Below are positions 1-64,000 of a stretch of 64,000 bases of DNA, piece after piece. Under the pieces are notes generated by a model that ran no database searches, was not told the DNA's origin, and saw nothing but the letters and a program-made list of their open reading frames with translations. The translations under genes and the position numbers were made by a program. The first letter of the stretch is position 1, and the number at the start of each line of letters is the position of its first letter. This DNA comes from an uncultured Polaribacter sp. (lineage in GTDB: Bacteria; Bacteroidota; Bacteroidia; Flavobacteriales; Flavobacteriaceae): the NCBI RefSeq assembly GCF_947503875.1, contig NZ_CANNFH010000009.1, positions 654 to 64,653 on the forward strand, written 5' to 3'.

Positions 1-1713
1 TTTAGTTGTGATAATTTAGGTGAGAATACCGTAACATTAACGGCTACTGATATTAATGGAAATGTAAGTTCTGCAACTGCAATTGTTACAGTTACAGATA
101 ATATTGCTCCAATAGTAGAAACTCAAAATATACAAGTCGCTTTAGATGCCAATGGTAATGCTACAATAACACCAGAAGATGTTTTAGTTTCTAATGCAGA
201 CGATATTGAAACTGGTAAAGAATGTAATGTAACCGATGCTAAATTTCATGCAATGTATTTGAGTAATTATGTAAAAAACTACAACAATAATTATGAACGT
301 TCAGCATCTAAAGATGCTTCTAAATCTAAAAAAGAAAAAGTAGATTATAGTGTTAGAACAGATGTTGCAAAACGTTGGGGAGCATTATATAAGTTTGATT
401 CCAATGGCGGAAAAATTACCAAAAATTTAGATGGTACTGCAAACGTAGCAGGTACTTTAGTTAATAAGTTTAACAGTAAAGACAAATGGATTGTTACTTT
501 AAATCTTAAAAACGCAAGTACTTGGAGCGAATGGCGTGCAAAAGGAAAAACCTATAAAGGGTTTTGGCATACTAAAAAATCTTATGAAAATTGGATGTAT
601 TACGAATTAGCGTCTGGCAGTAAATTAACAGGTGCAGGCAATAATTCTGGTACAGAAGTACCTATTTACCATGCTCCAGTTAGCAGGAAAGTTGGATTTC
701 AACTAGGTATAAAAGCAAATTTATACGATAGCGATTTTGGTTTAAGCGGATGGTTCTATTATAAAAATAGACATGGAAGATGGGCACAAGGAGATTTTAA
801 TTTTGATATTTCTAATTGTGATGATTTACCAATTCCTGAGGAAACTGTATTTACAAGTGATAACTGTTCTATTGCAAACACTGCCTTAGATGTTACTTCT
901 TTTGGGTGTGATGATTTAGGTGAAAATACCGTAAACGTTTCCGTAACCGATCAAAGCGGAAATACCACAACAAAAGCGGTAACTGTTACTGTTCTTGGTG
1001 ATACACCAACAGTTACAATTCCTGATTTTAAAACGGTTTCTGGTCAAAAGAGAAACGCAGTGTTCTTGGGTTATGCAGAAACAGCACACTTATGCCCTAC
1101 CGTAAGTGGTGGAAAAGGTTTTACTTATGAATGGAAAGACGAAGCTGGAAATTTAATTTCTACAAAAGCACAACCAATAGTAAAACCAAGAGTAACCACT
1201 ACATATACAGTTACTGTAACAAATAGCAATGGCTGTTCTGCAATAGATTCTATTGAAATTTGTGTAATAGATACTAGGTCTAAAAACAGACGAGGCAATT
1301 ATAATGATAAAGTATTGCTTCATTACAATACCAGAAGAGGACCTAAAGAATTTAGTGTAAACAAAAGGGCAGTAAAATCTTTCTTAAGACGTGGATATAC
1401 TCTAGGTGCTAGTAATGCAACTTGTAAAACCAATGAAGATGTATTTGAACAACCCGTTAAAATAAATACGGTTACGGTTTTCCCAAATCCTTCAAAAGGG
1501 ATATTTAATGTAAAATTAAAAAACTTAGAAGGTAGTGCTCACATAAAACTATTTAATATGCAAGGGCGTTTAATACAATACAGGTATATTAGAAACGTAA
1601 GAAGCCAAAGTAGAGTTACAATGGGTAACTATAGATTAAGAGATGGTGTTTATGCAGTAAAAGTAATTACTAACGGAACAACATATACCGAAAATATAAT
1701 TATTAAAAAATAA
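1..1713 (+). CDS. C-terminal part of a T9SS type A sorting domain protein with HYR-like/Ig-like repeats (starts before the window)
   Basis: Frame 1 is open from base 1 (FSCDNLGENTVTLTATDINGN...) into the 253..1713 ORF. It has HYR-like repeat units and a C-terminal VFPNPSKGIFNV...GVYAVKV...IIKK type A CTD. Confidence 0.85.
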   Translation, partial: FSCDNLGENTVTLTATDINGNVSSATAIVTVTDNIAPIVETQNIQVALDANGNATITPEDVLVSNADDIETGKECNVTDAKFHAMYLSNYVKNYNNNYERSASKDASKSKKEKVDYSVRTDVAKRWGALYKFDSNGGKITKNLDGTANVAGTLVNKFNSKDKWIVTLNLKNASTWSEWRAKGKTYKGFWHTKKSYENWMYYELASGSKLTGAGNNSGTEVPIYHAPVSRKVGFQLGIKANLYDSDFGLSGWFYYKNRHGRWAQGDFNFDISNCDDLPIPEETVFTSDNCSIANTALDVTSFGCDDLGENTVNVSVTDQSGNTTTKAVTVTVLGDTPTVTIPDFKTVSGQKRNAVFLGYAETAHLCPTVSGGKGFTYEWKDEAGNLISTKAQPIVKPRVTTTYTVTVTNSNGCSAIDSIEICVIDTRSKNRRGNYNDKVLLHYNTRRGPKEFSVNKRAVKSFLRRGYTLGASNATCKTNEDVFEQPVKINTVTVFPNPSKGIFNVKLKNLEGSAHIKLFNMQGRLIQYRYIRNVRSQSRVTMGNYRLRDGVYAVKVITNGTTYTENIIIKK

Positions 1714-1735
1714 AATATTTACTTTTTAAAAAACC

Positions 1736-1765
1736 AAAAGGCTACAGTTTATGTAGCCTTTTTTA
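1736..1765 (+). terminator. Intrinsic terminator
   Basis: aaaaggctac-agtttat-gtagcctttt followed by a T-run, just after the stop at 1713. Confidence 0.8.
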
Positions 1766-1891
1766 TTTCAATTAAAATTTCGCTAGAACTTAGGTTACTT
1801 AGCATTTCACTTAAAAAAGAGAATTAAAACCAATTTACATATCATCTCCTTGAGAATCGCAACTTAAGCGCTCATGTGCCTTATTACAAAA
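1765..1891 (-). pseudogene. Decayed internal fragment copy of dnaN (matches 3366-3493)
   Basis: Direct alignment to dnaN shows about 8 substitutions and a 1-bp deletion, including CAA->TAA. Confidence 0.9.
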
Positions 1892-1943
1892 TGCTTACTT
1901 TAGTAACTATAAGAAAAGTTTCTATAGAAAACTAATACTAAAT

Positions 1944-2084
1944 AACGTGAGTTCGCTTTAAAAAACCATGTTTGTTAATCAGGTACAACTTATAATATTT
2001 AAAACTAATATCATTTCGACGGTAGGAGAAATCTCAAATTAAATACGAGATTTGTCAACTTAACTTCGTTGCGTTCGGAATAAC
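1944..2084. repeat. Degenerate Flavobacterial REP/MITE-like palindromic element
   Basis: aacgtgagttcg...tcatttcgacggtaggagaaatctc...gagatttgtc...cgttcggaataac is an imperfect palindrome resembling the recalled GTCATTTCGA..GAGAAATCT/AGATTTCTC..CGAAATGAC repeat type. Confidence 0.5.
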
Positions 2085-2315
2085 AAGCAACTAATTTTCA
2101 GCGATATAAAAAACCTAAGCTGTAATAGACACATAGAACTAACATCAAATTATACATAAAAAGAATTAAAAAAAAGCCTCTTTTTTATTTTTAAATATTA
2201 CAGATTTAAACAATGAGCAAATGATTTTTACTTTTTATGTTGCCATACAAACAAATACTAAAAAAGTGAATAATTCAAAACACTTCAAAAGAGAATAAAT
2301 CTAAATTTGGTTAAT

Positions 2316-3184
2316 CTATATTAACTTTTTGAAACCAGATGTCTTTAAAATATTCATTTTCCTTTGGTTGTAAATAAGGCATTGCTCTTTACCTAAAGCA
2401 CTATCTCCTTCTAAAGCCGCTAAAGCTAAAGAAGCTTTTACACTGCTTTCTTTAACTGTCTTAAAATTTTTTAATTGTACCTGTAAAGGGTTCTTATTTA
2501 TGGTGGTTAAACCATGATAAGTATTAATATACTTAGGTGTATCATCTTCAGTTTCATAAACAACATGTAATAACCAAACTGCAGCAGAACCGCCAGAAAT
2601 ATAGCCTTGGGTAGCTTTTATGTTTGCTACAGTATAAGCTCCGTTTGTATTTTTATTGTTAGAAACAATATCTGTTACATCTAAATAACAAACATAAGGT
2701 GTATTATCTATATATTTAGACTTATCAAATCCATCAAAAAGAATTTTACCTTCTATAATCTTGATAGTCGTTATTAGGTGTTTTAAACTTTATTTTTTGA
2801 ATTGAAGCATCTCTAACATCACCTACTTTGTAAATATATTGTCTCCCTTTCCTTCTTTTTACACCACGATTAAAACTATAAACAGCAGACCAATATAAAG
2901 TAGCATTTATTATTTTTTTGTGTTTTCAGGTACATTTAAAGTGGCTTGGCTAGAACTAAATGTAATTTTATCACCATCAATATCAACATACCTCATTTTT
3001 ATCTGCTCATTAATCACAAATTGATTTTTAAATGCTTTCTTTTGCGTTTACTAAGTATGTTGTTCCCAACTGTTAAAGCGTCTCCTTTTACATAATATTA
3101 TTTATTTAAGTAAAAGCTTGGGTTACTTTGAGTACTTAAAATTTGACTACAGCATAAAAATAATATCGTGTAAAAGAATTTCAT
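2316..3184 (-). pseudogene. Pseudogene of a secreted protein (DUF3344-like / CHU-large-protein-like N-terminal domain)
   Basis: Manual translation: signal-like MKFFYTILFLCCSQ, in-frame TAA at 3098-3100, then fragments YVKGDALTVGNNILSK / MRYVDIDGDKITFSSSQATL / ATLYWSA / YVCYLDVTDIV..YTVANI..GGSAAVWLLHVVYE, separated by about 3 frameshifts. Confidence 0.8.
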
Positions 3185-3265
3185 TTTATTAATTTATTTA
3201 AAAAAAAGGAATTCGACTTAAATCTTAATAAATGAATTGTCTTATAACAAAAATAATTTACATGA

Positions 3266-4384
3266 TTAACTATTCAACATTACTGGCATAACCAACATTG
3301 TAATTTGTTCGCCTTCATCTGTGCCATCTATTGGTGTTAAAATACCTGCTCTGTTTGGTAAAGACATTTCAATTAAAATTTCGCTAGAACTTAGGTTGCT
3401 TAGCATTTCACTTAAAAAACGAGAATTAAAACCAATTTGCATATCATCTCCTTGATAATCACAACTTAAACGCTCATCTGCTTTATTAGAAAAATCTAAA
3501 TCTTCCGCAGAAATATTTAATTCTGTACCCGCCATTTTTAAACGAATCTGGTGTGTTGTTTTACTAGAAAAAATAGAAACACGTCTCACAGAATTTTGAA
3601 AAGATGCTCTATCTATTGTTAATTTATTCGGGTTTTCTTTAGGAATTACCGCTTCATAATTTGGATATTTCCCATCAATTAAACGACAAACCAAAACTAC
3701 ATTATCAAAAGTAAATTTTGCATTTGCATCATTATACTCAATAGTAACTTCACTTTCTGAACCACCCAAAATACCTTTTAATAAATTTAAAGGCTTTTTT
3801 GGCATTATAAACTCTGCTGTTTGATCTGCAGTTACATCTGTTCTTGCATATTTAACCAGTTTGTGTGCATCTGTAGCTACAAAAGTTAAACTCTGTGAAC
3901 TAAATTGAAAAAACACACCACTCATTACAGGTCTTAAATCATCATTACCGGCAGCAAAAATTGTTTTAGAAATTGCAGTACCTAAAACATGTGCTGGCAA
4001 AACAGTTTTACTAGGGTTTGCTAAAGTTACCGCCTTTGGAAACTCATCTCCTCCAAAATAAGCCATATCATATTTTCCTTGATCTGAACTTATTTCTATT
4101 GTATTTTCTCCCTCTGTTTTAAAGGTTAAAGGTTGGTCTGGAAAAGTTTTTAATGTATCTAACAATAAACGAGCAGAAACCGCTATAGAACCATTACTAT
4201 CACTCTCTACATCTACTACAGAGGTCATTGTGGTTTCTAAATCTGAAGCCGAAACTTTTAATTGATTTTCAGACAATTCAAACAAAAAGTTATCTAAAAT
4301 GGGTAAGGTATTATTACTATTTATAACGCCTCCTAAAACTTGTAATTGTCTTAATAATTGAGAACTTGATACAATAAATTTCAT
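3266..4384 (-). CDS. dnaN: DNA polymerase III beta clamp
   Basis: 372 aa; LPILDN, ASDLE, VATDAHKL, GKYPNY, IGFNSRFL and C-terminal MLVMPV motifs. Confidence 0.97.
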   Translation of the reverse strand: MKFIVSSSQLLRQLQVLGGVINSNNTLPILDNFLFELSENQLKVSASDLETTMTSVVDVESDSNGSIAVSARLLLDTLKTFPDQPLTFKTEGENTIEISSDQGKYDMAYFGGDEFPKAVTLANPSKTVLPAHVLGTAISKTIFAAGNDDLRPVMSGVFFQFSSQSLTFVATDAHKLVKYARTDVTADQTAEFIMPKKPLNLLKGILGGSESEVTIEYNDANAKFTFDNVVLVCRLIDGKYPNYEAVIPKENPNKLTIDRASFQNSVRRVSIFSSKTTHQIRLKMAGTELNISAEDLDFSNKADERLSCDYQGDDMQIGFNSRFLSEMLSNLSSSEILIEMSLPNRAGILTPIDGTDEGEQITMLVMPVMLNS

Positions 4385-4410
4385 TGATTTTTTTATCTTA
4401 GTTTGTCTTA

Positions 4411-4418
4411 CAAATATA
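4411..4418 (-). promoter_or_regulatory. Bacteroidota -7 promoter element (TATATTTG) of dnaN
   Basis: Matches the TAnnTTTG consensus 27 bp upstream of the ATG. Confidence 0.6.
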
Positions 4419-4688
4419 ACTTTTATAAGTGATTCTAAAAATTATTTTATCAACAGGTTATACCCATTTTGTTGACGAAAAATAAACGTTATAATTATGT
4501 TAATCTCCCATATTTTAATGAATAAAAACTACATTTGTTCGTATTCTTTTTATGTTGATAGTTAAAAAGTTACCTCGAGTATTACTAAAATTAAACTTAT
4601 TTTAACTTAAAGTAGCAAATGCAGTTCTCGAGAAGTTTTATAATTAAGTTCTTATCTGCAACAGAACTAGCATTCAGATTTTCTAACA

Positions 4689-7169
4689 ATGAAAAGAATT
4701 TTATTTTCTATAATTAGCTTAGTTTTTGCTTCCACCTTATTTTCACAACAACCTAAAAAATTAACTTCAAATGAAATTTTTGAAAAAATTGAGAAATTAA
4801 ATTTCTTAGGAACTGCTTTATATATTGCTGCTCATCCAGATGATGAAAACACAAGGCTTATTTCTTACTTAGCAAATAATGTTAAAGCAAGAACCGCTTA
4901 TTTATCTTTAACAAGAGGCGATGGTGGGCAAAATTTAATTGGCCCAGAAATTAGAGAATTGTTGGGTGTTATTAGAACACAAGAATTACTTGCCGCAAGA
5001 AATGTAGATGGTGGTGAGCAACTTTTTACGAGAGCTAACGATTTTGGTTATTCTAAACACCCAGATGAAACGTTAAAAATATGGAACGAAGAAGAAGTTT
5101 TAAGTGATGTTGTTTGGGCAATTAGAACCTTTAAACCAGATGTAATTATCAACAGATTTAATCACAGAACGCCTGGTACAACTCATGGGCATCACACCAG
5201 TTCTGCAATATTAAGTGTTGCTGCTTTTGATTTGGTAAACGATAAAACAAGATTTCCTGAGCAATTAAAGTATACGGAAACTTGGCAACCAAAACGTTTG
5301 TTTTTCAACACATCTTCTTGGTTTTATAAAAATAGAGCCGATTTTGAAAAAGCTACTGAGGGCAAACTTACTTCTTTTGATGTTGGTGCTTATTATCCAT
5401 TAAAAGGCCTATCTAATAACGAATTAGCATCTATAGCAAGTAGCCAACATTTGTGCCAAGGTTTTGGCAGACTTACCACAAGAGGTTCTCAAAAAGAGTT
5501 TTTAGAGTTTTTAAAAGGTGATGCACCTAAAGATAAAAACGATATTTTTTCTGGTATAAATACCACTTGGACTCGTTTAGAAAAAGGAGATGCAATTGGT
5601 GAAATTTTATATAAAATTGAAGAAAATTTCGATTTTGTAAATCCGTCTAAACATTTACCAGCGTTAATGAAAGCTTACCAATTAATTCAAAAATTAGAAA
5701 ACAAACATTGGAAAAACATTAAGGCAAAACAAATAAAGACAATTATAGAAGCTTGCGCTGGTTTGTATTTAGAAGCTTCTGCTAATAGTTCTTCAGCTAC
5801 GCCAATGGCGAAAGTTTCTGTTAATTTTGAAACTTTAAATAGAAGTTCAGCCACTATTGAATTGGTTGCTTTTTCTTCTAATTTGGAAGATAAAATCTTT
5901 AATAAAAACACCATTTTAGAGCCCAATAAAAGAGTAACTTTTAAAGAAGATTTGGTTGTTAATACTACAGATTACTCTGCTCCTTACTGGCTAAAAAAAC
6001 AAGCTAGTTTAGGTATGTATACAGTAGAAAACCAGCTTTTAATAGGAAAGCCAGAAACACCAAGACCTGCAAAAATAGATTTTCATTTAATTATTGATAA
6101 AACGCCAATAACCTTAACAAAAAACATAGTTAGAAGATATGCAGAACGTGACAAAGGAGAAATTTATGAGCCTTTTGAAGTATTGCCAAAAGTAACTACC
6201 AAATTAAAAGATAAAGTGTTAATTTTTTCTGATGATGCTGCTAAAGAAATACCAGTTGCAATTCGTGCAGGAAAAGATAATATCAAGGGTTTTGTACGTT
6301 TGAATGTTCCTGAAAATTGGGCAGTTTCTCCAAAGCAAATCAATTTTAATATTGAGCAGAAAAGCGATAAACAAACTGTAATTTTTAAGGTAACACCACC
6401 TAAAAAACAATCTGAAGGACAATTACAAGTCAGCGCCACAGTTAATGCCCAAGAGTTTACCCAAGAATTGATAGAAATTAATTACAACCACATTCCTAAA
6501 CAAAGTGTTTTAGTAAATTCTGAAGCTAAAATTGTTAGACTTAATATAAAAAAAACAGGCACAAATATTGGGTATATTAAAGGTGCAGGAGATGCAATCC
6601 CAGAAAATTTAAGACAAATTGGTTATGTAGTAGAAACTATAAATCCGTCTAAAATAAACGCAGAAAATTTAAAAAAATACGATGCCATTGTTTTAGGAAT
6701 TAGAGCGTATAACGTAGTTAAAGAATTAAAATTTAAGCAAAGGTTTTTGTTGAATTATGTTAAAAATGGTGGAAATTTAATAGTACAATACAACACCAAC
6801 AGAAGAGTTGATGTTGGTGCCCCTTACCCATTACAACTTTCTAGAGACAGAGTTACAGATGAGTTTGCAGCAGTACGTATTTTAGATAAAAAACATCCGG
6901 TTTTAAATTATCCCAATAAAATTACAACAACAGATTTTAAAGGTTGGGTACAAGAGCGTGGTTTGTATTTTCCCAATTCTTGGGATAGTGCCTACACTCC
7001 TATTTTATCTATGAATGACAAAGGAGAAACTGCCAAAAACGGAAGTTTACTAATTGCCAAATATGGCAAAGGAAATTACATTTACACAGGTTTAAGTTTC
7101 TTTAGAGAATTGCCTGCTGGTGTTTCTGGTGCTTACAAATTGTTTGCGAATATTTTGTCTTTAAAATAA
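4689..7169 (+). CDS. PIG-L/LmbE family deacetylase with C-terminal class I glutamine amidotransferase-like domain
   Basis: Signal peptide; AHPDDE, TRGDGG and HGHH zinc-deacetylase motifs; C-terminal GGNLIVQYN...ERGLYF. Confidence 0.9.
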   Translation: MKRILFSIISLVFASTLFSQQPKKLTSNEIFEKIEKLNFLGTALYIAAHPDDENTRLISYLANNVKARTAYLSLTRGDGGQNLIGPEIRELLGVIRTQELLAARNVDGGEQLFTRANDFGYSKHPDETLKIWNEEEVLSDVVWAIRTFKPDVIINRFNHRTPGTTHGHHTSSAILSVAAFDLVNDKTRFPEQLKYTETWQPKRLFFNTSSWFYKNRADFEKATEGKLTSFDVGAYYPLKGLSNNELASIASSQHLCQGFGRLTTRGSQKEFLEFLKGDAPKDKNDIFSGINTTWTRLEKGDAIGEILYKIEENFDFVNPSKHLPALMKAYQLIQKLENKHWKNIKAKQIKTIIEACAGLYLEASANSSSATPMAKVSVNFETLNRSSATIELVAFSSNLEDKIFNKNTILEPNKRVTFKEDLVVNTTDYSAPYWLKKQASLGMYTVENQLLIGKPETPRPAKIDFHLIIDKTPITLTKNIVRRYAERDKGEIYEPFEVLPKVTTKLKDKVLIFSDDAAKEIPVAIRAGKDNIKGFVRLNVPENWAVSPKQINFNIEQKSDKQTVIFKVTPPKKQSEGQLQVSATVNAQEFTQELIEINYNHIPKQSVLVNSEAKIVRLNIKKTGTNIGYIKGAGDAIPENLRQIGYVVETINPSKINAENLKKYDAIVLGIRAYNVVKELKFKQRFLLNYVKNGGNLIVQYNTNRRVDVGAPYPLQLSRDRVTDEFAAVRILDKKHPVLNYPNKITTTDFKGWVQERGLYFPNSWDSAYTPILSMNDKGETAKNGSLLIAKYGKGNYIYTGLSFFRELPAGVSGAYKLFANILSLK

Positions 7170-7198
7170 CTTAATAGTATTAAAACTGCCTTATTATC

Positions 7199-8140
7199 AT
7201 TTTAAAAAAACATATTTTTTTATTTGTAATTTTAGGAAACCTAAGCATTCACGCTCAAAAAACAAATTTAGATTTAGGCTTTGTATTAAAAGCAGAAATA
7301 CAATTAGGCAACCAAAATAAAGGAATAAAGTTTGGCGCTTATGGCATTGGCACAGGCCAATTTAACGATTTTGCTTTTGAAAGTGGTCTTGCTTTATACA
7401 GTGGCTATTTATTTAAAAGACATACTACAAAAGTAATTGGGTTTAATTATGGCTATGATTTTTTTACTTTGGTAGGTGTTGGAAATAACTTAAATTTTTT
7501 AGCGTCTTCTTTTTTTGACAACACTTTATTAATTAGCCCAACAAATAATAACCAACGATTTAGAGGTTTAGGATTTGGTTTCGAAAAAGAATTTTTACCC
7601 AAAAAACTGAATACTTTTAACCAGAGATTGGGTAAACTTTTAATGCGCTTTAGTAAAAACAACAACTCCTTAAACATTCAATTTAAAAACGATTTTAGAG
7701 GAGGAAATCTCTTTTTGGGAGAAGGCACAGATTTTGGAAGTACAGGTGCACTTATGGTTAGTTACAGTAAAATTATAAATGCTCAAGAAATTTTTAATAT
7801 TGGTATTGCACTTTCTTTATTTACACCAAAACCAGATTACAGTAAAACTCCAAACAATCTTATAAATTCAGATGATGGCAGTAAAAACGTTTGGCATACA
7901 AAACCTCCTTATCCCAATCTATTTTATGCAAATGCCTTTGTTTTTGGAAATTATCAGAAAAACAATTTTTCATCTTCAATAAAAGCTGGATTAAATTCGC
8001 AAAAACTAGGTGCTTTTACACAAAATATTCTGCATGATAGTTTTGGTTTAAACCCAAGATTTCCATGGAAAACAGACCAAAAAGACAAATTGTTTATTGA
8101 GTTAAATACAGGTATTCTTAAAACAATTAGCAATGAGTAA
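7199..8140 (+). CDS. Secreted protein with polymorphic toxin 23 (Ntox23)-like C-terminal domain; start uncertain
   Basis: The frame is open from 7184, well upstream of the track start at 7469, and has a signal-like ILKKHIFLFVILGNLSIHAQ. Motifs KNDF..GEGTDFG and GLNSQKLGAFTQNILHD..PRFPW resemble Ntox23. Confidence 0.5.
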   Translation: MLKKHIFLFVILGNLSIHAQKTNLDLGFVLKAEIQLGNQNKGIKFGAYGIGTGQFNDFAFESGLALYSGYLFKRHTTKVIGFNYGYDFFTLVGVGNNLNFLASSFFDNTLLISPTNNNQRFRGLGFGFEKEFLPKKLNTFNQRLGKLLMRFSKNNNSLNIQFKNDFRGGNLFLGEGTDFGSTGALMVSYSKIINAQEIFNIGIALSLFTPKPDYSKTPNNLINSDDGSKNVWHTKPPYPNLFYANAFVFGNYQKNNFSSSIKAGLNSQKLGAFTQNILHDSFGLNPRFPWKTDQKDKLFIELNTGILKTISNE

Positions 8141-9062
8141 AGTAAGCGGTTTAATACTTTTATGTTGTATACTCTTGTTACAAAATTGCAACATTTACAA
8201 ACGTTCTTTTGGTGAAACCTATAATACTACAAAAGTTGAAAATTTCAATAAAATATTTAGGCTAGATTTAAGTAATACATCTACACAAAATAGTCCTAAA
8301 AACCTTCAAATTTTTACAGCTTTAAGAATGCTAAATTTATCTGGAAACAAACAGTTAAACTTAGATGAAGTATTTAAAAACATTTCAAATACAGCAAAAT
8401 TAGAAGTATTAATTTTAGATAGTTTAGATTTAAAGTTATTGCCAAAATCAATTTTAAAATTAAAAAATCTAAAACACCTTTCATTAAATAATAATCCAAA
8501 TTTAAATTTGAAACAAGCGTTTCAAATAATTAAAGGTTTACCAATTCAATTTTTAAATTTACAGCATAATAATTTAGAAAATATACCTACTAATATTGCA
8601 AATATTTCATCTTTAACAAGTATAAATCTATCGCACAATAATCTTAATAAAGCTGCTTTTTATAGAACTTTAGCAAAACTACCTAAATTAAATTCTTTGT
8701 GGTTAACTAATAATCATATAGCGAATCTGTCAAAAGAAATTGGTTCTTTAAATACTTTACGCAATCTTTATTTAGAACACAACAAGCTAACAACACTACC
8801 TAATTCAATTAAAAACCTTAAAAAAGTAAATATTTTACATTTAGGTTATAACAATTTTACTGCATTACCTAAACAGTTAATTGGAATGCCAACATTAATA
8901 CTATTACATATTAATAACTGCAAAATAAATAAAATTCCTAGTGAATTTTACAACACAAAATATAGCCTGAAAAGTATAATTTTAGATAACAATAATTTAT
9001 CTAAAAAAGATAAAAGTAAATGGCGAAAAGCATTTAAATCTTTTATAATGGCATCTTTTTAA
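8133..9062 (+). CDS. Leucine-rich repeat protein, probable lipoprotein
   Basis: Repeated LxxLxLxxNxL units; N-terminal hydrophobic stretch ending LLQNC; overlaps the upstream ORF by 8 nt. Confidence 0.88.
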   Translation: MSKVSGLILLCCILLLQNCNIYKRSFGETYNTTKVENFNKIFRLDLSNTSTQNSPKNLQIFTALRMLNLSGNKQLNLDEVFKNISNTAKLEVLILDSLDLKLLPKSILKLKNLKHLSLNNNPNLNLKQAFQIIKGLPIQFLNLQHNNLENIPTNIANISSLTSINLSHNNLNKAAFYRTLAKLPKLNSLWLTNNHIANLSKEIGSLNTLRNLYLEHNKLTTLPNSIKNLKKVNILHLGYNNFTALPKQLIGMPTLILLHINNCKINKIPSEFYNTKYSLKSIILDNNNLSKKDKSKWRKAFKSFIMASF

Positions 9063-9168
9063 AAAAACCTTTAATAAATAAGCAGAATAATTTCTTACTT
9101 CTTAAAGTTTACTTATTTTTATGCTTGAAACCTGAACTTGTTTCAAGTTTTTAAAACCTACCAATTTC

Positions 9169-10725
9169 ATGAGCGAACAAAAAGAGTTTTTCGATTTTAT
9201 AAACGAAGGTTACAAAACAAAAGGAGATGCTATTGAACTAGGTGCTGCCATGTTAGGCGAAAAAACTGTAACAAACGCAATTGTAAAAGTTCCTTTAAAA
9301 ACCTTAAACAGACATGGTTTAATTGCAGGTGCAACTGGAACTGGTAAAACCAAAACATTACAAGTTTTAGCAGAAAATTTATCAGAAAAAGGTATCCCTG
9401 TTTTGTTAATGGATATAAAAGGAGACTTATCTGGTTTAGCAGCGCCTAGTCCTGGGCATGCTAAAATAGATGAGCGTCATGCAAAAATTGGTTTTCCGTT
9501 TACGGCAAAAAAATTTCCAATAGAGGTTTTAACCATTTCTGAACAAGATGGGACAAGATTACGTGCCACCATATCTGAATTTGGGCCTGTTCTGTTATCT
9601 AGAATTTTAGATTTAACGGAAACACAGAGTGGTATTGTTGCTATTATTTTTAAATATTGTGATGATAATAAGTTTCCGCTTTTAGATATTAAAGACTTTA
9701 AAAAAGTATTACAATTTGTTACCAATGAAGGTAAAGAAGAAATTCAGGCAGAATATGGCAGAATATCATCATCTTCTACAGGTGCAATTTTGCGTAAAAT
9801 TGTAGAAATAGAACAACAAGGAGGCGATTTATTTTTCGGCGAAAAATCTTTTGATGTAGAAGATTTAACTAGAACAGATAATGATGGTAAAGGAATAATA
9901 TCAGTTTTAAGATTAACGGACATACAAGATAAACCAAAGTTGTTCTCCACCTTTATGCTACAATTGTTAGCAGAAGTATACGAAACTTTTCCAGAACAAG
10001 GAGATGCAGATAAACCAGAACTAATTATTTTTATAGACGAAGCGCATTTGGTTTTTGAAGAAGCCACTAAAGCACTTTTAAATCAGATAGAAAGCATTGT
10101 AAAACTAATACGATCTAAAGGAATCGGTTTATATTTTGTTACACAAAACCCTAAAGACGTGCCTGAAGATATTTTGGCTCAACTGGGTTTAAAAGTGCAA
10201 CATGCTTTAAGAGCTTTTACCGCAAAAGATAGAAAAGCAATAAAACTTGCTGCAGAAAACTACCCAGATTCTAAATATTACAATACTAAAGACGTATTAA
10301 CACAATTAGGAATTGGAGAAGCATTTGTATCTGTATTAAACGAAAAGGGAATACCAACTCCTTTAGCAAGAACCATGTTAAGAGCACCAATGAGCAGAAT
10401 GGATGTTTTAACGACAAAAGAGCTTAAAAATGTAATTGGTAACTCTCGTTTATTTTACAAATACAACGAAAACTTAGACAGAGACAGTGCTTACGAACTT
10501 TTAAATGCTAAAATTGATAAAATAAATATTGCAGAAGCTAAAGCTATTGAAAAAGAAAAAAACCAAAAAGAAAAAGAGCGCTTGGATAAAGAAAGAGCTA
10601 AAGAAAGAGCTTCTAACTCCAGATCACGAAGAAGAAGCACTGCACAAAACCCTATTGTTAAAGTACTTACTAGTGCTACTTTTATTAGAGCTGCTTTTGG
10701 AATTTTAAAAAAAGTTTTAAAATAA
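9169..10725 (+). CDS. DUF853 / HerA-like ATPase (YjgR family)
   Basis: NRHGLIAGATGTGKT Walker A, FIDEAH Walker B, IRSKGIG and VTQNP motifs. Confidence 0.9.
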   Translation: MSEQKEFFDFINEGYKTKGDAIELGAAMLGEKTVTNAIVKVPLKTLNRHGLIAGATGTGKTKTLQVLAENLSEKGIPVLLMDIKGDLSGLAAPSPGHAKIDERHAKIGFPFTAKKFPIEVLTISEQDGTRLRATISEFGPVLLSRILDLTETQSGIVAIIFKYCDDNKFPLLDIKDFKKVLQFVTNEGKEEIQAEYGRISSSSTGAILRKIVEIEQQGGDLFFGEKSFDVEDLTRTDNDGKGIISVLRLTDIQDKPKLFSTFMLQLLAEVYETFPEQGDADKPELIIFIDEAHLVFEEATKALLNQIESIVKLIRSKGIGLYFVTQNPKDVPEDILAQLGLKVQHALRAFTAKDRKAIKLAAENYPDSKYYNTKDVLTQLGIGEAFVSVLNEKGIPTPLARTMLRAPMSRMDVLTTKELKNVIGNSRLFYKYNENLDRDSAYELLNAKIDKINIAEAKAIEKEKNQKEKERLDKERAKERASNSRSRRRSTAQNPIVKVLTSATFIRAAFGILKKVLK

Positions 10726-10768
10726 GAAAAACAAAAAAACTACGTTATTACAAGTATAAACTACCATA

Positions 10769-11335
10769 ATGATTCAAAAAAACATAGTACCTATTTTAGT
10801 AATTGCACTCTCTTTACTTCTAGTAAGTTGTGGTGACAGTGGAAAATTTAAAATTGAAAAAGGAAAAGTTGGCCATTTACACACCAAAACAACCATAACA
10901 GAATTAGATGCTATTTTTGCAAAAGATTCTATTGTAAAAAATTTAAGTGAAGGTGCTTTAGGTGATGATTATTTTCAAGATGATGACGAATATTTAATTT
11001 ATGAAAAAGGAGGAAATCTTTTATTAACCATTGTACCAAAACAACAATTAGATTCTGTTTCTACTATAAAAAGCATAGAAATTCATGATGCTAGATATAA
11101 AACAGAAACAGGAATTAATGTAAATGCAAGTTTTTCTGAAATAAATGTAAACAATAATATTAATCGCATAGAATCTACATTTTCTACGGCTACATTATTT
11201 ATAAACGACTATAATATAACTATTGCCATAGATAAAGAAGAACTAGGTTTAAGGGAATTTAGTACCCAAAAAGTTACCATAGAGCAAATACCAGATTTAG
11301 CCAAAATGAAATCTTTAGTAGTCTGGTTTAACTAG
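10769..11335 (+). CDS. Hypothetical lipoprotein
   Basis: Lipobox LLLVSC; 188 aa. Confidence 0.75.
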   Translation: MIQKNIVPILVIALSLLLVSCGDSGKFKIEKGKVGHLHTKTTITELDAIFAKDSIVKNLSEGALGDDYFQDDDEYLIYEKGGNLLLTIVPKQQLDSVSTIKSIEIHDARYKTETGINVNASFSEINVNNNINRIESTFSTATLFINDYNITIAIDKEELGLREFSTQKVTIEQIPDLAKMKSLVVWFN

Positions 11336-11436
11336 TGAAAGACTATTTTTAAAAGTTGCCTAGCTACACATTAAAAATTATAAGTTGAACTTACCAACTT
11401 AAATCATAGTGTTTGAATTTTAATTAAAAACTTAAA

Positions 11437-11464
11437 TAAAATCCTGCAATAAGCAGGATTTTTT
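11437..11464 (+). terminator. Intrinsic terminator
   Basis: aaaatcctgc-aataa-gcaggatttt hairpin. Confidence 0.7.
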
Positions 11465-11542
11465 AATTCAATAATACGAATAACAATAAATATTTTTTTT
11501 AAGAAAGAAGATGCTTAATTTAGTATTCATAAAAATTAAAAC

Positions 11543-11911
11543 ATGAGTAAAAAATACACTATTCAAAAATCTCCTTTTATAGTGCCCACAACAGATGGTA
11601 AATTAATAGAAGAACATTTTGGCAACGCAACAGACAGTAATAAACAGCTAAGTATTGCACATATGATTGCGCCTCCTGGTTGGAGTGAACCCTACCAAAC
11701 TCCAGAATTTGATGAATATACTTATATTATAAGAGGTAAAAAACAATTTATAATAGCAGACGAAAAAGTAATTTTAGAAGCAGGTCAGTCTATCAAAATT
11801 GAAAAAAACACTAGAATACAATACTCAAATCCCTTTGAAAACGAATGTGAATATATAGCCATTTGTTTACCTGCTTTTTCTATAGATTTGGTAAATAGGG
11901 AAGAAAATTAA
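11543..11911 (+). CDS. Cupin domain protein
   Basis: APPGWSEPYQTPEFDEYTYIIRG cupin motif. Confidence 0.85.
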   Translation: MSKKYTIQKSPFIVPTTDGKLIEEHFGNATDSNKQLSIAHMIAPPGWSEPYQTPEFDEYTYIIRGKKQFIIADEKVILEAGQSIKIEKNTRIQYSNPFENECEYIAICLPAFSIDLVNREEN

Positions 11912-11936
11912 TTGAATCAAACTAAAAACAAAAACA

Positions 11937-12833
11937 TTATTTCGTTTTAATAGGTAGTTTTCTATTCTTTTTTTTGTTGATATAATGTCTTAAAACACCA
12001 CCTTTAACCGTGTTTACATCAAATTCTATTATAAAGGCTTCGTCATCTATATCTTGCACAACTCTGTACATTTTTTTGATATCAATTCTATTAATTATAG
12101 AGTGAATAATATCAAAATCTTCTACTTTACCATTATTACCAAAACCAGAAGAGCCTTTGTAAATGGTTAATCCCACACCTAATTCTAGTAAAATTGCCTT
12201 TTTAATAACTGCGTGTTTTCTAGACACAATTGTAATTCCTATAAAATCTTCAAAACCTTCTATAACGGTGTCTGTTACTTTTGCTGCAATAATGTAGGTT
12301 AAAACCGAATACAGAGCAATTTCAATAGTTTCTACAAAGGCAGTAGCCGTAAATAATATGATATTAAAAAAGAGGACAATTTTACCAATACTTAAACCAA
12401 ATTTGTCATTTAAATAAATTCCTAAGATCTCAGAACCATCTAAAACAGATCCATTTCTAATGGCTATTCCAATTCCAGATCCTACCAATAAACCACCAAA
12501 AATAGAAATTAGTAGTTTATCATTTGTAATGGTTTGAAAATTCTCAAAATGAATAAAAAGTGCAACTCCAAGAATACTAATTATAGATTTTACAACAATT
12601 CTTTTAGAAACCGTAAAGTAGCCCAAAATTAAAAACGGTATGCTAAAAAGAACCAACAAATAAGACATATTAAGATCTACTTGTGTTCTTACCAAAAGTG
12701 CAATACCTGTAACACCGCCATCTAAAAAACCATTTGGCAATAAGAAAGCTTTTAACCCCAAACTAGTAAGTACTACACCAATAAATATTTGAAAATACTC
12801 GTTAAGATAATCGATGTTTTTTTGTCTCTTCAT
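11937..12833 (-). CDS. YitT family membrane protein (DUF161/DUF2179)
   Basis: FLLPNGFLDGGVTG and GSVLDGSEIL motifs, multiple TM segments, soluble C-terminal domain. Confidence 0.88.
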   Translation of the reverse strand: MKRQKNIDYLNEYFQIFIGVVLTSLGLKAFLLPNGFLDGGVTGIALLVRTQVDLNMSYLLVLFSIPFLILGYFTVSKRIVVKSIISILGVALFIHFENFQTITNDKLLISIFGGLLVGSGIGIAIRNGSVLDGSEILGIYLNDKFGLSIGKIVLFFNIILFTATAFVETIEIALYSVLTYIIAAKVTDTVIEGFEDFIGITIVSRKHAVIKKAILLELGVGLTIYKGSSGFGNNGKVEDFDIIHSIINRIDIKKMYRVVQDIDDEAFIIEFDVNTVKGGVLRHYINKKKNRKLPIKTK

Positions 12834-12839
12834 TTTCTT

Positions 12840-13718
12840 TTACTCTTGTTTTCTCTTACAAGATAACAAAGTATTTTTAAGTAGCATTGCAATAGTCATT
12901 GGTCCTACTCCACCAGGAACAGGCGTAATGTATTCCGATTTTTCTGCAACCTCTTTAAAAGCAACATCTCCCACTAATCTAAAACCACTTTTTTTAGAAG
13001 GATCTGCAAGCCTTGTAATACCTACATCTATAACAGTTACATTATTTTTAACCATATCTGCCTTTAAGAATTCTGGTATACCAATAGCAGCAACTATAAT
13101 ATCTGCTTGTAAGGTAATTTCTTTTAAATTCTTGGTTCTACTGTGGCACATGGTAACTGTTGCGTTACCTACAGTTCTTTTTTGAGAAAGTAAAATACTC
13201 ATTGGGCTACCAACAATATGACTTCTACCCAAAACCACAACATGTTTACCAGAAGTTTCTACTTTATAACGTTCTAATAATTCTAAAATACCATAAGGAG
13301 TTGCAGATATAAAAGTAGGTAAATTTAAAGCCATTTTACCCACGTTTGTTGGGTGAAAACCATCTACATCTTTATCTGGATCTACAGCCATTAATACTTT
13401 TTGTTCGTCTATATGTTTTGGCAATGGTAACTGTACAATAAAACCATCTATATCATTATCTACATTTAAAACTTCAATCTCATTTAACAATTCTTCCTCT
13501 GTAATGTTTTCTTCTAAACGAATTAAAGTAGATTCAAAACCAACACGATCACAAGCTTTTACCTTAGCGTTTACATAAGTAACACTTGCCCCATTATTGC
13601 CTACAATAATGGCTGCTAAATGAGGCGCTTTTAATCCATTATCTTTAATTTCTCTAACCTCTAGCGCAATTTCCTCCTTAATATCTGCTGCTGTTTTTTT
13701 TCCGTCAAGTAAAATCAT
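12840..13718 (-). CDS. folD: Bifunctional methylene-THF dehydrogenase/cyclohydrolase
   Basis: [26 protein letters not shown] and [11 protein letters not shown] motifs. Confidence 0.97.
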
Positions 13719-13794
13719 TCGTCTGTTTTAATTCTTAATATTATTGCTTATATAATAAAAAAAGCCACTTTTTAGAGCAGCTTTTTAAATCATA

Positions 13795-15123
13795 CTATTT
13801 CATTCCTTGCATCATTTGCATCATTTTTTTGCCACCACCACCTTGCATCATTTTCATCATTTTGCTCATTTGGTTAAATTGTTTCATGAGCTGGTTTACC
13901 TCTTGTATAGAAGTACCAGAACCTTTAGCAATTCTTTTCTTTCTGCTTGCATTAATAGTAGTTGGTGTGCTTCTTTCAGATGGAGTCATAGAATGTATAA
14001 TTGCTTCAATACCTTTAAAAGCATCATCATCAATATCTACATCCTTTAAAGCTTTTCCAGCGCCAGGAATCATGCCCATAAGGTCTTTCATGCTTCCCAT
14101 TTTTTTAATTTGCTGAATTTGATTTAAAAAATCATCGAAACCAAATTGATTCTTAGCAATTTTTTTCTGTAGTTTCCTAGCTTCCTGCTCATCATATTGA
14201 TCTTGCGCTCTTTCTACTAAAGAAATAACATCTCCCATTCCAAGAATACGATCTGCCATTCTATCTGGATAGAAAACATCAATCGCATCCATTTTTTCTC
14301 CTGTACCAATAAATTTGATTGGTTTATCTACAACAGATTTAATAGATAAAGCTGCTCCACCTCGCGTATCTCCATCTAATTTTGTAAGAACAACACCATC
14401 AAAATTTAAAATATCATTAAAGGCTTTTGCTGTATTTACAGCATCTTGCCCTGTCATAGAATCTACTACAAACAAAGTTTCTTGTGGCGCTATAGCTTTA
14501 TGAATATTAGAAATCTCGGTCATCATTTCTTCATCTACTGCTAAACGACCAGCAGTATCTATAATAACCACATTTTTAGCATTTGCCTTGGCATGTTTTA
14601 TGGCATTCTGAGAAATTTCTACAGGATTGTTATTACCAACCTCTGCATAAACCTCTACCCCAATTTGCTCGCCAACAACTTGCAATTGATTAATTGCAGC
14701 AGGTCTATAAACATCACACCCTACTAAAAGGACTTGTTTTGCTTTCTTGTTTTTTAAGTAATTTGCTAATTTTCCAGAAAAGGTAGTTTTACCAGAACCT
14801 TGTAAACCAGACATTAAAATTATAGTTGGTGATCCTCCTAAATTTACACCTACAGTTTCACCTCCCATTAATTCTGTTAACTCGTCTTTTACGAGTTTTA
14901 CCATTAATTGCCCTGGATTTAAAGTAGTAAGTACGTCTTGGCCAATTGCTTTGGTTTGTACTTTTTTAGTAAATTCTTTAGCTATCTTAAAGTTTACATC
15001 GGCATCTAAAAGTGCTCTTCTAACTTCTTTTAAAGTTTCTGCAACATTAATTTCGGTAATTTTACCATATCCTTTAAGGGTATGTAAGGCTTTATCTAAC
15101 TTTTCGCTTAAATTATTAAACAT
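13795..15123 (-). CDS. ffh: Signal recognition particle protein
   Basis: GLQGSGKTT, DTAGR, TKLDGDTRGG motifs and Met-rich M domain. The start is placed at ATG 15123 (MFNNLSEK), with a TATATTTG promoter at 15148-15155. Confidence 0.97.
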   Translation of the reverse strand: MFNNLSEKLDKALHTLKGYGKITEINVAETLKEVRRALLDADVNFKIAKEFTKKVQTKAIGQDVLTTLNPGQLMVKLVKDELTELMGGETVGVNLGGSPTIILMSGLQGSGKTTFSGKLANYLKNKKAKQVLLVGCDVYRPAAINQLQVVGEQIGVEVYAEVGNNNPVEISQNAIKHAKANAKNVVIIDTAGRLAVDEEMMTEISNIHKAIAPQETLFVVDSMTGQDAVNTAKAFNDILNFDGVVLTKLDGDTRGGAALSIKSVVDKPIKFIGTGEKMDAIDVFYPDRMADRILGMGDVISLVERAQDQYDEQEARKLQKKIAKNQFGFDDFLNQIQQIKKMGSMKDLMGMIPGAGKALKDVDIDDDAFKGIEAIIHSMTPSERSTPTTINASRKKRIAKGSGTSIQEVNQLMKQFNQMSKMMKMMQGGGGKKMMQMMQGMK

Positions 15124-15425
15124 AATTTGTGTCTTTTTTAGGAAACACAAATATAAGAAATAAGCTTAATTTTAATAGGGTTCTGTTTCCTTTTTTAGTG
15201 ATGATTTCAATTTGAAAAATAAATTTTACTTTTTTAAAATTTAATAGAAATAGATTACTCTAAATTTTAAAGCTCAAAATTAAAATCTAACTTATAATTA
15301 TTATTATATTTTTAAAAGTGTGTGTTTATTTATGACTTTTTTTCATAAAAGTAGAAAATTAAATAATGAAAAGATTAAACAGGAGTAATGTAAAACTTTC
15401 ACAAAACCTATATAAAATAAATAAA

Positions 15426-16439
15426 CTAATAATTGTTAAACCTACTGTTTCTATTACTAGAGAAACGACCTGTTATTTTAGAAAAATCGAATACAACAAA
15501 AAGCTCAAAATAGTTGTAAGGAATACTCGTTACTTTTTTGCTGTCCATTTCAAAAGAATAGTTAAACCCTAGTTCTAACTGGTTATAAAAAACAGATGCA
15601 GTAGTGCCTAAAGTAGTTAAATTAACTGTTTTAAAATTATTTAAATGCTGATTTAATCCGAAAGAAAAATTATCTAACACAATTTCTTGATACATACTAA
15701 TTCGAGATTTAGTACTTTGTTTTGATAAAGAACCATAAAGAAATAAGTAAGAATTTTCTGGTAAAAAGCCTCTGTTTAATGGGTTTAAATCTAACTCATA
15801 TCCTGCTTGTAAAGACATAAAAAGGTCTTTTAAGTCTTTATCGACTTCATTTAAAGAAACATTTGGCTTGTTTATATGTTTAAAACTTAATCCAAAAAAC
15901 ATATTTTTATTGTTGTGCAAGTGCCCCGAAACACCAGAATCAAAATAACTAACTCTACTATTTGCATTTATAGGGTCTATAGAAAAACTAGATATATTAC
16001 CAGAAAAAACATCTATTTGATCGCCAAATACTAATGAAGAAAAATCTAATCTATTATTACCATAACCTAAAGTAAGAGACGCGTTTAAAGTCCAAAAATT
16101 AGACAATTGTACTTTATAAATATAATGTAGATTCGCCTGTGTAGCATTAAAACCCAAATCGGATATTTGAAACTGATTGACATCTAAAGCAATAGAAAAA
16201 TTGTAATCTTCAAAATAAAAAGAACTAAATGCAAAGGTATTTTGAATAAAATTATTTTCGTTTAACATTTTTTGGGTGGCATAAGAAACACCAATACTCG
16301 CTGCTTCTTTAAACCCGTAAAAACTTGGGTTTAATGTACCCAATAATTTATTCTGATTAGAGTATAAATACTCCTGAGCACTTATTGTTAAACTTAACAA
16401 TAGTGCAAATATCGTAGTATATGTATATTTCTTTTTCAT
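15426..16439 (-). CDS. PorP/SprF family T9SS membrane protein
   Basis: LNPSFYG, QANLHYIY, FGDQID, FKHINKPN motifs; lies directly downstream of a type B CTD protein. Confidence 0.88.
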   Translation of the reverse strand: MKKKYTYTTIFALLLSLTISAQEYLYSNQNKLLGTLNPSFYGFKEAASIGVSYATQKMLNENNFIQNTFAFSSFYFEDYNFSIALDVNQFQISDLGFNATQANLHYIYKVQLSNFWTLNASLTLGYGNNRLDFSSLVFGDQIDVFSGNISSFSIDPINANSRVSYFDSGVSGHLHNNKNMFFGLSFKHINKPNVSLNEVDKDLKDLFMSLQAGYELDLNPLNRGFLPENSYLFLYGSLSKQSTKSRISMYQEIVLDNFSFGLNQHLNNFKTVNLTTLGTTASVFYNQLELGFNYSFEMDSKKVTSIPYNYFELFVVFDFSKITGRFSSNRNSRFNNY

Positions 16440-16469
16440 AATTGAGGGACTATTTTTTTTGATTGATAA

Positions 16470-19400
16470 TTACTTAATAAGTAAAAATCTAATATTTTTT
16501 TCTACGACTTTATTATCAATTGTTTTACCTCTAAAATAACATCGATAATTACCAGTTTTTGGTTGTTCATTTAAAGGAGCTATACCATTCCAACCCCACG
16601 TGTCATCACTTTCTAAACTTAATGCATCTGCAGAGGTAAACTCATACACCATATTACCCATACTGTCATATATGTACATTGTTATTTCTGAAAATCCAAG
16701 ATGTTTTGGCCTAAACAAATCATTTATATTATCATTGTTAGGTGAAAAAGCAGTTGGAAACATAACCGTAGAACCTTTACCAATAAAAATTGTTTTGGTT
16801 ATAGTTGTTTCGCATCCTGAAGCATTAAATAAGGTAAGCTTAACGTTATAAATTCCGTCGTTTTGATAGGTATGAAAAACTGTTTTTAAGTTTTCTCCAT
16901 CTTTATTTGAAGCAATGTTTTCTGGATAATAAAAGGTTTTAAAAGGGGTATTATCATCAAAATCCCATTGAATATAACTGTATACATTAGGGTCATAAAT
17001 ACTGGTATCTATAAAACTAAGGTTGGTAAATTCGATGCTACTATTTACCTCGAAAAAGCCAAAATTTTCAAATTCAAAAGAGGTAAATTCAAAATCTGGT
17101 GCTAAGGTTGTAAAAATAATCTCTTCCGAAATTTTACATCCGCTGCTATTAGAAATTTCTAAAGTAGCATTTGTATCTGCTACATTACTAACTTCTAACT
17201 CATACAAGTTATTACCTAAGGCATTTGCTGGTAATGCGATTCCGTTTAAGGTAAACGTTAAATTTGTATCTGCAGAATTTACATCTACTAAAATTAAACC
17301 AGTATTGCCATCACACAAACTCTGCTCTACAACAACCTGTTCTATAGTAAACTGGTTGTCGTTTTCTATGGTAAATATAAAAGGCTCAGTAGTACAAGAT
17401 TTACTATCTGTAACAGATATTCTATAAACACCAACATCCAAACCACACATATTAAAATAGTTGTTATTGTCTGGTATTTTTACATTCCATTCTTGGGTTT
17501 GCGGATTGGAAATCTCTAATAGGAAATCGGTATAAATGCCCGTACCTCCAGAATACTCTAAATTGGCACACCCCAACTCTCCATTACAACCATTGGCCAA
17601 AGTAGTGTTTAATAAATTGATATTAATTGGCACTGCTGGGGTTATTGTAAAGGTTTCAGGAGTTGCTAAAACACAACCTAGCGCATCAGTAATATTTACA
17701 GTATAATCTCCGGGAACTAACCCGTTAATTTCTGTTTGATTTTGTCTAAAACCATTTGGACCTGTCCATTCTATATTATAAAAAACACCGCCATTATCGT
17801 CAATAAAAGGCAAACCACCATAAATATTGATCTCTATACTACCCAATTCATCTGTACAAGAAATCTGATTTACAGTGCTATTCATTGCAATTATAGAAGA
17901 TATTCTGAGAGAGCCACTTTCTATAGCGCCACAAGTATCAAAAGTTATATCATAATTAAAAACACCTGTTTCTGTTGCGGTGCCGCTAATAGTTAATAAA
18001 ACTCCTGTTGCTGTAATCGTTTTGGTATAAGAAACCCCATTTGGTAAACCAACAACATTAATACTATTGATATCTGTAATTGCTCCCGTAATTTTATAGA
18101 CCAAATCTTCTATAGGCAAATTAAAATTACATAGTATTTGGTTTTCTGTGCCACTCTCTAAAGTAACATCCAACGCAGCATACAAGTTTTCGATTACAAT
18201 AGGTAAACTATCACTACAATTAGAATTGTTTATTGTAGCTACATTAAAACTGAAAATACCTGTATTCTTTGGTGCTCCTGTTAACTCCCATAAACCAATA
18301 CTTGGGTCTATTTCTGTTGCTGTAATAAAGCTAGGAAGTAAAGCTAAATCTATTGTTGTGCCAATTGGCATAACAGTAAACTGAATTGGATTAATTTCAG
18401 CATTCTGACAAACAGATTGCGTTGTTGCACCAAAATTAGAATCTAAGACGATGGATGGTTTTTCTAAAATTTCTAGCTTAAAATCTGTAGTTACGGTAAC
18501 CCCACAATTGTTACTAATACCAATGGTATAAATAGTACTAATTGATTTTTCGGTTGCTGCACCAGAAATAACCAACTGACCATTGTTTTCTGAATAAGAA
18601 ATTCCTGCTGGTAAACTCGGCGTAAATGAAATATTAGTATTGTTTTCTGAAATTTTATAGCGTATATCTTCTATTTGATTTTCGATACAAGATTCTTGAT
18701 TAATACTACCACTCATTAAACTAATAAACGGATCTGCAATAACCTCTATAGTACCTTCTAAGAAATCGCTACACTCAGAATCTGATGTAATTGTATAGCT
18801 AAAGGTTCCTGAGCGTTCTGGAGTTCCGGTAATTTTAGCAGTACCTGTAGCAGTATCTGCAACAAAAGTAACTCCTTGTGGTAAAACACCAATTAACTTT
18901 AAGGTTTGGCCAGGATTTGCCTGATATTCAATAGGTGCTAATATACTATTATTACAAACCTCTTCGTCTTGATTACCGTTGATTAAAAAGATACTATTCG
19001 GATCTGTAATCGATATTAAACCACTCGTTGTAGAACTAGAACAATTACCTTGCACTGTAACAGTATAGTTATAATCTCCTGCAGTAGCACAACTACTTCC
19101 AGAAATAAGTACAATATTATTTTCTATCTCCCAAGTTACACCAGAAGGTAAACCAGTTACATTGGCACCAAAAGTATCGGCACTTAACTCAAATAGAATT
19201 GGTTCTATCGTTGCACATGAACAAATTGACTGATTTATTTCTGTATCAACCAATGGCGTAATACTTCCGCCGCTATTAACTGTTATAACCCCTGCATAAG
19301 TGCTATTACAAGCTCCATTTAAAACAGAAGAAGAAACTGTATAGTTAAAAGTACCTGCTACTGTTGGTGTGCCAGAAATAGTTAAAGTATTACCTGCAAA

Positions 19401-22400
19401 CGAACTAGTAACGCCACTTGGTAATCCTTCTACGTAAGCACTTAATATTGGAGAAACTGCACTAAAATAAATAGGGTTTATAGGTTCATTAACACAAACC
19501 GATTGAAATACCTCAGTATTGGCTACCGGTAAAATTTCTGAATCAAAAACAGTAACAGTGGCTTTTTTTGGCGTTTGTAGTATTGGGTTGTTACAATTCG
19601 CTAAACTACTATCTTTTACATCTATTAATTCTAAATTAAATACACCAGCGATGTCTGTGGAAATTGTTATTGCAACACTGTTATTGTCTGGTAGTGTAGT
19701 AACTTCTTTTACATTATTATTAACAAGGTAAGTAAATGTATAAGGTGCTGTTCCGTTTGATGCTTTAAATGTAATGCTTACATTTTCTGTGTTTAAACAA
19801 ACCTCGTAATCATTAACCCCTTCTATACTTGCTTTAATAGCTGGTTTTAAAACAACCGCAACTTGTGCAGTATTAGTACATCCGTTGGCGTCTGTACCTT
19901 GTAGGTATATGATTTGAGTAACCGCTGGTGTGTAAGTGTAAACATCACCAGTACTTAATATAGAAGTTGTACCAGTGCTATCTTTGGTATACCACTGATA
20001 ATTTTGCGCGCCAGAGGCATTTAAAACCAACTCACTTCCCTCACAAACAAAAATTTCACTTTCGTTGTTTTCTATTTGAACTAGCGGTAATGGGTTTTCT
20101 TTAACTTCTATAGGTTTTATTGTAAAGCAATTGTTTGCATTTGTTGCTTTAATGTAATAAATACCTTCGGAAGCTGTACTTGCTAATAAAAATGGTACAG
20201 TTGCATTTACATCTTCCCAATACGTGTAATTTAAGTTTATATCTGAACCTGCTGTATAAACAGGGTCTGTAAGATTTACAGTTTCTGAAGCGCAAATAGT
20301 TGCTGGATTGGTAATATTTAAAACAGGCTTTGCAAAAATATCTATGCTAATTTCCTTTGGCGTTGCAAAGGTATTCACACAGGTGTTTGGACCAGAATCT
20401 TTAACACTTAATAAACGATAGGTATAAGCACCTAGAGCATTCGAAAATAAACTTAATTGAACACTGCTTGAAGTTCCGTTTGTAGTTATTGTTTTTTCTG
20501 ATCCACCATTTACAGTATACGTAAATGTATAGGGTGCAATCCCGTTTTCTGCCTTGAAATTCACAAAACTATCTGCGCCATTTAAACAGGTATTTACACT
20601 ACTTTCTATATCTGCAGTAGCTAACGGATATACATCAACAACTATAGTCTCGGTTATTTGACATCCACTAGTATCGTTTTTTAAGGTTAAATTATAGGTA
20701 ACCGGTATTACAGCATTTGTTGTATTTTCTAGGGTTTCACTAATTGCACCTACTCCAGTGTCTGAAGAACCAATAATACCAAAACTAGCAACTCTAGACC
20801 AGTTTACTGCAGTCGTTTCTGTGCCCGATGTACTAATTTCTGGCACAAAATTAAAGGTACTACCAGAACAAATAGACGTTGTTGGAGTATTTATAATTTG
20901 AGGAATTGGTTTTACAATTATATTTATAGATACTGTATTCTTACAACTTTCTGGAGAAGTAATTGTATACACATAAGTCACCGTAATCGGTGTATTTGTT
21001 TCGTTTACTAAAATTTCATTTATACTCCCGCTTCCAGAACTTACTGGTGTAGCAATACCATTTACAAATTGACGTTCCCAAATAAAACTATTTGCTGTTG
21101 CACTAGTTGGTGTAAAAGAAAACAATTCATTAGAACAAATACTAGTAGCAGAAGGTGTGTTTGTAATTGTTGGTAAATTAATACCTGTAATTGTAAACGG
21201 TGCAGAGAAAGTACCGTTACCACAACTACTAACTCCTCTTACTTCTAATGTTTCTGAGGTTGTTAATGTTGTAAAATCTAAAGAAATACTATTACTATTA
21301 GTGTTTCTAATAGTTCCATCAGAAAGTCTCCAATCGTAGGTTATGGCATTTGGAATTGCAGCGACTGTATAGGTATTATCCGCACTTGGTATACATACAT
21401 TTAATGCCCCTGAGATCGCTGTTGCAACTGCAGGTGTTGGCAAGACCTCTACAGAAATAACTTCTGTATTATTACAACCTTCTGTAGTTGTTGGTAATGT
21501 AAGTTCGTAATTAACAGTTATTACATTGGCTGTTGTATTGGTTAAGTTTTCAAAAATAGTACCCGAACCAGAAGTAGTTGGTTCTTGTATACCAAAAATT
21601 GCTGCTCTAGACCATGATATAGTTCCAGAAATATCACTTGCTGGGGTAAAACTAAAAACACTTCCCGAACAAATTTCTGAATCGATTGGTGCATTCGTTA
21701 ATTGTGCAGCAGGGTTTACTGGTACTGTTATCAACTCTATATTGCTACAACCAGTTGTTGTAATTATTTCTATTTGATAAGTAACTGTTTTAACACTGCT
21801 AGTGGTATTGATTAAAACATCTTGCACAGCGCCATTTCCTAATGCTGTACCTTCTATTCCACTTTGCTGACTTCTTGTCCAAGAGAACGATGCACCTGCA
21901 ACACTGGTTGGTTGATAATTAAAAGTCTCTCCCGAGCAAATAGCACTATTGGAAATCGTACTCGTTAAAGTAGGCTTGGAAACTACTTCTACAAAAAATG
22001 CCAACGAGTCAATCCCAGCACCACAGCTATTAACCCCTTTTACGCTTAAATTACCACTAGGCAAAGTAGTACTTCCAACAATTGTAAGTATATTATCTAA
22101 GGTGGTTATAGTACTTCCGTCTGTTAAAGTCCAGATATAAGAAGTTGCATCTGCAATTACACCTGCTGTAAACATATAATCTTGCAGACTCTCACAAATT
22201 ACGCTTGGTCCGCTAATCGTAGTTACTTTTGGTATTGGTGCAATTGTAATGGGTAAAGTAGATAATTCGCCTACACCACAAGAATTTTTTGCAGCAACTG
22301 ATACAATACCTGATACTGCATTTTCTGAGTATTCTACAGTGATTGTATTTCCCGATTGCGACTGAATAGTAGCTCCTGAAGGAACACTCCATTGATAATC

Positions 22401-25400
22401 TGTTACTAATGAATTTGCAGGTACTTGATAGGTTACTGTAGTACCTTGACAAACATTCTGAGTACTGCTTGAGGTAATAACACCCAAATTTGGAGCTGCA
22501 CAATTTATGGTTAAATTAACAACATCAGATACTGTTTTTGTGCCACAAGCACCCATTCCTGTTGCTGTTAGCGTTAATTGTACTGTTTCTGAACAAGTAT
22601 TTGTTAATGATTGATACGTTGTTGGGAAGCCTGATGAGAAAACACCATTCCCTGAGGTAGACCATTCTACAGAACTTGCGTTTTCGAACGATGTATTGTT
22701 AATAGTAAAAAGGCCAATTGGCTGCCCTGGTGTATAACAAACAAAACCATCATCTCCTGCGTTTACTGTTGGTAAAGGCTGGGTTGTAATTACTACCTCT
22801 TCAACTACAGTATCTGCAGTATCACAACCATTTTTAGGTGTTAAAACAGCTTTTAAAATAGTGGTTTGTGGAGTTGTAATTGTGGAAGAAATGTTTGCTG
22901 TAAATACAGGAGTTTCAGAATTGGCTCCGGCACTAATAGTACCTGATCCACTAAAAACACTCCATGTAATAGTATCATAATCTAATGCTGTAGTATTAAG
23001 TGTTACAGATGGTGTATCTACACAAATAGCAACATCTTGCGCTACAAGACTTGGTGTTTTAACAAAGTCTAAACGCATAAAACTATTATCTATACTACAT
23101 GAACTCTCACCATTTCCTGTTAAAATTAAATACACATATCCTTGATTTAAATCGGAAGCACTTGGAGTATAAACAGGGTTTGTAGCATTTATATCACTAA
23201 AAGAACCTGCTACATAACTAGCTAAAGAGGTACCATTGGCATTTTGAGCACTTGCCCAAACAACACTGCTAGTATTTGTAGCCGAAGCATCTGTAATTTC
23301 ATAAGAATCTCCAGTACATGTTGTTGCATTATTCCCTGCAAAAACACCTGCTCCTTCAGAAATATTTACTCTTAAATAATCTGAAACTGTACCACATGTA
23401 TTTGTAGATTGAAGCGTCAAATACACAAAACCTCTTGCAATATCTGCGGTACTTGGGCTATAAGTGGCATTTAAAACTGTAGCACTTGCAGGAGAAAATG
23501 AACCATCAGAAATAGTATTACCTAAAATATCTGAAGAGGCAATCCATTGCAGACTTGTATAATTTGTTGCTTTTGCATTGGTAATGTTTATAGAAGAACC
23601 TTCGCAAACTGCAATATCCAATCCTGCGTCTACCGTAGTTAAAGGGTCGATTACTAAATTTACAGTATCAGTAATTTCTCCAGAACAAGGAGCTACATTG
23701 TTAGCATGCAACGTAAATTCTATAGTACCTGTTTCATTTGGTCCTGGTTGGTATTGAGGTTGTAATGTGTTTAAAGAGCTAGATAAAATAGTTCCTGCTC
23801 CGTTTGATGTCCAATAATAATCGCCAGTACTTGATGAAGTTGTCGCTCCAAAATTTAACACTATTGGGTTATCAGTAGCACAAATTGTTTTTGGGTTTCC
23901 TGCATCAACGGTAAAAACCGGAGTTAAATTAACTTTTATCGTTTTTGTTACTACTCCTACACAAGCTGTTTTTGGCTGAGCCGTAACAGTCAGTGAAATA
24001 AAACCGTTAGCAACTTCTTCTGCCGTTGGCGATATTGTTGGTGTTAGAGAATTCGGGTTAACAACAATAGATTTATTGGCAACAGCAGTTGTATTTGTCC
24101 AATTATATGAAGTACTATTTGCAACAGAAACAATTGAAGGCAATGTAAAAGTATTTCCGCAAAAAGTAAGCTCATCTGTAGTTGCCGTAATTGTTGGTAA
24201 TTGATTGATACTTATAACAATCTCGTCGGTTGTATTTGCAGTACAAACACCATTTGGTGTTGCAATCATTGTTAACGTTACTTCAGTTGTATCATCAGTG
24301 CCTAGTTTATAGGTTGGCTTAATTTGACCTCCCGCAGTTGTATAATCAAAAATTCCATTCCCAGAAGTTTCCCATAACAAGGTATTAAAATTACTTGCAG
24401 TTGCTGCGTCTAAGGAAATTACATCACCTACACATGCAACCATGTCTACACCCGCATACGCTTTTGGTTTTGCCTGTAAGGTAATGGTTGTAGTAGCTGT
24501 AGTGTTCCCACAAGTATTGTTACCAAAAGCTTCTAAAAATATATTTACTGTACTTATACCAAACGAATTTATGAAATCTGTAGCTGCTGGAACATATTTA
24601 GGTTTCAGCGGATTTGCAGTAGCAACAAGAGTACCATCACCTGAATGAGACCAGTTAAAACTAGTTGCATTAGAAACCGTTCCGTTAAGTTGTACTTCTG
24701 TTTCACCCTCGCAAATTTCTTGTGGTGCACCTGCCGAAACTATTGGCAAAGCATTGATAGAAATCGTTACTGAATCTGACTTTGAGCTAGGGCACTCTGA
24801 CGAGCCTGCTGCCTCTAAAGTAAGAGTAACCAAACCTGAAGCTCCTACATTTGGAACAATTTCTGGTGTTAAGGTGTTTTCTGTACCTGATGTGATGCTT
24901 GCTGGACCTGCAATAGACCAGTTAAACACTCCATTTCCATAATTTATATCAGCATCCTGAATAACAACAGTTTCATCTTCACAAATAGAAACGTCTGTTC
25001 CTGCAAATACCTGTGCATTTGGATGAATGGTTAAAATTAAATCTTTTTTTACAGAGCTACATGCAGTATCTAATGGGATTGCAACTAAAGATAATGTTAC
25101 AACACCTGTTTGATTATTGGCTGGTGTATAAGTTGTATTTCCATTTGTCTGAGTAACAAAAGATCCCAATCCATTAGAAGAAACCCATTTTAAGGTTGTA
25201 AAATCTGATGCATTGATATCTGCATCTAATAATTGTAAGTTATCTCCTTCACAAATACTTCTATTTGAGGGAATGGTAACTTTAGGCTTTGGTGTAATTC
25301 GAATTGTTTTAGTTGCTATTACATCTGAAAGACTAGCACAAGCAGGCGCTGCATTTGCCGTAAGCGTTAAAGTTACGTTACCTGTTTGACCTGGTTCTGG

Positions 25401-28400
25401 TATAAATTCTGGTGTTAAGGTAGTTTCTGTACCTAAGGTAATTTCGCCAGGTCCAGAAAGCGTCCATAATACAGAGGCTGCATTATTTACAGTTGCCTCT
25501 CCTGCTAATAAGGTATACGATTCGTCTTCACAAATTGTAACTGTAGCGCCTGCATCTGCTTCGGGTTGTTTTGCAATTTGCACAACAACAGTGTCTGTAA
25601 CCTCTGCACAATTGCTATTACTTATAGCATGTAAAGTTAAAGTTACATTACCATTGCTAATGTCTAATTGACTTGGAGTATAACTTGCTAAATTAGTTGT
25701 TGCAAAAGGAGTACTAGACGAGCTAGAAGTCCAGAATTGCGACACATTATTAGTTGTTGCTCCGTTTAAATTTACCACATCGCCCTCGCAAATAGCCATA
25801 TCTAAACCAGCATTGACAGTTTGTGTTGGTAATAAATTTAATGTAAAATCTTTAAAAATAGATACTACTCCATTACAAGCTGTTTTTGGTTGCAGTGTAA
25901 GTCTTAAAGTAATTGGACTATTGGCTGCAATTTCTGTAGCGCTTGGTGTATAAATTGGATTTTCTATACCAACGTTGCTAAAAGTACCTGGCGCTGTGCT
26001 TAAAGAAGACCAAGATAATGTACTGTAATTACTTGCATTTACTCCTGAAATCACGAAAGGTTCTGTGGCACAATTGGTGCCATTATCTACATCAAAAGTT
26101 ACTGTAGGTTGTGATACAATTGCCACAGTAGTTTCCTCCGAAACTGCTGCGCAAGTAGCGTCTCCGGTAGCAGTAAATTTTAGTGTAAATGTTTCGTTTA
26201 AAATATCATTTGGGCCTGGTATGTATTTAGCATCAGTTGTGTTTTCTCCACTTATAAATGTACCATCAGAAACACCTACCTTTTCCCACAAATAGCTTGA
26301 GGCATTGCTTGCTGTTGCTGTTGCGTTATACACATCGCCTTCGCAGATTTCTGTTGCAAGATTGGTAATATTTACAGCTGGTGCTTGATTTATGGTAACT
26401 ACAATTGCATCTGAATCTGTTAGCATGCAGTCTTCATCACTCTGAGCTGTTAATGTTAAAGTAACAGAACCAGCTACCTTATCTGCTGCACTAAAAGTAT
26501 AGCTTGTGGTAAGCGCTGAAGCATTCCCAAATGCTGCAGTATTTGTAGAACTACTCCATAAATAAGTTGTACTCGCAGAAATATTTGTAACCAACGCAGT
26601 AAGATTTATAGTATTTTCTGTACTACAAACAGTTGTTGTATTTTCTGGCAAACTTACTTGTGGTATTGCTATTTTATTTAAAGTAAACTCTTGAGATACT
26701 GTATTGGCACAAGGTGCATTTCCAGTAACTGAAACTCTAATTACTACAATATCACTATCTAGTGCTGGTGTATAAATTGGTGTATTTATAGTTGTACTTG
26801 AAATGCTACCGGTACCACTTATAATTTCCCAATTGTAAGTACTTGGGTCTGCATTGGCAAAAAGTGCCTGCAATTGCTTGTCTTCTCCTTCACAAAAAAC
26901 AAGAGTATTTTGAGAAACATCAATGGTTGGATTTTTGCCAATATTTACACGGATTTTTTCTGAAACAATTGCAGTTGCACAAGCGCCTATAGGTGTTGCT
27001 GAAATGGTTAATTCTGAAAAACCATTGGCTATATCTGCCGCACTTGGTGTAAAAGTTGGGGTAAGATCTAAAGTACTACCTGTGGCAATAGTTCCTGGTG
27101 ACGAAGCAGACCAAACTATAGATTCCACATTATTAAAATTAGTAATATTTACTTGATCTTCTGGTACTTGATAATTCTCATCTTCACATATAGAAACTAC
27201 TGTTGGGCTTACCGTTAAAACTGGTTTTTTTAATAGTGTATAAACAACAGTATCCGTTGTATTTTCAGCACAAGGAGATGTTGCTGTGCCTGTTAGTGTT
27301 AACTGAACCGTACCATTGGCTATTTCTCTATCTCCCGGAATATATGTGGTTATTAAGCCTTTTGGTGATGTTAAGAAAATACCATCAGGATCATTGCTAG
27401 TCCATTGCAAATTACCAGCAGCTACATTAGATGCTGTTGCATCAAAAGTTGTAATGGATTCTCCTTCGCAAAAAGTTTTAGAAGCACCTGCATTAACTAT
27501 CGGGTTTTTAACCACCGGAATGGAAATTGTCTCACTAACACTAGTACAATTTCCTAACGGCGTTGCAATTACCGTTAATATAATTTCTCCGTTTGCAATA
27601 TCTGTTGCACTTGGCGTAACCGTTGGTGTTAAAGTTGTTTCGTTATTAATAATAGTTCCTGTTGAAGAGGTGTACAATAAATTAGATGCATTTACAATGT
27701 TCGTGCCTGTTACAGTAATATTTTCTGCATCTTCACAAATTGGAGCTTGATTGGTTACTGTAATTTCTGGCGATGCTTGAATATTAACAGTTATCGTTGA
27801 TACTGAAGCAACCGAACAAGGATTTATTGGAAATGCAGTTAATGTTAAATCTACAGTACCAGTAGCTATATCTGTTACAGAGGGTATGTATGTTGGATTA
27901 ATTGTATTATTAATACCACCTACAAAAGTACCGCCACTTGAAGAAACCCACTGCAAACTACTGTAAGTATTTGCAATTGCTGTTGCTGTAGTAATGGTAA
28001 AAGGAACGTCACATTCTGATAAATTTACACCTGCATCTGCTATAGGTGCTGGTATTACATCTAAAACTATAGTTTCGGTTTGTGGTGTAATACATGGCGA
28101 AACTGGGTCTATAGTTAATGTTAATATAATGTTTGGCTGTGTTAAATCAGCAGCAGAAGGTGTGTACTTTGGATTTAAAGGATCTGTAGTAGCTGTAAAA
28201 GTACCAGTTCCAGAAGTTGTCCAATTAGCCAATGATACCGGCATGTAATCATTTAAAATACTTGTACCACTTACCGAGTAATTTGTACTTGTATTACAAA
28301 TAGCATCAGTACCAACCGTTGTAATTACTGGTATTGGCTCAAAAGACAATTCCATAGTATCTGAAACAACGTCTAAACAAGGTGCTAAACCTGTAAGTGC

Positions 28401-31400
28401 TAAAGTAAGGGTTACAGAACCGTTTGCGATATCTGTTACAGAAGGTGTGTAAGTGGCATTACTTACATCATTCTGATTGCTAAAAGTTCCTGTACCTGAA
28501 GACAACCAAGTTGCTTGAGAAAAATTACCTGCAGTTGCAGAAGTAGTTGTATACGTTGTATTACCACAAATGGTTGCATCATTTCCTGCCTCTACAATTG
28601 GCTTTTCTACAAAATCTAAAGTAATAGAATTTGTGGTTGATGAATTACAATTAGAAGGAATTCTTGCTGCTTTTAAGGTTAAAACAACACTGCCACTTGC
28701 AACATCTGCTGCTGAAGGAGTATAAAAATTAGCTGTGGTTGTATTGTCAGGTGTAGTATCTGTAAAAGTACCACTACCACTACTTGTCCATTTTAAAGTA
28801 TCAAAATCTATTGCAGAAACATCTGGAATTTCAAAAGGAGCTGTTTCCGAACAAACAGCGACAGATGGGTTGATAACTGTAATACTTGGTATTTTATTTA
28901 TGTCTAAACGCATTTCACTTACCGCATCTACAGTACAGGGACTGTCTTTAAGTGCGGTTAAGGTAAGCTTTGCGTAACCTCTACTAATATCTGTAACACT
29001 TGGCGTATAGGTTGGTCTTAATGTATTTCCGCCAGTAAAGCTTCCACCTCCTGAACCTGCAGACCAAATTACATTTCCACTAATATTAGTTGCAGTGGCA
29101 GTAGTTATTTCAAAATCTTCACCTTCACAAATAGTAGCATCTACGCCTGCATCTGCCGTAGGGTTTGGTATTATCGTTACCGTTGTTGAAACAGCTGTAG
29201 AATTTCCTGTACAAGGACCTTCTGGTTGTCCAACAATCGTAAAAGTAATAGTACCTGTTTCTGATGCTGAAGATGTATAGGTTGGGTTTAATGTATTTTC
29301 GTTTGTAAAAGTACCAGAACCTCCAGTTCTTGTCCAAGAAACTCCGCTTGCGTTAGAAGATGTACCGTTTAAAGTAATACTTTCTCCTTGACAAATAGTT
29401 TGTGCCAAACCAGCTGTAACCACTGGCTTTTTTTGAATATTAATTGTTACAGTATCATTTTCTGGATCGCAACTCGTTTGAGATCCTGTAATAGTAAAAG
29501 TAACCGAACCATTATCAATATCACTTGGAGAAAAAGTATATATAGGGTCTTCATCATTGGGGTTATCAAAAGAACCTGCTCCTGTACTAGTCCAAGTAAC
29601 AGAATTTACATTAGAAGCAGTTCCGTTTAAAGTTACAGTTGGTTGAGATTCGCAAATAGTTGTGTTGCCACCTGCATCTACAATTGGTGCCGCATTTATT
29701 TTATAAATAAAAGTTTCTGTAGCAGGAGTTCCGCAGGGAGAAATGGGATTTACAGTAACAGTAAAAGTAATACCAGTATTAAAATCTGTCTCAACCGGTG
29801 TATAAATTGGAGTTGCTGAGTTTTGAGTACCATTAAAAGAACCACCACCGTTAGAGGTTGACCACAGAATAGTACCTGGATTCTGAATATTTGCAGCTAA
29901 ATTTAAAGGTGTTGTTAAACCGGCACAAACAGTTGCATCTGCTATTTCATCTATTGTTGGGTTTTTTTCTATTGATAAAATAGTTTCACTAAAAGAAGTA
30001 GCGCAAGGTGAATTCCCGGTTCCTGTTAAGGTAAGGGTTACCAAGCCCAAATCTTTGTCATTTATACCAGGTGTATACGTTGGTGTTAAAGAATTGGCGT
30101 CTATAAAGGTTCCATCTCCACTTGTAGACCAAGCAACAGAAACGGTATTAACATCTTTTGTAGCGCCTGATGGCACATATGGTTCGTTTTCACAAATTAC
30201 TGTTGAACTTGTACCAGCATTTACAATCGGACTTGGCACTATGGTTACCATTACTGTTGATGTACTTGAATCACAATTTGCTGAAGAGGTTGTTAAAATA
30301 AAAGGAATTCCTAAAGGATATAATGTATTTGCGATTAGAGCATCTGAAATACTCGGTGTAAAAACTGGGTTTGGTGTATTAGCTAAAGTTAAAGCACCAC
30401 TAATATCACTGGGCTTAGACCATGAGTAACTAGTTGCAAAAGTAGAATTTGAACCATCTAAGGTAATAGGATCTGTGCCACAACCCGAAATATCTGTACC
30501 AGCATTTGCTGTAGATTTACGGGCAATATTTATAGTTGTTTCTAAAAAAGGAATTTCATCTCCGCAAGTATCCGTAACAAAAAGTCTAACAATAGCTTCA
30601 CCACTTGTAATTGCAGATGTAGAAGGCGTAAAAGTTATTTCAGTTGGACTTAATATATTGACTTCTCCAGAAGAAGCAGGAACTGCCTCCCAACGAGTGC
30701 TTGAGTAATTTCCTGTAATAGTTGCTTCTAAATTAGTTGACATATCTGCATCACACATATCAATTGTTGTACCTCTATTTAAAGAAACTATTGGCGTTTC
30801 ATCAACCGTAATTGTAACACTATTCGATTTCGTACAACCCGTTGCTGTAATAGTTTCTGTTAAGGTAAAAGTAGTTGTTTGTAAAGGACTCACCTTTGGA
30901 TTTTCGCTTGTTGAAGATACTGTTGGAGCATTCCATGCATAAGCAGGTGAAGCTACCCAACTATAGGTAGAACCTGTTTTTGAAGCAGCACCAATATTTA
31001 TTTCTTGTCCTTCGCAAATAGTAGCTGCTGCTGCTACAGCTGCTGTTGGCAGAGGTTGCATTGTAACTTCAAAAGTTTGCTCTACTATACAACCTGCTGT
31101 ATTGGTAACTTTTAGCGTGTATTCTTCGGATGCTGTAATGGTTCTTGTAATAGCTGAACTTGTTTCAGTTAAAATTCCACCTGATAAAGACGACCACTCG
31201 TAGTTATAGCCAGGTATTGGTGTTACTTCTCCAAAAGTTACGGTATTACCAAAACACACTTCTTGATCTGAAATTAGAGGTACATTAGGTACTGGATTTA
31301 CTTTAATTTCTATTTCTGATGACCTTATTTGACTACAAACACCATTACTACTTACGGCTCTGTAAAAAGTATTTTGGGTTAAAATACCAGTATTATATGT

Positions 31401-33587
31401 TGTTGAGGTGTTGGTGGTATCTAAAATCCAACTTCCCTGGTTTCCTGTGGTAGAAGACTCCCAGCCAATTACAACACCTGCTTGGCCAGTTAAAGAAATA
31501 TCGGTTGCTGTATTTGCACAAATTTCTGAATCTGAAACAGCCAAGGTACCACTTGCTCCGGGTATATTAGTTGTTACTGCAATTACATCAGAAGAAAATT
31601 CACCACAAATACCAACAGTCGAAGAACTAAGAATTGCTCTAAACTCTACAGTATTATTTATTACGGCTGTTGTATAAGTGTTTGCACCAGAAACCACCAT
31701 ATCATTATACGTATCCCAAGAATCCCCACTATTTGTTCTAGATTCCCATCGTATTAAAGAACCTTGTGTGATAGAAAAATCGATATCTATGGAACTTCCT
31801 TGACAGATTGGACTAGAAAAGCCCGCAGCCATTACAGGCGAAGAAAATACGGGTTCTTTTTCTACAATAATATTTTCAATTGATGTAAAAATTGTTTCGC
31901 AAGTACCGTTTTCTAACAACACTCTAAAATCAGTAGACTCTAGCAATAAACCAGAGGTATAAGTATCTGTTGTGTTTGAAATTGAAGTCCAAACACTACT
32001 ACTAACTTTTTTAGATTGCCATTCTACAATAGTGCCCGAAAAACGCTCTAATTTTAAACTTACGTTAGTATCTTCACAAACAATGCTTGATGGAGAAGTA
32101 ACTATTAAATTACCCGTATCAATTGGGCTTGCTATGGTTACTAGAGTCGCAGCAGAGGCAACCTCTGTACAAGTTTCATTTTTAACCATTGCTCTAAAAG
32201 AGGTATTTCTATCTAAAGGTAATGTAGTATAGTTATTACTGGCAGAACCAGAAATACCTACCCAATTCACACCATTATCAGTAGAATATTGCCAATACGA
32301 AACGGTTCCGTTAGAGCCTGTTAATTCTAATTCTGTAGTCGCATTTTCACAAATAGTTCTACCACCAATTGCAGTACCCGGAACAACTGTTTCATTTACA
32401 ACAATCTCTATTGCATTTGAAGTCGCTTCTGTACAAGTATCACTTTGTACAATAGCTCTATATTTTGTAGTAGTTACAGGGCTTACCGTTAAAGGTTCTG
32501 TGGAGGTTGTAAGTGTATTCTTAGTGAGAAAATTGTCTGTAGAACTTTCCCATCTTAAGACATTTCCGATTGAATTAGACAACGAAATTGTTGTGTTATC
32601 TCCTTCACAAATAGTTGATGCTGTTGCATTAATTGCACCTGGATTACTAGCAGGATTTACTGTTATTGTAAAATCAAAAGGCTCCCCTTGACACCCTTTA
32701 TAGGTGGGTACTACTGTTACAGTTGTTGTTTTCTTATTTGCAGTATTATTTATAGCTTTAAAAGCAGGAATTGGAGAACCAGAACCAGAGAAAGCTAAAT
32801 TACCTATATCCTCATTAGTTCTAGACCAAGTATACGAAACCCCTGTGCCACTTGTAGGTGAACTTGCTGTTAACACGATGTCTGAAATAAAGGTGTCATT
32901 ACAAACTTCGATATCTGATATAGCATTTAAAACTGGCTTCGGATTTACTGTTATTGCAAAAGAAACTAGTGCTCCTTCACAGCCATTAACTATCGGTGTT
33001 ACAGTAACAGTAGATTTTATTGGTTCTAAAGTAGTATTTATTGCTGTAAAAGTTGGTATCTCAGAAACATCTGAATTCGATGTTGCCAGACCAATATCTG
33101 TGTTACTATTCGTGTAGCTAAACGTTAAAGTACCTAATGATGGTGTTACAGAAGATAACGAACCGAATAAAGAAATAGCGTTAAAAGTATCGCCAGCACA
33201 AATATCTACATCGTTCAAAACGGTTGTTACATTGGGTGGAATGTAGCTAAACTGAGTTCTAATTTGCGTACCATCTACACTAAAAAAACCAGAAGTAGCA
33301 TTGCAAGGCACCTCTACTTCTATTTCATTTACACTCTTAAACGTAACTGCAGTAGCTGGAATAGCAACACCTCCCAAAGTAACTTTATCTCTATCTGTAT
33401 CTAAAAAACTACCTGAAGAACTTGTTAGCTTTACAATAGTACCAGAAGTACCAGTTATTGGATTAATGGAGTTAAAAGAAGGTGTATTTATTTTATTTAA
33501 AAAACCTGCATTTGCAGTAACTGTTGACAATAATAATACAAACAAAAAGGTGTACCTTTTTATTTGTGCTGGGGGGAATTTTAACAC
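16470..33587 (-). CDS. Giant (5705 aa) SprB-like surface adhesin with T9SS type B (gliding motility-associated) CTD
   Basis: Signal peptide, IPT/TIG-like start, dozens of ~95-aa W..G.G.F....P.YTP...D...G.V.LTL repeats, PKD-like units, and C-terminal FPTAFSPNNDNINDLF..YIYD..G..VYE..WNG. Confidence 0.9.
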   Translation of the reverse strand: MLKFPPAQIKRYTFLFVLLLSTVTANAGFLNKINTPSFNSINPITGTSGTIVKLTSSSGSFLDTDRDKVTLGGVAIPATAVTFKSVNEIEVEVPCNATSGFFSVDGTQIRTQFSYIPPNVTTVLNDVDICAGDTFNAISLFGSLSSVTPSLGTLTFSYTNSNTDIGLATSNSDVSEIPTFTAINTTLEPIKSTVTVTPIVNGCEGALVSFAITVNPKPVLNAISDIEVCNDTFISDIVLTASSPTSGTGVSYTWSRTNEDIGNLAFSGSGSPIPAFKAINNTANKKTTTVTVVPTYKGCQGEPFDFTITVNPASNPGAINATASTICEGDNTTISLSNSIGNVLRWESSTDNFLTKNTLTTSTEPLTVSPVTTTKYRAIVQSDTCTEATSNAIEIVVNETVVPGTAIGGRTICENATTELELTGSNGTVSYWQYSTDNGVNWVGISGSASNNYTTLPLDRNTSFRAMVKNETCTEVASAATLVTIASPIDTGNLIVTSPSSIVCEDTNVSLKLERFSGTIVEWQSKKVSSSVWTSISNTTDTYTSGLLLESTDFRVLLENGTCETIFTSIENIIVEKEPVFSSPVMAAGFSSPICQGSSIDIDFSITQGSLIRWESRTNSGDSWDTYNDMVVSGANTYTTAVINNTVEFRAILSSSTVGICGEFSSDVIAVTTNIPGASGTLAVSDSEICANTATDISLTGQAGVVIGWESSTTGNQGSWILDTTNTSTTYNTGILTQNTFYRAVSSNGVCSQIRSSEIEIKVNPVPNVPLISDQEVCFGNTVTFGEVTPIPGYNYEWSSLSGGILTETSSAITRTITASEEYTLKVTNTAGCIVEQTFEVTMQPLPTAAVAAAATICEGQEINIGAASKTGSTYSWVASPAYAWNAPTVSSTSENPKVSPLQTTTFTLTETITATGCTKSNSVTITVDETPIVSLNRGTTIDMCDADMSTNLEATITGNYSSTRWEAVPASSGEVNILSPTEITFTPSTSAITSGEAIVRLFVTDTCGDEIPFLETTINIARKSTANAGTDISGCGTDPITLDGSNSTFATSYSWSKPSDISGALTLANTPNPVFTPSISDALIANTLYPLGIPFILTTSSANCDSSTSTVMVTIVPSPIVNAGTSSTVICENEPYVPSGATKDVNTVSVAWSTSGDGTFIDANSLTPTYTPGINDKDLGLVTLTLTGTGNSPCATSFSETILSIEKNPTIDEIADATVCAGLTTPLNLAANIQNPGTILWSTSNGGGSFNGTQNSATPIYTPVETDFNTGITFTVTVNPISPCGTPATETFIYKINAAPIVDAGGNTTICESQPTVTLNGTASNVNSVTWTSTGAGSFDNPNDEDPIYTFSPSDIDNGSVTFTITGSQTSCDPENDTVTINIQKKPVVTAGLAQTICQGESITLNGTSSNASGVSWTRTGGSGTFTNENTLNPTYTSSASETGTITFTIVGQPEGPCTGNSTAVSTTVTIIPNPTADAGVDATICEGEDFEITTATATNISGNVIWSAGSGGGSFTGGNTLRPTYTPSVTDISRGYAKLTLTALKDSPCTVDAVSEMRLDINKIPSITVINPSVAVCSETAPFEIPDVSAIDFDTLKWTSSGSGTFTDTTPDNTTTANFYTPSAADVASGSVVLTLKAARIPSNCNSSTTNSITLDFVEKPIVEAGNDATICGNTTYTTTSATAGNFSQATWLSSGTGTFSNQNDVSNATYTPSVTDIANGSVTLTLALTGLAPCLDVVSDTMELSFEPIPVITTVGTDAICNTSTNYSVSGTSILNDYMPVSLANWTTSGTGTFTATTDPLNPKYTPSAADLTQPNIILTLTIDPVSPCITPQTETIVLDVIPAPIADAGVNLSECDVPFTITTATAIANTYSSLQWVSSSGGTFVGGINNTINPTYIPSVTDIATGTVDLTLTAFPINPCSVASVSTITVNIQASPEITVTNQAPICEDAENITVTGTNIVNASNLLYTSSTGTIINNETTLTPTVTPSATDIANGEIILTVIATPLGNCTSVSETISIPVVKNPIVNAGASKTFCEGESITTFDATASNVAAGNLQWTSNDPDGIFLTSPKGLITTYIPGDREIANGTVQLTLTGTATSPCAENTTDTVVYTLLKKPVLTVSPTVVSICEDENYQVPEDQVNITNFNNVESIVWSASSPGTIATGSTLDLTPTFTPSAADIANGFSELTISATPIGACATAIVSEKIRVNIGKNPTIDVSQNTLVFCEGEDKQLQALFANADPSTYNWEIISGTGSISSTTINTPIYTPALDSDIVVIRVSVTGNAPCANTVSQEFTLNKIAIPQVSLPENTTTVCSTENTINLTALVTNISASTTYLWSSSTNTAAFGNASALTTSYTFSAADKVAGSVTLTLTAQSDEDCMLTDSDAIVVTINQAPAVNITNLATEICEGDVYNATATASNASSYLWEKVGVSDGTFISGENTTDAKYIPGPNDILNETFTLKFTATGDATCAAVSEETTVAIVSQPTVTFDVDNGTNCATEPFVISGVNASNYSTLSWSSLSTAPGTFSNVGIENPIYTPSATEIAANSPITLRLTLQPKTACNGVVSIFKDFTLNLLPTQTVNAGLDMAICEGDVVNLNGATTNNVSQFWTSSSSSTPFATTNLASYTPSQLDISNGNVTLTLHAISNSNCAEVTDTVVVQIAKQPEADAGATVTICEDESYTLLAGEATVNNAASVLWTLSGPGEITLGTETTLTPEFIPEPGQTGNVTLTLTANAAPACASLSDVIATKTIRITPKPKVTIPSNRSICEGDNLQLLDADINASDFTTLKWVSSNGLGSFVTQTNGNTTYTPANNQTGVVTLSLVAIPLDTACSSVKKDLILTIHPNAQVFAGTDVSICEDETVVIQDADINYGNGVFNWSIAGPASITSGTENTLTPEIVPNVGASGLVTLTLEAAGSSECPSSKSDSVTISINALPIVSAGAPQEICEGETEVQLNGTVSNATSFNWSHSGDGTLVATANPLKPKYVPAATDFINSFGISTVNIFLEAFGNNTCGNTTATTTITLQAKPKAYAGVDMVACVGDVISLDAATASNFNTLLWETSGNGIFDYTTAGGQIKPTYKLGTDDTTEVTLTMIATPNGVCTANTTDEIVISINQLPTITATTDELTFCGNTFTLPSIVSVANSTSYNWTNTTAVANKSIVVNPNSLTPTISPTAEEVANGFISLTVTAQPKTACVGVVTKTIKVNLTPVFTVDAGNPKTICATDNPIVLNFGATTSSSTGDYYWTSNGAGTILSSSLNTLQPQYQPGPNETGTIEFTLHANNVAPCSGEITDTVNLVIDPLTTVDAGLDIAVCEGSSINITNAKATNYTSLQWIASSDILGNTISDGSFSPASATVLNATYSPSTADIARGFVYLTLQSTNTCGTVSDYLRVNISEGAGVFAGNNATTCTGDSYEITDASATNTSSVVWASAQNANGTSLASYVAGSFSDINATNPVYTPSASDLNQGYVYLILTGNGESSCSIDNSFMRLDFVKTPSLVAQDVAICVDTPSVTLNTTALDYDTITWSVFSGSGTISAGANSETPVFTANISSTITTPQTTILKAVLTPKNGCDTADTVVEEVVITTQPLPTVNAGDDGFVCYTPGQPIGLFTINNTSFENASSVEWSTSGNGVFSSGFPTTYQSLTNTCSETVQLTLTATGMGACGTKTVSDVVNLTINCAAPNLGVITSSSTQNVCQGTTVTYQVPANSLVTDYQWSVPSGATIQSQSGNTITVEYSENAVSGIVSVAAKNSCGVGELSTLPITIAPIPKVTTISGPSVICESLQDYMFTAGVIADATSYIWTLTDGSTITTLDNILTIVGSTTLPSGNLSVKGVNSCGAGIDSLAFFVEVVSKPTLTSTISNSAICSGETFNYQPTSVAGASFSWTRSQQSGIEGTALGNGAVQDVLINTTSSVKTVTYQIEIITTTGCSNIELITVPVNPAAQLTNAPIDSEICSGSVFSFTPASDISGTISWSRAAIFGIQEPTTSGSGTIFENLTNTTANVITVNYELTLPTTTEGCNNTEVISVEVLPTPAVATAISGALNVCIPSADNTYTVAAIPNAITYDWRLSDGTIRNTNSNSISLDFTTLTTSETLEVRGVSSCGNGTFSAPFTITGINLPTITNTPSATSICSNELFSFTPTSATANSFIWERQFVNGIATPVSSGSGSINEILVNETNTPITVTYVYTITSPESCKNTVSINIIVKPIPQIINTPTTSICSGSTFNFVPEISTSGTETTAVNWSRVASFGIIGSSDTGVGAISETLENTTNAVIPVTYNLTLKNDTSGCQITETIVVDVYPLATADIESSVNTCLNGADSFVNFKAENGIAPYTFTYTVNGGSEKTITTNGTSSSVQLSLFSNALGAYTYRLLSVKDSGPNTCVNTFATPKEISIDIFAKPVLNITNPATICASETVNLTDPVYTAGSDINLNYTYWEDVNATVPFLLASTASEGIYYIKATNANNCFTIKPIEVKENPLPLVQIENNESEIFVCEGSELVLNASGAQNYQWYTKDSTGTTSILSTGDVYTYTPAVTQIIYLQGTDANGCTNTAQVAVVLKPAIKASIEGVNDYEVCLNTENVSITFKASNGTAPYTFTYLVNNNVKEVTTLPDNNSVAITISTDIAGVFNLELIDVKDSSLANCNNPILQTPKKATVTVFDSEILPVANTEVFQSVCVNEPINPIYFSAVSPILSAYVEGLPSGVTSSFAGNTLTISGTPTVAGTFNYTVSSSVLNGACNSTYAGVITVNSGGSITPLVDTEINQSICSCATIEPILFELSADTFGANVTGLPSGVTWEIENNIVLISGSSCATAGDYNYTVTVQGNCSSSTTSGLISITDPNSIFLINGNQDEEVCNNSILAPIEYQANPGQTLKLIGVLPQGVTFVADTATGTAKITGTPERSGTFSYTITSDSECSDFLEGTIEVIADPFISLMSGSINQESCIENQIEDIRYKISENNTNISFTPSLPAGISYSENNGQLVISGAATEKSISTIYTIGISNNCGVTVTTDFKLEILEKPSIVLDSNFGATTQSVCQNAEINPIQFTVMPIGTTIDLALLPSFITATEIDPSIGLWELTGAPKNTGIFSFNVATINNSNCSDSLPIVIENLYAALDVTLESGTENQILCNFNLPIEDLVYKITGAITDINSINVVGLPNGVSYTKTITATGVLLTISGTATETGVFNYDITFDTCGAIESGSLRISSIIAMNSTVNQISCTDELGSIEINIYGGLPFIDDNGGVFYNIEWTGPNGFRQNQTEINGLVPGDYTVNITDALGCVLATPETFTITPAVPININLLNTTLANGCNGELGCANLEYSGGTGIYTDFLLEISNPQTQEWNVKIPDNNNYFNMCGLDVGVYRISVTDSKSCTTEPFIFTIENDNQFTIEQVVVEQSLCDGNTGLILVDVNSADTNLTFTLNGIALPANALGNNLYELEVSNVADTNATLEISNSSGCKISEEIIFTTLAPDFEFTSFEFENFGFFEVNSSIEFTNLSFIDTSIYDPNVYSYIQWDFDDNTPFKTFYYPENIASNKDGENLKTVFHTYQNDGIYNVKLTLFNASGCETTITKTIFIGKGSTVMFPTAFSPNNDNINDLFRPKHLGFSEITMYIYDSMGNMVYEFTSADALSLESDDTWGWNGIAPLNEQPKTGNYRCYFRGKTIDNKVVEKNIRFLLIK

Positions 33588-34320
33588 AATTTTTAATTTA
33601 AAAAATGAATATTATGCAATATTGGCTCAAATATATATATAATATGTTAAAGTTTAATAACCTATTTTTCTTTTTAAATATTTTTTTTTGGAAAAAGTAG
33701 GCTACTTAATTTACTAATTTGAATGCACCAAACATTAAACATTTTTAAGAAATTACACCTTTAAAACCATTCGCTTTGGCTATCAACACTTTTAGAACTA
33801 AAGAGATAGCATTCTTACAATTATTGTTGCTACTCAAAAAACATATCTAAGATACCTTTTTAAAAAACTATAAGGAACTTCTATAAAGGACAAATTAATA
33901 TTTAAAACCACTAAAAGATGATCCCTTTCCGAAAGGAATTATTATAAATCGTAAAAAAACTTACATCGAAAAGAAATTTTAGTTAGAAAGTGAGTGTAAA
34001 ATAAAGCATATGTATTTATAGAATTTAACAAACTAAAAAAGTTAATGAAGAAGATAAAACTTTATCATGTAAACATAAAGTTTGCCATTCAAAAGGTGTT
34101 TCTAGGAATGCTTTTTAAAGAAAACAAAATCGCCAAATAAAAAAAGCAGTTGCAGATTTAATAGCTTTTTATGATAAAGTAGTAAAAAACACAAAACTTC
34201 TCCTTGAAATTAGAACAAAGGGAAACTATAAATTAATTTCTCTCTAATGTTAAGCGCACAAAGGGAATTGTTAAAAACAAAAAACGGAAAATCAATTCAA
34301 ATGAATCAATTCTCCGTTAG

Positions 34321-34343
34321 AGTGAGCCCTGCAGTTGAATCTT
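34321..34343 (-). repeat. Degenerate copy of the tRNA-Arg 3' end (old att scar)
   Basis: agtgagccctg is identical to the first 11 nt of the att repeat, followed by cagttgaatcttc versus aaggattcgaaccttc. Confidence 0.5.
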
Positions 34344-34407
34344 CAAACTTTTTAAACGACCTAAATCGTATTTTATCTTTCAAATTTTGACTAGTTAAAT
34401 TTGGTAC

Positions 34408-34444
34408 AAAAAAAAATCCCAAGAATAAAAAATTATTCTTGGGA
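34408..34444 (-). terminator. Terminator downstream of the displaced tRNA copy
   Basis: tcccaagaata-aaaaat-tattcttggga perfect 11-bp stem with an adjacent A-run. Confidence 0.75.
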
Positions 34445-34450
34445 ATAAAT

Positions 34451-34519
34451 AGTGAGCCCTGAAGGATTCGAACCTTCGACCGCCTCCTTAGAAGGGAGGT
34501 GCTCTATCCAGCTGAGCTA
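34451..34519 (-). repeat. att direct repeat (displaced 3' portion of tRNA-Arg, lacking the 5' acceptor strand)
   Basis: 69 bp identical to 52708-52776. Confidence 0.97.
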
Positions 34520-34554
34520 CTAATTACCAGTCACTTAACCATTAATTAATATTT

Positions 34555-34578
34555 AATGTGTCAAAAGTGTGCCAAATG
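34555..34578 (+). repeat. Candidate integrase arm-type sites (left)
   Basis: aatgtgtc-aaaagtgtgcc-aaatg matches the AAATGTGTGTC tandem at 52539-52574. Confidence 0.55.
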
Positions 34579-35637
34579 AAAGTAATTTATCCAAGAGTAA
34601 AGATTAATTCTTCAAGTAGAGTTTACGTAGTATTTTATCAAAACAACAAACGCTATAGATTGTTTAATGGTTCTAAGATTAATTCTGAAATCTACCCTAA
34701 CTCCTATCCTATTTCTAAACGAATTGAAATGGGGAACCTTTTAGCATCAGAAGTATATAAATTTTTGATAAGTGGTTTAACTCTAGAACAGATTAAAGTA
34801 TCCAATCTTATAAAGTCTAATATGACAGATAAGGATTACTTAACAGTAGCGTTAGAAAACAAACTAAAAGAAAACTATACCAAAAAATATAAAGAAATGT
34901 TACAGTTTATTTTTAACAGACTTATTGATGAACTGAATGACTCCCCTATTCAACCTCTGCATATAGAGACAGTATTAAATAAATACAATTCAGAAAGTTC
35001 CTACAACACCTATAGATTGAGGTTATGCTCATTGATAAATGAAGCAAGAAAAATAGGTATGACTTCCAATCCAATGCAAAGAATAAAGTCAAAAAGAACA
35101 AAAGCTCAAATGCACAAACCCTTTAAAAATGTCAATGTAATACTTGAAGCTATTAAAGCATATAATAAACATCTATACCTATGCTGTTTAATGACCTATG
35201 GATGCCTTTTAAGGCCTCATAGAGAAATAAGAGAACTTACTTGGTCAGACTTTTCAGATGACCTCAAATACATTCATTTGTCTGGTAGTAGAAATAAATC
35301 TGGTAGGAATAGAATTGTTCCTGTACCAAAGTATGTTAGAGATATTCTTGTAAAAGGAGAACGGCATCATAATATCTTTTCAGGTAAACCCAAACCTTTA
35401 AATAAAGACTATTTTAAAACCCTTTGGAGCCGTTTTAAGAGACAATCAAACATACTTGAACAAGGACAAACCCTATACTCTTTTAGGCACTCAGGAGCTA
35501 TAGAGATCTTTAAAAGAACTGGTTCTATAACCAAGCTACAGAAAGCTATGGGACATTCTTCTATAAATGTTAGTTTAACCTACTTGAGGGGTCTAGAAAT
35601 AGCTGAATTGAAGGAGGAGGATATGCCTATTTTTTAA
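34576..35637 (+). CDS. Tyrosine recombinase / site-specific integrase
   Basis: LLRPHREI (R), NKSG (K), YSFRH, MGH and LTY catalytic pattern. The start is either ATG 34576 or GTG 34558. Confidence 0.93.
   Translation: MKVIYPRVKINSSSRVYVVFYQNNKRYRLFNGSKINSEIYPNSYPISKRIEMGNLLASEVYKFLISGLTLEQIKVSNLIKSNMTDKDYLTVALENKLKENYTKKYKEMLQFIFNRLIDELNDSPIQPLHIETVLNKYNSESSYNTYRLRLCSLINEARKIGMTSNPMQRIKSKRTKAQMHKPFKNVNVILEAIKAYNKHLYLCCLMTYGCLLRPHREIRELTWSDFSDDLKYIHLSGSRNKSGRNRIVPVPKYVRDILVKGERHHNIFSGKPKPLNKDYFKTLWSRFKRQSNILEQGQTLYSFRHSGAIEIFKRTGSITKLQKAMGHSSINVSLTYLRGLEIAELKEEDMPIF
35563..35637 (+). repeat. Integrase 3' tail, copy 1 (20-bp core 35563-35582)
   Basis: 63/75 nt identical to 38133-38207. Confidence 0.95.
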
Positions 35638-35690
35638 TGAAAAAATTATGTAAACTATTGAAGGAGTAATAGTATGAAATTTAATTTTAC

Positions 35691-37640
35691 TTAATTTTTA
35701 ATACATCTTATACAAACACCTTTATCACCATATGAAAATTCTTTTAGAGAATATTTAGGATTACTTTTTTCAAATGCTACTTTATAATTTGAAAGCCATA
35801 AAGAGGTACTTTGACCAAAATTATACCAAACACCGTCAGCACTAATAGCTCCATATAACTTTAAATTAAAGCCATTTGGTACTCCTTCTAATTGCCATTC
35901 GTAAATACTAGACATTAAATTTCTTACTGGAGCATCCGCATAATCTAAATTACTAATTAGTATTTCCCAATCGTTTAATGTTGGAATCCTCCAACCTTGT
36001 GGGCAAATATTATAGTTAGCATTAACAACAGTACTATTATAGTAAACCCCACCTTCTATGCTAGAATATAAACTATTATTTACATTATCATTTGAATACC
36101 AAAATTGACTTGAAGTTGATTGTGTTAAATTTGTACCATCATTAAAGCGAGTTACTTTTAAATTTTCTGCCATCCATACTTGATTCCCTAGAGTTACTGT
36201 ATTATAAGTATTTTGATCAATATCAGTAACACTTCCATAATTAAAAGGTGTTGTAAATTGAAGATTATCAGTATGTATGCCATATGCAATAATCCCTTCT
36301 TCATTTTTTGCAAATGCTCTGTAAAAATAATTAACATTTGGTGATAATTGACTGAAATTTGCATTAAACTCACCAGTCCCTGTCCCACTTGTAACTATCT
36401 GTCTTGGAAGATTACTAGCAAGATTTAAACCCTGATAATATTCGCTAACAATAACACCTCTTTCAATAATAGCAAGACTTCCATCATTATTAACACTGTT
36501 ACCAATTATTTCTACGCCATTAAAAGTCAAATTTGTATGCTGACCATTTGTAACAGTGAGATCATCTGTTAATGTTTCAAAGGAAATAATTTCACCATAT
36601 GCTACCCCTACGCTATTTTCTGCAAAAGCTCTAACATAATAAATTGTTCCCGGAGTTAAATTTTCTATTGATAGTACACCATCTCCTTCAATAATATTAT
36701 TATTACCATTTACAGAAAGTAACTGTTGGTTTCTACTATAAATAATACCAGATCTAACAATATCTGATCCTAAATTTGTAATTTCTAAACCTGAATTTAC
36801 AGAATAATAAGATATTTCTAAAACTGGTTTTGTTATTACTGTTGGTAATACATCACTTGTTGTGAAATTAAATGTATTTCCATAAAAAGATCCAAAACTA
36901 TTGGTTGCGTATGCTCTATAAAAGTAATTAGTTAAAGGTGTTAAATCTGAAATACTACTAGTAAAACTTGAAGCTCCTGGCCCCTCATTTGTTTTAGTAA
37001 TTAAATCTACACTAGGATTGGGGTCTTCACTCCAAACAACACCTTTAGCCGTTATACTTGCACCACCATCTGAACCAATATCACCTCCAGAAATTCCACC
37101 ATCACTATTAATTTGGTAAATCTCAACTGTTGTAATTTCTATTTGATTAACGTTACTATTATTACTTGTAACAGACCAATTTACCCCATCCCAAACTAAA
37201 ATATCTCCAGCATTAATACCATCAGGAATACTAGCTGATGTATTACCACTATTTGCAGCATACAAAGCGTATGGAACACTTAAAAGTTGTGTGGTTCCCA
37301 TAGCAACATAACCATTTCCGGTATCTAATTCAATACCTAAATAATAACTCCCCAATGACCAGTCTAATTCTGAAAATACTCCATTATTGGCAGTCCCTTG
37401 TCCAATCACAAGGTTAACCTGCCCTAAATCATCTGTTGGCACGTAGTGCGTTTCTGTGTATATTGGCACTGCTGTTTGAGAGCCCTGAATGATGTTAAAC
37501 TTAAAATAAACATTAGTATTTACAACTAAATCACCTGAACTATTTCTTACTGTGGCTTGGTAATTAAACCCCTGTGGAGCTTGGGCATTTAGGCTAAGTC
37601 CTAAAAAAAGAACTATTATAATGAATAGATAGTTTTTCAT
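35691..37640 (-). CDS. Secreted FISUMP (Fibrobacter succinogenes major paralogous) domain protein with FN3-like repeats
   Basis: Signal peptide, QAPQGFNYQATVR..LLSVPYALYA N-domain, three RAYA/RAFA FN3-like repeats, and YNTVTLGNQVWMAENLK..CPQGWRIPT..W..RCIKN. Confidence 0.88.
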   Translation of the reverse strand: MKNYLFIIIVLFLGLSLNAQAPQGFNYQATVRNSSGDLVVNTNVYFKFNIIQGSQTAVPIYTETHYVPTDDLGQVNLVIGQGTANNGVFSELDWSLGSYYLGIELDTGNGYVAMGTTQLLSVPYALYAANSGNTSASIPDGINAGDILVWDGVNWSVTSNNSNVNQIEITTVEIYQINSDGGISGGDIGSDGGASITAKGVVWSEDPNPSVDLITKTNEGPGASSFTSSISDLTPLTNYFYRAYATNSFGSFYGNTFNFTTSDVLPTVITKPVLEISYYSVNSGLEITNLGSDIVRSGIIYSRNQQLLSVNGNNNIIEGDGVLSIENLTPGTIYYVRAFAENSVGVAYGEIISFETLTDDLTVTNGQHTNLTFNGVEIIGNSVNNDGSLAIIERGVIVSEYYQGLNLASNLPRQIVTSGTGTGEFNANFSQLSPNVNYFYRAFAKNEEGIIAYGIHTDNLQFTTPFNYGSVTDIDQNTYNTVTLGNQVWMAENLKVTRFNDGTNLTQSTSSQFWYSNDNVNNSLYSSIEGGVYYNSTVVNANYNICPQGWRIPTLNDWEILISNLDYADAPVRNLMSSIYEWQLEGVPNGFNLKLYGAISADGVWYNFGQSTSLWLSNYKVAFEKSNPKYSLKEFSYGDKGVCIRCIKN

Positions 37641-38113
37641 TGCTTAATAATTTTATAGGTATTAGTTTGTTTATCTTCTGTTGTTACGTTTACAAGGTAA
37701 ATACCTTTTGAATAATTTTCTATATTAATAGGTTCTCCTTTCACCACCTCTTTTTGTAGTAATACTTTTCCTGTTAAATCAGAGATAAATACTTTAAAAT
37801 AATTACTACTAGGGTGGGATATGAAAATTAATTCTTTAATTGGGTTTGGATAAACCTTTACTAAAAGATTTGTTGTTGGAGTTTTTATACTTAAAACGTT
37901 AAGATTAAAAGAGGGATAGTAACCATTACCTAATTGAAAACTACCGTCTTCAGAAGTCATACCTCCAACCACAATCTCCCCAGCAGTATAACTCAACTTT
38001 ATGTTACTATTTGAAAGAGACCCTCCTAGTGGTGCTAAAACCTGCTTGGAAATAGACTGAGCAGATATTTCAAAAGAAGCAAGGATTAAAAATAAGTAGA
38101 GTATATTCTTCAC
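37637..38113 (-). CDS. Small T9SS type A sorting domain protein
   Basis: Signal peptide; VYPNPIKE...GIYLVNV...YKIIKQ CTD; 4-nt overlap with the FISUMP gene; GTG start. Confidence 0.85.
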   Translation of the reverse strand: MKNILYLFLILASFEISAQSISKQVLAPLGGSLSNSNIKLSYTAGEIVVGGMTSEDGSFQLGNGYYPSFNLNVLSIKTPTTNLLVKVYPNPIKELIFISHPSSNYFKVFISDLTGKVLLQKEVVKGEPINIENYSKGIYLVNVTTEDKQTNTYKIIKQ

Positions 38114-38124
38114 AAGATTTTTTT

Positions 38125-38132
38125 CAAATATA
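38125..38132 (-). promoter_or_regulatory. -7 promoter element TATATTTG of the cassette genes, abutting the 20-bp core
   Basis: Matches TAnnTTTG 12 bp before the GTG. The same tttcaaatataat context occurs upstream of the 38197-38595 gene. Confidence 0.6.
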
Positions 38133-38207
38133 ATAAATGTTAGTTTAACCTATTTACGAGGTTTAGAAATAGCTGAACTAAAAGAAGAAGATATGCCTAT
38201 TGTTTGA
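38133..38207 (+). pseudogene. Integrase 3' tail, copy 2 (displaced; encodes INVSLTYLRGLEIAELKEEDMPIV*)
   Basis: 20-bp core identical to copy 1, then 12 differences: 10 synonymous, 1 F/V and 1 stop-to-stop. Confidence 0.93.
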
Positions 38208-38595
38208 CAAGTGTAACGTTAACATTATTTGAACCATTAACATTTAGCCATTTTATTGAATTTTCAGATACTTTTTCAAATTCATAACGATATTCACTAC
38301 CTGCAATAGTAGTAATTGTTAAATATCTTGTATTAGATATTTCTTCATATACATTAAAATCAGTTACTTGACTATAAGTTTGCTCGTAGCAAGTGGTAAC
38401 ATTTCCAGAGGCTAAACAAAAATCACTATCTCTAAATTCAAATCCTGAAGTTACTGGAACATTTGGAATTATCCAAACTCCCTGAATCCAGCTAGGTGGA
38501 TTATAATTGTTGTCTGACATTGCACTCTCACTATCATCACTACTGGTACATGAAAATAATATAGCTAAACTAAACAATAAGATTATTTTTTTCAT
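38197..38595 (-). CDS. Hypothetical lipoprotein
   Basis: MKKIILLFSLAILFSC lipobox; its stop overlaps the displaced integrase tail. Confidence 0.8.
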   Translation of the reverse strand: MKKIILLFSLAILFSCTSSDDSESAMSDNNYNPPSWIQGVWIIPNVPVTSGFEFRDSDFCLASGNVTTCYEQTYSQVTDFNVYEEISNTRYLTITTIAGSEYRYEFEKVSENSIKWLNVNGSNNVNVTLVKQ

Positions 38596-38846
38596 AATAT
38601 TTTTTTTTCAAATATAATATTTTTATTTGAATTTGAATTTGAATAAATGTACTGTAAAACCTGAAATAGAGTATATTAAATTAACAATTATAGCTATATA
38701 AATATATATAGAAGTGAAATTTTTATTTTTTAACTTTACCTAATAAAATTGTTTCTTAGTGATTCCCATAGAGGGGGACATACGCTTTTAATATGTATAT
38801 GGGGAGTTGTAAAAGGACACCCAACTTAAACTTAACACACAATAAA

Positions 38847-39383
38847 ATGAAACACCTTTTTCATAGTATATGCCTTCTTTCTGATAACAAAAGTTTTGCT
38901 TTAGAATGCTGGAATCTTACAGAGGATAACCTTTGGCTATTAGCTCATTTTGGACATTTAGAAATAATTTCTAAAAAAATAATATATTTAAAATTGCCAA
39001 GAAAATTAGAAGGCTCTATAGATAAAAGTAAAATGCATGTGCTTAGAAAAAACACAAACAATACTTTAGACCTATTAGAATATCTTACAACCAGAAAAAT
39101 TTATATTTATAGCATAGAGATTGAATTTAAAAATAAAACTAGAATAAAGCTTTCTAGCAATTTGTATTTTAATATAAATACAAACACTATAGAGGAAAGA
39201 AATAGATTAATAGACTTGTTTATGATTGTTTCTGGAATACCAAAGTTTGATATAAATATTTTAAAACCAAATTACCACTATTATTTAGAATATAAAGTAG
39301 CCCCTATAGAAAATGGTTTAGCTATGCCAAATGAGTTTTGGAGCCAAGAAAATAGAGTAGCTTGGTCAAAAGTTAGTTTTTAA
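38847..39383 (+). CDS. Hypothetical protein
   Basis: Open frame of 178-196 aa with no motif recognised; ATG 38847 follows an A-rich leader. Confidence 0.55.
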   Translation: MKHLFHSICLLSDNKSFALECWNLTEDNLWLLAHFGHLEIISKKIIYLKLPRKLEGSIDKSKMHVLRKNTNNTLDLLEYLTTRKIYIYSIEIEFKNKTRIKLSSNLYFNINTNTIEERNRLIDLFMIVSGIPKFDINILKPNYHYYLEYKVAPIENGLAMPNEFWSQENRVAWSKVSF

Positions 39384-39504
39384 TTTATGGTTATAGCTAT
39401 ATACTATAATAGCCATCTTTAGTTGATGGGAGTTTTTTAGGTCTCAATAGCTTTAAGATGATAATATTAAAGATTTTGATATATTTAACTCAAAATAAAT
39501 CAAG

Positions 39505-41526
39505 ATGGATATCAAAAACGACAGTCTTATTGTATCTATAAGTAAAAGTAAATTAATAATTAAAAATACTTTCAATAATAAACCCACGAAACTAGGCCAC
39601 GTATTAAACAGTTTGCCCTCTGGGATTATTGATAAGTCTATTACAGGGCTTGGTGGTACAACTTTAGAGCTTGATTGTAAACGTAACTCTATTATAGTAG
39701 AGCCTTTAAAATTTACAGCTGAATCTAAAGCTAAGAAACCATCTTTTATTAATGAATACCAAGTTTTCTTTTTTGGAGCTACTAAAAAGAAAAAACAAGA
39801 GATAAAGGGGTTTTCTACTAAGAATTTTGAAATTAGTAGTAACACTAATGATATGTTTGACAAATACTTAGATAAGTGTAAAAAACATAAACAACCTATT
39901 AAAATTACTTGTGTTTCAGATCAGCTTGCAATTCTGCGTAACTATTTAAAAGAAACTAAAAAGAAGGATTTCAAAGGTTTTCATCTTTTATTAGATGAAA
40001 TAGATAGTATGCAAGAGCAAAGCTCATTTAGAAATGTAATGCATGATTGTATGAAAATTTACAAAGAACATCCAAAAGAAAAAAGAAGTCTATTATCAGC
40101 AACCATTTCAAAATTTCATGATCCTGACTTAAAAAATGAACCATTCATAAAAATAAAGTATGAAAATCAAGTTAAAACTCATTTAGATTTATTAGTTACA
40201 AATAATGTAGTAACAAGAACTATTAAAACTATAAGCGAATTGATAAATGGTAATGATGATAAAAAAATATTAGTTGCATACAATCATTTAAAGGGAATAG
40301 AAGATATTATTAAAGAACTAGAGAGCGCCTCTGTATCAAAAAATGACATAGCAATACTTTATAGCTCTTCTAAAAAAAAGCCAATAAATGGTTATGAGAG
40401 ATCAGAAATCATAGATACTTCATTGCCTAAAAAAATAAATTTTATCACCGCTGCATATTTTAATGGATTTGATTTACAAGATGACGCACATGTCATAATT
40501 GCAGTAGATGCAAAAGTCCGTTCACTAGCCATCAGTTCTAAGACAGTTTATCAAATATGTGGTAGATTGAGAAAAGGAGCAGCTTCTATTAAAGTAATTG
40601 GGAGATTTAAAAGTATCCCATACACTACGTATGGTTTTAGTGATTTAAAAAAAGCTTTTCCTATTTTAGAGAGATTTATTTGTGTTAGTCAGGAAGCTAA
40701 AAATTCTGAAATTTCATATTTGCAAGATTTTGGTCAAGTATTATCTAAATGGATATTAAATAAAAATGATAAATATGAATCAATAATAGCCGAAAGTGAT
40801 ACAGGTTTAGAAATTAGTTATATAAAAATAGATAATGTTTTAGTTAAAAAAGAAACATATATTTCACTTGAATCATTCCAAAAATATAGAAATGCATTGA
40901 ACACAAATTTTATAATTGATAAAATAGAAAATTATAAAGATGAACCTGAGAAAGAGGAGGCTGAAACTACTTATCAAATTTTAGAGCTAGTTAAAGAGCT
41001 AAGTTCAAATAGAATCATAAAGGAAATAAAAGATAACACAAGTTATAGTGGTAAAATTGCTAAACAAACCATACGTACTTATGAGCTAGCAAAAGGTTGT
41101 AATATTTTAATTGAAAAAAAAGTGCTAGTAAAAATTAGGAAGATATTAACAATGAATAATTGGGAGAAAGAGCTGAAGTATCTTAATTATCATGTTGAGT
41201 TTCACAATTTCATCACAGCTGACAATAATCTTACATACAACAATCAGCTTTCTATTTATTTCAAATCACCAAAAAAACTCACCATAGCTGAGTTTAATAA
41301 GAAAATTAAGAATATTGTTAGACACCTAAAGGAAGTTACCAAAAAAGAGAATAAGAGCATAGTAAAAGCTGTGAAAAATGTATCTGGTTCTTCAAATTTC
41401 ACCAAGTCTCTCTTAAAGGTAAGTGACACAAAAGATAAGAATATAAGATATAGAAAAGTGAATAGTTTTAATCTATTTGGCATAATTGATCTAAAAAAAA
41501 GCAGTATTCTTAAATTTAGAAAATAA
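39505..41526 (+). CDS. SF2 helicase-like protein (origin-binding/UL9-like), candidate replication protein
   Basis: Degenerate motif I TGLGGTT, LLLDEIDS (II), LLSAT (III), ITAAYFNGFDL (V), QICGRLR (VI), and a basic C-terminus. Confidence 0.65.
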   Translation: MDIKNDSLIVSISKSKLIIKNTFNNKPTKLGHVLNSLPSGIIDKSITGLGGTTLELDCKRNSIIVEPLKFTAESKAKKPSFINEYQVFFFGATKKKKQEIKGFSTKNFEISSNTNDMFDKYLDKCKKHKQPIKITCVSDQLAILRNYLKETKKKDFKGFHLLLDEIDSMQEQSSFRNVMHDCMKIYKEHPKEKRSLLSATISKFHDPDLKNEPFIKIKYENQVKTHLDLLVTNNVVTRTIKTISELINGNDDKKILVAYNHLKGIEDIIKELESASVSKNDIAILYSSSKKKPINGYERSEIIDTSLPKKINFITAAYFNGFDLQDDAHVIIAVDAKVRSLAISSKTVYQICGRLRKGAASIKVIGRFKSIPYTTYGFSDLKKAFPILERFICVSQEAKNSEISYLQDFGQVLSKWILNKNDKYESIIAESDTGLEISYIKIDNVLVKKETYISLESFQKYRNALNTNFIIDKIENYKDEPEKEEAETTYQILELVKELSSNRIIKEIKDNTSYSGKIAKQTIRTYELAKGCNILIEKKVLVKIRKILTMNNWEKELKYLNYHVEFHNFITADNNLTYNNQLSIYFKSPKKLTIAEFNKKIKNIVRHLKEVTKKENKSIVKAVKNVSGSSNFTKSLLKVSDTKDKNIRYRKVNSFNLFGIIDLKKSSILKFRK

Positions 41527-41608
41527 AATTTATTTAGCTAATCACACTTTAAAAACAAACACCTAAACTCCTTAAATACAGTTTTTTATAATTATATTAA
41601 TAAAATAT

Positions 41609-41664
41609 CTGGTACAAAAAATAAATAAATTTACTAATAAATAATGTTGTCTTATTTGTACCAG
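41609..41664. repeat. 10-bp perfect inverted repeat with AT-rich spacer
   Basis: ctggtacaaa (41609-41618) and tttgtaccag (41655-41664). Confidence 0.6.
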
Positions 41665-41939
41665 CCATGGTAGTATCACAGGAGGAATAAATGAACTATG
41701 AGTATTGATATCTATCTATTTTTTTATGGCTTTAGTTATTAAATCGTAACCAAGAACATTCACTAAACATCAAAAAAATATTTTTATTTTATTTAAACAA
41801 TAATTATAATTAGATTTTAACAATATTTGATTGACAATGTAACCTTCAAAAAAACTGAAAAATAAATAAATAAATAAAACCAACCTTCCAATTAAGAAAG
41901 ATTGGTTAAATATCAAATTAATTCACTAATTATATCGGG

Positions 41940-42284
41940 TTAATCTTTAATACAACGAACAGAACTTCCTCTTGCTCTTACGTCAAAACCAGAGTTATTA
42001 ATATTAACATTAGTACTGGTAAAATCTAAACTATTTGCTCCATTATCACTTGGCGAGCTACTCCAATAAATGCCTATAATACCAACATTGCTTTCTGTAT
42101 AGACATAATCATTACGGCTACCTCTCATTGTTAATTTAAGAGGAGATGCATAAGCACCAGCCGCATCATTACTACTCCAACTTTGGTATTCTTCTGTCCA
42201 TTCAGCAATTGTAGGCAAACGATAACCTTGTGGGCAAGGACAATTTAGTCCATCTACACCTTGCCATAAATTATCGTTTTGAGA
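41940..42284 (-). pseudogene. 5'-truncated FISUMP-type gene fragment
   Basis: SQNDNLWQGVDGLNCPCPQGYRLPTIAEW...GIYWSSS...GSSVRCIKD*, with an in-frame stop just upstream and no signal peptide. Confidence 0.8.
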
Positions 42285-42768
42285 AATACACTATGGAAGC
42301 TGTTGAATGAGGTTCATCATTGTTTTTTAGACATATATTTTCACCTATAGACATATTTACAGATATCCAAATTAGTAATGCTAGATCTACATCTTTAATT
42401 CCTGACTCAATTAAATCTATTATTTTCTTACTATTTATGATATTGTAAAAAGGATAGCTTAGAGATATTTTACCGGTCTCAGTTTCTTTAATAAAACTGA
42501 ATTTGATATATTAAAAGTCTCCCCGGTTTCTGTATCAGCTATTTTATTTCCAGAAATATTTAATTGAGTATAATTGTATAAAACTTTGATATCCCCATAG
42601 ATTTGAATAAATATATTCATATAACTTTACAAAAATGAATAAAAGAATACAAATTTAAATTTTAACATTTTGATTACTAGCTAATTATTATTATATTCTT
42701 TTAATAATAGTAAATTATTTTACAATTTCTATATTTGGTACAAAAGTTCTTTCAAATTTCTATTATTT

Positions 42769-45700
42769 TTATTCAATTAGCCCTTTTTCTAATACTTTTT
42801 CTATGTAGGTATGTTTATCTTCATCTTGAAAATAAACATTGGCATTATGATAATGTTCAATAGTTTCATCATCAGACCTTCTATATTGCATATTCTTGAA
42901 AGAAGTGTTAGAAATAATAAAGGAATTTAAGAAGGTTTTTTTATCGTCTAATTTAGCTTGAAACTCCTCTTTTATAGTTTTATGTAATCTTACTTTAGGG
43001 TGATTCCAAACATCTTCTAGCATATAAATTCCTTTTGGGTCTACAAAACTTAGATATTGTTTATCTCCTACAATTTGCCATAACATAAAATCAGGATAGA
43101 AATTCTTAGTTTCAGTTAGAAAACCAATACCAGTTTTGCTTTGATTTCTAAGTAGATATACTTTTTTGTCATTGAAATAACTCTTATTAGCATTATAGTA
43201 CTGCTTCAAATCATCTACAAAGTCCTTTTCTCCTTCATTTAACTGTACAGGAGAAACTTTCACAATATCCTTATATATCTTGTCATTCATATAGAGTAAA
43301 GGATAATAAAGATGGTTTCCATAGTCAAAACCTACAAAAGAGCCTCTGTTTAATTCAAAGTCTTGTTGGAGCATATCATCTTTCTTAACAAGCTCTTTAA
43401 ACTCTAAAACATTTCTAATAATATCTGTTTCATTTTCTTCAACAGAAATACTATATTCTTCTGTAAAATTAGGATGACTTTCTTCAAGAATATCAACTTC
43501 AATATGTCTTGCTAAGTATTTGTTTTTAATGCTTAAGTAAAATTTTTCAGTATAGTTTTTAAGTAGTGCAATCACTAACTCTTCCCATATAAATACTCTA
43601 TTAAAACTTGATGGCTCTAAGTCTGATGTTGGTATTGAAATCTGATACCAAGTATCATCATTCATTATTTCCTGAAGGTTTTCTTTTGTGACTGATAAGT
43701 TATACCAACTTCTTTCATTTTTATATTTCTGAATTTCAAAAAAGACTTTATCCCAATCAATAAAGGCTAAATTATGAGGCTTTAACGTTAATCCTACATC
43801 TTTACCATCTACCACATTAGTAGTTGATTGGTTACTACTAATCATTTGAATTTTTGGGTACCAATCTAACTTAATATCTAAATACCTTGAATTCTCTGTA
43901 ATTTCTAAAACTGTTATATTTTCTTTTTTGTAGTTTTCAGCTACACCTTCTTTTGTTTTGATTATTTTTAAACTATCTCTAGTTTTAGAATACCTGTTTA
44001 TAGTTGGTATTGTTATGGTTTTAAAATTACCTTCATTTGTTGGTAACCCTTCTTCTTCAAGGTATTCTTTAAACTGCTGCATATAATCAGCTTTAATACC
44101 AAATATGTTTAAGGTCTCTAGTGTAGGTATGTATTTAGGTGTTTTTTCTTTTGGTCTTTGATAATCATCTAATCTAGAACTACGTTTTAAACTCATGTTA
44201 AAACCTTTTAAACGTACACCTCTACCAAATAATTGAATTATCTGACTTCCTTCTCCTTTACCAATATTCATCAATCCCATGGTGCTTACTCTCCATGAAG
44301 ACCAACCTTCAGTAAATTTTTTAGAACCAATTAATAAATTTATGTTACTATCTTTTTCATTGATATTATGAAATAGACTTTTTGAAAATTCTTTCTCCAT
44401 ACCCAATATACCAACTGCCATACATAGTTTATGAAGTTTAGCTTCATCCCCTACATTTATAACACCAAAATATTGGTCTGTATCTCCAATTCTTAAACCA
44501 AGTTCTCCATCTGCACCTTTTAGGTTGTCTAGGTGTACATTGGCACCAACAAGACTTGTGTTAAATACTTTTTGAAGTATATCAGTATAAAGTAAATCTG
44601 ATTCAATTTTATTTTCCTTTAGGTAATCAAAAGAATTTGAAAATATAGATGCTCCATTCTCATCATTTAAACCTGCATTACCAGTTAAAATTTGATTGAT
44701 ATGATTTTTAGAATTACTTGGGTCTTTTATAAAATCTGAAATGAATTTAACAATGGTAATTACATCAGATAGCTCTAACTTCTTTTTGTTTCCAAACTCA
44801 TCTGTTATGGTCTTGCTACTTACAGAGTTCACTTTTCCTCCAACAAATATCCATAATGGTTTTGCTAGTTTGTAAACATCCATTTTAGATGAATTTTGAT
44901 TGTATACTAACTGTTGCTGGTAATAACCAAGTAAACACGCTGTTAAATACTTTCTTAAATACTCGTCATTAGTATCATCCTTTATGTTTAGAATCTTATA
45001 ATCTTTACCATATCCATCTTTATAAAAATACTTGTAGCTATAATCAAATAGAATAGCCTTACTGTACTCTTTAAATAAGATTTCTTTTTTCTTTCCTGAA
45101 GCTGCACTTATGGCTTGACCAAATGTTGCAGAATACTCAAAAGCAAAACCGTTTTCACTTAATAGGTCTCTTCTTTTTTTCCATTCATCACCACTAGCTC
45201 CTCTATGTCCTTCATCAACAAGAACAAGGTTGTTTTTTTCAAAAGCGTCTACAGCTACAGTTTTATCTCCACTATCTTCTGCTAGTTTACTTATTTCTAT
45301 AATCTCAACCATTTCCCCAGAAAATAAAGCTCCTGAAGACTTGCTAAATATTTCTGCTTTTATGTTAGAGGCTGCAAACTCATTTAAATGCTGATTAGAT
45401 AAACCTTCATTAGGCGTAACCAATAATACTTTGTTAAAGTCTTTTTTGCCATACTTTTTAGCATAGTGCAAATACTGTTTAATGTTTACATGAAGTAACA
45501 ATGTTTTACCACTTCCTGTAGCAGACCAAATTGCTATTTTACTTAATTCATCTACAGTAAAATAGTCTGATACATAATTATACTCATTAGGGACACTATT
45601 GTCTAAAGGGTCATTAAAAGCATCTACAAACTGATTTAACTCTGCCAATAATAAGTTAGGATTAGCAAAATATTTATCGAGATAAATTTCTATAAACAGT

Positions 45701-46005
45701 AGTGTTATGTATTGGAAATATTTCCATTTAAAAACGCCTTCTCTATATTCTGAAATTGCTAATGTATGACTTACAATATTTTGGTCATACGCAAATAGTA
45801 AGTCTTTGTTTAGTTTTTCGCTATTTAATAATCTCATTTTTAAAGCATGATGAAACTTAGTAACATTGTTTTCATCATACCCTTCTAAATGAGAATCTTT
45901 AAGGTATTGTGCCATACCTTCAAAATCTGAACATCCAAATAAGCTTAGCAAGTATCTGTTTAATACCAAACCTTGACTCAGCTTTATTATTTTCTTTTTA
46001 GCCAT
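42769..46005 (-). CDS. Type III restriction-like Res subunit (SF2 helicase plus C-terminal PD-(D/E)xK nuclease)
   Basis: ATGSGKT, VDEGH, YSATF, FTEGW and QLFGRGVRL motifs; C-terminal FYPDF...FVDPKG. Confidence 0.88.
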   Translation of the reverse strand: MAKKKIIKLSQGLVLNRYLLSLFGCSDFEGMAQYLKDSHLEGYDENNVTKFHHALKMRLLNSEKLNKDLLFAYDQNIVSHTLAISEYREGVFKWKYFQYITLLFIEIYLDKYFANPNLLLAELNQFVDAFNDPLDNSVPNEYNYVSDYFTVDELSKIAIWSATGSGKTLLLHVNIKQYLHYAKKYGKKDFNKVLLVTPNEGLSNQHLNEFAASNIKAEIFSKSSGALFSGEMVEIIEISKLAEDSGDKTVAVDAFEKNNLVLVDEGHRGASGDEWKKRRDLLSENGFAFEYSATFGQAISAASGKKKEILFKEYSKAILFDYSYKYFYKDGYGKDYKILNIKDDTNDEYLRKYLTACLLGYYQQQLVYNQNSSKMDVYKLAKPLWIFVGGKVNSVSSKTITDEFGNKKKLELSDVITIVKFISDFIKDPSNSKNHINQILTGNAGLNDENGASIFSNSFDYLKENKIESDLLYTDILQKVFNTSLVGANVHLDNLKGADGELGLRIGDTDQYFGVINVGDEAKLHKLCMAVGILGMEKEFSKSLFHNINEKDSNINLLIGSKKFTEGWSSWRVSTMGLMNIGKGEGSQIIQLFGRGVRLKGFNMSLKRSSRLDDYQRPKEKTPKYIPTLETLNIFGIKADYMQQFKEYLEEEGLPTNEGNFKTITIPTINRYSKTRDSLKIIKTKEGVAENYKKENITVLEITENSRYLDIKLDWYPKIQMISSNQSTTNVVDGKDVGLTLKPHNLAFIDWDKVFFEIQKYKNERSWYNLSVTKENLQEIMNDDTWYQISIPTSDLEPSSFNRVFIWEELVIALLKNYTEKFYLSIKNKYLARHIEVDILEESHPNFTEEYSISVEENETDIIRNVLEFKELVKKDDMLQQDFELNRGSFVGFDYGNHLYYPLLYMNDKIYKDIVKVSPVQLNEGEKDFVDDLKQYYNANKSYFNDKKVYLLRNQSKTGIGFLTETKNFYPDFMLWQIVGDKQYLSFVDPKGIYMLEDVWNHPKVRLHKTIKEEFQAKLDDKKTFLNSFIISNTSFKNMQYRRSDDETIEHYHNANVYFQDEDKHTYIEKVLEKGLIE

Positions 46006-46022
46006 GTTATTGTTTGGTTATA

Positions 46023-49000
46023 TTAAACATCTTGTACATCAAACATTCTTTTGGTAAATTCTTCTTCTATGAGTACTACTTTCCATTTTTCGTCACCAAT
46101 TTTTAGGTTTTCTAAATGATTATCTCCGTTTACATAAATTCTATCAAACTCTGTATCTCTTGTAGAAAACTCCATTTTAGAAAAGAAGTCATTTAAGTCT
46201 GCGTTACTTTTTTCTTCTGTGTTACGCCAAATCACTAAAGTTTCTTCTCCTCTTTCATTGGTAAGACCAGTAATTACCTTAAACCCTTTAATGGTTTGTA
46301 TTGTTTTTACATGTAAGCCAATTAAATAGTTAAAGGTTTCTACTAAGTCAATTACAGTTTCTTGACTTTCATTATTTCTGGTAATGTTTAACTTGTAGTT
46401 AAAAGGATTTTTAAAAGCATCTATATTTAATAAGCTATCTCTAGATTCTACATCCAACATATAACTTAACAAATACTCATCATTAAAATTACTATTTGCA
46501 AGTAAATTAGATTGGTTAGTAGAAGCTTTTAAAGTTAAGTTATTTAGTGAGTCTTCATAACTTTCTATGTCTTGATATTTATACATATTGCTCATCCCTG
46601 AATAATCTACAGGTAAGCCTTTTGACCAATTATTAGAATAAGAAGTTTTTAATATTCTTGGTTTTGTAACAATATTAAAATATGTGCCCATTTCGACTAG
46701 TAAAAACTTTAGATTGCTTTTATTTTTTCTGTTTAAAATTTGGACAGCATGTCCTGTAGTTCCTGAACCAGCAAAAAAATCTATCACAAATGAGTTAGTG
46801 TCATCATGAGTAACTGTATCTATTACAGTCTCCATAGTATGTAATGATTTAGGATATGAGAAAAGTGATGAATCTGCAAAAATGTCTTTTAATAAGTTAG
46901 TCCCAAATGTTGTAGCACTAAATTTTGAATTAGTCCATATACTATCTACTAAAGACCTAGCTTGTTCATCAAAATATATACGAATTACTGAGAAATTTCT
47001 TGAACATTTCAGCATTTGATTTTCAATAGCATCTTTTGCTCCTTCATAACTCAAACTCCAAACTCTTTCAGAACCGTCACTTCCTATAGGATATATTCTT
47101 AAAAAATCATCTTTTGTCCGACCTTTAGGGTAATCATTTCCAATTGGGGGTTTTTCTACTCTAATTATTTTATATGATTCAGATTCTTCGTCAAATATTT
47201 TGTCATCAATGACTACTGCAAAAAAGCTATTTGGTCTTCCTGTCCTATAATTGTTTTCTCCTGTACCAGCCCTTCTAAATCCTCTTTCTCTAAACCCATC
47301 TCTAGTTACTTTCCCTCTTAAAACATCCTCTCCTTCTGGAACCATGAATAAATTATATTCATGTGTTCTAGTAATATTACTTCTCCCAGTTCCAGAACCT
47401 GGATAATGTTGGACAATGGCTTTTTTTAATTCGTAATTGTCAAACTCTTGACTCATTAACTTACTTAAATTGGCAACTTCAATGTCATCAATTGCAGCAC
47501 TGAAAACACCAACTTCTTTTTTAAGTAGCATTTTACCTAACACCATTCTGTCTCTTAATAAACTAAGCCAAGAAGAATCTTTGTAATCATTTTTATACAA
47601 AATTGGTGTTGCATCTGTATTATAAGGAGGGTCTATATAAGCAAGATTAGCTTTTTCTTTATATTTTTTCTTTAAAAGGTTTAAAGCTTGGAAATTTTCA
47701 GAATTAATAAGCAATCCATTGGTTTGTTTTTCCAAATCATCAAATTCTGCCAATAGTTTTTCTTTAAATTCTTGTGAAAAGAATTTGGTGTCTAAAACAA
47801 GGTAAGGTTGGCTTTTTAAGAAGTCTATAGTTAAAGGCTCACTATAAGCTACCGTTAGTAAATCATCCTTTATTTCATGTATTTTAAAGAGCTCTTTCCA
47901 TTCTTCTAACTGGTCATTATTAGCAGCTATTTCAGGATAATAACTTTCGGGTATCTTATCTAAAGTAATACAGTAGTTGGTACTAACTACAAACTTCTTT
48001 TTTAGCCATAATTTCTTTTGGAAATTTTCTAGCTGTGCTAAAAAGGTTATTATTTTTTGAGCAACTTGTTTTAATGCTTTTACTTTAGAAAGCTGTGCTG
48101 TAAAATCTTGCTCATTGTCTGTGTTTATATCATCTAGGTATAAGACTTCATTTTTAATGTAAAAGTCTAGCTCACGAGACAAAAATCCTCCAAGGTCTTT
48201 GTGTATAAAGTAATCAAAGGTATTTCTAGCAGAAAAGTCATTCAGGTGTTTTTCTAAGAGAGTACGCTTTTTATTTTTTTCAGTAGGTGCTAAAGCTAGT
48301 ACATCATTAAATTCTGAAGGTAAGTTTGAAACAATGGTTGTTAAAGCTTCAACCATTAATTTATCTTGCTTCACCTTTTTATCATGTTGCTCATATGTAA
48401 AGTTTAAAGTAAGTGTGTTACCATCTTCTGAGACTTCAACAGCTTGCTCCTCGTATATTTTAAAACGTCTTTCCTTGCCAGACTGCTCTTTGTTGTTGTT
48501 CTGTTCTGTAGAGGCTTCTTTAAGCTCTATTTTCACAGATTTGTTACCTGCAATTTTAAAACCGTAGTTTTTTAAATACTCAGATGTTTTAATATAGTAT
48601 TGGTCATGGTTTGCCCAATGTAATTTTACTTCTTCACCTTCATAAGGAATGGCATATACATCTTTTTTATAACGTCTTAAAGAAATAAAATCTCCATCTT
48701 TATAATAGCGTTTAAAAAAGTTGGCTAAGTGAGAATACACTTCTTGTTCTAAAGCATCTACAGAAGTTGAACTGGCTAGTTTGCTTTGTAATTCTTTTAC
48801 TTTAGGCAATGTGTTTGGGTCTACACCTAAAGACTTGGCTTGTTCAATAGCTGTATTTAGTTCTTCTTGGATTTTAGTATTATTTCCAGAACTATTAGCA
48901 GCCAGTACTTCTTTAACTTGAGGTAATAAACGGTTATCAAGAAAATCTGTAATTTCCTCTCGCTTTTGATTCATGATTCTATAGATTCCAAAATCTAAAT

Positions 49001-49079
49001 CTGCTTGGTCTAACTGAAAAACTTCTTTTAAAACGTTTTTAAGTTTCTGGTAGTTGGTGTTATTTATTTCTGTTGCCAT
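46023..49079 (-). CDS. Type III-like Mod subunit, beta-class amino (N6A/N4C) DNA methyltransferase with long N-terminal extension
   Basis: YIDPPYN precedes DFFAGSGTTGHA; start placed at ATG 49079 (1018 aa). Confidence 0.9.
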   Translation of the reverse strand: MATEINNTNYQKLKNVLKEVFQLDQADLDFGIYRIMNQKREEITDFLDNRLLPQVKEVLAANSSGNNTKIQEELNTAIEQAKSLGVDPNTLPKVKELQSKLASSTSVDALEQEVYSHLANFFKRYYKDGDFISLRRYKKDVYAIPYEGEEVKLHWANHDQYYIKTSEYLKNYGFKIAGNKSVKIELKEASTEQNNNKEQSGKERRFKIYEEQAVEVSEDGNTLTLNFTYEQHDKKVKQDKLMVEALTTIVSNLPSEFNDVLALAPTEKNKKRTLLEKHLNDFSARNTFDYFIHKDLGGFLSRELDFYIKNEVLYLDDINTDNEQDFTAQLSKVKALKQVAQKIITFLAQLENFQKKLWLKKKFVVSTNYCITLDKIPESYYPEIAANNDQLEEWKELFKIHEIKDDLLTVAYSEPLTIDFLKSQPYLVLDTKFFSQEFKEKLLAEFDDLEKQTNGLLINSENFQALNLLKKKYKEKANLAYIDPPYNTDATPILYKNDYKDSSWLSLLRDRMVLGKMLLKKEVGVFSAAIDDIEVANLSKLMSQEFDNYELKKAIVQHYPGSGTGRSNITRTHEYNLFMVPEGEDVLRGKVTRDGFRERGFRRAGTGENNYRTGRPNSFFAVVIDDKIFDEESESYKIIRVEKPPIGNDYPKGRTKDDFLRIYPIGSDGSERVWSLSYEGAKDAIENQMLKCSRNFSVIRIYFDEQARSLVDSIWTNSKFSATTFGTNLLKDIFADSSLFSYPKSLHTMETVIDTVTHDDTNSFVIDFFAGSGTTGHAVQILNRKNKSNLKFLLVEMGTYFNIVTKPRILKTSYSNNWSKGLPVDYSGMSNMYKYQDIESYEDSLNNLTLKASTNQSNLLANSNFNDEYLLSYMLDVESRDSLLNIDAFKNPFNYKLNITRNNESQETVIDLVETFNYLIGLHVKTIQTIKGFKVITGLTNERGEETLVIWRNTEEKSNADLNDFFSKMEFSTRDTEFDRIYVNGDNHLENLKIGDEKWKVVLIEEEFTKRMFDVQDV

Positions 49080-49108
49080 ATTTTTTAATGTGTGCTTGCT
49101 TATACCTT

Positions 49109-49285
49109 TTAACAATAATTTTTAAAAAATTCTGTTTTTTCTTTCATCCTATTAATCATACTTCCAATAGCGTGTCCAGTAGTTCCACCACCTTCTTTTT
49201 TCCAAATCTGTAAATATTCTTCTAATTCAATATTAAGATCTTCTAACTTTTGAATGATTAATTCTCTCTTTTGCCATCTCTTCAT
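49109..49285 (-). CDS. Small 58-aa hypothetical protein inside the restriction operon (below the ORF-track cutoff)
   Basis: MKRWQKRELIIQKLEDLNIELEEYLQIWKKEGGGTTGHAIGSMINRMKEKTEFFKNYC*; ATG lies 11 bp after the SNF2 stop and fills the intergenic gap. Confidence 0.6.
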   Translation of the reverse strand: MKRWQKRELIIQKLEDLNIELEEYLQIWKKEGGGTTGHAIGSMINRMKEKTEFFKNYC

Positions 49286-49296
49286 AATTTAAATTT

Positions 49297-52191
49297 TTAA
49301 ACTAGATTCCATGTAATAGTCAAAATTGGAGTTTCTTTGATGGATTTTAACATCTTTTCTCTTATTTCATCTATCATGTTATCTCTTCTAACTTCTATTT
49401 CATCTTCTACATCAAATATTTCTTGACGTAGTTTCTTTTTTTGTTTCTCTAGTGACTTTAACTCTGTTTGAATTTTTAATAATTCATCAGTAGAGCTTGT
49501 TTTTTTAGAGTTTCTGTTTAGCTCTTTAATTTTAGATTTTACATCTCGTAATTCTTTCTCTGAAGCTATTATTCTGTCTTCAGCCCATTTGTGTAGCTTA
49601 TCTACTTCTTGCTGAAAATAGTCAGTATCTTTTGCTTTAAGAGCTTCTAAAAGCAACTCTTTATGTGTGTTTCTATATTCAGAAAGTTTTGCCTTTTCAG
49701 ATTCAGAAATCACACTATTTTTATTTTCAGAAATTACAGGCAGTTCTAAAATTCGTTTACAAATATCATTAGAAATCTCTTCTCCATCTTCAGTAAAACC
49801 TACAAATAATAAATTGTCTGTAACATCAAAAGAATTGACTTCAAAATTTTCAAGGTGTAAAACACCAGAATTACCAACAAGATGCTCTATAGAAGCTATA
49901 TTAAGCTTAGTATTTGAGTAGTCAAAGGTCAATTCTGTAAAAGGTAATTCTTTACTTTTAAAATCTTGTATTAAGTGTTGAGCTATTGGGTGTCCTATTC
50001 TATAACGATGAATATCTTCTCTGTTTTTATGAATAGTGTATGGTCCAACAGGAATATTTTCTTTTAAAGGATTATTGTTAAGTACAAATGATAAGTTTTT
50101 TTTGTCAAAAGTAGCTTTGCCATTTAAACCTAGCTTTGTTACTTCCCATAACCATTGTTCATATTTAGAGACGTGATTTTTAGCTTCATCTAAACGAGTT
50201 TTTAGCTTGTCAATAACATCGGCATCAAAATTTTCTAGGAGCTTCTGTTGTGTAGATTTTATTTTATTATCAATCTGTTCTTCTAGTTCTTTTTGAAGAC
50301 TATCAAAAGAGGATTCTATCTCACCTTTTGTTCTACAATTTTGGTAAATTTTTGCAATTCTTTTTTCAAAATCTACACCAGAACTAATACTACCTAAAAC
50401 TTCATCAGAAGCTCCAAATACACCATTAAAAAGATTAAATTTTTGGTTTAACAGATCAAAGACTCTTTGGTCTGCTGCATTTTTAGTATTTAAAAAGTTA
50501 ATAACAACAACATCATATTTTTGACCATATCTATGGCATCTACCAATACGCTGTTCAATACGCTGAGGATTCCAGGGTAAATCAAAGTTGACTAACATAG
50601 AACAAAACTGAAGATTAATACCTTCAGCAGCAGCTTCTGTAGCTAATAATATTTGGCTTTCATTAGATTTAAAATGATCTACAAGAGCAGCTCTAATATC
50701 AACAGGTTTAGAGCCAGTTATTTTATCAGAATTTTTGTTTTGCTCAAGCCAAGATTTGTAAATTAGTTTTGATTTCTCATCATTATTAGTACCATTGAAC
50801 AAGGTAACTTTGTCCTTATATCCATTATTTTCTAGTAAGTTTAAAAGATAAGTTTGAGTTCTTCTTGATTCTGTAAAAATAATGGTTTTTTGATTAGCTC
50901 CAAGTTCTTTTAGCTTATCAAAACCTTTAGAAAGAGCAACTAAAAGTTTATCTCCTTTAGCATTATGCTCAATGGAACAAGCAAGCTCATGAAAAGCTTC
51001 TAGGTCTTTTAATTCATTTTTAATAGCTTCTATTTCTTCTTCGGATAAAATTTCAACAACATCTTCAATTTCATATTCAATATCAACTGGTGAAGTTTTA
51101 TAGTCTTCTTGAATCTCATCAAACAAATCATAATCTTCTAGAATTTCAGAATCTAGTTTTTCAATTTGATTTTGATTTATTTCGTTTTCTGTAATTGTAG
51201 CTTTTAAGCGTTTAATTAAATTCTGTAGTGTACCAGAAATAGCAAAGCTAGAAGAAGCAAGTAGCTTTCTTAAAATAAGTGTCATTAAATGTCTTTGACT
51301 AGCTGGTAAGGCATATAATTCTTCTCTCTGAAGGTATTCTGTAACCATTTCATATAATGCATGCTCTTCATCAGAAGGAATAAACTGTTCTGTAATTGGA
51401 ATACGGTTAGTATAGTTTATATACTCTTGAACTTGTCTTCTTAATGTTCTGTTACAGATAGGAGCAATTCTATCTTGTAAGTCTTCAAATTCAGTTTCAT
51501 CTGCTCTTGAAAATTGAGTTCTAAAGCTTTTTAAATCACCAAAAATATTACTATCAATAAAGGATACTAGACCATACAGTTCTAGAATTGAATTCTGTAA
51601 TGGAGTTGCAGTAAGCAACACCTTCTTTTTATCTTCAAGAGCTATTCTTAAAGTATTACCAATTTTATTAGTTGGTTTGTAAGAGTTTCTTAGATAATGA
51701 GCTTCATCAATAATTACTAAATCCCAAGAAGTTAACTGTACCCATTCCGCTTTGTTTCTAGCAAAGTGGTAAGAACAAATGACTATATTATTTTTATTGT
51801 CAAATGGGTTTTGTTTTCCTTTTTTTCTTGCTGCATTAAAAGATTTAGTTTCTAACACTTTTGAAGGTAAATAAAATTTATCTTCTAATTCTTGAGACCA
51901 TTGTTTTCTTAAAGAAGATGGACTTATAATTAATATTCTTCGCTTGCCTTCAGCCCATTTCTGAGACAAAAGTATTCCAGCCTCTATTGTCTTTCCTAAA
52001 CCAACTTCATCTGCTAATATTGCCCCTTTAGATAAAGGAGATTTAAAAGCAAATAGAGCAGCTTCTACTTGATGAGGATTCAGATCTACTTTTGCATCTA
52101 ATAGAGTTGCTCCAAACTTTTCAGTTGAATCTGATGAACATCTTTTAGATAATTCATATGCGTAATATTTTGATTGATAATGATTAATCAT
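49297..52191 (-). CDS. SNF2-family helicase (RapA/DrmD-like)
   Basis: ADEVGLGKT, IIDEAH, LTATP, EAAAEGINLQ and EQRIGRCHRYGQ motifs; C-terminal coiled coil. Confidence 0.92.
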   Translation of the reverse strand: MINHYQSKYYAYELSKRCSSDSTEKFGATLLDAKVDLNPHQVEAALFAFKSPLSKGAILADEVGLGKTIEAGILLSQKWAEGKRRILIISPSSLRKQWSQELEDKFYLPSKVLETKSFNAARKKGKQNPFDNKNNIVICSYHFARNKAEWVQLTSWDLVIIDEAHYLRNSYKPTNKIGNTLRIALEDKKKVLLTATPLQNSILELYGLVSFIDSNIFGDLKSFRTQFSRADETEFEDLQDRIAPICNRTLRRQVQEYINYTNRIPITEQFIPSDEEHALYEMVTEYLQREELYALPASQRHLMTLILRKLLASSSFAISGTLQNLIKRLKATITENEINQNQIEKLDSEILEDYDLFDEIQEDYKTSPVDIEYEIEDVVEILSEEEIEAIKNELKDLEAFHELACSIEHNAKGDKLLVALSKGFDKLKELGANQKTIIFTESRRTQTYLLNLLENNGYKDKVTLFNGTNNDEKSKLIYKSWLEQNKNSDKITGSKPVDIRAALVDHFKSNESQILLATEAAAEGINLQFCSMLVNFDLPWNPQRIEQRIGRCHRYGQKYDVVVINFLNTKNAADQRVFDLLNQKFNLFNGVFGASDEVLGSISSGVDFEKRIAKIYQNCRTKGEIESSFDSLQKELEEQIDNKIKSTQQKLLENFDADVIDKLKTRLDEAKNHVSKYEQWLWEVTKLGLNGKATFDKKNLSFVLNNNPLKENIPVGPYTIHKNREDIHRYRIGHPIAQHLIQDFKSKELPFTELTFDYSNTKLNIASIEHLVGNSGVLHLENFEVNSFDVTDNLLFVGFTEDGEEISNDICKRILELPVISENKNSVISESEKAKLSEYRNTHKELLLEALKAKDTDYFQQEVDKLHKWAEDRIIASEKELRDVKSKIKELNRNSKKTSSTDELLKIQTELKSLEKQKKKLRQEIFDVEDEIEVRRDNMIDEIREKMLKSIKETPILTITWNLV

Positions 52192-52430
52192 ATTCTTTTT
52201 AACTCCCTATAAGTTTCTACCATAAATTAATTTGTTTAACCTGTTATGAGCTAGTAGTTTTTTTCTAGTTAGTTTATGTTTTGTTTAAATTACTCAACAT
52301 TGTGATTTTAATTATCCTGTGATTATGCAATAATTTTAGTAATACTTTTTTTATTAGAAATAAAATCTAAAGTAAAACAAATTATTGAGACATAGTATAA
52401 CAGTAATAAAAAGTATAGAATATTAGAATA

Positions 52431-52454
52431 TACTGCCAGTTTTACTGCCAGTTT
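52431..52454 (+). repeat. Tandem 12-bp direct repeat
   Basis: tactgccagttt x2. Confidence 0.7.
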
Positions 52455-52538
52455 TGTGGTTAAATCCAAAAATAACTAGTGATAAAATTACATAACAATC
52501 AACTATAGAAACAATAAATATTAATCCATATCACAAAT

Positions 52539-52574
52539 AAATGTGTCTCAAATGTGTGTCAAATGTGTGTCAAA
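52539..52574 (+). repeat. Three tandem 11-bp repeats, candidate arm-type sites (right)
   Basis: aaatgtgtctc aaatgtgtgtc aaatgtgtgtc aaa. Confidence 0.65.
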
Positions 52575-52709
52575 ATTATAATTATTTAAAAATAAAAACT
52601 TAAATTTACAATGCGTTAAGTGATAACAATAGAAGTATTGGATTGTTGTAAACCCTTATTAATAAAAGGATATAAACAAAAAACCACCACATTCCTGTGA
52701 TGGTTTAAG

Positions 52710-52783
52710 TGAGCCCTGAAGGATTCGAACCTTCGACCGCCTCCTTAGAAGGGAGGTGCTCTATCCAGCTGAGCTAAGAGCCC
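52710..52783 (-). tRNA. tRNA-Arg (UCU)
   Basis: Cloverleaf GGGCTCT...; anticodon loop CTTCTAA; GGTTCGAATCC T-arm; 74 nt. Confidence 0.96.
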
Positions 52784-52813
52784 GTAATTTTTAAGTTGTT
52801 ACGACCAACTATG

Positions 52814-52888
52814 TCGGGGTGGCAGGATTCGAACCTGCGACCTCCTCGTCCCAAACGAGGCGCGATGACCGGGCTACGCTACACCCCG
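52814..52888 (-). tRNA. tRNA-Pro (UGG)
   Basis: CGGGGTG acceptor; anticodon loop TTTGGGA; GGTTCGAATCC. Confidence 0.96.
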
Positions 52889-52907
52889 AGTTTTTTTTTA
52901 TTTATTG

Positions 52908-52991
52908 CGGAGAGACAGGGACTCGAACCCTGGCGACAGTTACCCGTCGACAGATTAGCAATCTGCTCCATTACCACTCTGGCACCTCTCC
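52908..52991 (-). tRNA. tRNA-Ser (GCU)
   Basis: GGAGAGG acceptor; loop TTGCTAA; long variable arm. Confidence 0.96.
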
Positions 52992-53091
52992 TTTTTAATG
53001 AACTTTCGGCACTTATTTAAAATTGCGAGTGCAAATGTAATATTACATTTACAATTTAACAAGATGTTTTTAACTTTTTTCTGTTTTTTTT

Positions 53092-55155
53092 CTAGTCAGG
53101 ATATTCAACCCTTAAGTGATAGACATTTAGCAATTTTTTCTTGATTACTTTTTTTATGGTTTCTATTTCTTTAAATGTAATATTTGCATTTAAAAACTGA
53201 TTTTCTGCCATTTGTTTATCTGTAATTTTCTCTATTAATTGATCTATAGATTGTGCTGTTGGCTTTTTTAAACTTTTAGATGCAGCTTCTGCTGTATCGC
53301 ATATCATTAAAATAGCTGTTTCTTTAGAAAACGGATTAGGTCCTTGATATTGAAAATTTTTAATATCAATATTACTATCAGGATTTTGCTCCTTCTCTTT
53401 CATGTAAAAGTAATATACTGTGCTTGTACCATGATGCGTTCTAATAAAATCTATAATTCTATCTGGCAACTTATACTTTTTTGCCAATTCTATTCCTTTT
53501 ATAACATGGTCTGTAATAATTTTTGCACTATCTCTTGGAGATAATTCGTTATGCGGATTAACACCCGTAGTTTGATTTTCTATAAAATACATTGGATTTA
53601 GCATTTTACCAACGTCGTGATATAAAGCTCCAGTTCTAACAAGCATAGAGTTTGCTCCTATTTCATTTGCACAAGCTTCTGCTAAATTTGCTACCTGCAT
53701 TGAATGTTGAAAAGTACCTGGTGCTTTTTCGTTTAAGGCTCTTAATAATTTGGTATTCGTGTTAGATAATTCTAACAATGTTACATCTGAAACTAAACCA
53801 AAAACTTTTTCATAAATATAAATAAGAATCAAAGATAAAAATGACAATAATCCATTTATGGCAAATAAAATAAAGTAATCTAAATTTATTTGAGATGCAC
53901 TACCTTCTTTTATAATTGAAAAAGCAAAGTATGTTATCATATAAATACCGGTAATTTGTGCCACAGAAATAAATAAATTTGCTCTTTTATACAGCTCAGA
54001 AACTGTGAGAATAGTAACGATTCCGGCGATAATATGAAGGTAAATAAACTCAAAACTATTTGGCACTATATAGCCTAAAAGTAAAACGGTTAAAACATGT
54101 GTAAAAAGCCCTAAACGCGCATCAAAAAAAGCCTTTAAAATAATAGGCAACACACTTAAAGGTACAACATACAAATAGTCTGAATTGTATTTAACAACCA
54201 TTGTTTGTATGAAAATCATAGAAAAAACATTGAAAAATATAAAAGTAACAGTGTTGTTATTATTATAAATTTCTACATTATTTTTCTTTAAAAAAAGCAG
54301 TAACATTAGTAATGCCAAGGCTACTAAAATAGTGTAACCAAAAATAATCCAATTATAGTTAGAATCCGTCCAAACTTTAGATTCAGATTCCCTTTTTAAG
54401 GAATTTAATATGGCTAATTTTTTACCTTCAACAATATCTCCTTTTAAAATAATTAATTCTCCCGCAGATACTTTTCCTTTGGTATAAGAAATATTAGAAA
54501 ATTCAGTTTCTAAAACTTTCTCCGTAAAATTATTGTCATAAAAAACATTCGGTTTTATAATTTCTGTAAGAATCGTATATACCTCATTACTTAAATTATT
54601 TTCGACCTTGCCGGATATGTTTTTTGAAATTAAATTTAGTACATCCTTCGAATTCAAAAAATTTTTGAAAGCAATACTTTCTACAACATTGTCTTTTTTT
54701 AAAGCCACCAATTCGTTAGGATTCGTAATTCTATCTTGGCTTACTACCTCTAAAAAACCAGCATTATATACTTTTTCAATTACTTTAATTCCTTCTGCTA
54801 AAAAAATATTTTTATTAGAGATATTTACGGAGTCACTTAACCTAATTTTATCAATTCTATCTTTAAAAGTATTTTTTACTTCATTTTTAATAGACGTTTT
54901 GTAATTGAAGTACAACAATGCATTTGCATCTATTTCCTTTTTTTCTATAGTAATCTCTTCTTCAGATTTTTGAATCGCAAAATCAAAAGGAGCATATAAA
55001 TTATCATATTTCCACAATTGACCACTATTATAATCGTACTTAAATTGACCTCCTTTTGGGAATAAATAAACAATTGCGGTTGTGGTAATTAAAAATAAAA
55101 GTACTTTATAAATTATTGTGTTATGCTTATAAAGTTTGTTTACTAAATTACTCAT
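53092..55155 (-). CDS. 7TM-HD family phosphohydrolase (PgpH-like)
   Basis: 7TM region; PGTFQHS, ALYHDVGK, HHGT and DTAEAAS HD-domain motifs. Confidence 0.9.
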   Translation of the reverse strand: MSNLVNKLYKHNTIIYKVLLFLITTTAIVYLFPKGGQFKYDYNSGQLWKYDNLYAPFDFAIQKSEEEITIEKKEIDANALLYFNYKTSIKNEVKNTFKDRIDKIRLSDSVNISNKNIFLAEGIKVIEKVYNAGFLEVVSQDRITNPNELVALKKDNVVESIAFKNFLNSKDVLNLISKNISGKVENNLSNEVYTILTEIIKPNVFYDNNFTEKVLETEFSNISYTKGKVSAGELIILKGDIVEGKKLAILNSLKRESESKVWTDSNYNWIIFGYTILVALALLMLLLFLKKNNVEIYNNNNTVTFIFFNVFSMIFIQTMVVKYNSDYLYVVPLSVLPIILKAFFDARLGLFTHVLTVLLLGYIVPNSFEFIYLHIIAGIVTILTVSELYKRANLFISVAQITGIYMITYFAFSIIKEGSASQINLDYFILFAINGLLSFLSLILIYIYEKVFGLVSDVTLLELSNTNTKLLRALNEKAPGTFQHSMQVANLAEACANEIGANSMLVRTGALYHDVGKMLNPMYFIENQTTGVNPHNELSPRDSAKIITDHVIKGIELAKKYKLPDRIIDFIRTHHGTSTVYYFYMKEKEQNPDSNIDIKNFQYQGPNPFSKETAILMICDTAEAASKSLKKPTAQSIDQLIEKITDKQMAENQFLNANITFKEIETIKKVIKKKLLNVYHLRVEYPD

Positions 55156-55291
55156 ATCTACTAAGTTCTTAAGACAAACTTAGCACAAAAATATTGAGGT
55201 GAAAAATATAGAAGGTACAATCGCTAAAAAATTAATTAAAATTCTTTAATTTAGCATTTTATCGCTTTTAATTTAAGGCCTAAACAATAAT

Positions 55292-56470
55292 ATGAAGGAA
55301 GTAGTTATAGTATCTGTTGCAAGAACACCGATAGGAAGTTTTATGGGAAGTTTATCTACTGTACCAGCACCAAAATTAGGAGCTATTGCCATAAAAGGCG
55401 CTTTAGATAAAATAAAATTAAATGCAAATTTAGTGGATGAAGTTTTTATGGGTAACGTAGTTTCTGCGGGATTAGGGCAGGCACCTGCAAGGCAAGCAGC
55501 CTTAGATGCAGGAATACCAGATAGCGTGCCTTGCACCACTGTTAACAAAGTATGTGCTTCTGGAATGAAATCTATTATGCTAGCAGCACAAACAATTGCA
55601 TTAGGTGAGGCAGAAATAGTTGTTGCTGGCGGAATGGAAAACATGAGTAGCATACCACACTATCAACATGCTAGAAAAGGCAATAAATTTGGACCTATAA
55701 CCATGGAAGATGGTATGCAAAAAGACGGCTTAGTTGATGCATATCAACAAGTTGCCATGGGTGTTTGTGCAGATGAATGTGCAACCAAGTATAATTTTAC
55801 TAGAGAAGAACAAGACATTTTTGCTATAAACTCTTATAAAAGATCTGAAAAAGCATGGAAAGAAGGTAAATTTGATGATGAAATAGTACCTGTAAGCATA
55901 CCTCAAAGACGGGGAGAACCAATTATATTCTCTGAAGATGAAGAATATAAAAATGTAAAGATAGAAAAAATACCAACTTTAAGACCTGCATTTACTAAAG
56001 ATGGTACAGTTACTGCTGCAAATGCATCTACCATTAATGATGGTGGAGCAGCGCTAATTTTAATGTCTGCTGACAAAGCAAAAGAATTAAATATGCAGCC
56101 ATTAGCCAAAATAAGAAGCTATGCAGATGCTGCCCATGAACCAAAATGGTTTACAACAGCTCCTGCAAAAGCATTACCTAAAGCTCTTGCAAAAGCAAAT
56201 ATTGCCATAGACCAAGTAGATTACTTTGAATTAAACGAAGCTTTTTCTGTAGTAGGCTTAGCAAACATGCAACTACTAAATATTACTGAAGATAAGGTAA
56301 ATGTAAATGGAGGTGCAGTTTCTCTGGGACATCCATTAGGGGTTTCTGGTGCTAGAATTATTATTGCTTTAACTTCCGTTTTAAAGCAACGAAAAAGTAA
56401 AATTGGGGCTGCAGGAATTTGTAATGGTGGTGGAGGCGCAAGTGCCATGGTAATTGAAAGCCTTTCTTAA
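55292..56470 (+). CDS. Acetyl-CoA C-acyltransferase (thiolase)
   Basis: NKVCASG, NEAF, GHPLGVSG and ICNGGGG motifs. Confidence 0.95.
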   Translation: MKEVVIVSVARTPIGSFMGSLSTVPAPKLGAIAIKGALDKIKLNANLVDEVFMGNVVSAGLGQAPARQAALDAGIPDSVPCTTVNKVCASGMKSIMLAAQTIALGEAEIVVAGGMENMSSIPHYQHARKGNKFGPITMEDGMQKDGLVDAYQQVAMGVCADECATKYNFTREEQDIFAINSYKRSEKAWKEGKFDDEIVPVSIPQRRGEPIIFSEDEEYKNVKIEKIPTLRPAFTKDGTVTAANASTINDGGAALILMSADKAKELNMQPLAKIRSYADAAHEPKWFTTAPAKALPKALAKANIAIDQVDYFELNEAFSVVGLANMQLLNITEDKVNVNGGAVSLGHPLGVSGARIIIALTSVLKQRKSKIGAAGICNGGGGASAMVIESLS

Positions 56471-56516
56471 AAAAACAAAATCCTTAAAATAAAATCTAAC
56501 TCGCAAAAATCTAAAT

Positions 56517-57287
56517 TTGTTATACGGCATTTGTAATTTAAGCATAGTTGCGCTAAGAAAAGAGGCTTCTCACAAATCTGAAATGACGAATCAGGTGCTG
56601 TTTGGAGAGCATTTTGAAATCTTAGAAAATCAACAAAAATGGAGTAGAATAAAACTTGCTTTTGATGGGTTTGAAGGTTTTATAGACAACAAACAATTTA
56701 CATCTATATCCTATAAAGAATATCAAATGCTTTCTGAAGGAAATGTTAGTTATTCTGCTGAATTAGTAGATTTTATTACGAATGTAAACAACGAATTAAC
56801 AACGATTACCATTGGTGCTGTTTTACCACTTTTAAAAGAAACGGAATGCGAATTAAGTGATGAAACTTATAGTTATCAAGGCGCTATTTTTTCAGGTAAA
56901 TTGGATAAAAGTGCTATTTTGAAAACTTCCTTTACTTTTTTAAATTGTCCTTATTTATGTGGTGGAAAATCTCCTTTTGGTATAGATTGTTCTGCTTTTA
57001 CGCAAATGGTTTACAAACTTTGTGGCTATCAATTGCAAAGAAATGTTATTGAACAAGCAGCGCAAGGTGAAGTTTTAAGTTTTATTGAAGAAAGTGAACC
57101 TGGAGATTTAGCTTTTTTTGATAATGAAGAAGGCGAAATAGTACATGTGGGTGTTATTTTGAACAATTATAATATTATTCATGTACATGATAAAGTAAGA
57201 ATAGACAGTTTAGACCATAGTGGAATTTTTAATACTGATCTACAAAAACACACACATAAATTAAGAGTTATTAAAAAAATAGTATAA
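56517..57287 (+). CDS. NlpC/P60 (C40) peptidase with N-terminal SH3-like domain
   Basis: PYLCGGKSPFGIDCS, PGDLAFF and HVG motifs; TTG start. Confidence 0.9.
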   Translation: MLYGICNLSIVALRKEASHKSEMTNQVLFGEHFEILENQQKWSRIKLAFDGFEGFIDNKQFTSISYKEYQMLSEGNVSYSAELVDFITNVNNELTTITIGAVLPLLKETECELSDETYSYQGAIFSGKLDKSAILKTSFTFLNCPYLCGGKSPFGIDCSAFTQMVYKLCGYQLQRNVIEQAAQGEVLSFIEESEPGDLAFFDNEEGEIVHVGVILNNYNIIHVHDKVRIDSLDHSGIFNTDLQKHTHKLRVIKKIV

Positions 57288-57319
57288 AAAAACCGAAATA
57301 TTAAATTTCGGTTTTTTTT
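57286..57319. terminator. Bidirectional terminator
   Basis: aaaaaaaccgaaat-atta-aatttcggttttttt between convergent genes. Confidence 0.8.
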
Positions 57320-57339
57320 ATTTAAAAGGTATTGTAAAA

Positions 57340-58590
57340 CTACATTCCTCTCATTTTCTTATAAACTGGCCTTAATGCATCTGCCTTCGCATTCATTTCT
57401 AAGGTATCATAAATATTTAAAAGCGTTTTAACAGTATTCTCAGACCTAGAAAGGCTATCTGCTTTTTCTAAATAAGGTAAAGCTTTTTTGTAAACACTTT
57501 TTTGTTGAATCTTTAATGCATTATACTTTTTAAAATTAGATAAGTTGTTATTCATTTCAGCAACAATAGCCTTTTCTTCAGCTAACATTGCTATAGAAAG
57601 ATTCATGTAAGCATCTGCATAATCTGGTTTAAGTTCTATTGCTTTTTTGTAATACTTAATTGCGTCTTCAATTTTATCTTCATTTGCATTTACAACTCCT
57701 AAATTAAAAAACAAAGTTGGGTTTGTAGGGTCTATTTTAACAGCCTCTTGCATTAAATCTGCAAACTTATCCATTTGTTTTAATTTAATATACAACTGCG
57801 CCTCATTTAGAATTAAATTTACATCTTTAGGATTTGATTTTCTAGCTTCTTGCAAAGCTGTAATAGCTTTATCTGTTTTACCCTGATTAACGTATATATA
57901 ACCTATATTCTTAATAATATCTGGCTTTTTAGATGGTGTTGTTTCGTCCACTGGATTTTCATACTGCCCCAACTTAATCCTATTTGCTCTATTTGACTTG
58001 CTACCAAGATTGTCTACTTCTCCAGAAATCTTATTTGTTGCTTTGTAAATAGTTCTTATACCTGTATAACCTAACTCTTTTAATTGCAAAAAGTACTTTA
58101 AAGCAGTATCATTGTCCTTTGCTAAAGAAGCGCTTATTGCTGCATTATATAAAGACGCAGTATCCTTTGGATTAAGTTTATACGTTAGTGCGAAATTTTT
58201 TACTGCCGCTGGATAATTTTTTGTTTTGTTATATTGATTTATAGCTTTAGTATTCACTTTTTGGACTAAAGCACTCAACATAGGTTCTGCTAACTTTGTG
58301 TATTTGGGTTTACCAATTTCTTTTTCATAATCAAAAAGGGCATTGAACGCTGTTCCAGCAGCTTCGTACTTATTTTGACCAGCCAATGCTTGAGCTTTTA
58401 GAAAGTAAAACTTAGTTTTATACTTAGCATCCATATTTGCAAGCATACTTTCCGTTGAAGTAATTGCTGTTAATGCCTCTGCATATTTTTTACCTTTTAA
58501 AGCTTTTTCTGCTAACTTTAACTCTTTTTTCTGACCAAAAGAAACAAAAGATACTAATGCCAATGAAAGCATTATAATTTGATTTTTCAT
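57340..58590 (-). CDS. Tetratricopeptide repeat protein
   Basis: TPR units (LFFNLGVV..AIKYYKKAIELKPDYADAYMNL); start placed at ATG 58590 (MKNQIIMLSLAL, signal peptide). Confidence 0.88.
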   Translation of the reverse strand: MKNQIIMLSLALVSFVSFGQKKELKLAEKALKGKKYAEALTAITSTESMLANMDAKYKTKFYFLKAQALAGQNKYEAAGTAFNALFDYEKEIGKPKYTKLAEPMLSALVQKVNTKAINQYNKTKNYPAAVKNFALTYKLNPKDTASLYNAAISASLAKDNDTALKYFLQLKELGYTGIRTIYKATNKISGEVDNLGSKSNRANRIKLGQYENPVDETTPSKKPDIIKNIGYIYVNQGKTDKAITALQEARKSNPKDVNLILNEAQLYIKLKQMDKFADLMQEAVKIDPTNPTLFFNLGVVNANEDKIEDAIKYYKKAIELKPDYADAYMNLSIAMLAEEKAIVAEMNNNLSNFKKYNALKIQQKSVYKKALPYLEKADSLSRSENTVKTLLNIYDTLEMNAKADALRPVYKKMRGM

Positions 58591-58606
58591 TCTATTCGTT
58601 TTTAAT

Positions 58607-61129
58607 TTATTCTTGTTCTTGATTATCGTTTGTATTGTTTTCAATTTCCGTGCCATTTTCATTTTCTCCTTCAACACTTTCCTCAGCATCCTCTTCATGC
58701 ACTACTTTAGCCACAGCAGCAATACTATCATCATCTTTAATGTTAATTAAACGCACACCTTGTGTAGCACGTCCCATTACACGTAAATCTTCTACAGCCA
58801 TTCTAATAGTTAAACCAGATTTATTAATAATCATTAAATCGTTAGAGTCGTCTACATTTTTTATGGCTACTAGATTTCCAGTTTTTTCAGAAATATTTAA
58901 AGTTTTAACACCTTTACCGCCTCTGTTTGTAATTCTGTAATCTTCTAAACTAGATCGTTTTCCATACCCTTTTTCAGAAACCACTAAAATATTACTTTCC
59001 ATGTCATTTACAGCAACCATACCAATCACCTCATCATTCTCATGTTGTAAGGTAATACCACGAACTCCTGATGCTGTTCTACCCATAGGTCTTGTTTTTG
59101 CCTCTTCAAAACGAATAGATTTACCAGAGGCTAAAGCTAACATTACTTGGCTATCTCCTGTAGTTAATTTCGCTTCTAAAAGCTCATCACCTTCTTTAAT
59201 AGTTATTGCATTAATACCATTTGTTCTTGGTCTAGAATATTGCTCTAAAGAAGTCTTTTTAACTTGACCTTTCTTTGTAGCCATTATTACATAATGACTA
59301 TTAATATAGTCTTCGTCTTTTAAATCTTGCGTAACTAAAAATGCTTTTACAGAATCGTCTTGTTCTATATTTATTAGATTTTGCATTGCTCTACCTTTGG
59401 TGTTTTTACCACCTTCTGGTATTTCGTAAACACGCATCCAGAATACTTTACCTTTTTGTGTAAAGAACATCATATATTGGTGGTTTGTACCCACAAATAA
59501 ATGTTCTAAGAAATCTTCATTTCTAGTAGTTGCTCCTTTTTGCCCTCTACCTCCTCTATTTTGCACTTTGTACTCATCTAAATTTGTACGTTTTAAATAG
59601 CCTGCGTTAGAAATTGTTACCACTACTTTTGTATCTGGTATCATATCTTCAATACGCATATCTCCACCTGCATATTCTATGGTAGATCTTCGCTCGTCTC
59701 CGTACTTATCTTTAATATGAAGTAGCTCGTCTTTTATAATTTGGTAGCGTCTTGGTTCATTCGCTAAAATATCTTTTAAGTCTGCAATAGTAATCATGAT
59801 TTCATCATACTCTGCACGTAATTTATCTTGTTCTAAACCTGTCAATTGGCGCAGACGCATTTCTACAATAGCTTTCGCTTGAATTTCAGTTAATTCAAAA
59901 CGTTCTATTAAACTAGCTCTTGCTTCATCTGCATTATTAGAACCTCTAATAATTTTAATTACCTCATCAATATTATCTGAAGCAATAATTAATCCCTCTA
60001 AAATATGGGCTCTAGCTTCTGCTTTCTTTAATTCAAACTCTGTTCTACGAACAACAACTTCATGTCTATGTTCAACAAAGTAATGGATTAATTGTTTTAA
60101 GTTTAATTGCTCTGGTTTTCCATTAACTAAAGCAATGTTGTTTACACTAAAAGAAGTTTGTAATTGTGTATACTTAAATAATTTATTTAAAACGATATTA
60201 GGAATTGCGTCACGTTTCAAAATGTAAACAATACGCATTCCGTTTCTATCAGACTCATCACGTATGTTTGCAATACCTTCTAATTTCTTTTCATTTACCA
60301 AATCAGCAGTCTTTTTAATCATATCTGCTTTATTCACTTGGTAAGGAATTTCAGTAACAATAATGCACTCACGCCCTTTAACCTCTTCAATATTAGCTTT
60401 AGCACGCATTACAATACGTCCACGACCAGTATGAAAAGCATCTCTTACACCATCATAACCATAAATAATTCCTCCTGTTGGAAAATCTGGAGCGGTAATA
60501 TGTTGCATTAATTCATCTACCTCAATCTCTCTATTATCAATGTAAGCGATTGTACCATTAATTACCTCTGTTAAATTGTGTGGCGCCATATTAGTAGCCA
60601 TACCCACTGCAATACCAGAAGCACCATTTACTAATAAATTTGGTATTCTAGTTGGCAAAACAATTGGTTCGTGCAACGTATCATCAAAGTTTAAACGATG
60701 ATCTACAGTTTCTTTTTCAATATCAGCTAGCATTTCTTCTGATATTTTTTGCATTCTAACCTCTGTATAACGCATTGCTGCAGGACTATCACCATCTACA
60801 GAACCAAAGTTCCCTTGGCCATCTACCATCATATAACGCACACTCCAATCTTGCGCCATACGCACCATAGAATCGTAAACAGAAGTATCTCCATGTGGGT
60901 GATACTTACCTAAAACCTCACCTACAATTCTTGCTGACTTCTTATATGCTCCTGTAGCTTTTATTCCTAATTCATGCATACCATACAAAACCCTTCTATG
61001 AACTGGTTTTAAACCGTCTCTCACATCTGGTAATGCCCTAGACACAATTACTGACATTGAGTAATCAATGTAAGCAGCTTTCATCTGCTCTTCAATATTA
61101 ATCGGAATTAACTTTTCTCCGTCTGCCAT
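58607..61129 (-). CDS. gyrA: DNA gyrase subunit A
   Basis: [28 protein letters not shown], GyrA-box-like QNRGGRG and beta-pinwheel repeats. Confidence 0.98.
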
Positions 61130-61397
61130 ATATATTTCTTATTAATATTAATCATTTTTTAAAAACAAGGCAAGATACTATTTTTGTTAATTTTTACAAA
61201 GATTTTAACCTTTGCAATTGGGTAGAGTTATCAACATTTTATGATAATTTTTAACACAAAAAAATTTGGCTAGCTTTTAATTGTTTTTTAATTTAGACAA
61301 AAGTCAATTTGACAGTTTTTTACAGTGGCATCTTTTTTGCAACGAGGCAGAAAAAAAGACTTGAATATACAGCACAGTACTAAAGATAGAACGAAAT

Positions 61398-63962
61398 ATG
61401 GACGATAATTTTTCACCAAAAGTAAGAGATGTGATAACGTTTAGTAAGGAAGAAGCTTTACGTTTAGGGCACGAATTTATTGGAACAGAACATTTAATAT
61501 TAGGCCTTCTAAGAAAAGGAGAAGGCAAAGCAATGGAAATTTTAACAGCATTTGATGTAGATTTAACCTTATTGCGCAAAAAATTAGAACAACTAAATCC
61601 TGTAAATCCTGCGTTTGCAGAAACCACAGAAAAGAAAAGCTTACACTTAACTAGACAAGCAGAAAAAGCATTAAAAACCACCTTTCTAGAAGCGAAGCTC
61701 TATCAAAGTGAGGCCATTGATACGGCACATTTGTTACTATGCATTTTAAGAAACGAAAATGATCCTACAACAAAACTAATTCAGAAATATCATGTAAATT
61801 ATGATGAAGCGAAAGCCTTATACAAACAATTACATGTAGACGATACTGATTTATCTAACAATCCTATAGCAGAAACGCCTTCTGATAACGAGTTTGCCTC
61901 TAATAAACCAAATCCTTTTGAGCAACAACCCAAAGGTAAAAACGTAAAAAAATCTAAAACACCAGTTTTAGACAATTTCGGAAGAGATTTAACAGCTCTA
62001 GCAGAAAACGGAAACTTAGATCCTGTAGTGGGTAGACAAAAAGAAATTGAGCGTGTTTCACAAATTTTGAGCAGAAGAAAAAAGAACAATCCAATGCTCA
62101 TTGGTGAACCTGGTGTTGGTAAATCTGCAATAGCTGAAGGTTTAGCGCTGCGTATTGTAGAACGTAAAGTCTCTCGAATTTTGTTTGACAAACGATTGGT
62201 TTCTCTAGATTTAGCGAGTTTGGTTGCAGGCACAAAATATCGTGGACAGTTTGAAGAGCGTATGAAAGCTTTAATGAATGAATTAGAGAAGAATGACGAT
62301 ATTATTCTTTTTATAGATGAAATTCATACTATTGTTGGCGCAGGTGGTGCAACTGGTTCTTTAGATGCTTCTAACATGCTTAAGCCTGCTTTAGCAAGAG
62401 GTGAAATACAGTGTATTGGTGCAACCACTTTAGATGAATACAGAACTAACATTGAAAAAGATGGAGCTTTAGAGCGTCGTTTTCAAAAAGTAGTGGTAGA
62501 CCCAACTTCTGTAGAGGAAACCATTCAAATTCTTCAAAATATAAAAAATAAATACGAAGATCATCATAATGTAAATTATACAGATGAAGCTTTAGAAGCT
62601 TGTGTAAAATTAACTAATAGATATATGACTGATAGATTTTTGCCAGACAAAGCTATTGATGCTTTAGACGAGGCTGGCTCTAGAATTCATATTACAAATA
62701 TTGTGGTACCACAACAAGTTTTAGAATTAGAAACACAGTTAGAAAATATTCGTGAGCAGAAAACAAAAGCAGTAAATGGTCAAAAATATGAAGAAGCTGC
62801 TAAATTACGTGATGATGAAAAGAATATGGAAGCTGCCTTAGACTCGGCACAGAAACAGTGGGAAGATGATTCTAAGTTAAACAGAGAAGTTGTTACAGAA
62901 GATAATGTTGCAGAAGTAGTTTCTATGATGACTGGAATACCTGTAAATAGAGTTGCAGAAGCAGAAAGCCATAAGTTACACGAATTACCTCAGCTAATTA
63001 AAGGCAAAGTTATAGGACAAGATATTGCTGTTACTAAAGTTGTAAAGGCAATACAACGCAATAGAGTTGGTTTAAAAGACCCTAACAAACCAATTGGTTC
63101 GTTTATCTTTTTAGGACAAACAGGTGTTGGTAAAACACAATTGGCAAAAGTTTTAGCGCGTGAGTTATTTGACTCTGATGATTCTTTAATTAGAATTGAC
63201 ATGAGTGAATACATGGAAAAATTTGCGATTTCTAGATTAATTGGAGCGCCTCCAGGATATGTAGGTTATGAAGAAGGCGGACAATTAACCGAAAAAGTAA
63301 GAAGAAAACCGTATTCTGTAATTTTATTAGATGAAATAGAAAAAGCACACCCAGATGTGTTTAATATGTTATTACAAATTTTAGATGACGGACATATTAC
63401 AGATAGTTTGGGTAGAAAAATAGATTTTAGAAATACTATTATTATAATGACTTCTAATATTGGTGCACGCCAATTAAAAGATTTTGGTGGCGGTGTTGGT
63501 TTTGGTACTTCTTCAAAAAAAGAACAAGCAGACGAACATGCGAAGTCTGTAATAGAAGGAGCTCTAAAAAAATCTTTTGCTCCTGAATTTTTAAATAGAA
63601 TAGATGATGTAATTGTATTTAATGCGCTAGAAAGAGAAGACATTCACTCTATTATAGACATAGAGTTAGATAAATTATTATACAGAATCTCTGATTTAGG
63701 ATACACTTTAAAACTTTCTGAAAAAGCAAAAGACTATATTGCAGATAAAGGTTTTGATAAAAAATATGGTGCAAGACCATTAAAAAGAGCCATTCAAAAA
63801 TATATTGAAGATGCTTTAGCCGAAGAAATTGTAAATTCTAAATTGTCTGAAGGTGATACCATTACCATGGACTTAGATAGTGAAACTAACAAACTCACTA
63901 TTAATATAGAAAAAGGAGACAAAAAATTAGAAACAAGAACAGCTCCAGAAACAGAGTCTTAA
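61398..63962 (+). CDS. clpC: ATP-dependent Clp protease ATP-binding subunit
   Basis: Clp-N repeats, two AAA modules ([16 protein letters not shown]), and a UVR-like middle domain. Confidence 0.93.
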
Positions 63963-63967
63963 AATTC

Positions 63968-63997
63968 AAAAAGCCCAAACGAAAGTTTGGGTTTTTT
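63968..63997 (+). terminator. Intrinsic terminator
   Basis: aaaaagcccaaac-gaaa-gtttgggtttttt. Confidence 0.85.
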
Positions 63998-64000
63998 CTT

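Follow-up and report, generated by a model that had tools for sequence, protein, structure and literature searches.

The window, that is, the whole 64,000-nucleotide stretch of an uncultured Polaribacter sp. contig analysed here, contains an island of 18.3 kb that lies between two copies of a 68-nt stretch of tRNA-Arg(TCT), with a tyrosine integrase gene at one end (Table 1). Fragment 34443-34517 aligns with the full tRNA-Arg gene at 52709-52783 as a perfect 68-nt match; its Rfam tRNA match spans model positions 8 to 63, and it lies 41 nt upstream of the integrase ORF. The criterion for a tRNA-integrating island (an intact tRNA, a displaced fragment opposite and an integrase beside the att end) is thus met. 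The same tRNA-Arg site and layout, with different cargo and an integrase orthologue that is 85% identical, were found in another genome (G166), and in 75 of 81 loci of the family a tRNA or tRNA fragment lies about 40 nt upstream of the integrase. The sole Pfam match of the window integrase is PF00589 (5e-14), and it also matches the PHROG 1 integrase family (8e-32). It is an ordinary tRNA-island integrase, here of tRNA-Arg. An exact-protein look-up returned no record in other assemblies for either the integrase or the lipoprotein encoded further downstream.

The integrase gene ends in 75 nt (35563-35637) of which a second copy is present at 38133-38207. This recurrence 2570 bp downstream, with an identical first 20 nt, had been claimed in an earlier sequence-only reading and was confirmed by direct-repeat comparison: the two copies, hereafter tails, form a direct repeat of 73-75 nt that is 85% identical, and its longest identical run is the first 20 nt (the core, ATAAATGTTAGTTTAACCTA), the remaining tail being 78% identical. 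As the copies are only 85% identical, the duplication is not an assembly collapse artefact. Both tails include the catalytic tyrosine codon (in LTY, within the last 25 codons of the integrase), and their translations are INVSLTYLRGLEIAELKEEDMPIF (copy 1) and ...MPIV (copy 2), each followed by a stop. Ten of the 11 differences, all beyond the core, are synonymous, and the core has no difference at its approximately 7 synonymous sites, against 10 at the 18 such sites in the rest of the tail. The 20-mer core occurs exactly twice in the window (0.04 expected from shuffles) and, by nhmmer, only twice in the whole 3.1-Mb genome. It contains TAAA-N6-TTTA, read earlier as an inverted repeat around a 6-bp spacer, which is a putative functional core only. 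The second tail lies outside any long ORF, its open frame being of 35 aa only. A third tail at 38643-38669 is too degenerate to be more than a possibility and was not detected by nhmmer. Three other readings of this repeat were rejected: a diversity-generating retroelement (DGR), as a reverse transcriptase is lacking and the differences show no adenine specificity; a shufflon-type inversion, as the repeats are direct; and gene conversion from a silent cassette, as both copies encode the same peptide.

Between the tails there is only a gene pair encoding a FISUMP protein and a T9SS-sorted protein, and no recombinase, a description of the segment that the domain matches (PF09603, PF18962) uphold. 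The T9SS gene starts at GTG 38113 and encodes a signal peptide, while the FISUMP gene is convergent with the integrase. We called TATATTTG a -7 box on the basis of TAnnTTTG, the Bacteroidetes promoter consensus; the lipoprotein gene beyond the second tail has its own TATATTTG box at 38609-38616. Homologous T9SS and FISUMP pairs were found beside integrase tails in one related locus (L122) and directly after the integrase in another (L215). The window cassette is absent from 37 genomes of the same genus, in which only partial matches of 69% were obtained, so that no empty site within the species is available for comparison.

Table 1. Positions of the island ends, the integrase and the segments carrying its tail in the window
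Feature	Position	Strand	Support or remark
Displaced 3' part of tRNA-Arg(TCT), positions 8-75	34443..34517	-	att end of island
Tyrosine integrase gene, 359 aa	34558..35637	+	GTG 34558; ATG at 34576
Tail 1, working last 25 codons of integrase; first 20 nt = shared core	35563..35637	+	nhmmer 66.6 vs tail profile
Cassette gene 2: 649 aa, fn3-like repeats and FISUMP domain	35691..37640	-	PF09603 5e-25
Cassette gene 1: 158-aa secreted protein, T9SS C-terminal sorting domain	37637..38113	-	PF18962 1e-11
Cassette promoter -7 box TATATTTG (CAAATATA on + strand)	38125..38132	-	directly abuts core 2
Tail 2, apparently displaced integrase 3' end (core + 55 nt, ...PIV, TGA stop)	38133..38207	+	E = 7.6e-7
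Second cassette-like unit: 132-aa lipoprotein gene, stop overlapping end of tail 2	38197..38595	-	
Possible degenerate third core/tail remnant ATAAATGTACTGTAAAACCTGAAATAG	38643..38669	+	weak; partly conserved in L109
Intact tRNA-Arg(TCT), other att end of 18.3-kb island	52709..52783	-	ARAGORN + Rfam

A comparator for the right junction was found in another Polaribacter contig (L109), with which window positions 38133-38830 align at about 86% identity, starting at exactly the first base of the core. In that contig the counterpart of the second tail closes an intact integrase gene; the lipoprotein homologue (70% identical) comes directly after it, and orf196 is present downstream as in the window. 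The second tail and this integrase end share the unusual ending CCTATTGTTTGAC. Since the counterpart is intact, L109 represents the uninterrupted state of the right junction. In a further locus (L110) the lipoprotein homologue is replaced by other DNA between the same boundaries; the cargo next to the integrase can thus differ without an extra tail, as also in G166. Such swaps without tail duplication speak for an explanation by homologous recombination only, in which the tail, together with the conserved 3' region of the integrase, would serve as portable homology common to many islands. Cassettes with a tail on either side would then pass from island to island by RecA-dependent single or double crossovers within tails, without a dedicated site-specific reaction at the core, the recurrent left boundary being inherited from an ancestral module made of promoter and tail. 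The window tails themselves make a poor RecA substrate for this, being 75 nt long and, like the others, 80-90% identical, with a longest identical run of 20 nt in the window, and the fully identical core beside a tail remainder of 78% identity also speaks against this explanation.

The arrangement is widespread. Among 153 related marine flavobacterial loci we found 135 isolated tails, carried by 69 of the loci, which bears out the expectation, raised on the window alone, of multiple tails downstream of one integrase and bracketing different cargo. All but two of these tails (133) are on the integrase strand and most are downstream of the integrase; in the 79 loci on genome contigs, 48 of 63 tails are downstream on that strand, though slightly more upstream sequence was searched. 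The arrays contain up to 8 tails, spaced by 0.28 to 7.7 kb, and some lack an integrase within the sequence fetched. Four families of cassettes recur across arrays, with differing neighbours, positions and genomes: a 280-bp cassette is common to three loci (L054, L096 and L041) at 97-99% identity, a 490-bp cassette to three (L055, L058 and L089) at 91-94%, and further sharing links L089 with L054 and L093 with L114. The cassettes are compact. With respect to the integrase, 77 cassette ORFs are antisense and 24 sense, and in 16 of 70 segments the stop codon of the ORF is the TAA inside the end of a tail. The cargo is diverse: it matched 62 Pfam families, and the 25 most frequent of these include no recombinase. 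The criterion for an integron array, namely recombinase-less cassettes in one orientation beside an integrase and shared between arrays, is met. The near-uniform orientation of the tails and the strong bias in that of the genes count against homologous recombination alone.

One could also regard the tails as the debris of tandem islands, that is, as remnants of older integrases of the same tRNA that have lost their att site and 5' part by deletion, the cassettes being leftover cargo. Tandem islands are real in this family, in which arrays stop at a fragment of tRNA-Arg and another integrase comes next, and in one locus (L094) the truncated second integrase of a tandem island is followed by a copy of the cargo block of the first. 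About 20 of the 135 isolated tails (about a fifth) retain a further 13-330 nt of the integrase gene, and the tycheposon study (bioRxiv 10.1101/2020.12.28.424599) treats partial tRNAs and broken integrases as debris of this kind. The arrays fit this poorly, however: there are no tRNA fragments between tails within them, tails may be as little as 280 bp apart, with one closely fitted ORF between them, and identical cassettes are found beside different neighbours.

Integrase homology begins at core position 0 to +2 in 37 of the 135 isolated tails, and the 38 junctions at -1 to +2 are preceded by 29 unrelated upstream sequences. In 22 of these 38 tails the -7 box abuts the core. Random deletions would not stop within the same 3 nt in 37 cases and 29 unrelated contexts, nor would they repeatedly set a promoter box flush with the core; debris of tandem islands is in our view an improbable source of the tails. 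The same junction nucleotide beside 29 unrelated cassette sequences cannot arise anew by homologous recombination either. Not all junctions are at this hot spot, as many other isolated tails start inside the tail.

Integrases that are 96-99.5% identical in their body have tails that average only 90% identity (minimum 73%), and those that are 40-60% identical in their body still have tails 79% identical. Judged from these alignments, tails would seem to move independently of integrase bodies. Codons 334-350 are less varied in codon choice than the remaining gene (relative entropy 0.68 vs 0.87, p = 2e-4). In a change-point analysis of close integrase pairs, breakpoints clustered at -10 to +5 in only 11 of 30 pairs, which were not independent of one another, the others lying up to 356 nt inside the integrase gene, with an overall spread from -356 to +47. 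Crossovers within the gene thus occur, homologous recombination also reshuffles these loci and a purely site-specific reading is weakened. Around shared, orthologous cassettes the flanking tails are mosaic and have diverged more than the interiors, a pattern that homologous recombination would also explain, and displaced tails are under relaxed constraint (synonymous to non-synonymous differences 167:194); because of these two features the crossover point itself remains unresolved. The conserved left flank of the core may be the promoter only, and not a recombinase-binding arm. On balance, homologous recombination as the only process is, in our opinion, unlikely, while keeping more credit than tandem-island debris. 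The integron-like cassette reading first made from the window has gained comparative support from the arrays, the shared cassettes and the L109 comparator; part of the turnover of tails and cargo nevertheless comes from homologous recombination within the integrase gene and from truncated second integrases of tandem islands.

Beyond what was observed, namely how the locus is built, the arrays across the family, the junction nucleotide that recurs, the cassettes shared between arrays and the right-junction comparator, the explanation towards which we lean, by a modest measure, is site-specific capture of integrase-less cassettes at integrase codon 335/336, each cassette bringing a replacement tail with the catalytic tyrosine. 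The region just downstream of the island integrase would act as a cassette platform, whose recombination site would start at codon 335/336 (ATAAATGT...), just ahead of the codon for the catalytic tyrosine. A cassette, itself devoid of an integrase gene, would combine a duplicate of the 25 terminal integrase codons with a TAnnTTTG promoter and one gene, or a small number of genes, directed towards the integrase. Its insertion at this site would most probably involve a circular form and, again most probably, the action of the integrase, and would supply the integrase with a new working tail, the old one being displaced downstream, where it would decay. In the window, cassette 1 (35583-38132, with the FISUMP gene and that for the T9SS-sorted protein) would have been added in front of an older tail (38133-38207), which would have retained its original neighbours, the lipoprotein and orf196 genes. 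Site-specificity, catalysis by the window integrase and the circular intermediate are all three inferred, and recombination has not been shown.

As the integrase already has a target in tRNA-Arg, the cassette site would be its second target and not its sole one. We found no convincing similarity of the tail core to the tRNA att repeat or to the tRNA D-arm, only chance-level matches of 6-7 nt; this, like the existence of the tRNA-Arg target, counts against capture by the integrase. A conserved motif upstream of the integrase start (..TGTCAAATG..), considered as a core-like site, was rejected, since it encodes a conserved CQM N-terminus instead. That the core is unlike the att repeat, the evident target of the integrase, leaves room for another enzyme, either a host recombinase (Xer-type, as for IMEX and pdif) or an unrecognised island protein, which would recognise the core and for which the integrase gene would be a target only; one other tyrosine recombinase gene is indeed present at each of two places in the genome (C1 and C8). 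Most arrays whose upstream end was fetched begin, however, at an integrase of one and the same family, the tails occur nowhere else in the genome of the window, and the core stays conserved among integrases with six different tRNA targets; we give the involvement of another enzyme very little credence.

Capture by the integrase would resemble an integron in several respects: a tyrosine recombinase gene has next to it a row of small cassettes, most with one gene and none with a recombinase, which share their orientation and are split by a repeated site that often contains the ORF stops, and cassettes are shared across arrays, some of which, like CALINs, have no integrase in the fetched sequence. 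The parts are different. The integrase is not of the IntI type, scoring 22.6 bits against the NCBIfam integron integrase model TIGR02249 (cut-off 265) with only the generic PF00589 match, and the weak folding of the tail as single-stranded DNA (-1.5 to -6.1 kcal/mol on both strands, z +0.8 to -2.4) led us to reject an attC-type hairpin. The repeated site is a coding copy of the recombinase's own last 25 codons and not a palindrome, insertion would take place inside the ORF at the 3' end of the gene and not at an upstream attI, the cassettes have their own promoter and are read towards the integrase, and the platform is carried by an island that integrates at a tRNA.

In Streptococcus thermophilus, integrase-less CIMEs accrete with ICEs at the 3' end of the fda gene. 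There, as here, integrase-less elements flanked by att repeats stack beside one that bears an integrase, each with a replacement 3' end of the target gene; the target, however, is a housekeeping gene and not the integrase gene itself, and the units described here are far smaller (0.3-3 kb), each with a promoter. Archaeal integrases of the SSV type have attP inside the int gene, and integration of SSV1 splits and inactivates int. The likeness lies in a recombination site within the integrase coding sequence, but here the gene would be restored by the carried tail, and cargo would be added rather than a whole element integrated.

Within the same phylum, Bacteroidota, the rAID-1 arrays of gut Bacteroidales are also headed by a tyrosine recombinase, followed by short AT-rich acquired genes with conserved intergenic motifs; their authors found the structure reminiscent of integrons, with an unknown mechanism (Ross et al. 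2019, bioRxiv 10.1101/471110; also 10.1101/2025.05.03.651265). By definition, they require a recombinase with >44% identity to BF9343_RS08045 and, behind it, 2 or more low-GC genes in the same orientation. The rAID genes encode immunity proteins and point the same way as the recombinase, whereas the genes here are mostly opposite to the integrase (we compared orientation only), and the rAID repeats are described as motifs between genes rather than as recombinase-tail copies, and without a tRNA-island context. With additive islands anchored at tRNAs and tycheposons the system shares an integrase beside a partial tRNA, tandem stacking at one tRNA, strain-variable cargo and marine hosts; in these the repeats between units are partial tRNAs, integrase fragments are debris and no system of integrase-tail repeats is described (bioRxiv 10.1101/2020.12.28.424599; PMC4119200). 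Xer/dif modules (IMEX, pdif) were rejected, although no explicit search for dif sites was made, as the integrase is far below the cut-offs of the NCBIfam XerC and XerD models (32 and 23 bits, cut-offs about 330) and the tails are found only beside one integrase family. Full-text literature searches yielded no description of integrase-tail cassette arrays.

Whether marine Flavobacteriaceae possess a second, independently evolved cassette-capture system, with its site inside the integrase ORF, with cassettes that each carry a promoter and, for the integrase that captured them, a spare catalytic C-terminus with the active-site tyrosine, and with the platform as a whole moving between species on tRNA-integrating islands, is in our view an even question. 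If the mechanism holds, it would be an integron-like capture platform assembled from other components, in a phylum with few classical integrons; a recombinase that targets its own coding sequence and has its catalytic tail replaced at each capture would be mechanistically unusual. The exchange of single accessory genes (for secreted and surface proteins, small enzymes and regulators) among abundant ocean flavobacteria would then have an explanation, as would the great variability of the islands beside tRNAs in these genomes and the breaks of many of their assemblies at the tail repeat. The system is also common, as more than 555 related integrase stretches were found among the marine metagenome contig matches listed.

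The ORF at 34558-35637 encodes a tyrosine recombinase (PF00589; PHROG 1), and its last 75 nt are repeated 2570 bp further downstream, at 38133-38207. The two copies (tail 1, ending the integrase gene, and tail 2, downstream) are 85% identical overall and identical over their first 20 nt, the core; repeat comparison thus confirmed the duplication claimed in the sequence-only reading. Two occurrences of the core 20-mer are present in the window, where 0.04 would be expected; across the 3.1-Mb genome as a whole, a nucleotide profile of the tail detected no further copies. The catalytic tyrosine falls within the duplicated stretch, which codes for INVSLTYLRGLEIAELKEEDMP(IF/IV)*; past the core, the copies differ at 11 positions, 10 of them synonymous. 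Both genes of the FISUMP and T9SS pair that had been placed between the copies were found there. We take the TATATTTG box abutting tail 2 to be a Bacteroidetes -7 box (consensus TAnnTTTG). A short tandem repeat, (ATTTGA)x3, lies at 38626-38643, between the lipoprotein promoter and a possible third core remnant. The residues CQM immediately before the annotated integrase ATG (34558-34576) are conserved family-wide in the alignment, from which it may be that the integrase starts upstream, at a non-ATG codon.

Coordinates of features around the duplicated integrase tail
Feature	Position	Strand	Remarks
tRNA-Arg(TCT) fragment	34443-34517		positions 8-75, 68-nt perfect copy; 41 nt before integrase
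FISUMP protein gene	between tail copies	minus
T9SS sorting domain protein gene	between tail copies; GTG start 38113	minus
TATATTTG box	38125-38132		touches tail 2
Lipoprotein gene	38197-38595	minus	132 aa; stop codon overlaps tail 2 end
Three large co-oriented island genes	42769-52191	minus	964-aa SNF2 helicase, 1030-aa methyltransferase-like, 1078-aa
tRNA-Arg(TCT), intact	52709-52783

The tRNA-Arg fragment and the intact tRNA place the integrase at one end of an 18.3-kb island. Beyond the cassette region, its cargo comprises orf196 (the gene that follows the lipoprotein gene), an SF2-like helicase and a DISARM-like defence cluster. The three large genes are a DISARM-like or type III-like cluster, in which the SNF2 protein is of DrmD type (match to DISARM DrmD_b, 5.5e-206, yet under the model cut-off) and the 1078-aa protein has no family match. 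A tRNA or tRNA fragment (Met, Asn, Ala, Arg, His or Val) lies about 40 nt upstream of 75 of the 81 family integrases with upstream sequence. One compared genome (G166) has, at the same tRNA-Arg, an integrase 85% identical to that of the window; no extra tail is present there, and the cargo is entirely different. Outside the island, a degenerate second remnant of the tRNA-Arg 3' end (CTGCAGGGCTCACTC) at about 34318-34345, some 120 nt from the att fragment, points to an earlier integration at this tRNA that has since been lost, and a single ORF of 5705 aa (16470-33587, minus strand) ends about 860 nt ahead of that fragment.

The sequence-only reading had proposed an integron-like capture of cassettes at the integrase tail, predicting several tails behind one integrase with differing cargo. 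Scanning 401 Flavobacteriaceae genomes gave many tail-only matches, starting at residues 330-336. Searches with the integrase profile yielded 79 loci in genome contigs and, among the matches listed, 80 in metagenome contigs (confirmed stretches numbered more than 555). In the 153 non-redundant loci, the nucleotide tail profile identified 150 tails within integrase genes and 135 isolated tails, that is, copies outside an integrase gene; 69 loci hold at least one, and 133 of the 135 lie on the integrase strand. Together with the diversity of the cassette proteins, these counts bear out the comparative prediction and lend support to the proposed interpretation. Among the 63 isolated tails of the genome set, 48 lie on the same strand and downstream, despite slightly more upstream sequence having been searched. 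The largest arrays have 5 to 8 tails (loci L054, L099, L089, L154 and L158), spaced by 279 bp to 7.7 kb. Arrays upstream of an integrase terminate at a tRNA-Arg fragment, and are therefore part of the preceding island in tandem. Many isolated tails in draft and MAG assemblies lie no more than about 100 nt from contig ends (G067:C45, G062:C12, G319:C13, G072:C10, G389:C16, L044 and others); the tail repeat thus appears to break short-read assemblies, and tail arrays are probably under-counted.

The segments between tails have a consistent anatomy. Of their ORFs, 77 are antisense to the tails and 24 sense, and for 16 of 70 segments the TAA within the tail GTTTAG or GTTTAA serves as the ORF stop. 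The opposite end has a start codon, then a short leader and then CAAATATA, which directly adjoins the next core. Eighty-four cassette proteins match 62 Pfam families, including SnoaL, T9SS sorting domains, FISUMP, TPR, short-chain dehydrogenase, sulfatase, cation efflux, HTH regulators and OMP barrels, with no recombinase among the 25 commonest. The same cassette may occupy different positions. One of 280 bp, whose product is a 60-aa membrane protein with two helices, shows 97-99% identity among L054 (where it is third), L096 (where it is second) and L041, beside differing upstream neighbours. Another, of 490 bp, comes directly behind the integrase in L055 and takes second place in L058 and fourth place in L089. 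Two further cassette pairs are shared between loci. T9SS and FISUMP pairs related to that of the window are also present in L122, where an isolated tail precedes the pair, and in L215, where the integrase immediately precedes it.

To call junctions, the homology of each isolated tail to the integrase was followed leftward by means of a position-specific score. For 37 of the 135 it ends at core position 0 to +2; smaller groups end at +6 to +8 (n=15) and +9 to +15 (n=18), and in about 20 tails a further 13-330 nt of integrase sequence is retained. The sequences upstream of the 38 junctions at -1 to +2 form 29 unrelated clusters, and a -7 box stands at the junction in 22 of the 38. Random deletion does not account for this pattern of junctions. 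Homologous recombination remains as a contributing or rival process: change-point analysis of 30 close integrase pairs placed 11 breakpoints at -10 to +5, and others up to 356 nt inside the gene, so that homologous exchange also occurs. Decay of tandem islands may likewise contribute or compete as a source of tails; some of the long "tails" belong to second integrases, in truncated form, of islands arranged in tandem. In the Aequorivita MAG locus L094 (5839-12100), a tandem or nested island of this sort, the integrase is followed after 3.9 kb by a 122-nt remnant of a second, truncated one, behind which the first cargo block recurs at 99% identity. Site-specific capture of cassettes is the mechanism that we infer, and towards which we lean with modest confidence; a reading by site-specific capture alone is weakened by the breakpoints inside the gene and the truncated integrases, and by the tail, core and integrase features that follow. 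In shared cassettes, the flanking tails are less conserved than the interiors, and the crossover point is therefore not located; the tail core shows no convincing resemblance to the tRNA repeat, the evident cognate site of the integrase.

In how it works, the system resembles both integrons and CIME/ICE accretion. It differs from integrons in that the integrase is not an IntI and no attC-like folding of the tail was found; nor does the integrase belong to the Xer proteins. Of the arrays described in the same phylum, rAID-1 clusters from gut Bacteroidales come closest; in them, a tyrosine recombinase accompanies co-oriented short genes and intergenic motifs, by an unknown mechanism (Ross et al. 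2019, bioRxiv 10.1101/471110; 10.1101/2025.05.03.651265). Our full-text literature searches brought up no published account of integrase-tail repeats bounding cassettes.

The tails also evolve differently from the integrase bodies. Tail identity is almost flat against body identity, averaging 0.79 where bodies are 40-60% identical and only 0.90 (minimum 0.73) where they are 96-99.5% identical; close relatives have therefore had their tails replaced, and distant ones share them. Codon choice is less varied at codons 334-350 than in the rest of the gene (0.68 vs 0.87, p = 2e-4), and codons 351-354 vary freely. Full-length isolated tails have no internal stop in 62 of 67 cases and keep the Tyr codon in 66 of 67; their ratio of synonymous to non-synonymous changes is relaxed (167:194, against 516:237 between working tails).

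One related locus, L109 from an uncultured Polaribacter, carries an integrase of the tRNA-Met type (51% protein identity to that of the window), followed by homologues of the lipoprotein (70%) and of orf196 (76%). Window positions 38133-38830 match it at about 86%, and the alignment opens precisely on the first base of the core; ahead of that base lies the cassette promoter in the window and the integrase body in L109, and an unusual CCTATTGTTTGAC ends both tails. L109 thus provides an uninterrupted comparator for the window: judged from this alignment, tail 2 formerly served as the functional end of an integrase gene with the lipoprotein gene directly behind it. The L110 integrase shares 98% identity with the L109 one; in L110, 2.8 kb of different DNA takes the place of the lipoprotein gene, from the integrase end to a boundary just past the lipoprotein promoter. 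A motif, T(T/A)AGCTATAT(A/T)TATAT, flanks orf196 in the window (38686-38700 and 39389-39403) and is also found upstream of orf196-like genes in L109, L110, L122 and L215; a role as operator or promoter for a conserved orf196-helicase module of the island is possible.

What the first reader, a model, noticed from the sequence alone, without database searches (positions are those of the whole stretch)
38133..38207. Displaced integrase tail shows purifying selection: exchangeable C-termini including the catalytic Tyr
Seen: after the core, the copies differ at 12 of 55 nt. Ten changes are synonymous (tac/tat, ttg/tta, agg/cga, cta/tta, ttg/cta, aag/aaa, gag/gaa x2), one is F/V at the last residue, and one is TAA/TGA. 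The identity ends within the codon of the putative catalytic Tyr (SLTY). Inference: both tails evolved as functional integrase ends in different elements, so this is not a recent local duplication that decayed. Each insertion or excision would swap the C-terminal peptide carrying the nucleophile, and only cassettes bringing a correct tail keep the integrase active. That would be a built-in selection or licensing mechanism.
Basis: partly seen in the sequence, partly recalled or inferred. Interest (0 to 1): 0.7.

Follow-up and report, generated by a model that had tools for sequence, protein, structure and literature searches.

The report
Integrase-tail repeats bounding mobile gene cassettes
The 75 bases are a second, still gene-like copy of the last 25 codons of a neighbouring integrase gene, marking the far edge of a 2.6-kb gene cassette inserted into that gene's end; many marine Flavobacteria carry the same layout as long cassette arrays, an integron-like gene-capture system I could not find described.

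Summary
Observation confirmed. Window 38133-38207 repeats the last 75 nt of the tyrosine integrase gene (34558-35637). The first 20 nt are identical. After them 12 of 55 nt differ: 10 synonymous, one F/V, one TAA/TGA (pN/pS 0.03, P about 1e-6). The Tyr in SLTY (Y342) aligns with the catalytic Tyr of XerA and HP1 integrase.

This is not a local oddity. In 212 related loci I found 526 such units, 403 of them displaced from an integrase body. They lie in direct orientation and separate about 300 short cassettes (median 656 nt). Cassette genes mostly read towards the integrase, often from a Bacteroidetes -7 promoter box that abuts the unit. Identical cassettes occur in different genomes, orders and positions. 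Near-identical integrase bodies carry different tails and unrelated downstream DNA, with identity breaking at the left edge of the unit. Tail B directly ends a 51%-identical integrase in another Polaribacter.

So tails are exchanged and come from one pool under coding constraint. However, crossovers are spread over the unit, tails are not strictly co-inherited with cassettes, and catalysis by the integrase is inferred only. The "licensing" idea is untested. The system works like an integron but fails integron membership tests.

The parts
34451..34519 (-). Partial tRNA-Arg(TCT) copy, running from the D arm to the 3' end. It is one end of an island of about 18 kb, and the integrase gene starts about 40 nt away.
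   Evidence: 69 nt are identical to the intact tRNA-Arg at 52709-52783 (tRNA found). The same layout, a partial tRNA next to int, occurs in relatives with tRNA-Arg, -Met, -Asn and -Ala.
34558..35637 (+). Tyrosine integrase gene (359 aa; the true start may be the ATG at 34576). The catalytic Tyr is Y342, codon 35581-35583.
   Evidence: PF00589 match at E 5e-14. The alignment to XerA (4a8e) and HP1 integrase (1aih) places SLTY on the catalytic Tyr. Scores are far below the cut-offs of XerC, XerD and IntI.
35563..35637 (+). Working unit: a 20-nt block identical in both copies (35563-35582), then tail A (35583-35637) encoding ...YLRGLEIAELKEEDMPIF*.
35638..38132 (-). Inserted cassette of 2.5 kb. 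It carries two genes for exported proteins read towards the integrase: a 158-aa protein with a T9SS sorting tail (37637-38113) and a 649-aa FN3 / Fib_succ_major protein (35691-37640). It has no recombinase gene.
   Evidence: ORFs, Pfam. The same gene pair recurs in cassettes of L160, L164, L136, L178, L069 and L116.
38125..38132 (-). Bacteroidetes-type -7 promoter box (TATATTTG on the - strand). It abuts the displaced unit and lies 11 nt upstream of the GTG start of the 158-aa gene.
   Evidence: Sequence. The same box sits in the same register, distance 0 from the unit, in 99 of 269 cassettes. That it acts as a promoter is inferred from the known consensus TAnnTTTG.
38133..38207 (+). Displaced unit, the finding itself: the same 20-nt block (38133-38152), then tail B (38153-38207) encoding ...YLRGLEIAELKEEDMPIV*.
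   Evidence: In L056 the nearest homologue of this unit is the working end of an integrase.
38197..38616 (-). Next module: a 132-aa lipoprotein-like gene (38197-38595) whose stop overlaps tail B, with an identical 18-nt promoter context (box at 38609-38616). No unit lies beyond it.
   Evidence: (repeat family D18). Tail B plus this module is conserved as a block in L056.
52709..52783 (-). Intact tRNA-Arg(TCT), the other end of the island.

Best explanation
The integrase sits at one end of an 18-kb island integrated in tRNA-Arg. Its last 25 codons (INVSLTY...stop) double as an attachment unit of about 75 nt.

A 2.5-kb cassette has been recombined into this unit. It carries two genes for exported proteins and its own promoter, and reads towards the integrase. 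The integrase gene therefore now ends in one unit (tail A). A second unit (tail B) lies at the far edge of the cassette, still joined to the module that followed it before the insertion.

The same grammar builds arrays of up to about 18 units in marine Flavobacteriales. Cassettes are discrete, very diverse and shared between genomes in different orders. They occur both directly after the integrase and deep inside arrays.

Working and displaced tails belong to one pool that diverges almost only at synonymous sites. A unit that ends up joined to the integrase body must encode a working C-terminus: the nucleophile Tyr plus 17 residues.

Shown: the anatomy, the family-wide arrays, cassette sharing, the uncoupling of body and tail, the coding-type divergence, and the identity of the Tyr by homology.

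Inferred: that this integrase catalyses the exchange, in a Campbell-type reaction between its own 3' end and a unit on a cassette circle. Also inferred: that exchange starts near the left edge of the unit and the joint then moves or is repaired across the homologous 75 nt. That would explain why observed breakpoints are spread over the unit and tails are mosaics.
For: Anatomy in the window.

Family-wide arrays:
- About 30 of 79 integrase loci from genomes carry extra tails, and 65 of 66 extra tails lie on the integrase strand.
- In all there are 526 units in 212 loci, with 130 displaced units downstream of the integrase and 19 upstream.

Cassettes:
- There are 299 cassettes, median 656 nt. 295 of 330 ORFs lie on the strand opposite to int, and they fall into 220 protein clusters.
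- 130 cross-locus cassette pairs were found. Many are 97-100% identical with unrelated flanks.
- Cassette order is shuffled and a single cassette is present or absent between arrays.
- The same cassette is first in one genome and internal in others.

Body and tail uncoupling: and the L056 empty-site-like arrangement.

Coding-type conservation of displaced tails: 217 of 229 keep the Tyr, 196 have no early stop, and pN/pS is 0.23.

Units within an array are no more alike than units between arrays. This argues against local duplication and against concerted evolution.

Catalytic Tyr.
Against: - There is no direct evidence of recombinase activity.
- Shared cassettes usually carry neither flanking tail with them. 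Linkage decays gradually across the unit from the cassette side, and one clean event maps to the middle of the tail. A single fixed crossover, as in a classical tyrosine-recombinase site, is therefore rejected. Homology-driven exchange could produce the same pattern.
- The same integrase apparently also serves unrelated tRNA sites. I found no motif shared between the tRNA junction and the unit.
- Displaced tails show no decay gradient with distance from the integrase.
- The largest arrays (L034, L006) sit next to broken integrase genes.
- Detection by profile may favour well-conserved tails.
Confidence: 0.68

Rival explanations
1. The units are only portable stretches of homology. Cassettes are gained, lost and swapped by general or short-homology recombination between the 75-nt repeats, for example after uptake of array DNA from other strains or by slippage between neighbouring repeats. 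The integrase serves only the tRNA integration of the island. Displaced tails look coding because they keep exchanging sequence with working tails.
For: Breakpoints are spread over the unit and cluster at the identity blocks nearest the cassette. The L098/L006 event maps to +27 to +29. The large arrays L034 and L006 lie next to broken integrase genes yet hold cassettes 96-100% identical to cassettes in other genomes. Transformation is reported to drive cassette shuffling in chromosomal integrons as well (PMC12614218, title and abstract only, seen).
Against: The homology is only 75 nt at about 80-90% identity, with perfect runs of at most about 20 nt. That is a poor substrate for inserting hundreds of different cassettes, always in one polarity and always anchored at the 3' end of one integrase family. 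The left border of the unit is sharp, and a promoter box sits in a fixed register in 99 cassettes. Body/tail breaks cluster at -19 to -16 in several independent pairs. Units within an array are not homogenised.
Confidence: 0.25
2. One reading: tail exchange is an evolved licensing device. Each capture rewrites the catalytic C-terminus, so only cassettes with a correct tail keep the platform active.
For: Working tails are almost never defective: 1 of 99 lacks the Tyr and 1 of 99 has an early stop. Among displaced tails 5% lack the Tyr and 14% have an early stop. Bodies and tails are uncoupled.
Against: The same pattern follows passively from any attachment site that overlaps the 3' end of a gene, as with tRNA-targeting islands or e14 in icd. 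The exchanged peptides are nearly identical. Many crossovers fall to the right of the Tyr codon. No experiment bears on this reading.
Confidence: 0.12
3. Tail B is simply the remnant of a second, mostly deleted integrase gene left by tandem islands at the same tRNA. There would then be no cassette system.
For: Some displaced copies in relatives extend far upstream into the integrase body (query residues 4-17). Tandem islands also exist, for example the units upstream of int in L034 and L040.
Against: In the window, homology stops exactly at the unit border, where a promoter box abuts it, as in 99 other cassettes. No tRNA fragment lies between the two copies. About 300 short cassettes with opposite-strand genes cannot be integrase remnants.
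Confidence: 0.03

Closest known systems
Integrons (IntI, attI, attC-bounded cassettes; sedentary chromosomal integrons)
   Same: A tyrosine recombinase gene heads an array of short, discrete and highly diverse cassettes. The cassettes are separated by one repeated recombination unit and shared between genomes in different orders. The same cassette is found next to the recombinase gene in one genome and deeper in the array in another.
   Different: The recombinase is not IntI (22.5 bits against a cut-off of 265). The repeat is the coding 3' end of the recombinase gene, not a folded attC hairpin, and shows no significant single-strand fold. The landing site lies inside the gene's 3' end rather than upstream of it. 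Cassettes read towards the integrase, and many bring their own promoter box. The platform itself is a tRNA-integrated island.
Elements that integrate into the 3' end of a gene and bring a substitute end (e14 and phage 21 in icd of E. coli; tRNA-targeting islands); CIMEs and tandem accretion at ICESt1/ICESt3-type sites (from my own knowledge)
   Same: The insert restores the reading frame with its own copy of the gene's end. That copy differs mostly at silent sites. The displaced original end stays at the other junction. Integrase-less elements bounded by such sites can pile up in tandem.
   Different: Here the target gene is the recombinase's own gene, and the restored part contains its catalytic Tyr. 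The inserts are single-gene cassettes rather than phages or ICEs, and arrays reach more than 15 units.
rAID-1 arrays of gut Bacteroidales (Ross et al., bioRxiv 10.1101/471110)
   Same: A Bacteroidota tyrosine recombinase is followed by an array of low-GC accessory genes with repetitive sequences between them. The authors themselves call it integron-like.
   Different: rAID-1 is defined by co-directional downstream genes and non-coding intergenic repeats, and its cargo is immunity genes. Here 89% of cassette genes are on the opposite strand, the repeat is the integrase's coding tail, and the cargo is broad: T9SS-sorted proteins, SnoaL, DinB, HNH, hydrolases and many unknowns. Sequence relatedness of the two recombinases was not tested.
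SSV-type integrases of archaeal viruses (attP inside the int gene; from my own knowledge)
   Same: The attachment site lies within the integrase's own coding sequence.
   Different: Integration of SSV1 splits and inactivates int. Here the gene stays whole, because the incoming DNA supplies an equivalent end.

Membership tests
Integron | Integron-type integrase (IntI subfamily, TIGR02249) | tested here: not met
   NCBIfam TIGR02249 scores 22.5 bits against a cut-off of 265. XerA, XerC and XerD are also far below their cut-offs.
Integron | attC sites: imperfect palindromes recombined as folded single strands | tested here: not met
   Single-strand DNA folds of both window units on both strands give z-scores from +0.26 to -1.18 against shuffles. 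The unit is conserved as coding sequence.
Integron | Mostly promoterless cassettes, co-oriented and expressed from a common promoter (Pc) next to the integrase gene | tested here: not met
   295 of 330 cassette ORFs lie on the strand opposite to int. A -7 box abuts the next unit in 99 of 269 cassettes.
Integron | Array of discrete mobile cassettes adjacent to the integrase gene | tested here: met
Tyrosine recombinase / tRNA-island integrase | PF00589 catalytic domain with the conserved Arg..(His/Tyr)-x-x-Arg..His..Tyr residues | tested here: met
   PF00589 at E 5e-14. Alignment to XerA 4a8e and HP1 1aih shows LLRP, YSFRH, MGH and SLTY on the catalytic positions. The first His of HxxR is a Tyr here.
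Tyrosine recombinase / tRNA-island integrase | Island bounded by a tRNA gene and a direct repeat of its 3' part, with int next to one end | tested here: met
   A 69-nt perfect repeat of tRNA-Arg lies at 34451-34519 and within the tRNA at 52709-52783. The same holds in relatives.
3'-end-restoring integrative elements / CIME accretion | The insert lies within the 3' end of a coding gene, brings a substitute end that keeps the ORF, and the displaced end is left at the far junction | tested here: met
3'-end-restoring integrative elements / CIME accretion | The element carries its own integrase (phage or ICE type) | tested here: not met
   The two cassette genes are exported proteins with no recombinase domain. 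Only 2 of 150 cassette proteins scanned hit PF00589. This fits the integrase-less CIME type instead.
rAID-1 | Two or more co-directional genes downstream of the recombinase gene, with non-coding intergenic repeats (criteria in 10.1101/471110) | tested here: not met
   Cassette genes are mostly opposite in orientation, and the repeat is the coding tail.
rAID-1 | Recombinase at least 44% identical to BF9343_RS08045 | not tested
   The reference sequence was not fetched.
SSV-type integrase | Integration partitions the int gene into N- and C-terminal pieces | tested here: not met
   The int ORF is intact at 359 aa. 98 of 99 working tails are open up to the normal stop.

The most novel reading that the evidence does not exclude
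Marine Flavobacteriales possess their own analogue of the integron. It is a tRNA-borne platform whose integrase uses the last 25 codons of its own gene as the landing site for promoter-bearing gene cassettes. Every capture can therefore rewrite the enzyme's catalytic C-terminus. The pool of cassette tails is kept functional by repeated passage through that position, which would make the capture system self-policing.
Probability: 0.35. Interest if true: 0.85.

Novelty: new variant of a known kind. Interest (0 to 1): 0.75.

Why it matters
Integrons are the textbook gene-capture device, but they are essentially absent from Bacteroidota. This appears to be an independent solution. It is found in streamlined marine Flavobacteria, in about 3.5% of sampled family genomes and in many ocean metagenome contigs, and it stores hundreds of unrelated small genes, many for exported or surface proteins.

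Its attachment site is unusual because it is the recombinase's own catalytic tail. One stretch of DNA is therefore under selection both as protein and as recombination site. That gives a natural system for studying how such dual coding is maintained, how far strand exchange travels in a long homologous site, and how flexible genomes of ocean bacteria are assembled. The unit could also serve as a simple probe to harvest cassette cargo from metagenomes.

Tried and rejected
- Local duplication followed by decay is rejected. The differences are synonymous-biased, and units within an array are no more alike than units between arrays.
- A long target-site duplication at each insertion is rejected for the same reason. 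Only 3 of 143 adjacent unit pairs are at least 96% identical.
- A single fixed crossover at the 20-nt block, with the cassette carrying its left tail, is rejected.
- A fixed crossover at the stop-proximal end, with the cassette carrying its right tail, is also rejected.
- 'Crossed' sharing of tails, left in one genome and right in the other, gave no signal.
- An integron-like single-strand hairpin was not found.
- A decay gradient with rank from the integrase was not found.
- Circular cassette contigs were not found among the fetched metagenome contigs.
- The unit is absent from IMG/VR viral contigs.
- No motif is shared between the tRNA-side junction and the unit.
- No close relative with an empty site exists in the genus. 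The best integrase match is 88% identical, and 10 of 151 genomes have the family.
- Literature searches found no description of this system. Three searches failed on syntax.

Full report
**1. The observation**

Window 34558-35637 (+) is an open 359-codon tyrosine integrase gene (PF00589, E 5e-14). Its last 75 nt (35563-35637) recur at 38133-38207, 2570 nt downstream on the same strand.

The first 20 nt, ATAAATGTTAGTTTAACCTA, are identical in both copies. This 20-mer occurs nowhere else in the window, even with 3 mismatches, against 0.04 expected. The whole 3.1-Mb genome has only these two copies.

After the identical block, 12 of 55 nt differ. Ten changes are synonymous, spread over eight codons. 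One is TTT/GTT (F/V, last residue) and one is TAA/TGA. This gives pS 0.667, pN 0.018 and a ratio of 0.026. The probability of at least 10 of 11 coding changes being synonymous is 1.4e-6.

**2. The Tyr**

A HMMER alignment to solved recombinases puts MGHSSINVSLTY on LGHSNLSTTQIY of Pyrococcus XerA (4a8e) and on the equivalent stretch of HP1 integrase (1aih). The upstream Arg and the xxRH motifs also align. Y342 is therefore the nucleophile by homology, and 17 residues follow it. From general knowledge of Cre and lambda Int, the segment after the Tyr packs against a neighbouring protomer and controls cleavage. That would explain selection on it. This last point is established knowledge, not tested here.

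**3. Surroundings in the window**

- A 69-nt perfect copy of the 3' part of tRNA-Arg(TCT) lies at 34451-34519 (-), just upstream of int. The intact tRNA is at 52709-52783. The integrase therefore sits at one end of an 18-kb island.
- Between the two tail copies lie two minus-strand genes for exported proteins: a 158-aa protein with a T9SS sorting domain, and a 649-aa FN3 / Fib_succ_major protein. There is no recombinase gene.
- CAAATATA sits directly left of the displaced unit at 38125-38132. On the minus strand this is TATATTTG, the Bacteroidetes -7 promoter consensus TAnnTTTG, and it lies 11 nt before the start of the 158-aa gene.
- An identical 18-nt context precedes the next minus-strand gene, a 132-aa lipoprotein-like protein.

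**4. Relatives**

The integrase family is common in marine Flavobacteriales MAGs and single-cell genomes (79 loci). A tblastn search with the last 45 residues found extra tails in roughly 30 of these loci, and 65 of 66 lie on the integrase strand. L034 (a Polaribacter chromosome) has more than 15. Its inter-tail intervals each hold one or two ATG-started ORFs of 100-260 aa, nearly all on the opposite strand. The integrase always lies next to a partial tRNA (Arg, Met, Asn or Ala).

A pattern scan of metagenome contigs added 120 loci. A profile of the 75-nt unit then found 526 units in 212 loci. Of these, 123 are joined to an integrase body and 403 are displaced. Displaced units lie mostly downstream of int (130) rather than upstream (19).

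The unit occurs in 14 of 401 sampled Flavobacteriaceae genomes, mostly small ones. A reversed control pattern gave 0 matches. The integrase occurs in 10 of 151 genomes of the genus. The unit is absent from IMG/VR viral contigs.

**5. Are the tails coding-like in general?**

Among 229 unique full-length displaced tails:
- 217 keep the Tyr codon;
- 196 have no early stop;
- 160 stop at the canonical codon.

Their per-position conservation is the same as that of working tails, down to which third positions vary. pN/pS against the consensus is 0.23 for displaced tails and 0.13 for working tails. One caveat is that profile detection favours conserved copies. Tails within one array are no more alike than tails from different arrays (0.775 against 0.79), and only 3 of 143 adjacent pairs are at least 96% identical. 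Local duplication, long target-site duplication and concerted evolution are therefore excluded. Each tail appears to be drawn from a shared pool.

**6. Are tails exchanged relative to integrase bodies?**

Yes. Tail identity correlates only weakly with body identity (r = 0.25). Several pairs have bodies 96-98% identical over their last 300-400 nt, yet tails only 72-89% identical and unrelated downstream DNA: L058/L056, L045/L013, L014/L013, L070/L079 and L076/L066. The last 100-130 nt of the body are almost mismatch-free. In the informative pairs the mismatches then start at -19 to -16 relative to the Tyr codon, which is the left edge of the unit.

For the window itself, tail B's closest relative among 145 tails is the working tail of L056 (94.7%). 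Window 38133-39405 aligns to L056 directly after its integrase body at 80% nucleotide identity. The two integrases are only 51% identical in protein. Tail B plus its downstream module has therefore been joined to two very different integrases.

**7. Cassettes are discrete and mobile**

- There are 299 inter-unit intervals with a median of 656 nt (range 179-9567).
- 295 of 330 ORFs of at least 60 aa lie opposite to int, and they fall into 220 clusters at 40% identity.
- Pfam hits are scattered: Por_Secre_tail in 11 of 150, then DUF6090, SnoaL, Fib_succ_major, HNH, DinB, hydrolases and many without a hit.
- 130 cross-locus pairs are homologous over at least 80% of their length. Many are 97-100% identical with unrelated flanks on both sides.
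- Cassette order differs between arrays, for example L034 against L177. L006 has one extra 262-nt cassette between two cassettes that are adjacent in L098.
- The same cassette is first after int in one genome and internal in others.
- The -7 box abuts the unit at distance 0 in 99 of 269 cassettes.

**8. Where is the crossover?**

This is where the simple picture fails. If exchange always happened at the 20-nt block, a cassette would keep the tail on its left. If it always happened at the stop end, the cassette would keep the tail on its right. Neither holds.

For shared cassettes with unrelated neighbours, the left tail differs up to +35 to +51 in most pairs. The right unit starts to differ at -18 to +7 in most pairs. 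Relative to background, mismatches in the left unit fall from 1.5 at the block to 0.09 at +41 to +56. In the right unit they rise from 0.28 at the block to 1.0 at the end. The one clean single-event comparison (L098 against L006) puts the joint between +27 and +29.

Exchange points are thus spread over the unit, or heteroduplex across the unit is repaired in patches. I did not find a hairpin, a second palindromic site, or a decay gradient with rank.

**9. Interpretation**

The most economical reading is an integron-like platform. The integrase's own 3' end acts as the landing site, and cassette circles carry one unit. Exchange begins at or near the left edge and the joint migrates through the 75 nt of homology.

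A possible core is TTCAAATATA | ATAAAT | GTTAGTTTAAC. The unusually conserved third positions of AGT-TTA-ACC fit a DNA-level constraint there. This core is inference only.

The main rival is homology-driven exchange between units without the integrase. It explains the spread of breakpoints, and the large arrays beside broken integrase genes in L034 and L006. It fits poorly with the strict polarity, the sharp unit border and anchoring at one integrase family. I put about 0.6-0.7 on integrase catalysis and 0.25 on the rival.

The 'licensing' idea is not needed. Any site that overlaps a gene's end forces inserts to restore that end, as in e14 in icd or tRNA islands. Working tails are almost never defective (1 of 99 lacks the Tyr), while displaced tails are defective more often (5% lack the Tyr, 14% have an early stop). 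This is what passive selection predicts.

**10. Comparison with known systems**

- It works like an integron but fails the membership tests. There is no IntI (22.5 bits against a cut-off of 265), no folded attC, and the cassettes read opposite to int and often carry their own promoter box.
- It resembles integrase-less CIME-type accretion at the 3' end of a gene, except that the gene is the recombinase's own.
- rAID-1 of Bacteroidales is the nearest Bacteroidota analogue. It is defined by co-directional genes and non-coding repeats (10.1101/471110).
- I found no paper describing the present system.
- An earlier agent of this scan noted the same system in another genome (e1-4005560). That is not independent evidence, but I re-derived it here from the data.

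**11. Verdict**

The feature is a real member of a widespread and apparently undescribed cassette-array system. The mechanism and the adaptive claim remain open.

Noticed in passing
window 34520-34578, and upstream of int in L004-L192: Just before the integrase start codon, nearly all family members have two tandem copies of a CTGTCAAA-like word (window: GTGTCAAAAGTGTGCCAAATG). This may be an operator or an arm-type binding site. The partial tRNA always ends about 60 nt upstream.
   Followed up: partly
window 38688-39403: The 196-aa ORF (38793-39383, + strand, no family hit) is bracketed by a 13-nt direct repeat TTATAGCTATATA at 38688 and 39391. Homologues lie downstream of the cassette arrays, co-oriented with int, in 9 other loci (L056, L058, L022, L052, L021, L099, L178, L198, L025). 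It may be a conserved backbone or accessory gene of these islands.
   Followed up: partly
L034 17158-17270: Two tails are fused out of register at the word GGTTTAG, which occurs both inside the tail and at its end. This looks like the scar of a deletion between misaligned units.
   Followed up: no
L034 10001-11082; L006 947-1078: The integrase genes beside the largest arrays are broken. L034 is split into 64-aa and 289-aa ORFs, and L006 has an in-frame TAA in MGH*SINV. These may be frozen arrays or sequencing errors in long-read or single-cell assemblies.
   Followed up: no
L169 (OLHI01000043.1), oriented end near 6140: The contig ends in CTGTCTCTTATACACATCT..., a Nextera adapter. This is assembly contamination, so the apparent breakpoint there is an artefact.
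   Followed up: no
window 35691-38113, and L160, L164, L136, L178, L069, L116: The gene pair of the 158-aa T9SS-tail protein and the FN3 protein recurs in several arrays. The first 140-260 residues of the large protein are conserved, while its C-terminal parts vary. This may be a polymorphic surface protein family.
   Followed up: partly
window 41940-42218: A 92-aa ORF looks by eye like the C-terminal end of a Fib_succ_major-type domain (it ends ...SSVRCIKD, as the 649-aa protein ends ...VCIRCIKN). Pfam gave no hit. It is probably a gene fragment inside the island.
   Followed up: no
window 42769-52191: The rest of the island carries a large minus-strand operon: an SNF2 helicase (964 aa), an N6/N4 DNA methylase (1030 aa) and a ResIII-type helicase (1078 aa). 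It looks like a restriction or defence module, carried as cargo without a unit boundary.
   Followed up: no
window 16470-33587: A 5705-aa minus-strand ORF lies just outside the island. Its translation looks highly repetitive and starts with a hydrophobic, signal-like N-terminus. I ran no family scan on it. A CAAATATA box lies upstream at 33628.
   Followed up: no
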